This document shows positions 1 to 52,731 of a stretch of 52,731 nucleotides of DNA, one piece after another. Position 1 is the first letter of the stretch. Every line of letters starts with the position of its first letter. A program made the position numbers and the translations under genes. Below the pieces are notes generated by a model. It worked only from the letters and a program-made list of their open reading frames with translations, had not been told where the DNA came from and did not search any database. The stretch lies in the IMG/VR virus record IMGVR_UViG_3300050343_000104, positions 1 to 52,731 of that record; one strand, 5' to 3'. This stretch comes from a virus. Taxonomy: Duplodnaviria > Caudoviricetes.

Positions 1-248
1 GGAACCCAGCCAGCAACAGTATCTTCACCACAGTTAATAAATTTGTCAGTAACAAATTCACCCAGTGTATTTAATATTGCTACTTCAAAATGGCTATAGC
101 TTTCAGGTTCTAAGCCATTCTCATGGGGCGTAGAGTATAAACCATGACCTGCTTGTATACTTAGGGTTAATTTAGCTTTTGTGTTTAGCTTAGCTCCAAT
201 ACCGCCATGTAATTGCGGCACAAATTTTAAATCATTTACAGTTATCAT
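1..248 (-). CDS. hypothetical early protein (truncated by window edge)
   Basis: Hand translation from ATG at 248: MITVNDLKFVPQLHGGIGAK...FEVAILN...DTVAGWVP, open to position 1; not in the ORF track. Confidence 0.75.
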   Translation of the reverse strand, partial: MITVNDLKFVPQLHGGIGAKLNTKAKLTLSIQAGHGLYSTPHENGLEPESYSHFEVAILNTLGEFVTDKFINCGEDTVAGWV

Positions 249-307
249 ATCATTAATAGTATTAAGGTCATTATTATTATTATATTTAAAATTGAATATC
301 CGGTCAT
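245..307 (-). CDS. putative 20-aa hydrophobic micropeptide
   Basis: MTGYSILNIIIIMTLILLMI*, its TGA overlaps the next ATG (ATGA coupling). Confidence 0.4.
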   Translation of the reverse strand: MTGYSILNIIIIMTLILLMI

Positions 308-325
308 TAATTAAATCTTTTATAA

Positions 326-934
326 TTAATGGTAGATGAGTCCAATTTTGTGGTTGTCGGGACTGTACCATTTGGTTGCCCTAAGATCATACTCGCTGCT
401 ATCGTTATAGCCAGCACTGCTGAGATCACTAGCAGAGCTAAAAATTCTGGTGTGGCGGTCGTTCGTTTCATTTATTAAGTGTTTTTGTTTGCCTGAGTCA
501 CTGTATATAATATCATAGTTATCAGGTAGTTGTACTTCTTTAGTTAATTTTATCATGTTAGTGTAAGAATAGAACTTGACGTGAGGGTTGTGTATAGCAA
601 TTTGAATCCACTTATTTAAGTAAGCTCTACTATAATAATCGCCAGAGTCATGCACTCTTACAAAGTCGGGTTTCTTACGTCTGATCTCATCATTCATAGA
701 CTCAATAAATTTATCGGTCTTGCTCAACTCATATCGCTTTTCAAAAGCGGGTTGGACGTTAGACCAGATGTAAGCACCTTTCTTAGCATAACAGAACTTA
801 ACACACTCATCAGCCATAGGACAAGTAAGTTTACCTGATGCAGATTTATAAGCGGGTATACCGAAGTTCATTAGCTTAACGCCAAAGTGTTTACTAGTCT
901 TTTTGATTTTAGAATTTTGTGTAAGTAAGTTCAT
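326..934 (-). CDS. phage Gp88-like protein (radical-SAM-related, Cys cluster)
   Basis: NSKIKKT start, CPMADECVKFCYA Cys motif, FVRVHDSGDYYS and FYSYT motifs typical of the Gp88 family. Confidence 0.8.
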   Translation of the reverse strand: MNLLTQNSKIKKTSKHFGVKLMNFGIPAYKSASGKLTCPMADECVKFCYAKKGAYIWSNVQPAFEKRYELSKTDKFIESMNDEIRRKKPDFVRVHDSGDYYSRAYLNKWIQIAIHNPHVKFYSYTNMIKLTKEVQLPDNYDIIYSDSGKQKHLINETNDRHTRIFSSASDLSSAGYNDSSEYDLRATKWYSPDNHKIGLIYH

Positions 935-950
935 AGTTATTATTTTATAT

Positions 951-980
951 TATTATCTTAAGTTAAACGTATTTTGTCTG
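951..980 (-). promoter_or_regulatory. class E (early) promoter-like motif, copy 1
   Basis: Minus strand CAGACAAAATACG-N10-GATAATA, 16 nt before ATG 934. Confidence 0.8.
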
Positions 981-1223
981 TTAATCTAACAGAGTCATGT
1001 AAGCACTAGGGTTAGCCACACGAAACCAGTCAAGAGCTTTTCTAAAGTCTTTTTGTATTTCGTTACTCATTGGGATCATTTGACAACCGGTAATGAAATC
1101 ATATATTGATAATTCATTAGCATTCAGTGTTGCGCTTGAGCCGGAGAAAGGGTTAGATACATTACCGCCTTCAGTATATTGTGCGCCTCCTTTTTTTGTA
1201 AACCATTTTGGTAGATCTTTCAT
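981..1223 (-). CDS. hypothetical early protein
   Basis: 80-aa ORF tightly packed in the leftward array. Confidence 0.8.
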   Translation of the reverse strand: MKDLPKWFTKKGGAQYTEGGNVSNPFSGSSATLNANELSIYDFITGCQMIPMSNEIQKDFRKALDWFRVANPSAYMTLLD

Positions 1224-1224
1224 A

Positions 1225-1452
1225 TTATATTCTAGTAAATTTAAAGTTTAATGTTTTTAGTATTTTGTTAATAAATGCGCCAGCGGAAGGTGCTGCTCGT
1301 AGTCCTTCCCAAACAAATTTGGGTACGTCATAATACTCGTAACAGCTTGCGTTAGAGTACATTATAAATAATGTTCTAGATCGGTTGTAGTACGTCGCAT
1401 ATTGGATCGCACTAGATTCGACAATAAAGTCTTCTTTAATTATTTCACTCAT
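1225..1452 (-). CDS. KTSC domain protein
   Basis: ESSAI..ATY....RTLFI.Y.N...YEYYDVP..VWEGL.AAPSAG.FIN pattern. Confidence 0.8.
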   Translation of the reverse strand: MSEIIKEDFIVESSAIQYATYYNRSRTLFIMYSNASCYEYYDVPKFVWEGLRAAPSAGAFINKILKTLNFKFTRI

Positions 1453-1455
1453 AGG

Positions 1456-1938
1456 TTATTCGAATTGCGAAGCGCAGGTGTATAGCACTTCTTTGTTAGT
1501 ATTAGCACAGTGTGCTTTCTCATTAATATAATAGTTACGGTATGCAGCAACAGAATCGTTTTCAACTTTGTATTCATCAGGCATACATTGAGGCATGTCA
1601 GTAAGGCCAGTGTTAAAGATCGGGCCAGGTACTTGTGACAATACGTCACGACATTTAGTTATAGTAAGATGTTCTTTATTATAACGCTTTTTATATTCTT
1701 TGCCAAGAGCCATCATGTGAAAGTATAGCCAAGCATAGTTAGATCTTGATTGGCGTGTCCATACAGCAGATGGATGGTTTTTATGTGTTAACTTGTAAGG
1801 AACATCGATTTCACTGTCAAGCATTATATGTGCAGAACAAAGTAGTTGAGCGGACTCAAGGATCATTTTAACAACGTGCTTGTTGTATTGTAATTGTGCA
1901 GCACGTTCAGGGTCGGAGTTTAAATAAAATATATTCAT
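1456..1938 (-). CDS. pyrimidine-dimer DNA glycosylase / endonuclease V-like protein
   Basis: MNIFYL.SDP..AA....NKHVVKMILESAQLL, THKNHPSAVW, V.AYRNYY motifs of the phage DenV-like family. Confidence 0.75.
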   Translation of the reverse strand: MNIFYLNSDPERAAQLQYNKHVVKMILESAQLLCSAHIMLDSEIDVPYKLTHKNHPSAVWTRQSRSNYAWLYFHMMALGKEYKKRYNKEHLTITKCRDVLSQVPGPIFNTGLTDMPQCMPDEYKVENDSVAAYRNYYINEKAHCANTNKEVLYTCASQFE

Positions 1939-1943
1939 ACAGT

Positions 1944-1974
1944 TATTATCTTTAAGGTTACGTATTTAGTCTGC
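1944..1974 (-). promoter_or_regulatory. class E promoter-like motif, copy 2
   Basis: GCAGACTAAATACG-N10-GATAATA, only 5 nt before ATG 1938. Confidence 0.8.
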
Positions 1975-2514
1975 GATATTTAATTTCTCTATAGTGACAG
2001 TTATTTTATCTACCATTTTTTGATGTTTGTTTAATCCTTCATCAGTAAGTAATTGTTTGATTTCTTTAAGTAATTCAGGTACTTTAGATGGCCATTCATA
2101 GCCTTTGCTGTGGAATTCCATCTCGACATCAGCATATACATCTTCATATACTTTGTCACACATATCTTCAATAGCCTCGTCGATAATGCCCTCAGCATCA
2201 CAGTATATAGACAAACCGTTGCGTATAGCATCTTGTACTTCGTAAATGATTTGAGGAGAATGATCCTGGTAGAATATATCTTCATTCACGCATATTGAGT
2301 TAGGGTTATGTGTACATATCCATACAGAGTAGCCGTCACGTGTAGATTCTTCATACACATATAGATCTTGTTGTTCCCATCTATCGCTATAGCTTGCGCC
2401 GTAATGGTCTAGTACAAGCTGTGTGAATTCGCCGTTTTGTTCGCTAATTTGTTTTTCGCTAAAGCCAAGTTCGTGCATCGCTGCTTCAATTAATTCATCA
2501 GTTAATAGTTTCAT
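1966..2514 (-). CDS. acidic hypothetical early protein
   Basis: 182-aa ORF, TAACTATG start context. Confidence 0.8.
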   Translation of the reverse strand: MKLLTDELIEAAMHELGFSEKQISEQNGEFTQLVLDHYGASYSDRWEQQDLYVYEESTRDGYSVWICTHNPNSICVNEDIFYQDHSPQIIYEVQDAIRNGLSIYCDAEGIIDEAIEDMCDKVYEDVYADVEMEFHSKGYEWPSKVPELLKEIKQLLTDEGLNKHQKMVDKITVTIEKLNIAD

Positions 2515-2537
2515 AGTTATTATATTTAATTTTATTA

Positions 2538-2568
2538 TATTATCTTTTGTTTATCGTATTTTATCTGC
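2538..2568 (-). promoter_or_regulatory. class E promoter-like motif, copy 3
   Basis: GCAGATAAAATACG-N10-GATAATA. Confidence 0.8.
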
Positions 2569-2790
2569 AACTTGATCTAGTGCATCAAGTATATATTCGT
2601 AAATTTCTTTTTCACGTAGCTCACTGTCAAGTACCATTTCCATTTCGTCTTTAGTTACACCACCGTAGATACCAGTTTTTAACTGTTTTTTAGTATCTTC
2701 AACAGAAAACATAAGGTTTACCAGTTTGGCTTGGATCTTGTCGGTGGCCAACCAATGGGTATCAGGATTGATATTATTTTTTTCATTCAT
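2551..2790 (-). CDS. hypothetical early protein
   Basis: 79-aa ORF in array. Confidence 0.75.
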   Translation of the reverse strand: MNEKNNINPDTHWLATDKIQAKLVNLMFSVEDTKKQLKTGIYGGVTKDEMEMVLDSELREKEIYEYILDALDQVADKIR

Positions 2791-2794
2791 AGGT

Positions 2795-3067
2795 TTAGTT
2801 TAAGTTATTTAATTTATATTCACCAGATTCGATCTTAGCACGTGTTTCGTTGATACCTTCGCCATTTAAAAATAATCGTCTGTATTTACTTGTTGTATTA
2901 GAATAGTCCCAAGTATCTTCGTCTAATTGTATTTTACCGTGATATGGTTTGAATGCAATTATACTGCAATAACTTTGAAAGTATCTGCCGTCAGGTGTTG
3001 TAATTACAAATTGGTTAGGCACGTCGTTACCCGCATTACTTGTCATGTTTTTTACTTTGATTTTCAT
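2795..3067 (-). CDS. conserved phage hypothetical protein
   Basis: Likely start MKIKVKNMTS at 3067 (the longer track ORF runs into the tRNA-like element); VPNQFVI..FQSY.SIIA..WDYSNTTSKYRRLFL motifs. Confidence 0.75.
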   Translation of the reverse strand: MKIKVKNMTSNAGNDVPNQFVITTPDGRYFQSYCSIIAFKPYHGKIQLDEDTWDYSNTTSKYRRLFLNGEGINETRAKIESGEYKLNNLN

Positions 3068-3084
3068 ATTATATAGTTTAAAAT

Positions 3085-3155
3085 TAGTGGATAGTGAGGA
3101 ATCGAACCTCATACTCGTCAGCAGCACACCCGGTCGGGGCATCCATACCTATCCT
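3085..3155 (-). ncRNA. tRNA-like element (acceptor stem + T-arm, non-canonical D/anticodon region)
   Basis: Minus strand GGATAG...TGAGG-TTCGATT-CCTCA-CTATCC-A-CTA; perfect T-arm and 6-bp acceptor stem; 37-nt middle has no standard anticodon arm. Confidence 0.6.
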
Positions 3156-3412
3156 CCTCGTAGACATTTGCTAGCAGCTTAAAGAAAGCGCTCGGTTATT
3201 TATTCGCTACGATAATGTGTGGCTGGTTTCTTCTTAAGACATTTAATATACACTAATCCCAGTGAACACCACTTAATATTTTATGTACTACACAGCAATG
3301 TACATTGATCACATTTTCGCTGAACCACAAAGGGCTGTGAACTAACTAATAAATAATAAACTACAGGGTTATTTGCGTATAGCATACGCTGCCGCCCGGC
3401 CGCATTCAGTTA
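3156..3412 (-). ncRNA. putative structured RNA upstream of the tRNA-like element
   Basis: ORF-free ~260 nt with nested or adjacent stems: 3158-3163/3207-3212, 3214-3219/3310-3315, 3283-3288/3300-3305, 3320-3324/3405-3409, GCGTAT-AGC-ATACGC at 3375-3389. Confidence 0.4.
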
Positions 3413-3426
3413 AGAATTTTAATATT

Positions 3427-3618
3427 TTATTTTTCATCTTTTTCGTTTTCGGTTATTAATTTATTTACTCGTTCCATTCGGGTTTTTAAGTATTTTAAGT
3501 CGACTGGATCAATGTTATTATACTTTATAACGTCTTTATTGAGGTATTCAATTAAATGTTTAGTTGCATACATCATACAAATTAAGTTAGTATATTCTTT
3601 TGTTTTTAAGTTTATCAT
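3427..3618 (-). CDS. hypothetical early protein
   Basis: 63-aa ORF downstream of class E motif. Confidence 0.65.
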   Translation of the reverse strand: MINLKTKEYTNLICMMYATKHLIEYLNKDVIKYNNIDPVDLKYLKTRMERVNKLITENEKDEK

Positions 3619-3645
3619 AGTATTAAATTTTATTTGTTACACATT

Positions 3646-3676
3646 TATTATCTTGTAGAGTGCGTATTTTATCTGC
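3646..3676 (-). promoter_or_regulatory. class E promoter-like motif, copy 4
   Basis: GCAGATAAAATACG-N10-GATAATA. Confidence 0.8.
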
Positions 3677-3680
3677 AACT

Positions 3681-3872
3681 CTATAAATCTTTCTTGCGAA
3701 TCCAGGTTAAACCTTTATAGTTAAACCACTTGCGAACACCGTCATTATCATTGATCTCGTCGTATATATAGGCAAACTTGTTTGGTAGGTTAGCAAGATC
3801 GAAGCCAACGTGTAAGTCACCGTTTAATTTTAACTCTTTTTTAGTTCTTGAAAATTTTATAGTATTTGTCAT
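3681..3872 (-). CDS. hypothetical early protein
   Basis: Likely start MTNTIKF at 3872 (TAACTATG context) within track ORF 3681..3944. Confidence 0.7.
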   Translation of the reverse strand: MTNTIKFSRTKKELKLNGDLHVGFDLANLPNKFAYIYDEINDNDGVRKWFNYKGLTWIRKKDL

Positions 3873-3891
3873 AGTTATTAGTTTATTTGGT

Positions 3892-4233
3892 TTATAATTT
3901 ATCTCGTAAAATGTCAGAGAACGAAGTGCATACTCTACCCTCAATCATTTTTTCGGCTTCAGTGCGGACATCATTAAGTAATGTATTGTATTTACTTTCG
4001 CCATATAGTTTAAAGTATAGTTCTTTAAAGCCGCCGGATAAAACACGTTCGCCGTTTAAAAACCAATCGATTTCAGTGTCCATAGGATCGAAGGACCACT
4101 CAAGGTTGGGTTTTTCGGTTCTGAATACGTAACTATATACGGACACATGAGCGGTTATCAGCGAATCGACGTGTATAGCAACTTCAGCGTTGTAGGTAAA
4201 GGAAATGTTGTCAGTTAAGTGTGTAGTTTTCAT
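3892..4233 (-). CDS. hypothetical early protein
   Basis: 113-aa ORF, AAACTATG start. Confidence 0.75.
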   Translation of the reverse strand: MKTTHLTDNISFTYNAEVAIHVDSLITAHVSVYSYVFRTEKPNLEWSFDPMDTEIDWFLNGERVLSGGFKELYFKLYGESKYNTLLNDVRTEAEKMIEGRVCTSFSDILRDKL

Positions 4234-4236
4234 AGT

Positions 4237-4443
4237 TTATTTATTTAAAGTGTTAATTATATTTTTTATAGTTAATTCGGTTATACAATCTAGCATCTCA
4301 TAGTACTCATCGCCGTCTAGGTCGATGTTTAGATACTCTAGTTGATTGTTAATGGTGTCATACATTTGGTCTATAGTAACTTCAGCGATTTGTTGCGCTA
4401 AAATACCGGCATTGCTAGATAATTCTTGTTTAATAGTATTCAT
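4237..4443 (-). CDS. acidic hypothetical early protein
   Basis: 68-aa ORF, TAACTATG start. Confidence 0.75.
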   Translation of the reverse strand: MNTIKQELSSNAGILAQQIAEVTIDQMYDTINNQLEYLNIDLDGDEYYEMLDCITELTIKNIINTLNK

Positions 4444-4450
4444 AGTTATA

Positions 4451-4567
4451 TTAGTTGTAGTCGTTATATTCGTCCATTACATTAGACATTTGCTCTTTAG
4501 TTAGTGACCAATAGCTGATACCTGGGTATAGTCGGTCGGCGATTTTAAACATTTGTGTTGCGCTCAT
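4451..4567 (-). CDS. 38-aa early microprotein
   Basis: Hand translation MSATQMFKIADRLYPGISYWSLTKEQMSNVMDEYNDYN*, AAACTATG start, fills the gap after a promoter motif. Confidence 0.7.
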   Translation of the reverse strand: MSATQMFKIADRLYPGISYWSLTKEQMSNVMDEYNDYN

Positions 4568-4610
4568 AGTTTTATTAGTTTATAGTATTTATTATTATTA
4601 ATTTCACATT

Positions 4611-4642
4611 TATTATCTTTAGAGTTGCGTATTTATATCTGC
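4611..4642 (-). promoter_or_regulatory. class E promoter-like motif, copy 5 (one extra base)
   Basis: GCAGATATAAATACG-N10-GATAATA. Confidence 0.7.
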
Positions 4643-4644
4643 AA

Positions 4645-4977
4645 CTAGTATTTCGCTCTTATTTGGTCGGCACTACAATATGCCCACATTACTTTATTTA
4701 TAAATTCAACAGTGTTTACCGATTTTAACTCGATCGGAAAGGTGTATAGCATGGTTGCATAGAATTCCATTAGCCCTCGGTCATTCTCTGCATACTGTGA
4801 TTTGAATACATCATATTCGTCGCCTTGCATGAAATTCATACCGCATATTTTATTTTGTTCGTTATACTCTAGGTATATCCACCGATCTTGCGATTCACAC
4901 CAAAGGTGTTCTACTTTAATTACTTTAGATTCACACCAAATGTTTTCTGCTTTAATTACTTTATTATTTTTTTTCAT
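4645..4977 (-). CDS. hypothetical early protein with N-terminal 12-aa duplication
   Basis: 110-aa ORF, KVIKAENIWCES-KVIKVEHLWCES. Confidence 0.75.
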   Translation of the reverse strand: MKKNNKVIKAENIWCESKVIKVEHLWCESQDRWIYLEYNEQNKICGMNFMQGDEYDVFKSQYAENDRGLMEFYATMLYTFPIELKSVNTVEFINKVMWAYCSADQIRAKY

Positions 4978-5418
4978 AGTTTATTTAGTTCTTTAAATAG
5001 TGATTAGCTTAGGTTATAAGTGTCTTCGGTTATACAACCGTCTTGTTCAATAGCTTCAAGGTTGTCTATACCATGTGATCTAGTGCTACCAATATCACAT
5101 TCTTTTCGTAGTTACTTCACTGCATAGTTTATTTATTTTGACAGTTATTTAAGGTCGAAAGCGTATAGCAAACGTAGTCGATCGAGTTCATTATTATAGT
5201 AATGTCTCTAGTGTAATAGTAGTTACTACGTTTTGCATTATAATTAGTGCGTTTAACTTTAGTGTTAATTTGGTATAGTTTTACACCACGTCTTCTGAAG
5301 TATGGTATGATCTTTAGAGACTCACTCTAACATAACCGGATCTATAGGTGTAACCTAATCTACCGTCACTCATTTCACATTTAATTGTACCGTTTTTACT
5401 GATGTTTAATACTTTCAT
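4974..5418 (-). pseudogene. two small early genes with broken frames (starts 5418 MKVLNISKNGTIKCEMSDGR and 5125); probably sequencing indels
   Basis: Both have AACTATG start contexts and protein-like fragments in shifting frames. Confidence 0.5.
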
Positions 5419-5429
5419 AGTTATTTATT

Positions 5430-5606
5430 TTAGTTATATACTGTTTCTATTAGGTCGTGTACTAGATCTTCTTCAGACTCACCATCTTCTGGTATACAGT
5501 CAAGTTCTACAAATTCTTTAATTCTTTGTTCGATTTTTTCTCTACTTTCATAGTAAGACTCAAATTTAAAGTGGTCTACTGTGTCTTCATTCCAATTGTA
5601 CTTCAT
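5430..5606 (-). CDS. 58-aa acidic early microprotein
   Basis: MKYNWNEDTVDHFKFESYYESREKIEQRIKEFVELDCIPEDGESEEDLVHDLIETVYN*. Confidence 0.75.
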   Translation of the reverse strand: MKYNWNEDTVDHFKFESYYESREKIEQRIKEFVELDCIPEDGESEEDLVHDLIETVYN

Positions 5607-5642
5607 AGTTATTTATTTATTAGTTAATTTATTTATCACTTT

Positions 5643-5673
5643 TAATATCTTTTTATAGTCGTAATTTGTCTGC
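5643..5673 (-). promoter_or_regulatory. class E promoter-like motif, copy 6
   Basis: GCAGACAAATTACG-N10-GATATTA. Confidence 0.7.
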
Positions 5674-5678
5674 AACTC

Positions 5679-5721
5679 TATGACAACGTGTCGGTACACT
5701 ATGTCATGTCGAATTGTCATA
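5679..5721. promoter_or_regulatory. inverted repeat / TGTC cluster between divergent promoters (operator-like)
   Basis: TATGACAA(5679-5686)...TTGTCATA(5714-5721) with internal TGTCGG, TGTCAT, TGTCGA. Confidence 0.4.
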
Positions 5722-5752
5722 CCCTTTTTACTAAAATAATCTCTGATATTCA

Positions 5753-5781
5753 GTAGTTTTCACCAAAAACGTGTAATTATA
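5753..5781 (+). promoter_or_regulatory. class L (late) promoter-like motif, orphan copy with no downstream ORF
   Basis: GTAGTTTT-CACC-AAAAACGTGTAATTATA, same spacing as the three copies preceding late genes. Confidence 0.7.
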
Positions 5782-5784
5782 ATA

Positions 5785-5915
5785 GTATTTATAAAAACTC
5801 TTCTTTTAGTGTAATTTAGTTATATAGAGTTAACTTACTCACTGGTCTTATAGTGAGTCTCTGACTCTACTTTGTTAGTTTTACCTAACTAAATAGTATA
5901 TTTACACTTAAATAC
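5785..5915 (+). ncRNA. putative structured RNA (or DNA cruciform) directly downstream of the class L motif
   Basis: Five nested stems: 5785-5791/5909-5915, 5808-5814/5902-5908, 5815-5822/5886-5893, 5825-5832/5862-5869, 5837-5843/5852-5858. Confidence 0.55.
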
Positions 5916-5935
5916 CTTAGTGAGATCCGTTTTTA

Positions 5936-6094
5936 CTACATCGACCTAAATTCTTTATTGAAAAACCTAATTAGTTCGGTTGTAGTGAACTTCTTCCTCC
6001 ACTGAGTTGTCTGTTCGATCCAGTGGTACTCACCGCATTTCTCTACATTTCCGTCATTCATCCATTCTAACATTTCTTTAGTTACTTCATACAT
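5936..6094 (-). CDS. 52-aa early microprotein
   Basis: MYEVTKEMLEWMNDGNVEKCGEYHWIEQTTQWRKKFTTTELIRFFNKEFRSM*, TAACTATG start. Confidence 0.75.
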   Translation of the reverse strand: MYEVTKEMLEWMNDGNVEKCGEYHWIEQTTQWRKKFTTTELIRFFNKEFRSM

Positions 6095-6135
6095 AGTTAT
6101 TATATTTAATTATTAGTATTTTTTATATTCACTTA

Positions 6136-6166
6136 TATTATCTATTTAGGTGCGTGTTTCGTCTGC
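6136..6166 (-). promoter_or_regulatory. class E promoter-like motif, copy 7 (abuts 10-mer)
   Basis: GCAGACGAAACACG-N10-GATAATA. Confidence 0.75.
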
Positions 6167-6190
6167 GATGCTATACACAAACCGTCTGCA

Positions 6191-6250
6191 ATCGGTGAGA
6201 TTTGCCTACGGAACATAGGTATGCTATACACCCGTGGTAGATTCACCGAT
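6191..6250. other. long imperfect hairpin with the 10-mer in its loop
   Basis: ATCGGTGA(G)ATTTGCC(T)ACGG ... CCGT-GGTAGAT-TCACCGAT; G-T pairs occur on the + strand. Confidence 0.55.
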
Positions 6251-6279
6251 GTTTTGGTTAGTTAGCCGAAGCTATAAGC

Positions 6280-6597
6280 CTACTTTTTAGTAGACTTAGC
6301 TTCAGTTATAGTTGCCAGATGTCTGACAGTGCTCGGTAAGTTAGTACTTTGTGACCAGTACTTTCTTTTGATCCAGCAAGCCTGTAATTGTAGCTTAGGC
6401 AGCATTGCATTTAGTATTGTGTCATGACAGTACGTCACAGTTTGATTTTTATTGTTGATGAAAGTTATCTGTTGATTGCGGCCGAGCCAGCTTTCTCTTA
6501 CAACAAAGTTCTTTCTGGTTAGCGGTGGCCAGATCGCTGCTTTTTCTGAGTTAGACATAGTTTTTAGAGCTTTTTGCATTAATTCATTTGTAGTCAT
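6280..6597 (-). CDS. basic hypothetical early protein
   Basis: 105-aa ORF; followed by a TAGC-TTCG-GCTA tetraloop hairpin (6263-6274, minus strand). Confidence 0.8.
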   Translation of the reverse strand: MTTNELMQKALKTMSNSEKAAIWPPLTRKNFVVRESWLGRNQQITFINNKNQTVTYCHDTILNAMLPKLQLQACWIKRKYWSQSTNLPSTVRHLATITEAKSTKK

Positions 6598-6652
6598 AAT
6601 TTTAAATTTTAAGTTATTATTATTATTATTAGTTATTTACTTTATTCACTTA

Positions 6653-6683
6653 TATTATCATAAACACAACGTATTCCGTCTGC
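6653..6683 (-). promoter_or_regulatory. class E promoter-like motif, copy 8 (abuts 10-mer)
   Basis: GCAGACGGAATACG-N10-GATAATA. Confidence 0.8.
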
Positions 6684-6802
6684 AATGCTATACACAGATC
6701 CAGCTGTAAAAATGCTATATGCTATACACGCCGGACCCCGGCTGGTTACCTCCGAGGTCAATTAGCTGAGATCATCCCATCTCACACCAGGATCCGTGTG
6801 CT

Positions 6803-6955
6803 TTAGACTGACGCCCAGAACAGATCTTGCTGCTCTGGACTTAAGCCCTTTAGATTATCCTGCCCGAACATATCTTGGCAGATTTGTGTGCGTCTGATAG
6901 ACTCGTCATACTTTGCTGAGATCCTGTCCCAGGCTTGTGAATTTGTTTCGTACAT
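6803..6955 (-). CDS. 50-aa early microprotein
   Basis: MYETNSQAWDRISAKYDESIRRTQICQDMFGQDNLKGLSPEQQDLFWASV*. Confidence 0.7.
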   Translation of the reverse strand: MYETNSQAWDRISAKYDESIRRTQICQDMFGQDNLKGLSPEQQDLFWASV

Positions 6956-6957
6956 AA

Positions 6958-7062
6958 TTAATTGATTTGTGTTAGTGAGTTAAGGTATTCGACAGCCAGT
7001 GCCAGTTCATAGTCGTAGTTCAGTGCCTGAGTGTACAGGTATTCTTCATTATAGTTTTCCAT
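6958..7062 (-). CDS. 34-aa acidic early microprotein
   Basis: MENYNEEYLYTQALNYDYELALAVEYLNSLTQIN*. Confidence 0.65.
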   Translation of the reverse strand: MENYNEEYLYTQALNYDYELALAVEYLNSLTQIN

Positions 7063-7063
7063 T

Positions 7064-7141
7064 TTAGTTTCGTATTGCGGCAGCTGCAGCTGATCCCAGG
7101 TTAGACATTACTTCATTCATTTTAATTAAGATTGCTTTCAT
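7064..7141 (-). CDS. 25-aa early microprotein
   Basis: MKAILIKMNEVMSNLGSAAAAAIRN*, first ORF after the outermost class E motif. Confidence 0.6.
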   Translation of the reverse strand: MKAILIKMNEVMSNLGSAAAAAIRN

Positions 7142-7181
7142 AAGATTTAATTTAATTATTATTATTATTTATATTCAACTA

Positions 7182-7212
7182 TATTATCTAGTGAACAACG
7201 TAAACCGTCTGC
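7182..7212 (-). promoter_or_regulatory. class E promoter-like motif, copy 9 (abuts 10-mer)
   Basis: GCAGACGGTTTACG-N10-GATAATA. Confidence 0.75.
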
Positions 7213-7225
7213 AAATGCTATACGC

Positions 7226-7245
7226 GCTACGCTGCGCTGCGCTGC
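7226..7245. repeat. 4 x GCTRC tandem repeat
   Basis: GCTAC-GCTGC-GCTGC-GCTGC. Confidence 0.7.
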
Positions 7246-7446
7246 TATAATACGTAGCAATCCAATAGCCAGAAGCAAAGTGCTAAATACCCTGGATAAA
7301 ATGCCTGGCAAAAGGCAAAAGTTATTTACTAAACCCTAAAACAAAAGGGGGACTGGGTAAAATGAATTGCGTTTTCTGTAGGAAAAAGTTTTTTTAAATA
7401 AGCATGTAGCCCTATACCTCTTATTATATAATAATGGTTTTTACCT

Positions 7447-7475
7447 GTAGCTTTCGGAAAAAACGTGTAATTATA
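7447..7475 (+). promoter_or_regulatory. class L promoter-like motif heading the late block
   Basis: GTAGCTTT-CGGA-AAAAACGTGTAATTATA, 26 nt before ATG 7502. Confidence 0.8.
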
Positions 7476-7501
7476 TATAACCATATAATAGAATGTAACG
7501 G

Positions 7502-7801
7502 ATGGCTTCAAAACAAAAATTATCGCCTGTGGCTAGAAAAGCAAAAGCGAAGAGAGACCTAGCTTATGCTAAGACGGCGGATAGACGTAAAAAGAAAGCA
7601 CATGCACAGAGAGAAAGGCGTAGAGCTAAACGTAGCGGGAAAAATGTTGATGGGCTAGATTGGGATCATAAAGATGGGCGATGGGAAAAGATTTCACGTA
7701 ATAGGGCTAATGACGGAGAGGGGACTAAAAAAGAAGGCAAAAAGAAATATAAGGTACCGAAGCGCAAGCGAAGGGCTAAAACTAAAAAGAAAAAGAAATG
7801 A
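7502..7801 (+). CDS. very basic protein with HNH-like core
   Basis: K/R-rich; DGLDWDHKDG...ISRNRA resembles compact phage HNH proteins. Confidence 0.6.
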   Translation: MASKQKLSPVARKAKAKRDLAYAKTADRRKKKAHAQRERRRAKRSGKNVDGLDWDHKDGRWEKISRNRANDGEGTKKEGKKKYKVPKRKRRAKTKKKKK

Positions 7802-10800
7802 GTATTATAACTACGTACCCCCTTATTGGGGATGTTGCCCCTGCTGATTTACTGATCATTGCGGACATGAGTATTTTAGGTACCCCTACTAGAACTGTTA
7901 GTATTCAACAGCTCGTAGATGAGATGGGAGGAAGCTACTCCTGGTTTGTAGGAGGTGTCGGCGGTTTTGAAGTAACAGCCAGTGAAACTGTAACATTTAC
8001 GGGAGGTATTAAATTAACTGCTGTAAATAATTCAGGAAATCAATCGGTTACATTTAATCACGATAATACTAGTAGAACAGATACTACCTCAGCTGTTACA
8101 CCTGGATCAGGAGGAACATTTACGGTTATTGACTCTATTGTACAAGACGCTACTGGACATACAACTTTAGTTAATACTAAAACAGTTACGATGCCTTCGG
8201 GCGGTGGCGGTAATGTTATTAGTGTTGGCTTGTCTGCTCCTTCGGCTTTTACGGTAAGTAACAGTCCTGTTACTACTAGTGGCACTTTAACTTTTACGGG
8301 AGCTGGCACTACGGCGCAATTTATAGACGGCACGGGATCTTTGCAAGCCATTTCTTCTATACCCGGTGGGGTATCTCAAATTGTTGCGGGACAAAATGTA
8401 ACAATATCGCCTGTGGGCGGTACGGGTGTTGTAACTATTAATGCTAGCGGAGGAGGCGGTGGTGGCACTGTAACCAGTGTGGACGCTAGTACTGGGGGAG
8501 ACGCTTTGGATGTATTTGTTTCTGATCCTACAACTACGCCGGATTTAGCATTTACATGGGCAGGAACTAACGGACAGTATGTTAACGGGGAAGGAAACTT
8601 AATAGATCTTCCAGCTACGGCTACAACCTATAATTTAGATGCTGACCAGGACGGATTAAATGTGGACCTTAATTTAACACCCTCTGTAGGTATCGCCGAT
8701 GTCGTTAAGCTTACAGCAGGTACGGGTATAGCCTTAACCGAAACTGGTAATAATAATATTACAATTGCAACTAGTGGAAATACTGGGTTGACCTCGGTGG
8801 GGGCTAGCAGTAATTACTTAACTATAAGCAACTCCCCACTTACAAGCAACGGTGTTATTCAAGTGAATATGCCTGCTAATGGGGTTACTGTAGGAACTTA
8901 TACCAATGCTACTGTAGAGGTAGATCAATATGGGTTTGTTACTAATGTTTCTAGTGGCTCTGTAATACCTAATAATATAGTAGAAACTATAACCACAACA
9001 GACGGGCAGTTTATTGAGCTAACTCCTAACTCTCCTACATCGGGGGCCGTAGCTGTTACCGCAGATCTTTCTGCTACCGGTACACCTAGTTCTACCACGT
9101 TCCTTAGAGGAGATAATACGTGGGCGGTGCCATCAGGAGGTGGAGGTGGCGGTACTATGAGTAGCTGGATAGCTGGAGACGGAAGCAACACTCAAACTAT
9201 AACAGACGGTGACCAAGTTAATTTTAATGCTACTACTAAACTGTCATCAAGTATTTCTCTTGTAGCTGGGGTGGTAGAATTAAATTTCAGCCATGACTCA
9301 ACTTCTCGTAGTGATACCACAAGTACGTATTCTTTAGGATCAGGAGGGTCGTTTACTAAAGTAGATAGTGTAACTACTGATTCTACGGGACATATAACCG
9401 CTATAAATTTAGAAACGGTTAACATAGACTCTTTTGATAATTATGGTTCCTGGACATTATCTGGAGACGGCGGACAAAATCAAGTAATCTTCGGAGGGAA
9501 CACGGTTGATATAATTGGTGGATCAAAAATCGCTACAGTCTCTTCGAATACAAACATTCTTACAATAGACCATGATAGTACAACTAGATCGGATACTTCT
9601 TCTAGCGTTTCACCCGTAGCGGGCGGAACCTTTACTGTAGTAGATAGCATAACTCAAGATGTTACAGGTCATATAACGGCTACAAATCTTAAGACAGTAA
9701 CGTTGCCCTCAGCGGGAGGCAGCATGAGTCAATGGTTTGTAGATGACGGTGGATCACAATTTTTTTCCGTGCAAAACAACGATAGTGTTTTTATTAACGG
9801 TACCGCTAAGATTGATGTTACGGCCTCAGCCGCAAATAAATCGGTTACATGGACACATACTAACACAAATAGGAATGATACAACTTCAGCGGTTACTCCA
9901 GGTAGTGGCGGAACTTTTACTGTAGTAGATTCTATAACACAAGATGCTACGGGACACCCAACAGCAATAAATGTTAAAACTGTTACGATGCCTACTACCG
10001 GAGGTGGAGGAGGTGCAACTTATGATTTAACATCGGCACAGGATGGCAATAATGTTGATATAAAACTAACCCCCTCAACGGGAGCTGTAGATATAGTACA
10101 ATTAACAGCAGGAACAGGAGTGACTTTAGCGGATAATGGGTTTAATAGTATAACCATTAGTGCTAGCGGGGCAAATTCCGTAAATGAAACGACTCCAGGA
10201 ACATCATCAGGGATTCCTATAGAGGTTAACCCCACTACAGGTAATGTACTAGTTAAGTCAATGGCTTACGCAGGAACAAATAATGTAGGACATGTTCCAG
10301 CAGGAGGTAATGCAACCACCTTTTTGCGGGGAGATGGTAGCTGGCAAACCCCGAGCAATACCGAGTATCTTGCAGGAACAGGAATGACACTGCAAGGAAA
10401 TATATTTAAGGCTAATGTTAGCGGGACTCTTCAGTCAGTTGCTCCACAAACCGTCACAGGAACTAGCGCTAGAACTTATGCAGTTCAAGTCGACGGATCA
10501 AACGATTTAGTAGTTAATGTACCCTGGACTGGAGGCTCGCCAAGGGGAGCAGGTGTTGGTTTAACACTTAACGGTAATAACATAGACGCTAATGTAGCAG
10601 GTCTTCAACTAATAGCGGCTAACGCGGTGACTAATAATGGGCAAAGAACTTATCAAGTTCAAGTCGATGCCTCTGATAACTTAGTGGTAAATGTACCGTG
10701 GACGGACACAGGCGGATCAGTAACTTCTGTGGCAGCTGCTATTAATGGTAATGCTTATGTGGCTTCGGTAAATAACCCTACAACAACCCCCTCAATAGCA

Positions 10801-12060
10801 ATAGTGCCCCAAGGAAATTCCACTAAATACATTAACGGAGCTGGAAATTTGGCTGATATATCAACACTCCCAGCAGGTGTAACTTCTATAACTCCTGCCG
10901 CGACTACAGGTAGTGGTACTCCTATAACAAGTGTGGGTAATATTACGTTTACAGGAGCTGGAGGTATTACAACCTCAGTTAATGCTGCTAATGTAGTTAC
11001 TATCACCGGATCAGGAGGAGGCGGCGGTGGAGGATGGGCTCCCTCGCAGGGTGGAACCTTCGCTAATGCTGATATCTATAACGTAAACTGGAATAATGCA
11101 GGCGCTACGGCTAGGACGGTAGTAATAGGCGATGACCAAATGTCTTCAGATCAGTACGCGGCTCTGGAAGTACATGGTAGAATTTCAGTTGTGGACGTAT
11201 CTGGTAACATATTTATTGGGCATGAATCCGGAAAAGATTCTACTGGCTCTAATAACACTGCTGTTGGTGACGGAGCCCTTTTTAAGAATACTACTGGAAT
11301 GACTAATACAGCTGTGGGTACGCAAGCTTTACAACAAAATCTTACAGGAGGAGCGAATACAGCGGTAGGATTTCTAGCGTGTAGAGTAAACATGACAGGT
11401 ACTGAAAACACGGCTGTCGGGAGTGGTTCTATGCTTGTTAATACGTCAGGTAACCGTAATACTTCCATAGGACAAGGGACTATGCAATATTTATTGCAGC
11501 ATGATAATAATACTGCAGTAGGTTGTGATTCTCTTCTTCGAAATCAAATTCACACTAATACCGCGGTAGGAGCTGAATCTGGAAGCTTTATTGTATACGG
11601 TAGAAACAATGTGTTTCTGGGTTATCAAGCTGGGAATGATACTGTAGGTACGGGATCTTTAGACGATGGTAATGAAAATGTATTTATAGGAGTTCGTTCG
11701 GGTTTGAACGCAGACGAGGCCCAAGGGTGTATTTATATAGGCTATGAAACAGAGAAAAAATTTGGTACACCAGCGGGTCAAATTGTAAGTAATGAAACAG
11801 TTATAGGACATAAAGCTTCTGGTCAGGGAAGGAATACTGTCGTATTAGGAAACGACGATGTTGAAAGAACCTATTTAAAAGGAATTGTATTATTAGATGG
11901 ATATACATTTGCCTCTCTACCGGTACACCCACAAACTGTAGTAGGCATGAGAACTTATATAACTGATGGAGCTAACCCCACTTATGGCGGAATTGCGTCG
12001 GGGGGCGGAAGCAGCACTCTCCCCGTATTTTATGACGGTACCAACTGGATTTACGCATAA
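7798..12060 (+). CDS. long tail fibre / receptor-binding protein
   Basis: 1420 aa, G/T/S-rich, poly-Gly hinges, FLRGD motifs, repeated HD.TSR.DTTS...GGTFTV.DSI.QD.TGH units, C-terminal NTAVG beta-roll repeats, ends PVFYDGTNW. Confidence 0.85.
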   Translation: MSIITTYPLIGDVAPADLLIIADMSILGTPTRTVSIQQLVDEMGGSYSWFVGGVGGFEVTASETVTFTGGIKLTAVNNSGNQSVTFNHDNTSRTDTTSAVTPGSGGTFTVIDSIVQDATGHTTLVNTKTVTMPSGGGGNVISVGLSAPSAFTVSNSPVTTSGTLTFTGAGTTAQFIDGTGSLQAISSIPGGVSQIVAGQNVTISPVGGTGVVTINASGGGGGGTVTSVDASTGGDALDVFVSDPTTTPDLAFTWAGTNGQYVNGEGNLIDLPATATTYNLDADQDGLNVDLNLTPSVGIADVVKLTAGTGIALTETGNNNITIATSGNTGLTSVGASSNYLTISNSPLTSNGVIQVNMPANGVTVGTYTNATVEVDQYGFVTNVSSGSVIPNNIVETITTTDGQFIELTPNSPTSGAVAVTADLSATGTPSSTTFLRGDNTWAVPSGGGGGGTMSSWIAGDGSNTQTITDGDQVNFNATTKLSSSISLVAGVVELNFSHDSTSRSDTTSTYSLGSGGSFTKVDSVTTDSTGHITAINLETVNIDSFDNYGSWTLSGDGGQNQVIFGGNTVDIIGGSKIATVSSNTNILTIDHDSTTRSDTSSSVSPVAGGTFTVVDSITQDVTGHITATNLKTVTLPSAGGSMSQWFVDDGGSQFFSVQNNDSVFINGTAKIDVTASAANKSVTWTHTNTNRNDTTSAVTPGSGGTFTVVDSITQDATGHPTAINVKTVTMPTTGGGGGATYDLTSAQDGNNVDIKLTPSTGAVDIVQLTAGTGVTLADNGFNSITISASGANSVNETTPGTSSGIPIEVNPTTGNVLVKSMAYAGTNNVGHVPAGGNATTFLRGDGSWQTPSNTEYLAGTGMTLQGNIFKANVSGTLQSVAPQTVTGTSARTYAVQVDGSNDLVVNVPWTGGSPRGAGVGLTLNGNNIDANVAGLQLIAANAVTNNGQRTYQVQVDASDNLVVNVPWTDTGGSVTSVAAAINGNAYVASVNNPTTTPSIAIVPQGNSTKYINGAGNLADISTLPAGVTSITPAATTGSGTPITSVGNITFTGAGGITTSVNAANVVTITGSGGGGGGGWAPSQGGTFANADIYNVNWNNAGATARTVVIGDDQMSSDQYAALEVHGRISVVDVSGNIFIGHESGKDSTGSNNTAVGDGALFKNTTGMTNTAVGTQALQQNLTGGANTAVGFLACRVNMTGTENTAVGSGSMLVNTSGNRNTSIGQGTMQYLLQHDNNTAVGCDSLLRNQIHTNTAVGAESGSFIVYGRNNVFLGYQAGNDTVGTGSLDDGNENVFIGVRSGLNADEAQGCIYIGYETEKKFGTPAGQIVSNETVIGHKASGQGRNTVVLGNDDVERTYLKGIVLLDGYTFASLPVHPQTVVGMRTYITDGANPTYGGIASGGGSSTLPVFYDGTNWIYA

Positions 12061-12075
12061 TATAAAAACAAACTA

Positions 12076-13584
12076 ATGAGTATATTAACTACATATCCTG
12101 GAATTACAAACGTATCTGGTGAAGATCTATTAGTAATATCTGACATGAGCTTACCTGGAACACCCACGCGTTCTGTTACTGTTAATCAGTTAATAGCAGG
12201 TGGTGGAGGCGGAGTCTTAAGTGTTAATGCAAATGCTGACGGAAATGCAATTGTAGTATCAGGAGGACCTATTACTTCAATTGGAACCCTACAATTTGGG
12301 TTTACGGGTCTTAGTAGCCAATACATAAACGGTCAAGGTAATTTAGCTAATTTTCCACCAGTGGGTTCGGGAACAGTAACAGATGTGTCTTACTCAACTA
12401 ATATAGCAGCATTTACCGCTGGGGTCATAAATGCAACCACTACTCCATCTTTAACATTAAATCTAAATGGAGGAAGTACCGGTCAATTCTTAAGACAAGA
12501 CGGAACTTGGGCTACAGTACCCACGGGAAGCGGAACCGTAGAAAGCGTAGGATTATCAACTAATATTGCGGCTTTTCAGGTTGTTAACAGCCCAATAACA
12601 GGAATAGGTGTACTAGAAATAAATTTAAACGGTGGGAGCACCGGGCAGTTTTTAAGACAGGACGGAACCTGGGCTACAATACCGGGAGGTAATCCAGGGA
12701 CTGTTACAGAGGTTGGGGTTTCTAGTAACTACTTAACAATAGGTAACACACCTATTACATCAAATGGTACTATATCAGTAAATGTACCTGTCCAATCTAA
12801 TTTAACCGCAGGGGCTTACACTAATGCTAATATTACCGTAGATCAATATGGATTTGTTACGGCTGCGGCAAATGGCAGTGGCGGCGGCGGCGGTGTATCG
12901 CAAATTGTTGCGGGTACCAATATAACTATAAGCCCCCCGGCAGGAACCGGAGTGGTAACTATAAATTCGACTGATCAATTTGTAGGAACTGTTACATCTG
13001 TTACAGGACAAGACGGAATAGTTATGACAGGTACAGCTAGTAATCCTGAAGTAAATGTAGATTATTTAGGAACTGATAATTATATACTTACAGCAGCTAA
13101 TCCAGATCCCCTAGTTCCCGTCAGTAGGGAAGATAGCATGAACTTCAGCACAGTGCGTATCACAAAGCAAATTTATCATACTACATTAGCAGATATAATA
13201 GATACGGGTAATGGCTATAAAATGACGGCATTTAGACTAAATGTAGCTTCTGCTGGAGCAACGCCTACAATAACAATGATAAATAATAATATAGGGGGCG
13301 CCTGGTCAATTACTAGAATAGGGGTTGGGGTATATGATATTTCAAATTCTAATGGCACTATTTTTACAGATAAAACAATTTGTTATATAAATAACCCAAA
13401 CGTAACGGGAGCATCGGGGGCAACCACTAATGTATTCCCACAAGCTACTAACATACGGCGCAAAGCAGTTAGTCTAATAGCTATCGAATGCTTTGAGGTA
13501 GGAACTACTACAGGCAACAGAGGGGATGTTGCTGATCTTGGGACCGCAAATCCTATATATGTAGAAATAAAAATTTACGATTAA
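12076..13584 (+). CDS. tail fibre protein, paralogous N-terminus to 7798 ORF
   Basis: MSILTTYP...DLLVISDMSLPGTPTRSV; 2x STNIAAF...NLNGGSTGQFLRQDGTWAT. Confidence 0.8.
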   Translation: MSILTTYPGITNVSGEDLLVISDMSLPGTPTRSVTVNQLIAGGGGGVLSVNANADGNAIVVSGGPITSIGTLQFGFTGLSSQYINGQGNLANFPPVGSGTVTDVSYSTNIAAFTAGVINATTTPSLTLNLNGGSTGQFLRQDGTWATVPTGSGTVESVGLSTNIAAFQVVNSPITGIGVLEINLNGGSTGQFLRQDGTWATIPGGNPGTVTEVGVSSNYLTIGNTPITSNGTISVNVPVQSNLTAGAYTNANITVDQYGFVTAAANGSGGGGGVSQIVAGTNITISPPAGTGVVTINSTDQFVGTVTSVTGQDGIVMTGTASNPEVNVDYLGTDNYILTAANPDPLVPVSREDSMNFSTVRITKQIYHTTLADIIDTGNGYKMTAFRLNVASAGATPTITMINNNIGGAWSITRIGVGVYDISNSNGTIFTDKTICYINNPNVTGASGATTNVFPQATNIRRKAVSLIAIECFEVGTTTGNRGDVADLGTANPIYVEIKIYD

Positions 13585-13594
13585 AAAAAAATAA

Positions 13595-14284
13595 ATGGCT
13601 AGAATTAGTACATATAATATAGATGAAAAAGTATCGGGGGGAGATCTTCTAGTCGGGTCAGCAGCTAATTCAGGAGGTGCAACAAAAAATTACACAATAG
13701 CATCCATTAGCGATTATATTTCTGTAGCTGAGCAAATGAAGTTTAAGTACGTTAGCCAATCTTATTATGGAGCTGGTACTTTTTCTATACCTTCAGGGGC
13801 TTCAGATAACATGCCCATGATTAATCTATCTAATATAGCTATATCTAGGAAAGATTTGTCACCACAAGATACCGTAGAGTTTTTAACCTATTTAATAGGT
13901 TCGGATATATTAATTGTAAAGCAAGATGATGTATCTAATTTTGGTCACTTTAAAATAGACAGTTATACAGTAAACACAGCAGAGCCAGCTTATTTTAATA
14001 TGGTCCTCACTTATATTGGAGGTAATGGAGTATTAAAATTAGAAGAGTTCTATAATATTGTAAACTTTGTTAAAGCAACAGATGTAGGAGATAAAACATT
14101 TAATTATGATCAAATTACCCCTTCGTCTACTTGGAATATAAATCACAACTTAAATAAATTTCCATCGGTTTCTGTGGTAGATACCTCAGGCACGAAAGTA
14201 TATACTGATGTTAACTATATAGATAATAATAATGTAACCTTAACGTTTTCTGTTTCTTTCGCAGGTAAAGCGTACTTAAACTAA
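13595..14284 (+). CDS. virion fibre/structural protein
   Basis: MARISTY..D...DLLVGS N-terminus; C-terminal W.INHNLNKFPSVSVVD...F.GKAYLN domain. Confidence 0.75.
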   Translation: MARISTYNIDEKVSGGDLLVGSAANSGGATKNYTIASISDYISVAEQMKFKYVSQSYYGAGTFSIPSGASDNMPMINLSNIAISRKDLSPQDTVEFLTYLIGSDILIVKQDDVSNFGHFKIDSYTVNTAEPAYFNMVLTYIGGNGVLKLEEFYNIVNFVKATDVGDKTFNYDQITPSSTWNINHNLNKFPSVSVVDTSGTKVYTDVNYIDNNNVTLTFSVSFAGKAYLN

Positions 14285-14289
14285 AAAAA

Positions 14290-15825
14290 ATGCCAATATT
14301 TTACGACCCCATTAATTTAGCCACCAATCAGCTAGAACAAGCTAGAATTGAGAACTTAGGAACTGACCCCGGATCAGGAGTATCGGGGCAAATTTATTAC
14401 AACACAACAGCTAATAAATTAAAATACTATAACGGTACCGCTTGGGGCTTTATAGATACTACTTCAGCCGATAACGATTATCTAACAGGATTAGCTTTTA
14501 ATACTGCTAACGGTATTTTAACCGCAACAGTACAAAACCAAAATAGTGTTACAGTAGACTTAGACGGCAGATATGCATTAACTGGAGATGTACCAACTGT
14601 AGGTAATGGAACTTTAACGGTTCAAGGAACAGGAGTTCTGGGAGGAACCGGAACATTTACAGCAAATCAAGCTGGAAATTCTACTATAACTATAACTCAT
14701 GATTCGCAAACAAGAACCGATACAACAAGCACAGGTTCGCCTGCTTTTGGAGGTACGTTTACTGCGGTAGATAGTGTTAGCTCTAATGCGTCTGGGCATA
14801 TTACAGCTATAAACTTAAAAACACTAACATTACCCACCCCGTCTTCAAGCACTGACAACTACGTAGATTCCGTGGCTTTTAGTACGGCTAATGGAACTTT
14901 GACATTAGGAAGAACTGGTGCACTAGCTGATTTAAGCGTAGACTTAGATGGAAGATATTTAGAAGCAAATGAAACCATAACTTTATCAGGAGATGTAACA
15001 GGGTCTGGAACTACTTCAATAACAACGACAATTTCTTCTGGAGCAGTTGATTTTGCAATGATAAATTCAGCGGTTGTTATAACAGAAACTGAAGGAATAT
15101 CTAATAACGATAATGATGTAACCTTACCTACTTCGGCTGCTGTTAAAGCTTATGCAGATAGTTTAATAGTAGGAGGATTAATATATCAAGGTGGATATAA
15201 CGCAGCAACTAATACACCTGATTTAGATTCCTCTCCTAGTTCAAGTATTAAAAAAGGTTGGACATACACTGTTACTGATCCGGGATTGTTCTTTACAGAG
15301 CAGGTTCGCGCGGGTGATGTACTTATTGCAGAAGCAGATGCACCTACTGCGCTTGCTGATTGGACTACTGTTCAAAATAACATTGATCTTGCAGATCTAA
15401 CTACTGTAGGTATTGGCAATGTAAATGCTTCAGTAGCTAATACATTAGACGGATTAAATGTATCTTATTCGTCAGGTACCGCCACCGTAGGATTAGATGT
15501 AGCTGGTTTAACAGAGTTATCGGATATTGCAGGGGGAGACTCCTTAATAATTTATGACCTAAGTGGAACTAAAAATCATAAGGTATCTGTAGGTGCGTTA
15601 AACACAGCGGTTAATTCAGCTAGTACTTATGCAACCACTGTATCTGCGACAGCCACTATAACGCACGGTTTGGGGACAAAAGATGTAATAGTGCAATTAT
15701 ATGATACGGTAACGGATTTAACGGTATATGCTAGAGTAGATAGAATATCTACATCACAAGCTACAATAACTTTTAATCCTGCACCTTCTAATAGTGTAAG
15801 AGTATTAGTACAAAAAATAGGATAA
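14290..15825 (+). CDS. tail fibre protein
   Basis: G/T-rich, DLDGRY repeats, LPTSAAVKAY, C-terminal ITHGLGTKDVIVQLYD domain. Confidence 0.8.
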   Translation: MPIFYDPINLATNQLEQARIENLGTDPGSGVSGQIYYNTTANKLKYYNGTAWGFIDTTSADNDYLTGLAFNTANGILTATVQNQNSVTVDLDGRYALTGDVPTVGNGTLTVQGTGVLGGTGTFTANQAGNSTITITHDSQTRTDTTSTGSPAFGGTFTAVDSVSSNASGHITAINLKTLTLPTPSSSTDNYVDSVAFSTANGTLTLGRTGALADLSVDLDGRYLEANETITLSGDVTGSGTTSITTTISSGAVDFAMINSAVVITETEGISNNDNDVTLPTSAAVKAYADSLIVGGLIYQGGYNAATNTPDLDSSPSSSIKKGWTYTVTDPGLFFTEQVRAGDVLIAEADAPTALADWTTVQNNIDLADLTTVGIGNVNASVANTLDGLNVSYSSGTATVGLDVAGLTELSDIAGGDSLIIYDLSGTKNHKVSVGALNTAVNSASTYATTVSATATITHGLGTKDVIVQLYDTVTDLTVYARVDRISTSQATITFNPAPSNSVRVLVQKIG

Positions 15826-15841
15826 TATAAAATATAATTAA

Positions 15842-16534
15842 ATGGCAATAGAATTTTATGATAGCCTAACTTCTGGAGGAGATATAACCGCCGATTCTTT
15901 TGTAAAGGATGGCGGCACGTCTACACAATACCTAATGGCGGACGGATCTGTATCTTCAGGTCCTTCCGGTGGTATTTCTGAAGTAGTTGCAGGCACAAAT
16001 TTAACTGGAGGCGGAACAGCTTCTACTGTGACATTAAATATGGCTACAGGAGGCATAGGCGCAGGGGATTATGGATCTGATAATAATGGTCTTAAAATAG
16101 ATAAAATAACGGTAGATGCTTATGGTAGAATTACCTCCATAACCACAGGGCTAACTGGAACGGGCAACGGAGATATAACAGCGGTTAACACCAGTTCGGG
16201 TTCAGGACTCAGCGGAGGCAGTACTTCTGGTTCGGTAAGTCTTTCTATAGATATGACAGGTACAAATAACTATATATCAGCGGCTTCTTCTACATTGACT
16301 AGCGCTGCTTCAGGTGATTTAATACCTATAGTAGATATTAGTAGTAGCAATACAGTTAAAAAAATAACAGCAGCAAATTTAGTTGGAGCAGGAGGGGGAG
16401 TTACATCTACAACATCAGGAGAACCTTCAGGGAGTTCTACTATAACTAATATTGTGCAAATAGATTTATCAGATTATAATACCGCTGCAAATAATGGTAA
16501 TTTAGTAACTGGAACAGTTTATTTAATAAAGTAA
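15842..16534 (+). CDS. short fibre protein
   Basis: FVKDGGTSTQYLMADGS, ITVDAYGRITS fibre motifs. Confidence 0.75.
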   Translation: MAIEFYDSLTSGGDITADSFVKDGGTSTQYLMADGSVSSGPSGGISEVVAGTNLTGGGTASTVTLNMATGGIGAGDYGSDNNGLKIDKITVDAYGRITSITTGLTGTGNGDITAVNTSSGSGLSGGSTSGSVSLSIDMTGTNNYISAASSTLTSAASGDLIPIVDISSSNTVKKITAANLVGAGGGVTSTTSGEPSGSSTITNIVQIDLSDYNTAANNGNLVTGTVYLIK

Positions 16535-16535
16535 T

Positions 16536-16946
16536 ATGCCTATAAAAATAAAAAATACTAATGAAGATGATGTTGTAGGGCTAGTGTATAGAACTTCAGG
16601 TAGTGGTAAACCTACGGAATTTACTGATGTTTATGTTTATCAGGATGAAGTTTTTCCAGGTCCTACATCTACAGGAGGAGTGGCTACGGTAACAATAAGT
16701 ACCGTGGGATATATAAAATGGTTTGCTGGAACTTTTGCTACCGTTCAAAGAAGTACCAGTGGTTCAGGCTCGGGAGCTACTTTTAATGTAGTTTTAAATA
16801 GTAGTGGAGCCGCAACTTCGGTTTCCTCTATAACAGCAGCAGGTTCGGGATATGCGGTAGGTGATACTATAACACTAGATTACACGTCAGTGCCAGACGG
16901 TAGAGAAGTTACATATACAGTATTAACAGTAGCTAGTATATCTTAA
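16536..16946 (+). CDS. structural protein (beta-rich, GSGYAVGDTIT motif)
   Basis: SGSGSGATFNV...GSGYAVGDTITL typical of phage virion proteins. Confidence 0.7.
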   Translation: MPIKIKNTNEDDVVGLVYRTSGSGKPTEFTDVYVYQDEVFPGPTSTGGVATVTISTVGYIKWFAGTFATVQRSTSGSGSGATFNVVLNSSGAATSVSSITAAGSGYAVGDTITLDYTSVPDGREVTYTVLTVASIS

Positions 16947-16959
16947 TTAAATAAGTTTT

Positions 16960-16988
16960 GTAGTTTTTTTAAATTACGTGTGATTATA
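16960..16988 (+). promoter_or_regulatory. class L promoter-like motif upstream of groEL
   Basis: GTAGTTTT-TTTA-AATTACGTGTGATTATA, 17 nt before ATG 17006. Confidence 0.75.
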
Positions 16989-17005
16989 TAATAAAATCTA
17001 ATTAA

Positions 17006-18548
17006 ATGAATCAAATAGTAAAACAATTTAGCTTTGGAGACAAAGGTAGAGAAAAAGTGTTTAAAGGTATCGAAACACTTACTGAAGCCGTAGCATCAAC
17101 ACTAGGAGGGAGGCGGTGAATGTGTAATTTTTGAGGATGCCCAGGGAATACCTGTAATAACTAAAGACGGTGTAACGGTAGCAGAATTATCTGTATTATT
17201 AGATCCTGTAGAAAATATGGGGGCATCACTAGTTAAAGCAAGCAGCAAGAAGAACAGTAGCTGAAGCAGGAGATGGCACAACGACTTCTACAGTGTTAGC
17301 TCACGCAATTTTAAAAGAGTTTGCTAAGTCGCCAGTTAAATTTACTAGTAGAGAAAAACGTGATGCTATAAATAATGTAGTAGATAAAGTTTTAAATAAC
17401 TTAGATAAACAAGCTAAGCCGGTAAATGGCGACATGATTGATGAGGTAGCTACAATATCTACAAATAATGATGCTAGAATTAGGCAAGCTGATAGCAGAT
17501 GCTTATAGAGCTGTAGATTTAACTGGAGTTGTTATGATGGAAACATCACAAGATGGTAATACTACAATTGAAGTCGTTGAAGGGGTGCAATATGAAAAAG
17601 GGTTTACGAATAATCACTTTGTAACAAATCACGCAAGCAATACAGCGGAGTTAAATAATCCTAAAATATTATTAATTGATTCGGCGGTTGATACTATAAG
17701 ACAGATACAAACAGTACTAGAACATGTTATAAAAAACAACATAGCTTTACTAATAGTAGGAGATGTTGATGCAAAAGTAGCAGCTGCTCTTGCAATGAAT
17801 AAAAACAAAGGAGCTATAAAAGTTAATATAGTGCCAGCACCTACTCATGGTGTTAATAGAAAAGAAATATTTGATGATTTAGCTTTGTTAACCGGAGCAA
17901 CAGTTATAAGCGAAAATTTAGGAGACGATTTAGATTTAATTGATTTAGATTGCTTAGGAACTTGCATTAAAGCTGTATCTACATTTAAAGACACGGTTTT
18001 TCAAATACAAGAAGATCAGTCAGAAGATATAAAATTAATAATAGAAAGTATAAAGGAACAACTTCTTATAGAAAGTAATCCTAATAAAATAGTTAAACTA
18101 GAAAAAAGATTAGCTATGTTATCCGCAAAGCTTGCAATAGTTAAAGTTGGAGGTAATTCGGATGTTGAGTTAAATGAAAAGAAAGATAGAGTAGAAGACG
18201 CAATATGCGCGACTAAAGCTGCTATAAAAGAAGGTGTGGTTGCCGGTGGCGGAGTTGCACTTATAAATGCCGCAAGAAATATAAAAACTAAATTAGCTAG
18301 TGAACAATTAGTTATAGAGGTCTTTGTATTATCCTTGCAAAACAATAATGAAAAACGCTGGTTTAGAATACGAAGACATTAATAAAAAAAATGTAGGAGT
18401 TAATGTAGAAACCGGTAAAACGGTTAATATGTTTAAAGCAGGTATTATTGATCCAGTATTAGTTACAAAATCTGCGCTAAAAAACGCAGCCTCAGTTGCT
18501 TCGACAATATTGTCTACCAACTGTGTTATGTCTAACGTAAGAGGATAA
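17006..18548 (+). CDS. groEL: chaperonin GroEL (four apparent single-base insertions near 17108, 17236, 17476, 18321; about 512 aa when repaired)
   Basis: ITKDGVTVA, AGDGTTTSTVLA, EKKDRVEDAICATKAAIKEGVVAGGG, GIIDPVLVTKSALKNAAS across successive +1 frames. Confidence 0.9.
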
Positions 18549-18549
18549 T

Positions 18550-18810
18550 ATGAATGCAATAGGTAGAAACATAATAATAAAAAAATTAAAAGAGGGTGTT
18601 ACTAAAACTAAAGGCGGTTTGCTTTTAGCCGAGAATCACCGAGAAGATATAAGATACGTAGAAGCTACGGTGGTATCTACGGGATCTGAATGTGACGGAA
18701 TAAATGAAGATGATGTAATATATTACGATCGTCATGCAGGACACAAGATTGAACTTGATAAAGAAACCTATCACGTAATTAAAGCTCAAGATGTAGTATT
18801 TGTTTTATGA
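18550..18810 (+). CDS. groES: co-chaperonin GroES
   Basis: TKGGLLL mobile loop, ATVVSTG, DVIYY, adjacent to groEL. Confidence 0.85.
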   Translation: MNAIGRNIIIKKLKEGVTKTKGGLLLAENHREDIRYVEATVVSTGSECDGINEDDVIYYDRHAGHKIELDKETYHVIKAQDVVFVL

Positions 18811-19253
18811 GAAAATTAACCGGCCAGGAATTAAAAGAAATAGGTCTGTTAAAACATTATAGAGTAATACGAAGATGGGCTTGTAAAAAAACCGGATTAA
18901 CCGATGCTGATTTAGAACTATTAATATATTTTGATTGTCTAAACAAATTTACAAGAAAAGATTTTGAAGATGGTATATTAATTTATTCTTGGGACAATCG
19001 TAGATGGAATAGATTATTAAAAGAAGGTTGGATAGTTAAATGGAGAGGATATAACGGTGCAGATAAAAGTTATAGTATATATCAGGTCAGTTTACAAACA
19101 AAAAATATAATACAACAGATTTATAGAATAATGCTGGGGACAGAAGATATACCAACTTCTACAAGACGTAACCCAGCAATGAAACGAATTTCTTACAGTG
19201 ACAAAACTTTAGCCACTGCTATAGAAAAAATTAATAAAGATAAAACAAGATAA
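18807..19253 (+). CDS. putative winged-helix DNA-binding protein
   Basis: LTDADLELLIY...FTRKDF...WNRLLKEGWIVK...YQVS MarR-like pattern. Confidence 0.5.
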   Translation: MRKLTGQELKEIGLLKHYRVIRRWACKKTGLTDADLELLIYFDCLNKFTRKDFEDGILIYSWDNRRWNRLLKEGWIVKWRGYNGADKSYSIYQVSLQTKNIIQQIYRIMLGTEDIPTSTRRNPAMKRISYSDKTLATAIEKINKDKTR

Positions 19254-19255
19254 TT

Positions 19256-19636
19256 ATGGCAGGAATAGTATCAGCTATGGTGCAGCAAGCATCACAATTT
19301 AATAAAGATAAGATTTCTTCAGCTGCAGGTGCAATGTTGGGAATGCGGCCTACTACTCAAGCTCAAATACAAGCTAAAGCTATGGGGCAAGGCTCTGTTG
19401 GCAATGCCGCAGGGGTTTCAAACCCAGCGCCAGCTGGAATGGCGGCTGCCGCTTCATCAGGTGCAGACACAAGTGGGCTAGAAGCTAGAATAGCCGCATT
19501 AGAGGCCTCTGGATCTAATACGCCTTCAGCTTCTTCATCTATGGACCCAAGAGCAATAGCTACGGGAGAAGCAATGTTTGGAAATCAAGAACAAAGAAAT
19601 AATTCAATAAATCCTTTTAATAGTGCATTAATTTAA
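19256..19636 (+). CDS. Ala/Ser-rich hypothetical protein
   Basis: 126-aa ORF in operon. Confidence 0.7.
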   Translation: MAGIVSAMVQQASQFNKDKISSAAGAMLGMRPTTQAQIQAKAMGQGSVGNAAGVSNPAPAGMAAAASSGADTSGLEARIAALEASGSNTPSASSSMDPRAIATGEAMFGNQEQRNNSINPFNSALI

Positions 19637-19643
19637 AAAAAAT

Positions 19644-19868
19644 ATGGAATATACAAAAAAACCAATAGCTAACGCAACAGGTAAAGCTTCAGGAGAAGTA
19701 GGGGAAAGCGCTTTATGGGATGGTCCCTTAAGTCAGTCAGGAAGACCTCACGGTAAAGGTTCTTCATCAGGAATAAGAGGCATGGAGGTATTAAAATACC
19801 CATGCAGCTACGAGTCTAAACCAATAACAGAGTGTGCCAAGAAAGGAAGGTACAATGAATCTTACTAA
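19644..19868 (+). CDS. hypothetical protein
   Basis: 74-aa ORF in operon. Confidence 0.7.
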   Translation: MEYTKKPIANATGKASGEVGESALWDGPLSQSGRPHGKGSSSGIRGMEVLKYPCSYESKPITECAKKGRYNESY

Positions 19869-20241
19869 AAATTTTAGTAAATCTGAATTTGATTGTAACT
19901 GTGGGTGTGATATGCCAGAAGAAGTTTTGATGGAAATTCAAAAACTAGCTGGGCAATTACAGCACATTAGGGATTTTATAAGAAAACCTATTAAACTAAC
20001 AAACGCATACAGATGTCCAGAACATAATAAAAAGGTGGGGGGAGTTTCAAATTCTCAACATATTTTAGGTAAAGCAGCAGATATCCAAGTAAGTGGGTTA
20101 GATCCGTTAGAGGTCTATAAAACTATAGATAATTTAGCTGAACACGGACATATATTACAAGGAGGTCTTGGCAAATACAATACCTTCACTCATTACGATA
20201 TAAGAAAAACTAGAGCCCGTTGGGATAAAACAGTAGAATAA
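19855..20241 (+). CDS. endolysin, peptidase M15 family
   Basis: NFSKSEFDC.CG, AYRCPEHNKKVGG..NSQH..GKAADI, FTHYDIR; likely start MNLTKNF. Confidence 0.9.
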   Translation: MNLTKNFSKSEFDCNCGCDMPEEVLMEIQKLAGQLQHIRDFIRKPIKLTNAYRCPEHNKKVGGVSNSQHILGKAADIQVSGLDPLEVYKTIDNLAEHGHILQGGLGKYNTFTHYDIRKTRARWDKTVE

Positions 20242-20555
20242 TGGCAGTTAAGAAAAAGGCAGCACCTAAAAAAAGAGGTAAGGCACCATCGCGTAAGAAA
20301 TCTAAAGGAAACTACGCAAAAGTAAAAAAAGGCAAAGGTACCGGAAAGAAAGCCGGTGGGGGAATGACTGCTAAAGGAGTTGCTAAGTATCGTAAGGATA
20401 ATCCCGGCAGTAAATTAAAAACTGCGGTAACCACACCTCCTTCAAAACTTAAAAAAGGTAGTAAGGCCGCTAAAAGACGTAAATCATTTTGCGCAAGATC
20501 TAAAGGCTGGAAGTCAGAAAGAGGATTGGCTGCGCGAAGAAAATGGAACTGTTAG
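20241..20555 (+). CDS. basic phage protein (SFCAR...ARRKWNC family)
   Basis: GGGMTAKGVAKYR..NPGSKLK, RRKSFCARS, AARRKWNC. Confidence 0.8.
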   Translation: MAVKKKAAPKKRGKAPSRKKSKGNYAKVKKGKGTGKKAGGGMTAKGVAKYRKDNPGSKLKTAVTTPPSKLKKGSKAAKRRKSFCARSKGWKSERGLAARRKWNC

Positions 20556-20556
20556 T

Positions 20557-20691
20557 ATGAAAAATAAAAAAAATTGCGGATGCTTTAGCAAGTACATGAA
20601 GCCTTCTATAAAAGGAACTAAAGGATCAAAAGGTAGAAACGGCTGGGATGCAAAGCCGGTATTTAGAATAACTAATCCAGGTAGAAGATGA
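20557..20691 (+). CDS. 44-aa basic microprotein
   Basis: MKNKKNCGCFSKYMKPSIKGTKGSKGRNGWDAKPVFRITNPGRR*, ATGA overlap with next gene. Confidence 0.65.
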   Translation: MKNKKNCGCFSKYMKPSIKGTKGSKGRNGWDAKPVFRITNPGRR

Positions 20692-20810
20692 AAAAGAAAA
20701 CAAACAAAGACGCTTGCTATTATAAAATAAAAGGAAGCTATAAAGTATTTCCATCCGCTTATGCCAGCGGGGCAATTGCAAAGTGTCGTAAGAACAAAGG
20801 TAAAAAATAA
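20688..20810 (+). CDS. 40-aa basic microprotein (PSAYASGA family)
   Basis: KDACYYKIKGSYKVFPSAYASGAIAKCRK. Confidence 0.75.
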   Translation: MKKKTNKDACYYKIKGSYKVFPSAYASGAIAKCRKNKGKK

Positions 20811-21067
20811 TGGCTGTTCGTAAAACAAAAGAGGGGGCTTCATTAAAAAGATGGTTTAAAGAAAAATGGACAGACGAAAAAGGTAATGTTTGTGGATCTA
20901 CTAAGAATAAAAAAACCAAAAAGTGTAGGCCTTCTAAAAGAGTAAGTTCAAAAACTCCAAAAACATGGAAAGAAATGTCTCCGGCTGAAAAGAAAAAGGC
21001 TGTAGCAGAAAAGAAAAGAACAGGTATGGGTAAAAGAACTTCTTCTTTAAAAAGAAAAAAGAAATGA
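20810..21067 (+). CDS. basic phage protein (LKRWFKEKW family)
   Basis: LKRWFKEKWTD..G..CG, KCRPSKRVSSKTPKT. Confidence 0.8.
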   Translation: MAVRKTKEGASLKRWFKEKWTDEKGNVCGSTKNKKTKKCRPSKRVSSKTPKTWKEMSPAEKKKAVAEKKRTGMGKRTSSLKRKKK

Positions 21068-21555
21068 GTAAAAATCCAAATGCTAAAAAGAACGGTGGCG
21101 AAGGAACAGCTGTAGGAAAAGCATTAAGATTCTTAGCCGCTCAAGGAAAAAAGTTTGCGCCAGAACTGCTGGATATGGCAGGATCATTAACTGGTGTTGA
21201 AGCGTTAAGTAAATTAGGTGATGCAATTAAAGGAGATCCTGAATTATCTGAATTAGATAAAAAAATATTGCTCGCGGAGCTGGAAACAGATGCAGTAAGG
21301 GAACAAGAAATAACTAAACGCTGGGAAGCAGATTTGCATTCAGACAGCTGGCTATCAAAAAACGTAAGACCGTTAACGTTGTCCTTTTTATTAGTAAGTA
21401 TGTTTCTGTTCGTTATATTAGATAGCACAAATTCAATACCATTCAACATAGATCCAGAATGGATTGACCTCCTTAAAGCACTTATGATAACCGCCGTTGG
21501 TGGTTACTTTGTAGTAAGATCAGGAGAAAAAATAACAAACAAATTAAAAAAATAA
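21064..21555 (+). CDS. holin (3TM/GTA-type)
   Basis: RWEAD..SDSWLSKNVRPLTL followed by hydrophobic segments and YFVVRSGEK. Confidence 0.75.
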   Translation: MSKNPNAKKNGGEGTAVGKALRFLAAQGKKFAPELLDMAGSLTGVEALSKLGDAIKGDPELSELDKKILLAELETDAVREQEITKRWEADLHSDSWLSKNVRPLTLSFLLVSMFLFVILDSTNSIPFNIDPEWIDLLKALMITAVGGYFVVRSGEKITNKLKK

Positions 21556-21560
21556 AGCCA

Positions 21561-21716
21561 ATGAACAATTACAAAAAACCAAGTAGCCCATTTGCAATGA
21601 AAATGGCAAAAACAAAGTCATCTTTACCTATGAAAGGTGATTTAGATAAAGACGGTAAAATGTCAGGGTACGAAAGTAAAAGACAGGCGGCTATTGAAAA
21701 AAACATGAAAAAATAA
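21561..21716 (+). CDS. 51-aa protein with EF-hand-like loop
   Basis: MNNYKKPSSPFAMK...KGDLDKDGKMSGYESKRQAAIEKNMKK*. Confidence 0.7.
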   Translation: MNNYKKPSSPFAMKMAKTKSSLPMKGDLDKDGKMSGYESKRQAAIEKNMKK

Positions 21717-21717
21717 A

Positions 21718-22023
21718 ATGCCTTTTAAAATTAAAGCTCCTTATAAAATAATTAATACTCCTATATATTATCAAGACTTAGACGGAACTACTTTGGGATT
21801 AGCTAATAATAATGGAACTATTATATTAAACGATAAACTATCTCCTCTAAAAGAAAAAAATGTAATAGACCACGAAATGGTACACATCAATCAAATGAAA
21901 AGAGGTGATTTAGATTATGACGATAAAAATGTTTATTGGAAAGGGAAAGCTTATTCACGAAGCACTATGAAAGAAGGGGCAAAAAATTTGCCTTGGGAAG
22001 CTGAAGCTTATAAAAATTCATAA
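21718..22023 (+). CDS. small zincin-like metallopeptidase
   Basis: HEMVH (HExxH) and PWEAEAY. Confidence 0.7.
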   Translation: MPFKIKAPYKIINTPIYYQDLDGTTLGLANNNGTIILNDKLSPLKEKNVIDHEMVHINQMKRGDLDYDDKNVYWKGKAYSRSTMKEGAKNLPWEAEAYKNS

Positions 22024-22233
22024 ATGAAAACTTCTAAAAAAGGTTATTTAAAAAACAGCCCTGACGTTAACAAACCTCAAAATATCATAAAGGGAGGGCA
22101 CATAACAATGAAAGGAGTTAAGTTTAAAGTATTAGGGACTGACGACCGGGGATATACTCAAATAATGTATCCAGGATATGATTATTATTTTCCTCATGCT
22201 AAATACGTTATAGAAACACCAATTAAAAATTAA
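22024..22233 (+). CDS. conserved phage hypothetical protein
   Basis: ITMKGV.FKVLGTDD.G....MYPG.DY.FP. Confidence 0.7.
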   Translation: MKTSKKGYLKNSPDVNKPQNIIKGGHITMKGVKFKVLGTDDRGYTQIMYPGYDYYFPHAKYVIETPIKN

Positions 22234-22250
22234 CAATTAAATCTAATAAA

Positions 22251-22592
22251 ATGAAAAATTTATTTATTACATTATTATTACTAGTATCAAGTCAATTATT
22301 TGCGCAAAAAGAGTTAAGTGGTTTATGGGAGAGTAAAACCTCCTCTTACATAACCACAATAGTAACTTCAGAATATGCGGTATTAAACGTTTTTAATACA
22401 AGTTTTAGCAAAAATAGAGTAATAACAGAAAAAATAATAGATTATAAAAACAATAAATTAACAACTAACCTACACAATTCTCTTAACGGGTACACTGTTC
22501 AAATTGAATATTCTTTACAAAGTGAGGATATTATTGTTTGTACTTATAGTGGCGACTGGGAAGGAGATATTATATTAACCCGATTAAAATAA
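22251..22592 (+). CDS. exported protein (Sec signal peptide)
   Basis: MKNLFITLLLLVSSQLFA|Q signal peptide of Bacteroidota style; LSGLW lipocalin-like start. Confidence 0.7.
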   Translation: MKNLFITLLLLVSSQLFAQKELSGLWESKTSSYITTIVTSEYAVLNVFNTSFSKNRVITEKIIDYKNNKLTTNLHNSLNGYTVQIEYSLQSEDIIVCTYSGDWEGDIILTRLK

Positions 22593-22598
22593 ATAATT

Positions 22599-23084
22599 AT
22601 GGCATACATGCAAGAACCCGGTAGAGCTCCACTAAAAAACAAAAAATTTGAGGATCTAACCAATGGAACACCCTTAAGACAAGAAATGAGTAATGACGAA
22701 AAAGAAGGAAGAGGAAAATATTCTAAAAATAAAAAGGATAGTGGTGGGAATTACTACGCCGTAGATCAAAAAGACGGAACAGAATACAGAAGTACTCCAG
22801 GCAGCAGGAAATTTAATGCAGACGCTCGCGATGGCACAATAGCAACACCAGAAACTTCTAATGTTATCTACGATTCTAATACCAAAACGTATACTCCTAA
22901 GCCTTATGCAGATAAAGCGCCTAAGAAACAAATTCCTGAATACAAAAAACGACTAGCCAAAAAAGGGGACCCTTATGCTAGAAGAGAACACAATGCGTAT
23001 AAAAAAGATTCAACTGATTATATGCGATATGCAAACAGAGATGCTGCAAAGTATAACATAGCGTCTAGACGAGCCCAACAATAA
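22599..23084 (+). CDS. hypothetical hydrophilic protein
   Basis: 161-aa ORF. Confidence 0.7.
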   Translation: MAYMQEPGRAPLKNKKFEDLTNGTPLRQEMSNDEKEGRGKYSKNKKDSGGNYYAVDQKDGTEYRSTPGSRKFNADARDGTIATPETSNVIYDSNTKTYTPKPYADKAPKKQIPEYKKRLAKKGDPYARREHNAYKKDSTDYMRYANRDAAKYNIASRRAQQ

Positions 23085-23118
23085 ATAAAATAATTATTAA
23101 CAATTAAATTAAATTAAC

Positions 23119-23388
23119 ATGAGTAAAGTAAAAGAAATGAAATCAGAAAATTTATCAATCAGTAAAGAACAATTAGAAAAAGTACAAGGATTGCAAGCAG
23201 ACTTGCAGAAGTATTGCGCTCATATTGGAGGGCTAGAAGTTCAAAAAGCAAAAGCTATTTACCAGGTAAATATGCTTGAAAAAGAGCTAGATGAATTTAA
23301 AGCTGCAATAGAAGAAGAGTATGGACCTATAAACATTGATTTAACTAATGGAAGCTACGAAAAAATAGTTCCTGCAGATAAAGACTAA
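23119..23388 (+). CDS. coiled-coil hypothetical protein
   Basis: 89-aa helical ORF ending YGPINIDLTNGSY. Confidence 0.75.
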   Translation: MSKVKEMKSENLSISKEQLEKVQGLQADLQKYCAHIGGLEVQKAKAIYQVNMLEKELDEFKAAIEEEYGPINIDLTNGSYEKIVPADKD

Positions 23389-23392
23389 TGTA

Positions 23393-23620
23393 ATGGATAA
23401 TGTTATAAGAAAAATTAGTATTGGTGCTGACTATAAGAACGAAGCAATGCATTACTCTGTTAAGCAGACAGTTTACGGTGGGCACGAAATTTCTCATATA
23501 ATATTTGAAGAGTCTGATAATTCTTATAATATATTTATAAAAAAGAACAATGAGGTAATGCCATGGAAGAAATTTAATTCTAACATGGCAATATCCGTTG
23601 AGTATGACTTGGAGTACTAA
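23393..23620 (+). CDS. conserved phage hypothetical protein
   Basis: IRKISIGADYKNEAMHY...WKKFN.NMAISVEYD. Confidence 0.75.
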   Translation: MDNVIRKISIGADYKNEAMHYSVKQTVYGGHEISHIIFEESDNSYNIFIKKNNEVMPWKKFNSNMAISVEYDLEY

Positions 23621-24225
23621 TGAGGAGTATATACGATTTTATCATAAAGCCGGTAGGCCAAAGATATGATAATACGGTAAAGGTTGGAGAAGTGGACCTT
23701 ATAACTAATACTTCTATAGAGAGTTTTAAACACGTTAATAATATAGCGGAAGTTGTAGAAACCCCAGCGGCATTTGCAACACCTATAAAAAAAGGAGATC
23801 TAATTGTAGTTCATCATAACGTGTTTAGAGTTTTTTATGATATGAAAGGACTTAAAAAAAATAGTAGATCATTTCTTAAGGACGGACTTTTTATGTGTGC
23901 AATAGATCAAATATATTTGTACAAAAGCAAAAAGAACTGGAAATCATTTGGGGATAGATGCTTTGTTGCTCCGGTTAAAAATAAAGACCCTTTTAGCAGC
24001 GATAAAACAGCTAGCCTTATTGGTATACTAAAAATAGGTAATAAGTCCTTAGAACGCGCTGGAATCAATCCAGGAGACATAATTGGATTTACACCAAATA
24101 GCGAATGGGAATTTGTTATAGATAATCAGATTATGTATTGTATGAAATCAAATGATATTGTTATAAAGTATGAGCTCGATAGAAACGAAGAAGAATATAA
24201 TAGCGGCTGGGCGCGAAGCAATTAA
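23620..24225 (+). CDS. tandem GroES-like domain protein
   Basis: Two halves with GroES-type patterns: FIIKP...AEVV..P...IKKGDLIVVHH and DRCFVAP...INPGDIIGF...YCMKSNDIV. Confidence 0.55.
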   Translation: MRSIYDFIIKPVGQRYDNTVKVGEVDLITNTSIESFKHVNNIAEVVETPAAFATPIKKGDLIVVHHNVFRVFYDMKGLKKNSRSFLKDGLFMCAIDQIYLYKSKKNWKSFGDRCFVAPVKNKDPFSSDKTASLIGILKIGNKSLERAGINPGDIIGFTPNSEWEFVIDNQIMYCMKSNDIVIKYELDRNEEEYNSGWARSN

Positions 24226-24442
24226 AGAATTAGTAAAGGTAGCAAAAGAAAAGATCGTTGACTCAGAGGAGGATATATCCGCTGACAGACTTAAAAATGC
24301 TGCCGCTACTAAAAAACTTTGCATATTTGACGCTTTTGAAATATTAAACAAAATACAAGAAGAAGAGCAAATGATTTTAGACTCTAGTAATAAAGAAAGT
24401 AAACCTGCTTTTAAAGGGTTTGCGGAGGGGAGATCTAAATAA
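24170..24442 (+). CDS. putative terminase small subunit
   Basis: Small helical protein overlapping the start of terL. Confidence 0.55.
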   Translation: MSSIETKKNIIAAGREAIKELVKVAKEKIVDSEEDISADRLKNAAATKKLCIFDAFEILNKIQEEEQMILDSSNKESKPAFKGFAEGRSK

Positions 24443-26657
24443 TGGCTTACGAACAAACGTTATATAAAGTAGTTAATGATTACATTAAACCTGCTATAAT
24501 TAAAAAAAAGAATCGCTATTCTAAGTGGGATTACGGCTATAACAAAGAACACGATGTCGTTGTAATTAGCAAGTCCGGAAAAATAGGTGATATATACGAA
24601 ATTGGTAATGTGATGATTGCATTACCCAAAACAGAAAATGTAAAAAACTTAGGGGACAACAAATGGAAAGCCGCTGAATATCCTAAGTTATTAAAAAAAA
24701 TTAAAAGTGTTCAAGATTGGAACGCTTACCCAAATAGTTTTAAAGAACAATGGCATCCATATATAGATGAAGAATTTGAAAGACGTGAAAAAGGGTTTTG
24801 GTTTATTAATAAAAGCAAGCCTACTTACATTACTGGCACTCACTATATGTACCTGCAGTGGTCCAAAATTGATGTTGGATTACCGGACTTTAGAGAATCA
24901 AATAGATTATTCTATATATTTTGGGAAGCCTGCAAAGCGGATTCAAGATCGTACGGTATTTGTTACCTTAAAAATCGACGCTCTGGATTTTCATTCATGT
25001 CGTCGGGAGAAACAGTTAATTCAGCTACGATATCTTCAGACTCTAGATTCGGTATACTGTCCAAATCGGGGGCTGATGCTAAAAAAATGTTTACGGATAA
25101 AGTTGTACCAATCTCGGTAAACTATCCGTTTTTCTTTAAACCAATACAAGACGGTATGGACCGTCCAAAAACAGAGTTAGCTTACAGAGTGCCCGCTTCT
25201 AAATTTACAAGGCGAAAACTAGAGGACAATCAAATGCAGCTCAAGAATTAGACGGATTAGACACAACTATTGACTGGAAAAATACAGGTGATAATAGTTA
25301 TGATGGTGAAAAACTAAAACTATTAGTGCACGATGAAAGCGGTAAATGGGAAAAGCCTACAAATATACTTAACAACTGGCGAGTAACAAAAACTTGTTTA
25401 AGATTAGGTAGTAGAATTATTGGAAAGTGTATGATGGGATCAACATCAAACGCTTTGGATAAAGGCGGCAAAAACTTTAAAAAATTATACGACGGCTCGG
25501 ATACGTTATTAAGAAATAAAAATGGGCAAACTAAAACAGGTTTATATAAACTTTTTATTCCTATGGAATGGAATTATGAGGGTTTTATTGATCAGTACGG
25601 CTATCCTGTGTTTGATGTTCCAAAAAAAGAAACATTAGACCCTCAAGGAAATTTAATTACAGAGGGAGTAATACAGCACTGGGAAAACGAAGTTGAAGGA
25701 TTAAAAGATGATGCAGATGCATTAAACGAATATTATCGGCAATTTCCTCGTACAGAACAACACGCTTTTAGAGATGAGGCTAAACAATCTTTATTTAATT
25801 TAACTAAAATTTATCAGCAAATAGATTATAACGAAGAATTAAGAAATTCTTCAATGGTTACGCAAGGTAATTTTCAATGGGAGAACGGGATAAAAGATAC
25901 TAAAGTTATTTTTTACCCAAATAAAAGCGGAAGATTTTTTATTACCTGGGTTCCAAGCATAAGCCAACAAAATAATATAATAATAAAAAATGGAAATAAA
26001 TATCCTGGCAATGAGCACATGGGAGCTTTTGGATGTGATAGCTATGATATTAGCGGGGTTGTTGGTGGCGGCGGATCTAACGGATCACTTCATGGACTAA
26101 CTAAATTTTCTATGGAAGACGCACCTATAAATCATTTTTTTTTAGAATACATAGCTAGACCTGCAACTGCAGAAATGTTTTTTGAAGATGTACTTATGGC
26201 TATTGTGTTTTATGGAATGCCTTTATTAGCAGAAAATAACAAGCCTAGACTTCTTTATTATTTAAAAAGAAGAGGATACAGGGGCTTTAGTATTAACAGG
26301 CCAGATAAAACATATAACAAATTATCTTTAGCTGAGAAAGAAATAGGGGGAATACCTAATTCAAGTGAAGATATAAAACAAGCGCATGCAGCAGCCATAG
26401 AAACTTATGTAGAAGAATTCGTGGGAGAAATGAAAACAGGTTACGGCGACATTTATTTGCAAAGAACATTAGAGGACTGGGCAAGATTTGATATAAACAA
26501 CAGAACTAAGCACGATGCTTCCATAAGCTCCGGGTTAGCATTAATGGCTTGTAATAAACATAGGTATAGCCCTAAGGGCGCTATAAAAACTAAAACATAT
26601 TCTTTAGGTTTTAAAAAATATAACAACGAGGGATCTACTTCAAAAATAATACAATAA
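24442..26657 (+). CDS. terL: terminase large subunit (one frameshift near 25232)
   Basis: LKNRRSGFS (Walker A region), LLVHDESGK (Walker B), MGST, GCDSYD and HDASIS nuclease motifs across ORFs 24442..25251 and 25326..26657. Confidence 0.9.
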
Positions 26658-29069
26658 ATGAATGTAAGTACAAATACTAATAGCCCATTTCCAGATCAAG
26701 TAGTAAGTGACGCTGAGAAGTCAACATTAGAATACGGACTGCAAGTCAGTAGGGCTATAGAACAAGAATGGTTCAATTATGGAGGAAGTGGTTCAAATAG
26801 ATATGCAAATAATTGGAATAACTTTCATAATTTAAGATTATACGCTAGAGGCGAGCAAAGTGTTCAAAAATATAAAGACGAATTAGCTATTAACGGGGAT
26901 TTATCTTATCTTAATTTAGACTGGAAACCGGTTCCTATATTGTCTAAGTTTTCAAATATAGTTGCAAATGGCATAACTCAAAAACAATATGAATTAACTT
27001 CGTATGCACAAGATCCTGAATCTTTAAAGAAAAGAACTGATTTTGCTGAGAACATATTATTTGATATGTTGACTAAAGATGAGCAAGCTAAAGCTTCTGA
27101 AGTTATTAATATAAATTTAAGCAGGTCTAATATACCTTCAGATAGTTTGCCTGAATCAGTAGAAGAAAGAGATTTGCACATGCAACTAAGTTATAAGCAG
27201 GCTATTGAGGTTGCAGAAGAAGAAGCTATTAGCACCGTTTTAGCAACTAACGAATTTGATCTTACAAAGGCTAGAGTAAATCAGGACTTAGTTAATATAG
27301 GGATAGGTGTTACAAAAACTTCTTTTAACCCATCTGAAGGTATTGTAGTGGATTACGTAGATCCGGCTTACTGCGTTTGGTCGTATACTGAGGATCCTTA
27401 CTTCAATGATATATACTACGTTGGAGAAGTAAAATCAATAACTATACCCGAACTTAAAAAAGAATTTCCTAATATTTCAAGCGAAGAACTAGAGCGAATA
27501 CAAAAAATGCCGGGTAACCGCCGATATATTAAAGGTTTTGAAAATTACGACTATAATACTGTTCAAGTATTATATTTTGAATACAAAACATATACAGATC
27601 AGGTTTTTAAAATAAAAAGAACCGATTCGGGATTAGAAAAAGCAATTGAAAAAACTGATGAGTTTAACCCTCCGCCAAATGACAACTTTGAAAGAGTCTC
27701 AAGATCAATAGAGGTGTTATACGAGGGGGCAAAAATTGTAGGTACTGATATAATGCTTAAGTGGCAAATGTCAGAGAACATGACTAGGCCCTTAGCAGAT
27801 ACAACTCGTGTTGAAATGAGTTATTCTTTATGCGCTCCTAGAATGTATAAAGGGACTATACAGTCATTAATAAGTAAATGTATAGGCTTTGCGGACGTAA
27901 TACAATTAACTCATCTTAAAATACAACAAGTATTAGCCCGTATGGTTCCGGATGGTATATTTTTAGACATGGACGGCCTAGCTGAGGTTGATTTAGGAAA
28001 TGGCACAAACTATAATCCGGCTGAAGCATTAAATATGTATTTCCAAACAGGTTCGGTTGTAGGTAGATCTCTTACTCAAGATGGTGACATGAATAGAGGT
28101 AAGGTTCCTATACAGGAATTAAGTTCTTCTAATGGTATGGGTAAAATACAATCTCTTATTACCGCGTATAATTACAATATGCAAATGATTAGAGACGTTA
28201 CTGGATTAAACGAAGCAAGAGATGGGTCATTACCCTCAGCGGATTCATTAGTCGGTCTACAAAAAATGGCAGCTAACGCTTCAAATGTAGCTACTAAACA
28301 TATACAAGATGCAAGTATATTTTTAGCTTTAAGCACCTGCGAAAATATATCTTTAAAAATAGCTGATGTATTAAATTTTCCTCTTACGAAAAATGCTTTA
28401 ATGAATAGTATTTCTACATTTAATGTGGAAACACTGAAGGAAATAGAAAACTTAAATCTTCATGACTTTGGAATATATTTAGAAATGGAACCAGATGACG
28501 AAGAAAAAGCTGAATTAGCCGCTAATATAAATGCCTCTTTACAACAGGGGAGCATTGACATTGAGGACGCTATAGACATAAGAGAAATTAAAAACCTTAA
28601 GTTAGCTAATCAAATGCTAAAGCTAAAGCGCAAGAAAAAACTAGAAAGAGAACAGGCTTTAACACAACAAAACATACAAGCGCAAGCACAAGCTAATGCA
28701 GAGGCCTCAGAAAAAGCTGCTTTAGCAGAAGTGCAGAAGCAACAAGCTTTAACAGCAGAAAAAGTTGCTATAGAACAAGCTAAGTCGCAATTTGAAATGC
28801 AAAGAATGCAGACAGAAGCTCAAATTAAAAAGCAATTAATGGCGACGGAGTTTGAGTACAATATGCAGTTAGCTCAAGCTCAGATAGGGGCTGCTAAAAG
28901 TAAAGAAGCAGAAATTGAAGATCGTAAAGACAAGAGAGTAAAAATACAGGGCACTCAACAAAGCGAGCTTATACAGCAAAGACAAACAGAGGGTATGCCT
29001 AAGAATTTTGAATCTCAAGGTAATGACGTTATGGGAGGATTTGATTTATCCTCATTTGATCCCAGTTAA
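26658..29069 (+). CDS. portal protein
   Basis: 803 aa directly after terL; W.PVPILSKF, TGLNEARDG, long C-terminal Q/A-rich coiled coil as in podoviral portals. Confidence 0.85.
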   Translation: MNVSTNTNSPFPDQVVSDAEKSTLEYGLQVSRAIEQEWFNYGGSGSNRYANNWNNFHNLRLYARGEQSVQKYKDELAINGDLSYLNLDWKPVPILSKFSNIVANGITQKQYELTSYAQDPESLKKRTDFAENILFDMLTKDEQAKASEVININLSRSNIPSDSLPESVEERDLHMQLSYKQAIEVAEEEAISTVLATNEFDLTKARVNQDLVNIGIGVTKTSFNPSEGIVVDYVDPAYCVWSYTEDPYFNDIYYVGEVKSITIPELKKEFPNISSEELERIQKMPGNRRYIKGFENYDYNTVQVLYFEYKTYTDQVFKIKRTDSGLEKAIEKTDEFNPPPNDNFERVSRSIEVLYEGAKIVGTDIMLKWQMSENMTRPLADTTRVEMSYSLCAPRMYKGTIQSLISKCIGFADVIQLTHLKIQQVLARMVPDGIFLDMDGLAEVDLGNGTNYNPAEALNMYFQTGSVVGRSLTQDGDMNRGKVPIQELSSSNGMGKIQSLITAYNYNMQMIRDVTGLNEARDGSLPSADSLVGLQKMAANASNVATKHIQDASIFLALSTCENISLKIADVLNFPLTKNALMNSISTFNVETLKEIENLNLHDFGIYLEMEPDDEEKAELAANINASLQQGSIDIEDAIDIREIKNLKLANQMLKLKRKKKLEREQALTQQNIQAQAQANAEASEKAALAEVQKQQALTAEKVAIEQAKSQFEMQRMQTEAQIKKQLMATEFEYNMQLAQAQIGAAKSKEAEIEDRKDKRVKIQGTQQSELIQQRQTEGMPKNFESQGNDVMGGFDLSSFDPS

Positions 29070-29101
29070 ATAAGTATTTAATAATTATATAATATTATAT
29101 C

Positions 29102-30244
29102 ATGAATGAACAAACAAAAACGGAGGGGTCTTTTAAGATTCAGTCCAAACCAAAGCTAACTGATGAACAGCTAGCGGCTAAAAATAGAGAACCTTTAATA
29201 GACGTTCCTAGTAATGTAACTAAAGTAGTAATTCCTAAAGAAGAGAAAGATGCCGTTCAAGAGCCAAGCACAGATGGTGTGGATGAAAATAAACCAGCCG
29301 GAAATGTACAAGAAATGGCGGAGGAAACACCCGAACCAGTCATTAAAGAAATTACCGAAGAAGAAGAAGAAGTAGAGGCTAAAGCTCCTGCTATTGAACC
29401 ACCTCTTACTCAAAATGATTTACCTGACAACATAAATAAGTTAGTAGATTTTATGAGAGAAACAGGTGGAACTATGCAGGACTACATAAGATTAAACACT
29501 AATTACGAGGATATAGATAGAGACGTTTTAGTAAAAGAATATTACAAGGCTAGCAAGCCTCATTTGTCAAAAGATGAAATTAATTTTATGATTGAGGACA
29601 CTTTTGCATTTGACGAAGATATTGATGAAGAGCGAGACATCAAACGAAAAAAACTCGCATATAAGGAAGAGGTTTCAAAAGCCCGTAAATTTTTGGAAGA
29701 TACAAAGAAAAAGTATTATGACGATATCAAGTTGAAATCGCCAGCTATTCCTGAGGATCAACAAAAAGCTGCTGATTTTTTTAATCGCTACCAGGAGGAT
29801 CAAAAAAGAAACTCACAAAACCACGAGAAGTTTAAGACTCAAACTCAACAATTATTTAATAAAGATTTCGAAGGTTTCGATTTTAATTTAGGAGATAAAA
29901 AGTTTAGATACGGAGTTCAAAACGCTTCACAAGTGGGAGAAAAACAATCGGACATTAATAATTTTTTAGGGAAGTTCCTTGGAAAAGATGGGACGGTTGA
30001 AGATACTAAAGGGTATCATAAGGCTTTATACGCTGGTGCTAATGCTGATAAAATAGCAAGTCACTTTTACGAACAAGGCAAATCAGACGCTATTAGAGAT
30101 GTAGTAAACAAATCTAATAATGTTTCAACGGAAGCGCGAAAAGCTGCTCCTGTTGAGAGTGCAAGGTTTGGAGCTTATAAAGTTAAGTCAGTTTCTGGAG
30201 CGGACTCCAAAAAATTGAAAATTAAAAAGTTTAAAAACACATAA
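29102..30244 (+). CDS. capsid scaffolding protein
   Basis: Acidic, low-complexity N-terminus, helical; between portal and MCP. Confidence 0.7.
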   Translation: MNEQTKTEGSFKIQSKPKLTDEQLAAKNREPLIDVPSNVTKVVIPKEEKDAVQEPSTDGVDENKPAGNVQEMAEETPEPVIKEITEEEEEVEAKAPAIEPPLTQNDLPDNINKLVDFMRETGGTMQDYIRLNTNYEDIDRDVLVKEYYKASKPHLSKDEINFMIEDTFAFDEDIDEERDIKRKKLAYKEEVSKARKFLEDTKKKYYDDIKLKSPAIPEDQQKAADFFNRYQEDQKRNSQNHEKFKTQTQQLFNKDFEGFDFNLGDKKFRYGVQNASQVGEKQSDINNFLGKFLGKDGTVEDTKGYHKALYAGANADKIASHFYEQGKSDAIRDVVNKSNNVSTEARKAAPVESARFGAYKVKSVSGADSKKLKIKKFKNT

Positions 30245-30246
30245 CA

Positions 30247-31722
30247 ATGAGTTTATTACCACAATTTGGGACTATTGTCCCATCACAAACGCAATCATTA
30301 CTTGCGACAAATTACCTACAATGGAACAACAATGGCGGAGCCGCTGGAGTCCCAGGGAACTTTGCTGACTTTGCTCAGCAGTATTTACCAGAAATCTACG
30401 AAGCAGAAGTAGAGCGTTATGGAAACAGAACGTTATCTGGATTTTTAAGAATGGTTGGTGCTGAAATGCCAATGACATCTGATCAAGTTATTTGGTCTGA
30501 ACAAAACCGCCTGCATATATCTTACACAGATGTAGAGCTTGGAGCAGTAGATGGGACTAAGCAAATCGTTGATTTGAATAACGCAGCTGTTGCAGGAGTA
30601 CAAAACGTAATCTCTATTAATGACACAGTTGTTGTATTAGATCCAACTACTGGAAAAGAGGCTAAAGGTATTGTTACTGAATCAGGAGCTAATGCAGGAT
30701 CATTACTTGCTGCGGACTCTATTAAAATTCAAGTATTTTCAGGGCAAACATTTACTGCTTTAGGATTTACAGCTACAGGATTAAAGGTATTCGTTTACGG
30801 ATCTGATTATTCTAAAGGAACTACAATTGGAGCTGGTGCTGGAAATTCAGCAGCTAGAGTAAGTGTAGAGCCAGTATTAACTCAGTATTCTAACTCTCCT
30901 ATTATTATAAGAGATCAGTATGTTGTATCTGGATCTGATACCGCGCAAATCGGATGGGTAAATGTTGCTACTGAAGATGGAACTGACGGATACTTATGGT
31001 ATTTAAAAGCTGAATCTGAAACACGTTTACGTTTTGAGGATTACTTAGAAATGGCAATGGTAGAAGGTGAATTAAATGCATCTGCTCTTAATCCATTAAC
31101 TCAGCCAGGAACACAAGGTTTATTTGCAGCTATTCAAGATAGAGGTAATGTAGAAACTGGGTTTACTGCAGGTGGTGGATTAGCGGAATTTGATGCTATC
31201 CTTAAAAACCTAGATACACAAGGAGCAATTGAGGAAAACATGTTATTCTTAAACAGAGCCACAGCTTTAGATTTTGATGATATGCTTGCTGCTATTTCTA
31301 GCGGAGCTGCTGGAGGTGTTGCTTTTGGATTATTTGAAAATTCAGAAGATATGGCTCTTAACTTAGGATTCAGCGGATTCCGTAGAGGATCTTATGACTT
31401 TTACAAAACAGATTGGAAATACCTAAATGATGCATCTACTCGTGGAGCAATTGATGGTATTAATTCAATTGAAGGAGTATTGGTACCAGCTGGAACTTCA
31501 ACTGTATATGATCAAGTTTTAGGAACTAACATTCGTCGTCCATTCTTGCACGTACGATACAGAGCCTCTCAGACCGATGATCGTAGAATGAAGTCTTGGT
31601 TAACAGGATCTGTTGGAGGCGCTAGTAACTCAACTCTTGATGCAATGGAAGTAAACTTCCTATCTGAAAGATGTTTGATTACTCAGGCAGCTAACAACTT
31701 TGTATTATTCAGAGGAGCATAA
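30247..31722 (+). CDS. major capsid protein
   Basis: 491 aa after scaffold; QYLPEIYE.EVERYGNRT, WSEQNRLH, FLSERCL; strong codon bias; followed by terminator. Confidence 0.85.
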   Translation: MSLLPQFGTIVPSQTQSLLATNYLQWNNNGGAAGVPGNFADFAQQYLPEIYEAEVERYGNRTLSGFLRMVGAEMPMTSDQVIWSEQNRLHISYTDVELGAVDGTKQIVDLNNAAVAGVQNVISINDTVVVLDPTTGKEAKGIVTESGANAGSLLAADSIKIQVFSGQTFTALGFTATGLKVFVYGSDYSKGTTIGAGAGNSAARVSVEPVLTQYSNSPIIIRDQYVVSGSDTAQIGWVNVATEDGTDGYLWYLKAESETRLRFEDYLEMAMVEGELNASALNPLTQPGTQGLFAAIQDRGNVETGFTAGGGLAEFDAILKNLDTQGAIEENMLFLNRATALDFDDMLAAISSGAAGGVAFGLFENSEDMALNLGFSGFRRGSYDFYKTDWKYLNDASTRGAIDGINSIEGVLVPAGTSTVYDQVLGTNIRRPFLHVRYRASQTDDRRMKSWLTGSVGGASNSTLDAMEVNFLSERCLITQAANNFVLFRGA

Positions 31723-31732
31723 TAGCTCAAAT

Positions 31733-31778
31733 GTAATCATTACCCTCGTTGTATTAACGGGGGTAATTATTACTTTTA
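31733..31778 (+). terminator. intrinsic terminator after MCP
   Basis: GTAATCATTACCCTCGTT-gtatt-AACGGGGGTAATTATTAC followed by TTTT. Confidence 0.75.
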
Positions 31779-31802
31779 TTAATTATTTAATTATATTATA
31801 TT

Positions 31803-32660
31803 ATGGCAAATAAAAAAACAGCAACTAAAAAAGTTGCACCACAAGAACCTATTACAGATGGGTTACCAGTACAAACAGAAACAGTTAAGCCAACTAAACA
31901 GGCACCTGTTCAACCAGCAAAACCTAAATGGGAAATCAAAGATAGAATATATTTCTTATTAGGAAGACATACTCCTTTAACTCATACAATACCGGTAAGG
32001 CATACTAGAAAACATGCTTTGCTTTATTTTAATGAAGAAACAGGAAAACAAGAAGAACTAAGATACGCTACTAATCACGATTCGCCTTTTAAAAGTGAAC
32101 AAGAGGGAGAAGCTACCTTAGGGCATATAATGTTTAAAGATGGAGACTTAAGAGTCCCTAAAGAAAAACAAAATTTACAAAAGCTACTTTCATTATATCA
32201 TCCTATGAAAGGCAGGATATATGAAGAATATGATCCAGTAGAGGAAGCTTTTGACGATTTAGAATTACTAGACTTACAAACAGATGCAGCAGTATTTGCA
32301 AGAGATATGGATATTGACGACGCAGAGGCTATACTAAGAGTAGAAATGGGTAGTGCAGTCAGCAAATTATCTTCTAAAGAAATAAAAAGAGATTTAAGAA
32401 TATTTGCAAATAGAAACCCTGAGTTATTTTTAAACTTAGCTAATGATGACAATGTTCAGTTGCGTAATGTAGCTATAAAAGCTACCGAAGCAAACATAAT
32501 TAATTTATCTCAGGATCAACGAACTTTTTCTTGGGCATCTAACGGGCGGAAGCTAATGTCCGTGCCTTTTGATGAGAACCCATATTCAGCTATGGCGGCT
32601 TTTTTCAAAACGGACGAAGGTGTTGAAGTATATAGATCTATAGAAAAAAAGTTTAATTAG
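31803..32660 (+). CDS. conserved hypothetical protein of the head-tail module
   Basis: 285-aa ORF after MCP. Confidence 0.75.
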   Translation: MANKKTATKKVAPQEPITDGLPVQTETVKPTKQAPVQPAKPKWEIKDRIYFLLGRHTPLTHTIPVRHTRKHALLYFNEETGKQEELRYATNHDSPFKSEQEGEATLGHIMFKDGDLRVPKEKQNLQKLLSLYHPMKGRIYEEYDPVEEAFDDLELLDLQTDAAVFARDMDIDDAEAILRVEMGSAVSKLSSKEIKRDLRIFANRNPELFLNLANDDNVQLRNVAIKATEANIINLSQDQRTFSWASNGRKLMSVPFDENPYSAMAAFFKTDEGVEVYRSIEKKFN

Positions 32661-32688
32661 TAGTTTTTTAAAAAAACACGTAATTATA
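32660..32688 (+). promoter_or_regulatory. class L promoter-like motif upstream of tail genes
   Basis: GTAGTTTT-TTAA-AAAAACACGTAATTATA. Confidence 0.75.
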
Positions 32689-32706
32689 TTATAGATGGTG
32701 AATTAT

Positions 32707-32744
32707 TATTAGCCGGTTTCTTTAGTGAGGCCGGTTAATATTTA
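32707..32744 (+). terminator. 14-bp hairpin (terminator or leader structure)
   Basis: TATTAGCCGGTTTC-tttagt-GAGGCCGGTTAATA-TTTA. Confidence 0.55.
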
Positions 32745-32759
32745 TAACAAAAAAATAAA

Positions 32760-33677
32760 ATGGCAGTAAATGTAGACATAGTTTATAAAACGGTGTTGCT
32801 TATTCTTAATAAAGAACAGAGAGGTAACCTATCACCAGATGAATTTAACAAAGTTGCAACGCAAGTTCAGTTAGAAATATTTGAAAGTTATTTTGACACA
32901 GTAAATCAACAACTTAGAAGACCCGATAATGACACCGAGTACGGGGATAGAATTAAAAACGTTGATCAAGACATATCTATATTTAAAAAATACGGTGTTG
33001 CTGACTATAATTCTGCAGGCGGGTATTTTACTTTGCCTACAGCTTCTGGAGCTACAGCTGCAGTACAAAATTTTACAGGAGACGGGACAACTTCCTTGTT
33101 TCCGTTTACATCAATAACGTCTTCTCAATTAGCAAGCAGCGTAATATCAGTTACTATTAACGGGGTATTAACTACTGCTTATTCAATTAGTGGAGCTAAT
33201 ATAATATTTAGCACTATACCTGCAAATAATGACGCTATAGTCGTTACGGCGACTCCTGAGGACTTTTACAGATTGGGCACTGTTATATATAAAGACGAAA
33301 AAGAAGCTCAACTGGTGCAGCGAAATGAGATCCTGTACTTAAATTCTACACCTATAATAGCACCTACAGAAACTTATCCTGTTTATTTATATGAGGATAA
33401 AAAATTATATTTATATCCAAAGACTATAGCATCGGACATAACCATTAGCTATTTACGAAAACCTTTAGACGTAATTTGGAATTTTATAATACCATCGGGC
33501 CAAAATTATTATCAATATAACCCCACAAATTCTACGGATTTTGAATTATCAAAAACAGAACAAACTAATATAATATTAAAAATATTACTTTATTCGGGTA
33601 TTGTTATTAGAGACCCTTCGGTTATTCAGGTAGCCTCACAACAAGTTCAACAAGAAGTACAACGTTCAACACTATAA
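32760..33677 (+). CDS. tail adaptor/ring protein
   Basis: VYKTVL.ILNKEQRG.LSPDEFN..A..VQLEIFESYF and ISYLRKP pattern; first tail gene. Confidence 0.7.
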   Translation: MAVNVDIVYKTVLLILNKEQRGNLSPDEFNKVATQVQLEIFESYFDTVNQQLRRPDNDTEYGDRIKNVDQDISIFKKYGVADYNSAGGYFTLPTASGATAAVQNFTGDGTTSLFPFTSITSSQLASSVISVTINGVLTTAYSISGANIIFSTIPANNDAIVVTATPEDFYRLGTVIYKDEKEAQLVQRNEILYLNSTPIIAPTETYPVYLYEDKKLYLYPKTIASDITISYLRKPLDVIWNFIIPSGQNYYQYNPTNSTDFELSKTEQTNIILKILLYSGIVIRDPSVIQVASQQVQQEVQRSTL

Positions 33678-33680
33678 GAT

Positions 33681-34895
33681 ATGCCTATACCTAATGGCGG
33701 TTTAATAACCGAAACTAACGCACAATATTACGCAGGTTCTCAAAGATTTTTATCTGATGGCACAGGTAGGTTTGTAACAACTTTTAATACAGATTTAATA
33801 TTTGGGTCTTCTGACCCTGGAACTGTAGATTATACTTTAAACAATTTTGTTTTATATACAAGCCCTAATAATACCCCGGGGTCTTTTTCGGCTTATCTTT
33901 TAGACTTTACGGTTGAAGGTAATACGATAATAACAACAGTGCCAATACCAACAAATACTTATGTAGCTGTTCAACTCAAAGCAATGAACGGCGGTAGTTA
34001 TGGAAATGGAGAAGCTTTAGGCTCGGCTGTGCAAGAAAATTATGGCGGATATTCTTATACTTCTCTTAACAACGTTATAGACGGATTTATAGCAACCTAT
34101 GTCGGTGAACATAAATTAATACCCGATGTCAAAAGAACTGATGTAATATTTCATGCCAAAAGAGGGTTGCAGGAGTTTAACTATGATACTTTAAAAAGTA
34201 TTAAATCTCAAGAACTAACCATACCTGTTAGTCTTAGTGTAATAATACCTCAGGATTATGTTAACTACGTTAGCTTAAGTTATATCGACCCAATGGGCGT
34301 TAAACACAAAATATATCCTGCTAATAACTTAACAATTGCGCCTTACGAAGTTCCTTTACAAGACGAGGAAGGCGGTAATCCCGTTCAAGATAATTTTGGA
34401 GATAACTTAGAGGGATCCTCTCAAACATTAGAATTATGGCGAGCTGCTAATGATAATCTTTTAAGTGGTAACATAAGCGCTGTCGAGTATTCAGATTATG
34501 CGGGGTGGCTTACTGGAAATCCAGGTTCTGGAGAAAGATATGGTAGTGATCCCCAATATTCTCAAAGAAACGGTTGGTTTAACGTTAATGAAAGAGATGG
34601 AACAATTTCTTTCTCGTCTAATTTAGTAGATAGAAGAATAGTCTTAGAATATATTTCAGACGGATTAGCTTATGCTTTAGATTCTAGAATACCTAAAATG
34701 GCTGAAGACGCATTATATGCTCATATTCTTTATTCAATATTAGCATCTAGAATTAATCAACCGGAATATATAATACAAAGATTAAAAAGAGATAGGTCTG
34801 CAAAGTTAAGAAATGCTAAAATAAGATTATCTAATATTAAACTTGAAGAAATAGTTCAAGTAATGCGAGGCAAATCTAAATGGATTAAATCATAA
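33681..34895 (+). CDS. tail ring/tubular protein
   Basis: FHAKRGLQEFNYD, IPQDYVNYV, VLEYISDGL, IPKMAEDALY. Confidence 0.7.
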   Translation: MPIPNGGLITETNAQYYAGSQRFLSDGTGRFVTTFNTDLIFGSSDPGTVDYTLNNFVLYTSPNNTPGSFSAYLLDFTVEGNTIITTVPIPTNTYVAVQLKAMNGGSYGNGEALGSAVQENYGGYSYTSLNNVIDGFIATYVGEHKLIPDVKRTDVIFHAKRGLQEFNYDTLKSIKSQELTIPVSLSVIIPQDYVNYVSLSYIDPMGVKHKIYPANNLTIAPYEVPLQDEEGGNPVQDNFGDNLEGSSQTLELWRAANDNLLSGNISAVEYSDYAGWLTGNPGSGERYGSDPQYSQRNGWFNVNERDGTISFSSNLVDRRIVLEYISDGLAYALDSRIPKMAEDALYAHILYSILASRINQPEYIIQRLKRDRSAKLRNAKIRLSNIKLEEIVQVMRGKSKWIKS

Positions 34896-34899
34896 TTAA

Positions 34900-37800
34900 A
34901 TGGCTCAACAAATAAAAAATACATTTCTAAAGTCTAAGATGAATAAGGATCTTGACGATAGAATATTACCTAACGGCGAATACAGAGACGCTAGGAACAT
35001 ATCTGTTGGTAGATCCGAAGACGACGATGTAGGAGCTCTAGAAAACGTAATAGGAAATGATCTAATAACCACCACCGATATAGGTCCTGGATTTACTATT
35101 ATAGGAATTAAAGAAGATAATTCTTCAGATCAATTATTTATTTTCTTAACTGATTATACTGATCCTAACCCGTCTAGACCTACTGATGCGCCTATAGGAA
35201 CTAACCATTATATATACGTTTATAATAATATTACAAAAGAATATAGAATTTTAGTAAGAGGTGAGTTTTTAAATTTTTCAACTACTGACCGTATACTAGG
35301 AATAAATTTAATTGAAAATTTATTGTTTTGGACTGATAACAGGAATCAGCCTAGAAAAATTAATATTAATTTAGCCACTACCGCCGGATAATACAATAAA
35401 ATTATGGGAACTCAAGCAGCCGAAGATTATTACACGCAGGAACATCAAATATCTGTAGCTAAATACAACCCTTATCAAGCAATAAAACTATATAATAGAA
35501 TTGATCTTGTTACTAGCGGAGGAGGTACTACTTATTTTGCAATTGATGGAGATGTAGAAAGCTCTATAGAGCCATTTATTGGGGCTACAGTAGTTTCGCC
35601 AGAACAATCTCCTAGCATAACTGGATTACAACATATAAAAGTTACTGGCGTTAGCTATATTTCAGCATTCGGAGAAACAAGGGTAGATGTTTCGCCTAAC
35701 TTCACAGCCCCGTTAGATCCTGATTCTTATGTGTCTTTGATTGAGTCTACAATGACAAATAAAACAGGAGAAAATGATTGGCCTGGAGATCCTGATTTTT
35801 TAGAAGATAAATTCGTTAGGTTTAGTTATAGGTTTAAATTTGATGACAACGAATATTCTTTAATGGCTCCATTTACTCAGATTGCTTATATACCTAAGCA
35901 GAATGGATTTTTTTTAAATGGAGATGAAGAAACAGCTTATCAATCTACGATTGTCCCTTTTATGGAAAATCAAGTACAAAACATTGGGCTAGTAATACCC
36001 CTGCCTACTCAGGCCGGTAGAATAGCTAATGACTATAAAATAAAAGAATTAGAAATATTATTTAGAGAAAGTGACGGAGTAGCTGTTAAAGTTTTAGAAA
36101 GCGTTTCTGTCGGAACGATAGTAGCTCAGGATGGGACACTTAACTATTACACTTATGATTATCAGTCACGTAAACCCTACAAAACTTTGCCAGAGGCTCA
36201 AACAACCCGAGTCTATGATAAAGTGCCAGTAAGAGCATTTTCTCAAGAAAGTTCAGGAAATAGAATTATATATGGTAATTATAGAGATCAGCACACTCCG
36301 CCGCCAAATATAAACTATAATTGCAGAATATCTCAAAAAAGTACTACTGGTAAATACAATAATTGGGTTGAATACCCAAATCATTCTGTAAAAAGAAATA
36401 GAAATTATCAAGTAGGTTTCGTACTGGCTGATAAATTTGGAAGACAATCTCCTGTTATATTATCCTCTGTTGATAAAGGGGTTATTAATAATGGGCAATT
36501 TTATTTTGGTTCCACAATATATAGTCCTTATAATATTGCTCCTGGAGATACCGATGTTAAAAATTGGTTTGGAGATGCTATAATGGTATTAGTAAATTCA
36601 GAAATAACTTCAACAAAAAATTTAGCCGCAGGAACACCGGGTCTTTATGCTATAAAGCAAAACGCCGGCTCTGGATCCGGAGAGGGATATGCGGTAGCCT
36701 TAGGCGGTAATAGCATAAATGGAAACATATACAACTTCAGATTAAACGTTAATCCCCCTTTAGATAATAATAATAATATACCAAGAATTGGAGATTATTT
36801 AAGAGGAGCTTATCAAGACTTTGTTGAAGTTTTAGACATAACAGAAACTAATCCTGCCCAAAACCAATGGCGAGTAACCACAGACGGAGAGGTTAGCCCT
36901 GTTTACTTAAGAGCTGAAAATTTACCCTCTAATGGTACAGATTTAAAATTTGCTTATACAATAAATGATTTAGGTTGGTATAGTTATAAGATAGTTGTAA
37001 AACAAACGCAGCAAGAATATTACAATGTATACCTTCCCGGAATACTCAATGGATATCCTGGACAATCTGGTGCAACCAATCTTCTTTTCCCTGAAACTGA
37101 AACTCTTCCATCAGGCGCCGTTGCCGGCGGAATTGACAACGGCTTATTTCCTAGCGATGAAACAAATGAAACCGCTTTTACAGTTTTATTTAATGACAAT
37201 ATAAATAAAATACCTAGAGATTTATCAGAAGTAGGGCCCGATGAAAAACAATATCGAAGCTCCGTTGTTTTATACGGTAGAGTATCTAACATAATGACAG
37301 TAGGTACCTATGATTCAGAATTAGGTATTTCTGGATCAGAACCGTATAATAGTCAATATTATGCTAGAATTAATTCTACTGGTAAAACTGCAATACAGCA
37401 CACTTCAACGGCTATAGCAAGAGCTAAAGAAGTTAATATGGGATATGCGGATTTATCTACTAGCAACGATCAACATTATGTACCTTTAAAAGCATTTAAT
37501 ACAGGAGCCGTCAATGGAAATAAAGTTTTTTATCAGATTGACACCAATCCTTTAATAGCTAGAATATCTACAGTAAACAAATCTATTGGAGCTAGTGCTT
37601 TAAATTTTGTTTTAACAGAACAGGAGTACGCTATTCCCGGAGGTGTGTGTGAATGAATTATTTATCCGGCAGACAACTTAAATAATCCTTTAGATACCGC
37701 TAACATGAGGCCTTACTTAGCTGTATATGAAACAGCGCCGGTTGAATCATTACTAGAAATATTTTGGGAAACAGCTAGTGAAGGATTAATTGTAGATTTG

Positions 37801-39837
37801 AACGCGGATGTTCTTACTACATCGGGGGGAGCCACTTCTTTTATAGATTTAACCTGGGATTTTACAGAGGCAACTTTGCCAGGAGAATTTGTCACAGGCT
37901 GGTTTATACCTGTAAATATTTCGGGTGAAGTTTTTCAAGGAGATACTCCAACAGCTGAACTGATTGGAGTTACTAACGGAGATGACGAGGAGGTTAGTGA
38001 CCTTTTTGATATTCACGCTGGAACAGGAAATGATGCGGGTAAATTTAAACTAAAGTACGTAGGAGCAAATCCATTAGTTTTTTTAGATTCAAGTAGAGAA
38101 ACTGATGTATATTCTTTTGTAGTGCAAGTTACAACTAATGGAGGAGATGACATTAATGACATACCCATAGAGGGGTTTATTGGCGGGTTTGGTGCTTTAA
38201 GAAATTTAACACCAACCTTATCTTCTTCAAGCCCTATTCCTCCTATATCAACAACTAGAGAAACCAGAGTAATAATACCTGGATATAATGATCCTAATAG
38301 CCCCTGGCAAATTGCGGATCCTAAAAATGGGTCACAGGCTAACAATAGTAATACATTACAATTACATTACTCAATATTAAATCCTGAAGATTTACCTAAC
38401 AACTGGGCAATGGATTCTGCCACAGGAGAGCTTACTCAAGCAATACCTGGAGACGTTATAGATGGAGTTACATTTGGAGGAAATATATCAGCTCTTTACA
38501 ATATTGAAATACAAGTATCTGATGCAAACGCTTCAACTCCTATTGATGACGCTTATGGAAGTTTATTTGTAAATTTTGGTATTCCTATAACAATGGGCTA
38601 TGCCGCTGTTAACCCCGAGGCTCTTAGCGAGACTTGTATAGTTGATCCAGACCCTTCAGACCCTGATCCAGCAATAGAGTTTATATTTACCACTGATCCA
38701 GTCTCTGGTGATGTAGGTGAAGTTAATGGTATATGGTATATAGCCGAAGAAAACAATGCCAATTATCTTGATTTTGAAAATTCAATTTTTAATGAGTACA
38801 ATCTTACGGCTCAAGAAATAAATTTCAAAAAAAGAATTGGTACGGAAGCTCATAAGTCTGGGACAATAGCAATAACAGCCAATTTTAAACAAGATAATGT
38901 ACCCAACCAAGGGGTTACTCAAGCTAATTTTAAATTTAAAACAGTTGCCCATTATTTTAGGCTTGTTTACAGCGTCAATGATGAATTGGAAACTTCCTCG
39001 TGGCAACCAATTCCTCATCAACGTGAATACAATAGATCTTTTCAAGTGTTTGAAGGGCAGGCCCCTAAAACTAACGTAATTGCTTTTAACTCTGGGAATG
39101 CACTTAATAATGATGGATCTTACCACACTTATTCGGGAATAATTGGGGTTGCAGAAGGGACAGCTAAGTCAGTCCAAACCGTAAGAGCTTTTGATTATTT
39201 AAAAATGACAGAACTTGAGCCAGGGGATGATCAGCCGATAGGGGTTGAATATGTTTTTATAATACAAGATTTTGAACAAACCGAGGGGGACACTACTCTT
39301 TATCCGGCTATAGCATGGATAAACGGGGCGGATTTACATTACCCTACATGTGTGCCCTGGGCTGGTACAAACTTAGCTCCTGTGGCAGATTGGGGGGAAA
39401 ATAGAGAATACGAATACTTTAGATCCACCCCAGGAAGCACAAGCCCTAACGTTGAAACAGTATCTACGGCGGACAAGTTATACGCAGAAACTCCTTACGC
39501 TGAATATGTTAATCAATTTTATACCGATCGAACGATGCAAGTACCGTATGAGCCCTCCTTGGAAACTCCTTTTGTAGGCATACAATTTAATCGTGCTTAC
39601 ACTCCTCCGCCTGGGCTTCCAGCTCCTCCTGTGGCTGCTACACTTACCGATTGGGATGGACTTAGAATGTTCGAACCTACTTTTTCAGTAGAGCTAGGGG
39701 AAGATGGCGTTAGAGTGCAATCTTCCACTGGAGTAAACACTATGCCTACCCTTTTAAATTACGAGGGCTCTCTTAGTGCTCAAGACCAGATATTCCTTCA
39801 TCAAGCAGGATTTACTAGAATAAAAACACCTTTATAA
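34900..39837 (+). CDS. large tail stabilisation/nozzle protein; three same-frame ORFs (34900..35391, 35404..37656, 37705..39837) separated by single in-frame stops
   Basis: KMNKDLDDR.LPNGEYRDARNI, LFWTDNRNQPRKINI, FVRFSYRFKFDDNEYS..APF, GNRIIYGNY, VYETAPVESLLEIFWET. Confidence 0.7.
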
Positions 39838-39839
39838 AA

Positions 39840-41408
39840 ATGGCAGCAAATATAGAACTTAAGTATTTTAATACGTTTTGGCTAAAAAAAATAAAATCTA
39901 TAACGCAAGTAAATCCCGGGACATTAGGATATTTAAGCGCTACAGGATCAGGAATTGAAGTAGATGGCTTGCTAGAAGGCATAGGCGTAGGACAAGAAGT
40001 AACTATAAGTTATGACAATTTAGGATCACCTGTTGTTTTTAATAGTTATATAACAGAAATTGTTAGCTCTACAGCAATTAGCAGTATATTTAAAACTAAA
40101 GAAACTTTACAGTCTTCCCCTCCGGTCGGCACAGATGTAGTATTTGGAAAAATTATAAATTTTGATCAAATACCTCAAAGTTATACAGCTGATGAAGAAT
40201 TTGATTGGCTTATAGAAGAGTCAAGAATAACCGGAGGATATAACAACACTTCTGTTGATTTTGGAGTTAAGGCATATATAGTTGAAGATGAGCCTAAACA
40301 GTCTCATAAATTTAGCGGACTAATACATTCAGGTATATTTAACTCTAGGACTGGTTTTAACGCAACTAATCAATTTAGTGTAGGTGAAGATATAACTAGA
40401 ACTATAGATCCATCTAACGGCTCTATACAGCTTTTATACTCGGAAGATACTAACCTTATTATATTCCAGGAAAGTAAAGTAAGTAAATCATTAATAGACA
40501 AAGATGCTATTTATTCTGCAGAGGGTAACGCTAGTTTAACAAGTCGTAATTTAGTTATAGGACAAAATGTTGCTTATGGAGGAGAATACGGTATTAGTAC
40601 AGATCCTGAATCTTTTGCAATAAATGGCTATAGAAAATACTTTACTGACAGAGATCAAAATGTAGTTTGTAGATTATCAATGGACGGTATAACTGTAATT
40701 TCAAATTACGGAATGATAGATTTTTTCAGAGACAAGCTATCTTTAGCTGTTTCCGGGGGTATAAAAGGGGGATGGGATGCTCATAATAAACAATATGTTT
40801 TATCCATAAAATCAGAAACAACTGATGGAAAAGCTACAGAAACTAATACATTAGCTTTTGACGACGCTGTAAAAGGGTGGGTTAGTCTTTTTGATTATAA
40901 TCCTAACCAGATAATTAGTTTAAATAATGATTATTTTACAACATCGGGGGGTAAGCTATATCGGCATTACACATTAGCTCCTAATACTACAGAACGAGGA
41001 AGATTTTATGGGATTGTATATAATTCTAGTGTTACTTTTGTATTTAATCAGGCACCTTCTACGGTAAAGAATTTTCAAACAATAAATTATGAGGGAGATT
41101 CTGGATGGAATATGTCTAGTTTTGTAACTAATACAGACACAGCCCTTCCTATTACACCTGCTGTGTTTTCTAGTACTTTACAAGAATTACAAAATTCTTT
41201 ATTATTAAATAATTTTAAACGTAAAGAAGATAAATATTATGCAGATCTTGTTAACGCTACTCCTTCACAAAGTGGAGAAATTGTTTGGGGATCTTCATCC
41301 TCTGGCTTAAAAGGATTTTATGGGGAAGTAACCATGCGAATAAGCAATAATAATACCGGCAAAAAAGAATTATTTGCAGTTAATGCCAGTTATGTACAGT
41401 CATCTTAA
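39840..41408 (+). CDS. tail stabilisation protein, C-terminal-type subunit
   Basis: IEESRI.GGYN, YGGEYGISTDPESFA, RLSMDGIT.IS.YGM.DFFRD, KGWVS, K.FQTINYEG. Confidence 0.75.
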   Translation: MAANIELKYFNTFWLKKIKSITQVNPGTLGYLSATGSGIEVDGLLEGIGVGQEVTISYDNLGSPVVFNSYITEIVSSTAISSIFKTKETLQSSPPVGTDVVFGKIINFDQIPQSYTADEEFDWLIEESRITGGYNNTSVDFGVKAYIVEDEPKQSHKFSGLIHSGIFNSRTGFNATNQFSVGEDITRTIDPSNGSIQLLYSEDTNLIIFQESKVSKSLIDKDAIYSAEGNASLTSRNLVIGQNVAYGGEYGISTDPESFAINGYRKYFTDRDQNVVCRLSMDGITVISNYGMIDFFRDKLSLAVSGGIKGGWDAHNKQYVLSIKSETTDGKATETNTLAFDDAVKGWVSLFDYNPNQIISLNNDYFTTSGGKLYRHYTLAPNTTERGRFYGIVYNSSVTFVFNQAPSTVKNFQTINYEGDSGWNMSSFVTNTDTALPITPAVFSSTLQELQNSLLLNNFKRKEDKYYADLVNATPSQSGEIVWGSSSSGLKGFYGEVTMRISNNNTGKKELFAVNASYVQSS

Positions 41409-41423
41409 ATTAAATTAAATTAA

Positions 41424-41888
41424 ATGAACAACGAATTATCAATAAATTTTATAAAAGAATTAGAAGTATTACAAAATGTATTTATAGAAAGCAAGGAAAA
41501 AGGGGTATATGGAGACGGCAAAAATTTAGTTAATAACGAAGAGTTTCCTGTTACAAACTATTTTACCGATGGTTTATATATGAGACATCTTAAAATGAAA
41601 GCTGGTAGCTTTGTAATAAGTGCTATACACCATACGAATCATTTTTGGTTTCTTCTTTCAGGTAAAGTAATTGTTAAAGCTGATAATGAAACCGTAGAGC
41701 ATGTAGCTCCTTGTTGGTCGTATTCACTAAAGGGAACTAAAAGAATTGTACAATGTTTAGAAGATTGTGTTTGGATAAATATAATAGCCAATCCTTCTAA
41801 CAATAAAGATATGAAAAAAGTTGAAAATGAATTTTTTTCCATTACCATGGAAGAATACAATAAAAAAGAAAAATTATGTCAGGAATAG
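41424..41888 (+). CDS. cupin-fold protein
   Basis: FTDGLYMR.L.MKAG..VISAIH...HFWFLLSGKV.V...AP......GTKR. Confidence 0.65.
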   Translation: MNNELSINFIKELEVLQNVFIESKEKGVYGDGKNLVNNEEFPVTNYFTDGLYMRHLKMKAGSFVISAIHHTNHFWFLLSGKVIVKADNETVEHVAPCWSYSLKGTKRIVQCLEDCVWINIIANPSNNKDMKKVENEFFSITMEEYNKKEKLCQE

Positions 41889-42595
41889 CAGCAGGAATTG
41901 GCGCAGGCGTATCAATAATAGGCGGTATAATGGGTAACTCTAAAGCTAAAAAACAAGCTAGAGCAGCAGCCAGAGAAAAAGATAGAATAAATAAAGCTAT
42001 GACTGCTTTTGAAAATAATAGACAAGCAGTTATAAATCCTTATAGCGATGTTAAATCTTTAGCTAGTATGGCTACTGACCTTAGTAGCGAAATGTCTAAC
42101 CCTTATGCAGATTTAGGAGTCGCGACAAGCGCCGCTGAAATACAAATGGAACAAACTGATTTAGCTTTAGCTGCTACTTTAGATACTTTGCAAGCAACAG
42201 GAGCAAGCGCTGGCGGAGCAACCGCCTTAGCTAATGCAGCTGCTAGAAGTAAAAAAGATGTTGCTGCTAACATAGAACAGCAAGAAGCTCAAAATGAAAA
42301 ACTAGCAGCACAGGGTGAAGCTGATTTACAAGCTAAACAAATGGCTGAAAAAGCAAGAATACAAGGTATACAAATATCTGAAGGAGGTAGGGCTCAAATG
42401 GCACAAGCGCAAGGTGAAGCTTTTAAATTTCAAGCTCAAGAAGGAAGAGATCAAGCTAAGCTTGACAGAATGGCAGCAGGCCTTACTCAAGCTAGCGCAG
42501 ATCAAGCTAATGCTAATGCTGCAGGAGCGGCTAGTCTTAGTGCTGCAATATCAGGTGTTGGAAATATAGCCTCTGCATATATTGGAAGACCGTAA
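41876..42595 (+). CDS. internal virion / ejection protein
   Basis: Gly-rich hydrophobic termini, A/Q-rich coiled coil; follows tail genes. Confidence 0.7.
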   Translation: MSGIAAGIGAGVSIIGGIMGNSKAKKQARAAAREKDRINKAMTAFENNRQAVINPYSDVKSLASMATDLSSEMSNPYADLGVATSAAEIQMEQTDLALAATLDTLQATGASAGGATALANAAARSKKDVAANIEQQEAQNEKLAAQGEADLQAKQMAEKARIQGIQISEGGRAQMAQAQGEAFKFQAQEGRDQAKLDRMAAGLTQASADQANANAAGAASLSAAISGVGNIASAYIGRP

Positions 42596-42625
42596 TAAAA
42601 AGAAAACAATTAGAAAAAATATAAA

Positions 42626-44188
42626 ATGAGTTATAGAAATCCACAAATAATACAAGATAGATCTGGCGAAATACTAGCTAAAGGCATAGAAAGCTTTGGT
42701 GCATCTATAGCCCAAGGATTGACTAAAAAATTTGATCAAGAACGAAAAGATAGAGAGAAAAGACAGTTAGAAGATAAACAGTATAATAAAGATGTAACAA
42801 GGTTAGCCAATGAAATGGCTAAAAATAAAGCTTTATTTAATGAAGGCATACAGGAAGCGGGAGAATCTATGAGAGCGGGTGCGCTAGATGCTGTAGGTCC
42901 TACCTTGCAAAGAATTTTTGAAATAAAAAAAGTGCAATTAACTGGTAACTCAGATCCAGCATTGGCTGACGAATTAGCTAGGCTAAACATGAAAATTACT
43001 GGATTTAATTCTATGATAAAAGCGGGTATTGCTGTTACCGGAGAGCTGACAGAAGATGTTGCGAATTATGAAGAATGCGGAGAAACATTGTTTTTATCTA
43101 ATGGGCCAGGGGATAGCGAAGAAGAAATTGCCGCAGGAAAAGAGGAGTCTAAAACGTTTTATTTTGCTTTTGGCGGAGCAAAAGGTTATGAAAAAGGCTT
43201 TAGAGAAGAAAACGGTGATATGGTTGCTTATGCAAAAAAGATAGGAGAGGGAGAAAAAGAGTACGTAATACCTAGGTCACAATTTAAGGATCGCATGGAA
43301 GGTTTAACTAAGCCAATGGACAACCTTGAAACTAATTCATCTGAAAGAATTGCGGCTGGATTTTTTACAAAGGAGGGCAAAGGTGCAGACTTAATTAGTA
43401 CCATTAAACATGAAAATAAAGTAAAAATTGAAACAAATGAAGCAGGTGAGCTTAGAAGATATGAAAGACAATACTTTGATACCGAATTTATTGAGGCACA
43501 GAAAAAGAAAAGTTTTGATGAAATTGAAGCTGATATTGATAGTGTTAATGGCGACTCTCAACATCAACAATATTATTTAGATAGCTTGCAAATTGATTAT
43601 AACCCAAAGGGGTGGAAAGAATTAAACGATACAGAAGAGGGTAGAGCTGAAAAAGGTAGAATTTTAAATGAAGTTAACGAAACTATGTTTAATAATCGTC
43701 TTAAAATGAAACAGGATAGCGAAGGAAACTACTATAGACAAATAAGCGATAAGCCAGCAAAAGATCCAAACAAGGGATTAAGTAGCGGTGAGCCAAAGTT
43801 CGGGTCTCAAGCCAATGAAAAAATATTTAGAGAAAAATTAGATAAGTTAAAAGCACAAGCTAAAACATCCAGCGTAGAAGATCTTTTAGGCTTAACATCT
43901 AATATGGCAGGAAAGAATACCAGTCATGTTCTTAAATACACTCCCGCTGCTCCTGGATCAACCGTAATTACTTTACAAGAAGTTAATAAAAAAGACGGCA
44001 ATGCTTCTGAAGATGCTAATAACTATGACCTTACTAATGTTGCGCATGTGATGGGCTTGTTAAGAAAGAGGGGTGCTATAGATGGTAAGCGCGTAAGCGA
44101 CTTAAGAGAATTAGCAGACGTAATAGTTGAAAAATACAAGAAGGCTTCTGAAGTTCCTCCTGCGCCATATATGCCATACAATAATTAA
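42626..44188 (+). CDS. internal virion / ejection protein
   Basis: 520-aa helical, charged; MSYRNPQII start; position. Confidence 0.6.
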   Translation: MSYRNPQIIQDRSGEILAKGIESFGASIAQGLTKKFDQERKDREKRQLEDKQYNKDVTRLANEMAKNKALFNEGIQEAGESMRAGALDAVGPTLQRIFEIKKVQLTGNSDPALADELARLNMKITGFNSMIKAGIAVTGELTEDVANYEECGETLFLSNGPGDSEEEIAAGKEESKTFYFAFGGAKGYEKGFREENGDMVAYAKKIGEGEKEYVIPRSQFKDRMEGLTKPMDNLETNSSERIAAGFFTKEGKGADLISTIKHENKVKIETNEAGELRRYERQYFDTEFIEAQKKKSFDEIEADIDSVNGDSQHQQYYLDSLQIDYNPKGWKELNDTEEGRAEKGRILNEVNETMFNNRLKMKQDSEGNYYRQISDKPAKDPNKGLSSGEPKFGSQANEKIFREKLDKLKAQAKTSSVEDLLGLTSNMAGKNTSHVLKYTPAAPGSTVITLQEVNKKDGNASEDANNYDLTNVAHVMGLLRKRGAIDGKRVSDLRELADVIVEKYKKASEVPPAPYMPYNN

Positions 44189-44211
44189 TAAAATATTAAA
44201 TTTAGTAAAAA

Positions 44212-47200
44212 ATGATTAAATACTTAATAGAAGGAATCGTTGAAACTTTTGACTCTCAAGAAGAAGCTAATGCTTATATAGCTGCGCTAGGACCGGGGGT
44301 TAGTGTGCAATTAGTGGACGATGATACTGATAAAGATAATAACGAAATGACCACTGACGATACAATCCTTAATCCGGATTTTCGTCAAGATGCTGCAAAG
44401 GGTGCGGATGTAGTATCGGGTCCACAACCAGCACAAGATACGGGATTAACATCGGAAGATGGTTCTTTGGACTTACCTCCTGTTGAAACATTTAATATAG
44501 ACGGAAGAGAAGTAACCAAAAAAGAGTTTGACGCTTATTCTAAAAAGCAAGAAGAAACCGAAGACGAGGTTAAAACAATGGACAATTATTTTAGCGATAC
44601 CTGGACAGGCTTTTTTGCTTCAGGAAAAGCGGCATTAGGGTCACAAGCTAGAGTTCCTACTTTCCTTAACGAATTAGCTTATAGTACAGTAGGTAATTTA
44701 TTTTTATCTGATGAGGAGAAAGAAATGATGAGTAGCCTTGATCCTAAAATAAAACAAACAATACTTAATGCTCAAGCTAATGCATCAAGCCCACTAGGCT
44801 CGCTTGCTCAAGCAGGTTTAGAGTATTACGAAGAAGCTAAGATAGCTGAAAAAGAACTGCGATCTAAAATGGAACAGTTTGATACTACTATACTAGAAGA
44901 CTTGGGGAATGGCAATATTGTTAGAGGATTGCAAAGAGCCAGCTCTAGTGCTTTGCAGTCAGCTCCATCTGTTGCGCAGTCTATGATTCCTTACATAGGC
45001 ATAGCCTCTATAGCAGCCGGTGCGGCAGCGGAGGCTTCGGCTGAAGCGCAGGAAGAAGGCAAAGATATAAATCTAAAAACCATGCTTTACGCTGGAACTA
45101 AAGGAGCCGCTGAAGGAGTTTTAGAAACAGTTACCCGGGGAATTGCCAAAGGAATGTTTAAATCATTAACTGGAAAAAGCAAAAGGTTTATAGATAAAAG
45201 CGTTAAAGAGGTAGTAGGAGGAATAATGAAGGATGCTGGTAAAGAAGGTGGCTCTGAAGGTATGACCGAAGTAATAAATGTAATAGCAGAAAATATATAT
45301 CTTGGCAAAGAAACAGGTGTTTTAGAGGGCGTCAAAAGAGTTGGGGAAGCTGCTATAGTTGGAGCTTTCATGGGAGGTAAAATGACAGGAGCGGGCGCAG
45401 CGAGAAGTGTTTTATTTAACACTGTACAAACTAACAAAGTAGATAAAAAGCTTGACCAATCCGAATTTGATAGTCTGAAAAACTCTTTTGACTTAGAAAC
45501 AGGGGTTGATCAGAACATTGTAGATCTTGTTGAGATTAGAGGAGCACTGGGTATAATAGAAAATAAAGCTAAGAAAGAGGTAAGAACAGAGCAAATAACA
45601 CAAGAGGAAGCAGACGAAATAGTTAGTAACTTCAAGGAAATAGAGACAGCTACTAGACAAACCAAAGCCGCGAAAATTGAAAAAGAATTGCAGCCAGAAA
45701 TTGTTGAAAACCTTGCTAGAAAAAATAAATTAATAAAACAAATAAAAGAAATAGATGACTCTACGCTTAGCGCTCCACTTAAGGAGAAAGTAGATCTTCT
45801 AGATACTCTGATAAAAAAAGGAACAATAGCTTCAGTAACAAATAGAAATTTAAAAAACGTTAAAAAAGTAGCTGAAGGTTTTAAAGATGTAGAAATAAAA
45901 GAAGTAGATAACAAAGAGGCTATTGAGATTGCGTCTAAAGTATCAAATAAGACTAAAGAGTCTACTGGTTATGGTTTCATATATCAGGAGGACGGCGTAA
46001 GCAAAATAGTAATTAATAAAGACGAGGTAGCTACCGACGATGTACTAAACACAGGAGCTCATGAATTTTTACATTTCGCTTTAAAAAATATATTTAAGGC
46101 AGCTAACACTGATGCTACATACGAAACGCTTGCTACATCTGTAGGGGATTTACTAGCCAGCTCAGAATTAGTTGGTGATACCCAAAGATTTAATCAAAGG
46201 TTAGAAGACTACCAAGCTGACTTTGAAAAAGGAAATATTTCTGCAGGACAATTGTTTGAAGAACAATTAGTTGTACTTAGCGAGGCTATGCTCGACGGGG
46301 AGTTTGATATAAAAAAGAATCCTAGTATTATGGCTAATCTTAAAGACTTAGCCAGAAAACTATTAAGTGTAATTGGAGTTAAAGCTAAATTTAACTCTGA
46401 TGAAGACGTATTAAACTTTATAAAAGATTACAACAGGTCTATAAGCAAAGGTAAATTTACTTTAGGTCAAAAACGATTAATAAAAGAGGGAGCTAAAGGC
46501 AAACTAATTACTAAAGGTAAAACAAAAAATAAAAAAGAGGCTGTTAAGCAATCCATGAGTAAGAAAATGGATCGTTTAATGAATCAACAAGAGGCTTTAG
46601 TTTCAATGGAGGGTATCTTGGATGCTGCAGAGTTAGATATAATGAAGCAGGAAAACCAACAAAAAATCGATGAACTAAAAGTTAAAGAAGGAGGGATATC
46701 TAAACTAACTACTGCCAAAAAAGCGTCTAAAGAGCCAATGACATTAGAGGAAGCTGACGAAGCTTACGAAGATGCATTAGAGGCATGGAATGAAGCTCCT
46801 GATAACGACGCATTAGAAGCTGAAGTTGAAAAAGCACTTAAAGCGGTTGCAGTTGCTAAAGAACGTTTTGACGAAGGAATGGAAGCTCCTGTAGAAGTTA
46901 AAGCAGAAGAAAAATCTACTGCAAAACCTGTTAGAGAAAAGAAAGATCGTTCTACTAAAAGATATACACTTACAGACGAAGCTAAAGCTAAAGTTGAACC
47001 TTTGATAGAAGAGGCTCAAGCAATGAATAAAGAGTTAAGAGCCGAAGAGAAAAGATTGAATGACGAAAGGATAGCTAAAATAAGAGCTACCCCTGAATCA
47101 GAAATGTCAAGGACTGAACAAGCTAATGCGGTATTGCAAGCTAAAGCTAATCCAATAAGATTAGATAAATCAGTTAAATTGCAAAGACTAGAGACTGAAA

Positions 47201-50200
47201 TACAGGATAGACTAGAAAAACCTGTGGGTAAAGCAGTAACATTTTTTACTAAGTTACTTTATGATAAAATACCCAAAGAAGCAGCTAATGTTATTGGAGG
47301 TAGAGATGTATACAAGAGTGCAGCGGAGGCTAGATTGATTAGCATTGTTATAAATGAGTTTAAAAAGAACACTGTAAACAGAGCAGGAGAGAAAACTATT
47401 AACGATGTTGAAGATATTATATTTAACCGTGGCGGTTTAAGGTTATTGACTTTAGCTACCGATTTAGGTGTGGCTGATAGCAAACAAGGTATTGCTGGGG
47501 CTATAGACGAGGGTAAAGTTGCAGACTACGGAGATTGGGATAAAGCATTCGATGATAGCCCTGTAAAAATGGATGTTGACGGTATGTTTAGAGTATCATC
47601 TTTATTAGGCGACTCAGGGCGTATGGCACAAGCTATGGAACAAGTTGCTGAGTTTTGGAAAGATAATATAGGTAATTCTCCTATAGAGAACTTTAAAAAG
47701 CTACCAAGTTTAGTTGATAACATCGTTGCAGATATGTTAAACATATCCGAGAACGTACTTACAGCTCGTTCAGGGAACTTAAACAAAGATGACTATACAA
47801 ATGCTTTAAAAGGAATTACAAAGCCGTATGCAGTCTTTAAAGTTGAAGGTAAAGAAGTACGAGTAGCTCCTGAATTTGCAGGAGAACTTGAAAATAGATT
47901 AAGAAACGAGGGTAAATCATTTGAAAGATTTGCTGATCAGAATATATTACAAACTTTATTTAAGTTTCTACCGAAATTATCTGCTGACGATTATCGTTAT
48001 GCTGACAGAACTAAAGGTAGATACTCAGGTAAAGCTACAGGCGTGCCTAAAAACTTAGTTAAGCTTACATACTCAGGACTTGAAAGAGGCACTACAGGTA
48101 TGGGCAACATGAAAGCTCGAGTAAGCAAAGTTGCTTACAAAGATGTACTAGCTGCTATGGGTGGATTCGTTAACCCCGATGGAGGGGTTAGTAAATTAGC
48201 TAACGTAAGCGGTAGAACACCAGAGGGTCAAACATTACTAGGAGTTATTAAATTAATGAATAGAATGATTACCAACGATATCAGTAGAAATTCTAATATG
48301 GGATTAGACCCTATGACTGTACAAGATATTGCTGCAGGTAAGAATGACTTAATGATGTCGTTGAAAAGCGCTCTGCAAAACCTATGCAAGTTAACTAGAT
48401 CCTGCAGCTTACAAGCTTTATTGAATAGATACTTTGCTGAAAACCCAAAAGCTACTTACATACAGCAAATAGATCATATATTCAATGCAGTACTAAAGAA
48501 CATGGTGGGTGATCACCTAGCTGGTATATTTAACTATGATGTTCGTGACTTACATTAAGAAAAACGACCCTGATAGTCTTGCGGACGTATGCTAAAGCTT
48601 ACGACTACCGATGGGGTAAGTTTTTTAAGTATGTACAAGAGGATACATTAGTTTTAGTAATCTGCTATAGAGGAAATATCTGTTAACAAACAAGCTTGAC
48701 GCACCTATGTTAGAAAACTTTTTTGTATTGTACGCTAGAGCTCTTAAGAATAAACAATATGAAGGAGCTAAAAACAATACTCTTTTATTTGATCTTGTAA
48801 GTAAAACAGTAGGTCCTGAAGTATTAATAGACTTAGGTTTTAGATTGCGTTAATAAAAAGATAAAATGAGCTTTATAGAAGTAAAAGGAGAAAATGGTAA
48901 CTATGAAACCATATCTTCGCCTTTGAACATCGACACTATAAAGAAATTAGCTAAAGGCGAAAAGCTTGATCCAGCTAAAATTAAGGAGATTGGCGATACA
49001 TGTTTGACGACGCTAATAGATATGTTGAAATTATGATTAGCTCATATAGATCGATTAGTAAATTCAAATCAAAAGTCAAGAGCTGATAGCTGATATTCAT
49101 ACTATGGCTCAGGGCCAATTAACTCCTATTAGAAAATTATCTAACTTAGGTACTGTTTATAAGTTTGAGGGCGAAGGTAAAAAAATTCTAGAACATTTTA
49201 GAGCATGTCGAATCCGTAGTTAATACAGAATAAACTAGTTAGATACGCTGAAGGTAAAATCAACGAAGCTCAACTTAGAGAATATTTAGGTAATCAAAAA
49301 GTAAATATTATACCTAAAGAAGCAGATCCTAAATTAGAGAGTAGGAACTGAAAAAGAAAAAGTACACGAAGCTAAAGTTAAGAAGATATTAGCAGACCTA
49401 GACCGCGAAACTTATGATGCAGAAGCTAGACGTACTGAATTAGAGAACAAAGCTAAAGCTGAAAACTCGAACCAAGCTTTAATAAAGCAATGGATCGTAC
49501 TCCTGATACCGAAAGGAAAGGTATTAGTGTGCTTGATTTTGACGATACATTAGCTAGAACAAATAGCAATGTATTATATACAATGCCTAACGGTACAACT
49601 GGAAAACTAACAGCTGAGCAGTTTGCTAAGGACGGAGACATGAATGTCCTCTAGAAGGCGCTGAGTGGGATTTTAGTGAGTTTATTCAGGTAAAGTCGTA
49701 GATGGCAAGAAAGGTCCTTTGTTTGAAAAAACAAAAGACCTTGTATCTAAGTTCGGTAATGAAAATGTTTTCATACTAACAGCTAGACCTGCTAATTCAA
49801 AATATGCTATACATGAATTTTTGAGCGGTCTTGGTCTTGATATTCCTTTACAGAATATTACAGGGCTTGCTGATTCAAATCCTCAGGCTAAAGGTGATTG
49901 GATAACAAGTAAAGCAGCTGAAGGCTATAATGATTTCTTTTTTGCTGATGACCATATTAAGAATGTAACATCTGTTAACAAAGCAATAAAGAAAGCTAAG
50001 GTTAAAGGTAAAACTGTTGTTGCTGATCCTAATATAATGTACTCCCTTAAAACAAAAGGGCAACCTCAGATGATAAAAGATTTAGTCGATGTATTCGATA
50101 TGGACGGGGAAGGCCAAACTTTGTTAGACAAAGCCGCTAGAACACTTGACTTGCAATGGAATATGTTGTATCAAGATTTAACAGGTGTTGATGCAGACAT

Positions 50201-52460
50201 TGAATTTAACGAGGTTGAAGCACAAAAGCTTGGAGACGAGGTTAGTAAAGGATTTAAAGCTAGGTTTAAATCTATTATGCGAGGTTACTTAGTTGAATCT
50301 GGAGCTGATGATTTCTTAGGTTTACTTTACAGAACATTGCCAAAAGGTAAGAAAGGTGAGGCTATGATGAAGTTGTATGAAGAAAACTTATTAAAGCCAT
50401 TTGCTATTGCCTCAAGAGAAATTGAAAAGGCTAGGATTAAAATGGCTAAGCGTTATAGAGATATAAAAGTTAATAACGGAATTAGTGATAAAGTTTTAAA
50501 TGGTAAGGTAACATTAAAAACAGAAAGTGGTAAAGACATAACTTATACTAGTGAAGACGCAGTAAGAGTTTATATGTGGAGAAAGCAAGGTATTAAAGTA
50601 CCTGGTTTATCTGAGCAAAATGAATTAGACTTAGCTGAACATGTAAAACAAAGTGATGAGTTATATCGTTTCACGCTTAACCTTATGGCTAAGACATTGC
50701 CGGAAGAGTTCGCTGATCCTAGTAAAAACTGGGTTACAGGAAGCTTGAAGACAGATTACCTTGAAGGTATTAATAAAGCTAAAAGGAAAGAAGCGCTTAG
50801 ATTCTGGAGTAAAGGAATTGAGACTATATTTTCTGAAAGCAATATGAATAAGCTAAGAGTACAACATGGTACTAAGTATGTTTCTGCACTACAGAATTCT
50901 ATAGAAAGAATGAAGACTGGTAGAAACAGCTCGCAAAGTTTAGATAGCGACACTAAAGTTATGTTACAATTTATATCCGGTGCGGTAGGAAACATTATGT
51001 TCCTTAACACTAGATCAGCTGGTTTACAATTACTTTCAGCAACTAACTTTATGGCTGCAGGCGATAACACTTGGGGTAAAAGTTTAAAGACTATATTTAC
51101 TAAGATGCCTACCCTTGCTAAAGATTATAAGATGTTGATGAACACTGATTTTCTTTTAGACAGACGTAATGCACTTAAGATGGACGTTAACGATTCTGAT
51201 ATTGCTCGTATTGCTGAAGGAAAAGGATTACAAGGTAAGCTAGCAAGATTCTTGCAGTGGGGATATGTCTTTACACAAGCAGCGGATTCAAGAGCTATTG
51301 CACTTGGTGGAGCAGTTTACTATAGAAATGCATACGATAAACTTATAAAGCAAGGGGTTGATCCTAAAGCAGCAAAAGAGCAAGCTCTATTAGATACAAC
51401 AGAACACGCACAGAGCTCACAACAATCAAGTAGAGCAGATAAGATAAGCAAGCAACAAGCGAGCACATCTGGGAGGCTTATGTTGGCTTTTGCTAATACT
51501 CCAATGCAATACAATCGTTTAGTTCAAAAGTCTTATTTAGATCTTGTAAATGGCCGTGGTAGCAAAGGTAAAAACTTTTACAACATAGCTTATTACGGAT
51601 TAGCTCAAAACTTATTGTTTACAGTAGCTCAAGGAGCAATGCTTACTGCGGTATACGGAACATTGTTCGGTGATGACGAAGAGGAAGATAAGTTAGACTA
51701 CAATAAAAAAGTAGGAATTGCTAATGGAGTGCTAAGTAGTTGGTTAAGAGGTATGGGTATATGGGGTAACGGTCTTAATGCTTTGAAACAAACCTTTATG
51801 AATATACATAAAGAAAGTAAAAAGAAAAGACCTGAGTATGATGTTGCTGCTATTAAAGGCCTAACTAGTATTATGCCTGCGGTAGGAAGTAAGATATCAA
51901 AAATATATGCAACTACAAAGGCTATTGATTACAATAAGGATTTCTTATTTGATGTTAATGAAGGTAATGTATTTAAAAACTACGCTAAGATGCCAGGAGT
52001 TATTGCTCTAGGGCAAACAGCTGCATTGTTTAATATACCTTTAGACAGAGCACAAAGAAAGATTGCTAACCTCATCGATGCCGTAAATTACGCTCAGAGT
52101 GATTTAACTAAAACAGGCGGTCTATTATTCGGTCATTCACTGTGGACACTGCAAAGCGATGAGGAAAAAGAGGCTGATTATGAGGAGCAAAAAGCACGTA
52201 GAAAAATAATTAAAGCAGAAAATAAAAAACCAGAAAAAAAGAAAGATTTAAACTTAGTCAAAATAACAAAGCCTGAGCTTAAAAAGCTTAAAAAGCAAGA
52301 ACAAATAGATATATTATATAATAAATTTAAACTAACTAAAACACAAATAAATAAACTTACTAAAGAAGAAGACAGAATTAATAAAATAATTTCATTAGAA
52401 TCTTTGGAAAAAAGTAAAAAAACAAAAGAATCATTTTTAATAGGACCTAAAAATAAATAA
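44212..52460 (+). CDS. giant (~2,700 aa) multi-domain ejection protein; frame broken by many indels at about 48.36-49.72 kb
   Basis: ORFs 44212..48558 and 49719..52460 bridged by protein-like fragments; HEFLH at 46060; VLDFDDTLART at about 49529-49561, VFILTAR and FFADDH HAD motifs. Confidence 0.7.
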
Positions 52461-52479
52461 ACTACTTTAAACTAAAACT

Positions 52480-52647
52480 ATGGATATAAGCGATTTGAAA
52501 ATGGGATTATTAAACGCTAGTGCTTTAGCTGTATCAATGTCTCAAATCGATAATGTATTAAAAATAACTCTATTAATTGTTTCAATTGGTTATACCCTAA
52601 GCAAATGGCACGGAGTTGTAAAAAACAAAAAAAACAAAAAAAAATAA
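52480..52647 (+). CDS. small membrane protein, holin-like
   Basis: MDISDLKMGLLNASALAVSMSQIDNVLKITLLIVSIGYTLSKWHGVVKNKKNKKK*. Confidence 0.6.
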   Translation: MDISDLKMGLLNASALAVSMSQIDNVLKITLLIVSIGYTLSKWHGVVKNKKNKKK

Positions 52648-52649
52648 CT

Positions 52650-52731
52650 ATGACTGATCTAAAACAAAAATCAAAATTTAAAAAGCTACTTATATGGTTA
52701 ATGAGCAAATGGAACTCATTACTTTATTTAT
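52650..52731 (+). CDS. start of a further ORF (truncated)
   Basis: TAACTATG start, MTDLKQKSKFKKLLIWLMSKWNSLLLF. Confidence 0.45.
   Translation, partial: MTDLKQKSKFKKLLIWLMSKWNSLLYL

Follow-up and report, generated by a model that had tools for sequence, protein, structure and literature searches.

TGCTATACRC, a polar 10-bp word that changes strand at the early/late control region in an uncultured marine phage, is a possible docking site of a small phage protein

The window considered here is the whole 52,731-nt stretch of a Caudoviricetes genome (IMG/VR record IMGVR_UViG_3300050343_000104) from an uncultured marine phage. The word TGCTATACRC occurs in it 13 times, with seven copies on the minus strand (590-5161), five on the plus strand (6169-7216) and a lone plus-strand copy at 41621. 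Below 5170 all seven copies are on the minus strand, and over 6169-7225 all five are on the plus strand. The preliminary description of this DNA had claimed a twelve-copy strand flip and a single further copy at 41621, and an exact search of the window returned the same copies, with no exceptions to the flip. Its codon frames (A-I-H/R at 590, 2221 and 4171; L-Y-T at 1478 and 4742) were correct as well, and the genes keep the same direction across the flip, as it had stated (minus-strand ORFs 5936-6094, 6280-6597 and 6803-6955). The three copies said to abut class E promoter-like elements (6169, 6686 and 7216) indeed adjoin T(T/C)GCAG. The features of the locus are:

590 to 599, minus strand: motif copy (TGCTATACAC) inside a GP88-family gene (326-934), codons I-A-I-H
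1478 to 1487, minus strand: motif copy near the 3' end of a Pyr_excise-like gene (1456-1938), in the L-Y-T frame; an ATG at 1452 follows 26 nt downstream
2221 to 2230, minus strand: motif copy (TGCTATACGC) inside gene 1966-2514, A-I-R
3375 to 3384, minus strand: intergenic motif copy with a GC-rich stretch before it and, after it, about 300 nt with no convincing ORF
4171 to 4180, minus strand: motif copy inside gene 3892-4233, A-I-H, codon 18
4742 to 4751, minus strand: motif copy inside gene 4645-4977, L-Y-T
5161 to 5170, minus strand: intergenic motif copy, the final one on this strand before the flip
Ends at 5635, 4603, 3638 and 2530: class E copies without the motif
5768 to 5781, plus strand: rightward class L element (AACGTGTAATTATA) located at the flip
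6128 to 6168, minus strand: class E promoter-like element, T[TC]GCAGAC..A.ACG-N10-AGATAATATAAGTGAA, adjoined by the motif
6169 to 6178, plus strand: motif copy adjoining TCGCAG, where the minus-strand promoter-like element of gene 5936-6094 has its upstream edge
6222 to 6231, plus strand: motif copy within the apical portion of a long hairpin spanning about 6188-6251
6280 to 6597, minus strand: p105, a conserved immediate-early gene between the plus-strand motif arrays
6645 to 6685 and 7174 to 7215, minus strand: sister copies of class E with the motif
6686 to 6695, plus strand: motif copy adjoining TTGCAG in the promoter-like element that belongs to p105 (gene 6280-6597)
6720 to 6729, plus strand: motif copy overlapped by a one-mismatch copy at 6713 and directly followed by a GC hairpin (GCCGG-ACC-CCGGC, 6730-6742)
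7216 to 7225, plus strand: motif copy beside the TTTGCAG that belongs to the third promoter-like element; a GC-rich (GCTGC)n stretch comes next, and the p99 start lies 277 nt downstream
7462 to 7475, plus strand: second exact copy of class L (AACGTGTAATTATA), 26 nt before the p99 start
7502 to 7801, plus strand: p99, a very basic protein of 99 aa, first gene of the plus-strand late block
41621 to 41630, plus strand: motif copy alone inside late gene 41424-41888, A-I-H frame, which may or may not belong to the system

The motif is real and sharply defined. A k-mer count against a background, proposed as a check in the preliminary description, gave 13 copies where 0.23 were expected (100 dinucleotide shuffles; sd 0.45, largest count 2), and none of the 100 shuffles contained 13. 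When one mismatch was allowed, six extra sites appeared against about six expected, and only the one at 6713 fell inside the motif region, from which we conclude that the word has sharp limits. A sequence logo built on 364 unique copies (80 related loci) carries no information in the flanks, except for the avoidance of C at position -1. A literature search found no paper describing the motif.

Two types of promoter-like element accompany it. Class E is a roughly 45-bp minus-strand element, of which three copies have an abutting motif, while class L immediately precedes p99, other late genes and the genes that follow the sigma factor, and its variants at 16975 and 32675 occupy gaps ahead of late genes. 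The class L element is conserved in the motif-bearing record G001, and no equivalent was found upstream of the arrays of records G002 and G005. The p105 protein, which has a confident predicted fold and no match in the PDB, is kept in 90 of 119 related loci and also occurs in relatives without the motif. In each of the 71 loci that contain both genes, p105 and the first late gene are encoded on opposite strands.

Motif copies occur in two settings, tandem arrays and scattered single sites. The arrays and their adjacent GC hairpins do not figure in the preliminary description. Tandem pairs were found in at least 119 IMG/VR contigs, with spacings of 12 bp (71 pairs), 13 bp (27), 14 bp (14) and 24 bp (17), a geometry typical of cooperative protein binding, and the arrays adjoin the upstream edge of class E elements, three of them in the window. 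A GC hairpin begins 0-4 nt past the last array copy in 139 of 168 unique cases, and the 45 nt downstream fold with -9.7 kcal/mol after arrays compared with -4.9 kcal/mol after scattered copies, which have no hairpin. Across the 168 arrays, the hairpins fold equally on both strands (-9.72 vs -9.60) and their sequences are not conserved. In the window, the plus strand of 6140-6285 folds with -47.2 kcal/mol (z -3.4), making use of G-U pairs, and the minus strand gives a z of -1.4. The contig ends of G001 overlap by 1.47 kb at 96-99% identity, exactly in the motif region, so assemblies break there; strain variation at circular closure explains this overlap equally well.

The preliminary description had suggested looking in related phages for the same flip and for retention of in-gene copies at synonymous sites, and both were observed. 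Among 85 loci anchored on p99, the 2 kb upstream of this gene hold 257 copies co-oriented with it and 17 opposed, the interval from -5 to -11 kb holds none co-oriented and 42 opposed, and the late genes downstream hold a single copy in up to 10 kb. Among 80 loci anchored on the sigma factor gene, the bins from -5 to +2 kb contain 102 co-oriented copies and three opposed. The polarity is thus strict and conserved across a large phage group, although four extra copies in G001 (13319, 38465, 42634 and 46843) are oriented against the local genes. Inside genes, the motif is under selection at the nucleotide level. At one site in the ERF gene, A-I-H is encoded in 24 of 76 aligned loci, 20 of which use exactly T-GCT-ATA-CAC while the adjacent codons vary synonymously; the remaining 52 loci carry 32 other tripeptides. 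The scattered unique copies lie within ORFs in 98 of 106 cases, in all three frames (71, 18 and 9), and 14% of scattered copies are at most 40 nt from the next start compared with 11% of random positions, which argues against an initiation signal and shows that the word is unrelated to gene starts. The claim of an undescribed polar cis-acting system, not a protein motif, is therefore strengthened by the conserved flip and the synonymous-site retention.

The motif is absent from late genes and co-distributed with p99; neither p99 nor the phage sigma factor of the relatives figures in the preliminary description. The gene was present in all four motif-bearing records (G000, G001, G002 and G005) and undetected in four motif-less relatives (G003, G004, Elemovirus and MW202828). 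Of 25 sigma-anchored loci with enough flank, 12 have p99 and at least two copies, two have p99 and fewer than two, none has at least two copies without p99, and 11 have neither p99 nor two copies (Fisher p 2e-5). On the sigma tree, however, this association comes down to only about three changes, with just one well-supported independent pair. Some observations speak against p99 as the partner of the motif. Two loci with a divergent p99 (L292 and L304) have one motif copy each, and two loci lacking p99 (L322 and L326) keep the ERF copy. In an unbiased scan, other early families were associated as strongly or more so, namely a 75-aa family (22 vs 4 loci) and a GP88-like family (14 vs 1), both of which are absent from some motif-bearing genomes. 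Because p99 adjoins the arrays, its association with the motif could partly be plain linkage. The motif does not co-occur with the sigma factor or p105, both of which are also encoded in motif-less loci, and 34 of 80 sigma-encoding loci have no copy at all.

The conserved core of p99 spans about 80 aa and is predicted to form a conserved hairpin of two helices followed by a beta-beta-alpha unit. Q5, L7, A11, K15, R18, D19, A23, D53, H56, N67 and R68 are invariant and D55 nearly so, giving D-x-D-H and, 11 residues on, N-R. This signature suggests catalysis over mere binding, a point against a plain binding role, and p99 is possibly HNH-like.

We tentatively read TGCTATACRC as orientation-dependent p99 sites that shut off early transcription, part operator and part stoperator-like, an explanation that is possible though short of probable. 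Within it, p99 is most likely the binder, double-stranded DNA its target and early shut-off the outcome, each of which we infer. Among the options raised in the preliminary description, stoperator-like protein sites fit best. Chi-like or end-protection sites are not supported, as the copies keep to some 12 kb around the switch, the late genes have nearly none, and their occurrence goes with a phage gene and not with a host. Loading sites around a bidirectional origin, and an RNA motif common to early mRNAs and a late plus-strand RNA, keep a low probability. The closest parallel is found in Cluster A mycobacteriophages, whose repressors bind more than 20 asymmetric 13-mers with an orientation that follows transcription and is needed for repression (PMC9283540). 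As described there for L5, Bxb1 and TipsytheTRex, the similarities are a short asymmetric site in many copies (13 bp there, 10 bp here), one class at early promoters and another spread through transcription units, and an orientation that tracks transcription and flips between genome arms (PMC9283540). However, the binder in Cluster A is a monomeric HTH repressor of temperate phages and the sites lie mainly in short intergenic gaps over the whole genome, whereas here the candidate binder is an unrelated small protein heading the late block, scattered sites are mostly in genes (98 of 106), the late genes are site-free, and the promoter-side sites form 12-bp tandem arrays beside hairpins. No repressor or integrase was seen in the parts scanned. 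The plus-strand copies (n = 5) are oriented against the surrounding annotated minus-strand genes, which counts against the p99 reading, and a rule of co-orientation with the blocked gene thus needs rightward transcription across the region. The class L element at 5768 might be its source.

An unlikely alternative is that p99 is a minimal HNH (beta-beta-alpha-metal) nickase cutting one strand at or near TGCTATACRC, so that the phage DNA would carry programmed single-strand interruptions pointing away from the switch region; such nicks could terminate early transcription or serve as entry points for recombination and replication by ERF and a PDDEXK nuclease. Phage genomes with one-strand nicks at a consensus word are known (T5- and phiKMV-type interruptions), and strict strand polarity is expected of a nickase site. 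In p99, D53, D55, H56, N67 and R68 fall on the predicted beta-beta-alpha unit, some members have flanking Cys residues, and in the language-model Atlas the closest clusters that bear a Pfam label are HNH_3 (67% of members) and HNH, each scoring 0.91 with 182-185 shared features; relatives also encode ERF and a PDDEXK-like nuclease downstream. Yet Pfam gave no HNH match for 38 p99 members, a PDB profile search and Foldseek gave none for p99, and hhalign against one annotated phage HNH protein returned a probability of 0.3%. To our knowledge, a strand switch at a control region combined with tandem arrays has no counterpart among HNH nickase, T5 or phiKMV systems, and nicking predicts neither 12-bp arrays nor site-free late genes. 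Phage HNH proteins of 76-130 aa, such as the N.phiGamma family (minimal domain 76 aa), are described as site- and strand-specific nickases (PMC3592412), but the known small enzymes read 3-7 bp, not 10, and adjoin cos and terminase, whereas p99, at most a candidate HNH protein, lies about 17.5 kb from the terminase gene. A promoter core for a phage sigma or other factor, extended -10-like without a -35 and firing outward on both sides of the switch, is very improbable. As read from the sequence, TGCTATAC matches TGnTATA, the extended -10 consensus; a sigma-70-family protein containing regions 2 and 4 is encoded in relatives, the copies run in the direction of outward transcription, and a few lie 9-35 nt before a start codon (1478 in the window, two in G002). 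T4 gp55 (TATAAATA) and phiEco32 gp36 likewise read a single short, exact element. Against this stand the many sigma loci without a copy, the position of scattered copies within ORFs and not before genes, and late genes that have class L instead of the motif; moreover, tandem promoters 12 bp apart are implausible, and the predicted start in the arrays would fall within the adjacent hairpin.

Quite unlikely, too, is an action in RNA or on the non-template strand of the transcribing polymerase, as a linear element with an added hairpin in arrays, comparable to lambda nut boxA plus boxB or to ops. The motif would then be carried by early mRNAs and by a rightward late or antisense RNA starting near 5.77 kb, and be recognised by the arginine-rich helices of p99 or by host elongation factors for antitermination, processing or decay. 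If class L at 5768, kept in G001, fires rightward, all 12 copies are on the sense strand of an outward transcript, and the geometry resembles that of nutL and nutR, which follow a pair of divergent promoters, face outward and are recognised by a small arginine-rich protein. The linear word followed by a hairpin after arrays and the better plus-strand fold of 6140-6285 agree with this. An RNA-library contig spans a motif array and promoter element (6642-6798), although contigs give no strand, and the same RNA run has a depth of about 108-114 in the immediate-early part versus 0-3 in late genes. Unlike in nut and ops, however, the hairpin sequences are not conserved and the array hairpins fold alike on both strands, most copies lie in genes and lack a hairpin, and an operon has seven copies instead of one or two. 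Rfam gave no match, and the lack of a class L equivalent found at the G002 and G005 arrays is also unfavourable. There is little probability that the arrays are an origin (iterons) or a pac/cos region, with the scattered copies as polar accessory sites serving a fork, translocase or terminase. Tandem direct repeats in non-coding DNA beside hairpins, copies that all point away from one point, and the G001 end overlap would suit it. The arrays, however, are three, each tied to a promoter, and not one; the region is far from the primase-helicase and terminase genes; the copies run out after about 10 kb in one direction and after 1-3 kb in the other; in G005, whose record has terminal repeats, the arrays lie mid-contig; and the overlap has the other explanation given above.

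Under the p99 reading, p99 would occupy two kinds of site once late transcription starts, namely the tandem arrays immediately upstream of three class E immediate-early promoters (6.1-7.2 kb) and the single sense-strand sites placed along the early operon at intervals of about 0.4-1.2 kb. Occupied arrays would turn down the immediate-early promoters, while p99 on the single sites would act like a protein at stoperators, halting or disabling RNA polymerase during elongation in a polar manner, and the late genes, having no sites, would stay open. In this uncultured marine phage and in many relatives, TGCTATACRC appears to be where an uncharacterised small phage protein docks.

Thirteen exact copies of the 10-mer TGCTATACRC were found in the 52,731 bases of the window, compared with 0.23 expected from dinucleotide shuffles (0 of 100 shuffles reached 13), and the word is the top-count 10-mer of normal complexity there. 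When one mismatch was allowed, 19 sites were obtained versus 6.2 expected, and the sole additional site within the region overlaps the copy at 6720; the relaxed search adds nothing above background. The coordinates, strands and statistics of the preliminary description were all correct, as was its claim that the copies inside genes of the window use two reading frames (A-I-H/R and L-Y-T).

Motif copies, promoter-like elements and the sigma gene
590, 1478, 2221, 3375, 4171, 4742, 5161; minus strand; motif copies (exact search)
6169, 6222, 6686, 6720, 7216; plus strand; motif copies (exact search)
41621; plus strand; motif copy (exact search)
Seven occurrences of about 45 bp; minus strand; class E promoter-like element, T[TC]GCAGAyAAAATACG-N10-AGATAATAAATGTGAA
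5768 and 7462; plus strand; class L element AACGTGTAATTATA, the 7462 copy 26 nt before the first late gene
53567-54331 of the related record G001 (L117:5568-6332); minus strand; sigma-70-family gene (regions 2 and 4), homologues in L265-L344

The window comprises an entire IMG/VR virus record, of 84% completeness. Its minus strand is packed with small genes from 1 to about 7140, and its plus strand carries large structural genes from 7502 on, among them terminase, portal and a crAss-type muzzle domain. The portal shares 41-49% identity with that of an environmental podovirus and that of Flavobacterium Elemovirus, and about 33% with the portals of Cellulophaga podoviruses. Gene starts lack Shine-Dalgarno sequences and their context reads AAATAACTATG, which we take to be expected of a Bacteroidota host. 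The three rightmost class E copies precede the genes 5936-6094, 6280-6597 (p105, a conserved immediate-early gene) and the small genes near 7140-6803, and the motif lies, on the opposite strand, directly at the upstream edge of each of them, which bears out the claimed contact of three copies with class E. Class L variants sit in the gaps ahead of other late genes, and the copy at 5768 is conserved in G001 and was not found in the related motif-bearing records G002 or G005. Megablast of positions 1-9000 against cultured phages gave no match, Rfam returned no family on 1-8000 at E<=1, and ARAGORN found no tRNA. Contigs from an RNA library covered the immediate-early genes within 1-9000 at a depth of 108-114 versus 0-3 for the late genes, uncovered parts being uninformative. 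One such contig runs across an array (plus-strand copies near an immediate-early promoter) and its promoter; the contigs carry no strand, starts or ends. The region is present in RNA libraries and unevenly covered there, with DNA carry-over possible.

Several features of the window and its relatives were noted beside these elements. At 5123-5131 on the minus strand, 35 nt past the copy at 5161, a perfect start context (AAATAAATAAACTATG) is followed by a two-codon mini-ORF (ATG CAG TGA). Downstream of the copy at 3375, about 300 nt of the minus strand (~3070-3370) hold no convincing ORF and contain a tRNA-like T-arm word (GAGGTTCGATTCCTC) around 3095-3110; neither ARAGORN nor Rfam matched this stretch, and the true start of the listed ORF 2795-3142 is probably an ATG near 3066. 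The terminase large subunit is divided over two plus-strand ORFs, 24442-25251 and 25326-26657 (269 and 443 aa, 74-nt gap), of which the second matches only PHROG profile positions 295-755, while that of G001 is one 736-aa ORF; the split could be due to a frameshift, a stop, a small insertion or an assembly error. In many loci (e.g., L184, L222, L147), p99, the first late gene, is preceded at about 40-100 nt by a long and conserved inverted repeat (GTGACATTAGCTA...TAGGCTAACGTCAC), which sits just ahead of the late promoter-like element and has no obvious equivalent in the window. The ends of the 62.8-kb G001 contig (1-1472 and 61193-62841) overlap by 1.47 kb at 96-99% identity, with an indel of roughly 200 nt, and the overlap takes in p105 and the array region; strain variation where a circle was closed could account for it, and so could a genuine long terminal repeat.

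The check in related phages proposed by the preliminary description revealed that the motif recurs in at least 119 IMG/VR contigs and its flip in 85 anchored loci. The related records G001, G002 and G005 contain 22, 13 and 6 copies, respectively, against 0-1 for a reversed control word. Zero copies were present in the relatives G003 and G004, and neither the cultured Elemovirus nor the environmental record MW202828 has an exact copy, their one-mismatch counts equalling those of the control; none of the cultured relatives checked carries the motif. Tandem pairs 2-32 bases apart occur in at least 119 IMG/VR contigs, mostly of 50-65 kb, and 80 of the pair-bearing loci yielded 377 copies in 705 kb. 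A logo of 364 unique contexts has exactly the ten informative positions of the motif, plus 'not C' at position -1. In 85 loci anchored on the first late gene, 257 copies point towards that gene and 17 away from it within 0-2 kb upstream, while at -5 to -11 kb all 42 copies are directed away, and the late genes of these loci hold one copy only over up to 10 kb. The mirror-image orientation was seen in 80 independent loci anchored on an early-region gene, where 102 of 105 copies follow transcription of the early operon. Since the two independent anchor sets agree, the orientation flip is a fixed design feature and not an accident of the window genome. The motif is real, strongly selected and widespread in an uncultured phage group, and it is almost certainly a functional cis element.

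Other repeats and stray copies were also observed in these relatives. G001 has four extra copies outside the early region, at 13319, 38465, 42634 (minus) and 46843 (plus), each opposed to the local genes; they exceed chance (about 0.25 per genome) and fit none of the proposed models. In the motif-less MW202828.1 (L240), a 16-bp palindrome, GTGTCGTTAACGACAC, occurs 11 times within 43745-49880, apparently between early genes, and a 'repressor protein' is also annotated; these palindromes look like an alternative solution, of symmetric design, in the corresponding part of the genome. The motif-less locus L290 has CTATA-type pentamer repeats (ACTATACTATAC...) at 161-373, near the expected array position. 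The word AACGTAGGTAT occurs 10 times within 13065-17068 of G002, apparently inside the gene 14129-18661 (1510-aa protein), and probably belongs to a repeated protein domain.

The copies fall into arrays and scattered sites. Array copies point to the late genes, are confined to the gaps between immediate-early genes and are either single or tandem, with spacings of 12 bp (71 pairs), 13 (27), 14 (14) and 24 (17), the minimum of 12 being imposed by the search pattern; the most frequent unit is TGCTATACGC-GT-TGCTATACAC. Of 168 unique cases, 139 have a GC-rich hairpin that starts 0-4 nt after the last array copy. The hairpins are variable in sequence and fold equally on both strands, no strand asymmetry in their stability being detected, and at 6140-6285 the plus strand folds better. 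Scattered copies, single sites through the early operon, lie on its sense strand (7/7 in the window) and mostly inside ORFs (98 of 106 unique copies), in all three frames, and the distance from these 106 unique copies to the following start codon is no shorter than for positions drawn at random. Among 76 relatives aligned at one site of the ERF recombinase gene, A-I-H is encoded by 24, and 20 of these 24 do so by the exact T-GCT-ATA-CAC, while adjacent codons drift synonymously; the other 52 relatives have 32 different tripeptides at this site. The protein therefore tolerates many residues there, and the DNA word itself is what is kept. Conservation of in-gene copies at synonymous sites, on which the preliminary description had staked its reading, was thus found at the ERF site. 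Whichever mechanism applies, the constraint of the motif on coding sequence (A-I-H, L-Y-T, C-Y-T) is a clean example of overlapping codes.

The ORF content of eight genomes, four bearing the motif and four without it, was compared in the search for the reader protein. A few families were present in 4/4 motif-bearing genomes and undetected in 4/4 motif-less ones, and two of them are the array-adjacent small genes p105 and p99. The sigma-70-family gene has a motif-matching pattern in the three motif-bearing records that extend over it; its position is beyond the left end of the window, which therefore cannot show it. Directly after the sigma gene, and also before late genes, G001 and G002 carry the element AAAACGTGTAATTATA, whose placement suggests that it may be the promoter of this phage sigma. 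The sigma-anchored loci, a sample chosen without reference to the motif, distinguish between sigma, p105 and p99: 34 of 80 are without any copy, and many motif-less loci retain p105 and class E promoters. Among the 25 sigma loci with enough flank, p99 occurs with two or more motif copies in 12 and with fewer than two in 2, while p99 is absent in 11 loci with fewer than two copies and in 0 with two or more. On the sigma tree, this link corresponds to about 3 changes with a single well-supported independent pair, too few for phylogenetic correction. The p99 gene also physically adjoins the arrays. A blind scan showed that other clade-specific early genes associate as strongly, although G002 or G005 lacks them. 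A divergent p99 with a Cys insert occurs in two loci that have the ERF copy only, and two p99-less loci have kept the ERF copy. Because of the few independent changes, the adjacency, the rival gene families and the exceptional loci, we consider p99 the likeliest reader of the motif but place the case for it in even balance. A virion RNA polymerase as reader was unsupported, the giant virion proteins being without Pfam or PDB match and having no DxDxD motif in common.

The p99 protein, of 99 aa in the window, is very basic and has a conserved core of about 80 aa. Its model (pLDDT 82) predicts a pair of long helices and then a beta-beta-alpha unit, with no helix-turn-helix (HTH), and the invariant D53, H56, N67 and R68, together with the near-invariant D55, map to the predicted beta-beta-alpha unit. 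We take this D-x-D-H...N pattern to resemble HNH nucleases, and HNH_3 and HNH were the nearest named-family clusters in the Atlas, at 0.91. Pfam gave 0 HNH hits over 38 members, Foldseek 0 hits and PDB profiles 0 hits, and hhalign against one annotated HNH gave a probability of 0.3%. In longer fused forms, DUF6973 is the only domain. At least 4591 proteins belong to the family at E<=0.001, among 8000 candidates scored, and among the matches listed none has a Pfam domain and all are 'hypothetical' bar one unrelated source label; p99 is, as judged from sequence searches, a very large, uncharacterised protein family. For p105, a confident model found no significant PDB match (best E 1.9), and the Atlas held nothing usable.

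A model of the motif must cover the polarity flip, the promoter-edge arrays, the start-independent in-gene sites, the site-free late genes and the link to a gene of the late block. We propose that a late-made protein, possibly p99, would repress the three immediate-early promoters and that the same protein would block elongation through the early operon in an orientation-dependent manner. Such a repressor and elongation blocker would account for the arrays, the in-gene sites, the empty late genes and the late-gene link. The reversed orientation of the arrays is only partly explained: the five array copies run against the annotated genes on either side and follow the direction of transcription only if rightward transcription crosses them, so that the shut-off model would need either the promoters to impose some geometry on the sites or class L at 5768 to drive transcription rightward. 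The complete mechanism is put forward tentatively, and we consider it doubtful that it is right in every part.

Other explanations account for some of these features. Strand-specific nicking of the motif by p99 would explain the polarity and the catalytic-looking conserved residues, and fits the behaviour of small phage HNH enzymes as described in PMC3592412, but it leaves the arrays and the empty late region unexplained and depends on a weak HNH assignment, and it appears unlikely. Phage HNH nicking enzymes share strand specificity with the motif, whereas their gene adjoins cos and terminase; p99, at 7502-7801, is away from the terminase large subunit (25326-26657). It is more speculative, and quite improbable, that p99 members are ~80-aa beta-beta-alpha nickases reading the full 10-bp word, whose strand-specific, outward nicks would act as a programmed DNA-damage timer, bringing early transcription to a close and seeding recombination-dependent replication. 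If true, p99 would be the smallest natural nickase of such long specificity, and the timer a temporal switch of a new kind, used by abundant marine phages. A nut/ops-like action in RNA or on the non-template strand fits the 'word plus hairpin' arrays and the better plus-strand fold at 6140-6285. Nut sites are alike in geometry but consist of a conserved box and a conserved hairpin, one per operon, whereas here the hairpins are non-conserved and strand-symmetric, the copies are many per operon, and many in-gene copies are bare of hairpin; these points count against a nut-like element, and action in RNA in general appears rather improbable.

A sigma-dependent promoter is disfavoured, since copies are not enriched before starts and over two fifths of the sigma loci lack the motif. 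That the arrays form an origin or pac region has little support and appears improbable: they are tandem repeats, as iterons would be, but there are three promoter-linked arrays as well as in-gene copies, and in G001 they lie about 8-10 kb from the primase-helicase gene. The Chi-like option of the preliminary description, a host-read word of the Chi/KOPS type with a genome-wide strand skew, was not borne out: the copies keep to a region of about 12 kb, the late genes of the 85 loci (up to 10 kb) contain 1 copy in all, and the motif is absent from the related phages G003, G004, Elemovirus and MW202828. A scan of bacterial genomes for tandem pairs gave at least 120 matches versus about 130 chance pairs estimated in 596 Gb, and the gaps among the matches listed gave the impression of being scattered, versus the 12-14 bp peak in phages.

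For the proposed shut-off, the stoperators of Cluster A mycobacteriophages provide a precedent (PMC9283540). As there, many copies of one short asymmetric site are present, and promoter-side sites exist, here as arrays. Orientation follows transcription for copies in the early operon (7/7 in the window; 42/42 and 102/105 in the anchored loci), and for the five array copies it would do so only with rightward transcription across them. The Cluster A sites occupy the early promoter and short gaps between genes, while 98/106 scattered copies here are within ORFs, and the Cluster A binder is the HTH immunity repressor of a temperate phage; no such domain was detected in 28 proteins of the window (84% complete) scanned with Pfam. 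The stoperator-like option raised earlier comes closest in its working, but differs in binder type, site placement and lifestyle. A full-text search of main texts gave no paper related to the motif among the matches listed, judged by title, these being apparently chance matches such as primers, and no paper on regulation of this phage group. Cis sites that are polar, present in many copies and recognised by a phage protein are of a known kind; the motif and the candidate protein family are undescribed, and the array-plus-hairpin architecture is unusual.

Phages of this group abound in metagenomes from the sea and other environments, with motif pairs in at least 119 IMG/VR contigs, and the motif offers a testable handle on it, consisting of one 10-mer, one candidate 80-aa protein and a predicted orientation dependence. 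If p99 nicks the motif, it would be a compact nickase of long specificity and of practical interest. If p99 binds it, the system would represent a stoperator-like shut-off that has arisen independently in a lytic phage, apparently of Bacteroidota.

Follow-up and report, generated by a model that had tools for sequence, protein, structure and literature searches.

The window analysed here is a whole IMG/VR virus record, linear and 52,731 bp in length, with an estimated completeness of 84%. Positions 1-7311 are filled by small minus-strand ORFs; from 7502 on, a long plus-strand block encodes structural and packaging proteins, among them several virion proteins, a large terminase at 25326 (TerL, PHROG 6681, 4.7e-102) and a P22-like portal at 26658. 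No tRNA or tmRNA was found within the window. The nearest deposited relative of the terminase belongs to an uncultured Caudoviricetes record (65% identity), followed by those of the Flavobacterium phages vB_FspP_elemo (49%); further deposited relatives come from Cellulophaga, Tenacibaculum and Maribacter phages. Because of these terminase relatives, the phage is taken to be an uncultured marine podophage, presumably with a host in the class Flavobacteriia; its relationship to the Flavobacterium and Cellulophaga phages is distant. Since searches of a phage collection were empty, both with the DNA of 5300-6700 and with the 105-aa early protein (6280-6597), the locus appears to be absent from cultured relatives; the 105-aa query gave no usable match in a protein atlas either. 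Hardly any work exists on how marine Bacteroidota phages programme their transcription, and a search of a paper collection found nothing on promoters, non-coding RNAs or transcription signals in this phage group.

Two classes of promoter-like motif

Small cassettes make up the early region as a mosaic, and every cassette carries a promoter motif: an early-class motif of ~45 nt on the minus strand (TTGCAGAY-N5-TACG-N11-GATAATAWAAGTG) stands ahead of small early-looking genes 9-10 times. A post-early motif, designated class L (GTAGYTTT-N7-..RYGTRATTATA, 29 nt), occurs at 5753-5781, 7447-7475, 16960-16988 and 32660-32688, each time on the plus strand. Four matches within the window compare with 0.01 expected, and 0/100 shuffles reached four; the motif named in the preliminary description is thus real, and its behaviour is that of a promoter class. 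Behind three of the copies lie ATG starts (7502, 17006 and 32760) with motif-to-ORF gaps of 18-72 nt, and the regular copy at 7447-7475 lies 27 nt ahead of a 99-aa gene, the first of the plus-strand structural block. The remaining copy, GTAGTTTTCACCAAAAACGTGTAATTATA at 5753-5781, has 0 mismatches to the 29-nt pattern, is 86% identical to the 7447 copy and shares with it additional similarity over ~30 nt upstream of the motif. It sits within the minus-strand block, oriented against the surrounding ORFs (5430-5606, 5936-6094 and 6280-6597, all minus strand), and stands back to back, at ~80 bp, with the early-class promoter motif of the next early unit (TTGCAGAC...GATATTAAAAGTG, 5625-5677, minus strand). 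Its earlier designation as an orphan is upheld, in that no ORF was found behind 5781: all six frames are closed and stop-rich, the longest stop-free run being 15-27 codons among the 102 variants described below. Any plus-strand transcript from 5753 would cross in antisense the early genes of 5936-7311 (minus strand), i.e., the 52-aa gene at 5936-6094, the 105-aa gene at 6280-6597 and smaller ORFs, and with them the early-class motifs whose first bases lie at 6166/6189, 6683 and 7212.

The same arrangement was seen in related genomes. A query with the 99-aa protein gave 80 related viral loci; among the 24 closest, the motif lies 54-78 nt ahead of the 99-aa gene in each of the 22 that have upstream sequence (22/22), whereas the 56 more distant loci are without the motif at this gene. 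A relative estimated as 98% complete carries five class L copies, of which four face the following gene and the fifth is the orphan; one copy on its minus strand lies 20 nt after a sigma factor gene and 37 nt before an ERF recombinase gene. From the copies of this relative it follows that, the orphan excepted, the motif always faces the following gene on either strand; judged by this placement, class L serves replication/recombination genes as well as structural ones. An exact scan of viral contigs with 15 bases of the motif gave isolated matches here and there and did not help to identify relatives.

The sigma factor gene suggests how class L may be read. All four larger relatives (4/4) gave Sigma70_r2 matches, two of them above the cut-off; the ORF in question encodes 254 aa with regions 2 and 4 (r2 and r4), and matches TIGR02937 at 51.1 bits (cut-off 42.9) and PHROG 351 ('RNA polymerase sigma factor'). 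In the relative G002 this ORF occupies 53567-54331 on the minus strand. No sigma gene was found within the window, because the record is cut: it ends about where the relatives carry theirs. Since the relatives encode a sigma-70-family factor and the motif precedes the ERF gene, we infer that class L is a post-early promoter read with the phage factor, most likely on host core RNA polymerase. A DFDxD-type motif, as sought for a single-subunit or virion RNA polymerase, was not found in 10 large ORFs. A search of four relatives for a T7-type polymerase with PF00940 gave no match, but the controls were equally silent, hence the search is uninformative.

A conserved element behind the orphan motif

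The stretch 5782-5935 (plus strand), bounded by the end of the orphan motif and by the stop codon at which the convergent 52-aa gene closes, has a GC content of 0.27 and is the lowest-GC spot of the area (0.26 over 5785-5915, compared with 0.36 for the window). Comparison of 5500-6200 on both strands with 4227 Rfam families gave 0 matches at E<=1. When the 80 related loci were probed by blastn with 5700-5960, the element was found in eight (seven whole, one cut by the contig start), and these coincide with the full set of close relatives whose upstream sequence exceeds 2.1 kb (8/8). In these relatives 2.1-2.9 kb occupied by minus-strand genes separate promoter and element from the 99-aa gene downstream, and the DNA identity of the element (70-87%) is on par with that of flanking coding sequence.

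A search pattern was made from three blocks that are invariant in the eight protein-anchored relatives (GTAATTATAWTA, AGTGTA and CTWATAG). It matched seven viral stretches and at least 118 metagenome stretches. From all loci 132 copies were cut, three more being truncated at contig ends; one locus (L322) was a false positive and was dropped. Trimming to 185 nt left 102 distinct sequences from viral and metagenome contigs, among the matches listed (alignment A2), in which the three pattern blocks are invariant by construction and the remaining positions are unforced. The variants fall into four lineages of 28, 10, 59 and 5 members, 60-73% identical to each other over the element; the window belongs to the lineage of 28. 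In genome collections the pattern gave five matches, three by chance and two true copies on MAG contigs of 1.1-1.3 kb, with no usable host signal; because the binning concerns contigs of about 1 kb, these copies are uninformative on the host.

The upstream half of the motif, (G)TAGYWTY, lay outside the search pattern and is present in 102/102 variants at fixed distance and orientation to the element. An nhmmer profile made without the promoter found one copy per genome, recognisable over profile positions 2-150, and none behind the other motif copies; it found no homologue in more distant relatives, and a crude search of 18 distant-relative loci for a -10-like block gave no convincing orphan promoter copy. 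An AGTGTA box (5808-5813, plus strand) follows the first base of GTAATTATA at a distance of 35-37 nt; it shows no variation among the eight protein-anchored relatives, its invariance in the 102 variants being forced by the search pattern, and it stands at a fixed distance in all lineages. Its complement, TACACT, occurs downstream in 84/102 variants (10-30% in shuffles), at four different alignment positions according to lineage. Overlapping the box, GTGTAATT at 5809-5816 is an exact repeat of the motif's own 5771-5778 and would lie ~23 nt into the predicted transcript. The tetranucleotide TAGT is found seven times in the element (0.9 expected) and 5-9 times in each of the 102 variants. At the far end, just outside the stop codon of the convergent gene, the alignments show a conserved 3' box, AGTGAGATCC, with a T-run at 5930-5934 (together 5919-5934, plus strand); the T-run is missing in several lineages and has no stem directly before it. 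A direct repeat, CCNTTTTTACTA, was seen at 5722 and 5927; it is missing from the alignments of relatives and was taken as chance.

The comparative data support the view that the stretch behind the orphan motif is a conserved non-coding element under selection, with the compensatory changes set out below. About a hundred related phage sequences keep this gene-free stretch; the phage therefore probably makes a regulatory RNA. The preliminary description had proposed a late non-coding RNA, and a conserved non-coding element behind a promoter-class motif agrees with that proposal in part; the form then given to the RNA, a rod of 130 nt, holds only in the closest kin of this phage.

Folding of the element

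The rod consists of five nested helices on the plus strand, the first of which starts 4 nt after the class L motif (5781): H1, 5785-5791 with 5909-5915 (GTATTTA/TAAATAC); H2, 5808-5814 with 5902-5908 (AGTGTAA/TTACACT); H3, 5815-5822 with 5886-5893 (TTTAGTTA/TAACTAAA); H4, 5825-5832 with 5862-5869 (TAGAGTTA/TGACTCTA, one G-U); and H5, 5837-5843 with 5852-5858 (ACTCACT/AGTGAGT). All five were confirmed at these positions as complementary segments. The RNAfold minimum-energy structure contains four of the five, a small hairpin forming locally in place of H3. Folding of 5785-5915 yields -27.2 kcal/mol (z -2.16, 6/200 shuffles as good) and that of 5785-5918 yields -28.0 kcal/mol (z -2.90, 1/200 shuffles); the reverse strand is equally stable (z -2.42, 3/200). 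From the shuffles and the reverse-strand fold, stability is modestly above the level set by AT content (z -2.2 to -2.9) and is not strand-specific.

Conservation of the rod was scored on its 37 pairs. In the eight protein-anchored sequences 61.9% of cells are paired compared with 60.7% in shuffles (62/500 shuffles reach the observed value), and in the 102 variants 64.8% compared with 61.6%, a value to which the lineage of the window contributes much. Only in that lineage of 28 does the rod emerge as the consensus fold; the other 74 variants do not keep it. Within the lineage, H1, H2 and H4 are kept in 28/28 and hardly vary (one H2 pair is G-C in 22 members, with G-U in the other 6), while 8-11/28 have lost outer pairs of H3 and 11/28 the second pair of H5; no double compensatory change was found in the rod helices of these 28. 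Stem positions vary less than unpaired ones (7/74 vs 15/57, Fisher p 0.017), on account of which the rod may well be a real fold in the window's lineage. The 130-nt rod is lineage-specific, and is not the conserved entity of the family. A single-genome fold prediction can thus be lineage-specific; the conserved core here is a different, smaller structure.

That core has two parts. Hairpin C (AGTGAGTC-tct-GACTC-t-ACT, 5852-5871, plus strand; 5 + 3 pairs with a bulged T5868) is the sole helix that RNAalifold keeps on all 102 variants, with either strand as input; it is a palindrome and folds on both strands. Three of its pairs show compensatory changes (CG 92 / GC 10; GC 38 / UA 64; UA 57 / AU 34 / unpaired 11) and these split the family three different ways, the other five core pairs being invariant. 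Helix A is a long-range helix of 6 bp on the plus strand, between AAAACT at 5794-5799 and AGTTTT at 5877-5882. In the 102 variants 611/612 of its cells are Watson-Crick, and its third pair (A-U in 38, U-A in 64) is one covarying pair; members of the largest lineage have a longer helix A, of nine pairs. The consensus of helix A, hairpin C and a variable 3' hairpin has 87.8% of cells paired compared with 80.1% in shuffles (0/500) and 33-40% when the structure is slid along the alignment, where the structure was derived from the same sequences as are scored, and the covariation amounts to 3-4 independent double changes counted without phylogeny. The search for homologues and covariation that had been called for therefore returned a conserved element with compensatory changes in hairpin C and helix A, and not a conserved rod.

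The energy cost of enforcing helix A and hairpin C differs by lineage. In the 59-member lineage the mean cost is 0.6 kcal/mol, i.e., the core is there essentially the minimum-energy structure, and in the two small lineages it is 2.7-2.8 kcal/mol. In the window's lineage the mean is 12.3 kcal/mol (range 7.2-16.7) and the core is worse than the rod; here the segment upstream of hairpin C is complementary to both of its arms and draws hairpin C into the rod. From these lineage-wise costs, the family apparently shares a junction-type core which the window's lineage has remodelled.

A putative antisense transcript, its rivals and its precedents

The reading that we favour, at a probability of roughly 40%, is that a non-coding RNA with a structured leader is transcribed late and continues, in antisense, into three early transcription units. 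As soon as sigma factor is available, the orphan copy would start a non-coding plus-strand RNA at ~5787. Its first ~150 nt would form the structured leader, in the family fold a closing helix A around hairpin C and a variable hairpin, here refolded into the rod. Transcription would then proceed head-on and antisense through the three early units (5936-7311) in the direction of the late operon, whose motif begins at 7447. Early genes would likely be turned down late in infection as a result, by promoter collision and by duplex formation with their mRNAs. To such a transcript the leader would lend stability, a pause or some other property; it may also be processed to a small RNA or act on the polymerase. 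We infer from sequence the role of the motif as a promoter, the transcription start, the strand and length of the RNA, and the shut-off function.

Termination signals and RNA libraries were examined with regard to such a transcript. Between the element and the late operon no conserved plus-strand terminator was found, a candidate at 6521-6541 not being kept in relatives. The intrinsic-terminator scan of the element gave 5855-5867, with the tail TACTTTGTTA (the tail in the largest lineage is ACACTACTCT), and a conserved U-run is not present there. Six RNA runs hold small shares of 5600-6700. Contigs from RNA libraries of four runs cover parts of 3000-8000, including X15 record 3 (5733-5940) and X18 record 17 (5857-5940), which carry no strand, no transcript ends and no expression level; an 855-nt contig of a divergent relative extends from the 105-aa gene to the next early unit. 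Because X15 record 3 bridges the predicted start with >31 letters on each side, some library material crosses that start; minus-strand read-through or DNA in the library fits this no worse than any other source.

A discrete small late RNA of ~150 nt from the same promoter, ended or processed near 5930 and acting in trans on a protein or an RNA, is a serious though rather unlikely alternative. It would account for the limits of the recognisable element (profile positions 2-150), for the conserved 3' box and T-run (5919-5934) that end the element in many variants, and for the compact structure and the enrichment of TAGT. As an end to such an RNA, however, the T-run lacks a stem directly before it and is missing in several lineages; the apparent 3' limit is itself hard to interpret, since the other strand codes beyond 5935 and conservation there is not assessable. 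Rfam gave 0 matches, and the leader showed no excess of pairing with regions around translation starts: a trans-acting RNA against start sites was rejected, its duplex energies being no better than those of shuffled leaders (14/40 shuffles reach the observed mean for 16 early starts, and 25/40 for 16 late starts).

The element might instead belong to the minus strand and close the 52-aa early unit at its 3' end, whether as terminator, insulator or stabiliser, the plus-strand motif being incidental or a decoy. Its place is exactly between the stop of that unit (5936) and the next unit's promoter motif (5673), its minus-strand fold is equally good, and an RNA-library contig crosses the putative plus-strand start. 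We nonetheless consider this improbable: the other early-unit junctions are without such an element, which occurs once per genome; a complete motif is attached at fixed distance and orientation in 102/102 variants; and no U-run follows hairpin C on the minus strand. Wobble pairs also favour the plus sense, weakly, by the G-U in H2 (6/28) and by 65 G-U against 5 A-C in the three consensus helices, nearly all of which come from one doubtful pair of hairpin D.

About as improbable is a site that acts as DNA, either a transcription-activated origin or a protein-binding palindrome, with the motif as activator or second binding site. Origins made of a promoter plus an AT-rich region are known in T7 (primary origin) and T4 (ori(uvsY)/ori(34)), and here too a putative promoter is followed by an AT-rich region, where local GC content is lowest; in an AT-rich genome this counts for little. 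The cumulative GC skew has its minimum at 5-7 kb, which coincides with the switch in gene orientation and so is not independent evidence. As DNA, hairpin C forms a perfect palindrome that either strand retains; the compensatory change in helix A and the three symmetric changes in hairpin C, however, fit single-strand folding better than a co-evolving protein. No iterons were found, and contig ends are evenly spread around the element. A genome terminus at the element was rejected on the same ground, there being no pile-up of contig ends in at least 118 metagenome stretches.

That the orphan is a functionless relic, a duplicated promoter stranded when early cassettes were inserted between it and the late operon, would fit the ~30 nt of extra upstream similarity between the 5753 and 7447 copies and the mosaic of cassettes with their own promoter motifs, but is very improbable given that four lineages only 60-73% identical retain invariant blocks, compensatory changes and a fixed position, and that stems vary less than loops in the window's lineage (7/74 vs 15/57).

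For the antisense transcript that we favour, the nearest precedent is the conserved antisense promoter for the phage RNA polymerase in phiKMV-like phages. In LUZ19, ONT-cappable-seq revealed a phage-specific promoter in the early region that faces against all genes, and, according to the part of that report cited here, it is conserved in 15 further Phikmvvirus species and is proposed by its authors to block transcription into the early genes (PMC10914365). The likeness to the account given in that part of the report extends to a promoter of the phage's own post-early class, placed in the early region against the genes, with no gene of its own and with sequence and position conserved; of the features of a P001-type promoter of LUZ19, a match to the promoter consensus, opposite orientation without an ORF and conservation in close relatives are found at the orphan copy. 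As far as that account goes, the LUZ19 promoter is read by a single-subunit phage RNA polymerase, whereas here host polymerase with a phage sigma factor would presumably be used, and the LUZ19 transcript was mapped, whereas its counterpart here is predicted from sequence. The two phages also differ in being of unrelated lineages with hosts of different phyla, and in the structured leader of ~150 nt found here.

Other phages offer looser parallels. In Bacillus phage AR9, the cited part of the report ascribes antisense transcription, most of it at late times of infection, to seven late promoters (PMC5312081), and for PAK_P4 the antisense RNAs described in the cited part are early and directed against structural genes (PMC5563952), the reverse of the arrangement here. 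On these partial accounts AR9 and PAK_P3/PAK_P4 are alike in that promoters of one temporal class make RNAs antisense to another class, and differ from our phage in their polymerases and motifs; no conserved structured leader is described in the parts cited (PMC5312081, PMC5563952).

A plain antisense role leaves the conservation of the first 150 nt unexplained. One conjecture, which we think improbable, is that the leader is a cis-acting device of RNA or DNA which belongs to this one promoter only: the repeat GTGTAATT at 5809 (~+23) would hold the sigma-bound polymerase, and helix A and hairpin C on the nascent RNA would convert that polymerase so that it runs 1.7-2.9 kb untranslated and head-on through the early genes. 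Bacteroidota phages would then have an antitermination module, put-like or Q-less, that depends on a phage-encoded sigma factor. The evidence would fit equally well with a structured late RNA of a new type whose partner is a protein of host or phage. In lambda, PR' gives a short non-coding 6S transcript with a sigma-dependent promoter-proximal pause, and HK022 has the put RNA. The likeness to these lies in a late promoter followed by a gene-free leader, in the -10-like repeat GTGTAATT (5771 and 5809) early in the transcribed region, and in a structured nascent RNA that could modify the polymerase for a long read; in contrast to them, no Q- or Nun-type factor and no identified terminator or pause is present here, and the comparison is one of analogy only.

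Bacterial 6S RNA and phi29 pRNA resemble the predicted leader in size (~130-180 nt) and in that their ends pair (compare the window's rod or the closing helix of the family), and the family fold, like pRNA, has a three-way junction. The leader differs from 6S RNA in having no Rfam 6S match and no conserved rod with a central bubble across relatives, and from pRNA in having no Rfam pRNA match, in a phage with a normal large terminase and a P22-like portal. With 0 Rfam matches, no pile-up of contig ends and an ordinary large terminase, the 6S-like, packaging-RNA, primer and T7-end-processing readings offered in the preliminary description have not been borne out.

What is of a known kind here is an antisense promoter of the phage's own class; what is new is the conserved structured leader of ~150 nt. 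If the favoured reading is true, the locus predicts a two-class promoter system in which a phage sigma factor reads the second class, and a conserved antisense promoter by which a definite group of early genes would be shut off. A structured RNA motif not described before would be a further gain, open to comparative study through its roughly one hundred natural variants, in an abundant uncultured lineage.

Composition and flanks of the conserved element

The conserved non-coding element (5782-5935, plus strand) that lies behind the orphan post-early promoter-like motif (5753-5781) contains 7 copies of TAGT, against 0.9 expected, each of them within WTAGT, and between 5 and 9 copies were counted in every one of the 102 distinct aligned variants. 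The complement, ACTA, is likewise enriched in the larger lineages because several of the stems are built on TAGT/ACTA. Motif and element together are flanked by a 12-nt direct repeat (5722-5733 and 5927-5938; 11/12 identical); no such repeat was seen in the relatives, and its occurrence here is therefore probably due to chance.

Early-class motif and a sigma factor in a relative

The early-class motif, about 45 nt in length (TTGCAGAY-N5-TACG-N11-GATAATAWAAGTG), is present in 9-10 copies on the minus strand between 930 and 7215. The first base of GCAGAY is at 7212, 6683, 6189, 6166, 5673, 4642, 3676, 2568 and 1974, with a weaker copy near 985, and a small minus-strand ORF is found 30-45 nt downstream of every copy. 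The motif matched neither an E. coli-type consensus nor, apparently, the Bacteroidota -33/-7 consensus. In layout, these cassettes are reminiscent of the promoter-stem-loop cassettes found in T4-like phages. The relative G002 encodes a phage sigma factor of the sigma-70 family (254 aa, with regions 2 and 4; locus L331, 1069-1833, minus strand); directly after it come a copy of the post-early motif, on the minus strand, and the gene for an ERF recombinase. Synteny places this locus just outside the left end of the window, whose record ends short of the corresponding region.

Other proteins encoded in the window

The minus-strand early block includes matches to a GP88-family domain (326-934; Pfam 1.7e-37) and to a pyrimidine-dimer DNA glycosylase (Pyr_excise, 1456-1938; Pfam 24.4 bits, cut-off 23; PHROG 624). 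On the plus strand, the 1420-aa protein and the 502-aa protein following it (7798-13584) have glycine-rich GGAGGNGG stretches, and DNA repeats (174-nt, 79-nt and 56-59-nt families, 61-78% identical) occur within and between their genes; together these features suggest modular, tail-fibre-like proteins. Downstream of the post-early motif copy at 16960, a 304-aa protein (17468-18382, plus strand) matches the Cpn60_TCP1 chaperonin family (8.5e-19, profile positions 141-409); this podophage protein is a fragment resembling GroEL.

Upstream region in distant relatives

Distant relatives (e.g., L152, L157, L162, L175 and L192) have a different conserved region 40-100 nt upstream of the 99-aa gene, consisting of an inverted repeat, GACG..TAGGTAGTTATATATAATAGTA..GGCTA.CGTC, and then CGTAATCATA, which is located about 20 nt upstream of the start codon. 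This inverted-repeat region is probably their counterpart of the divergent control region.
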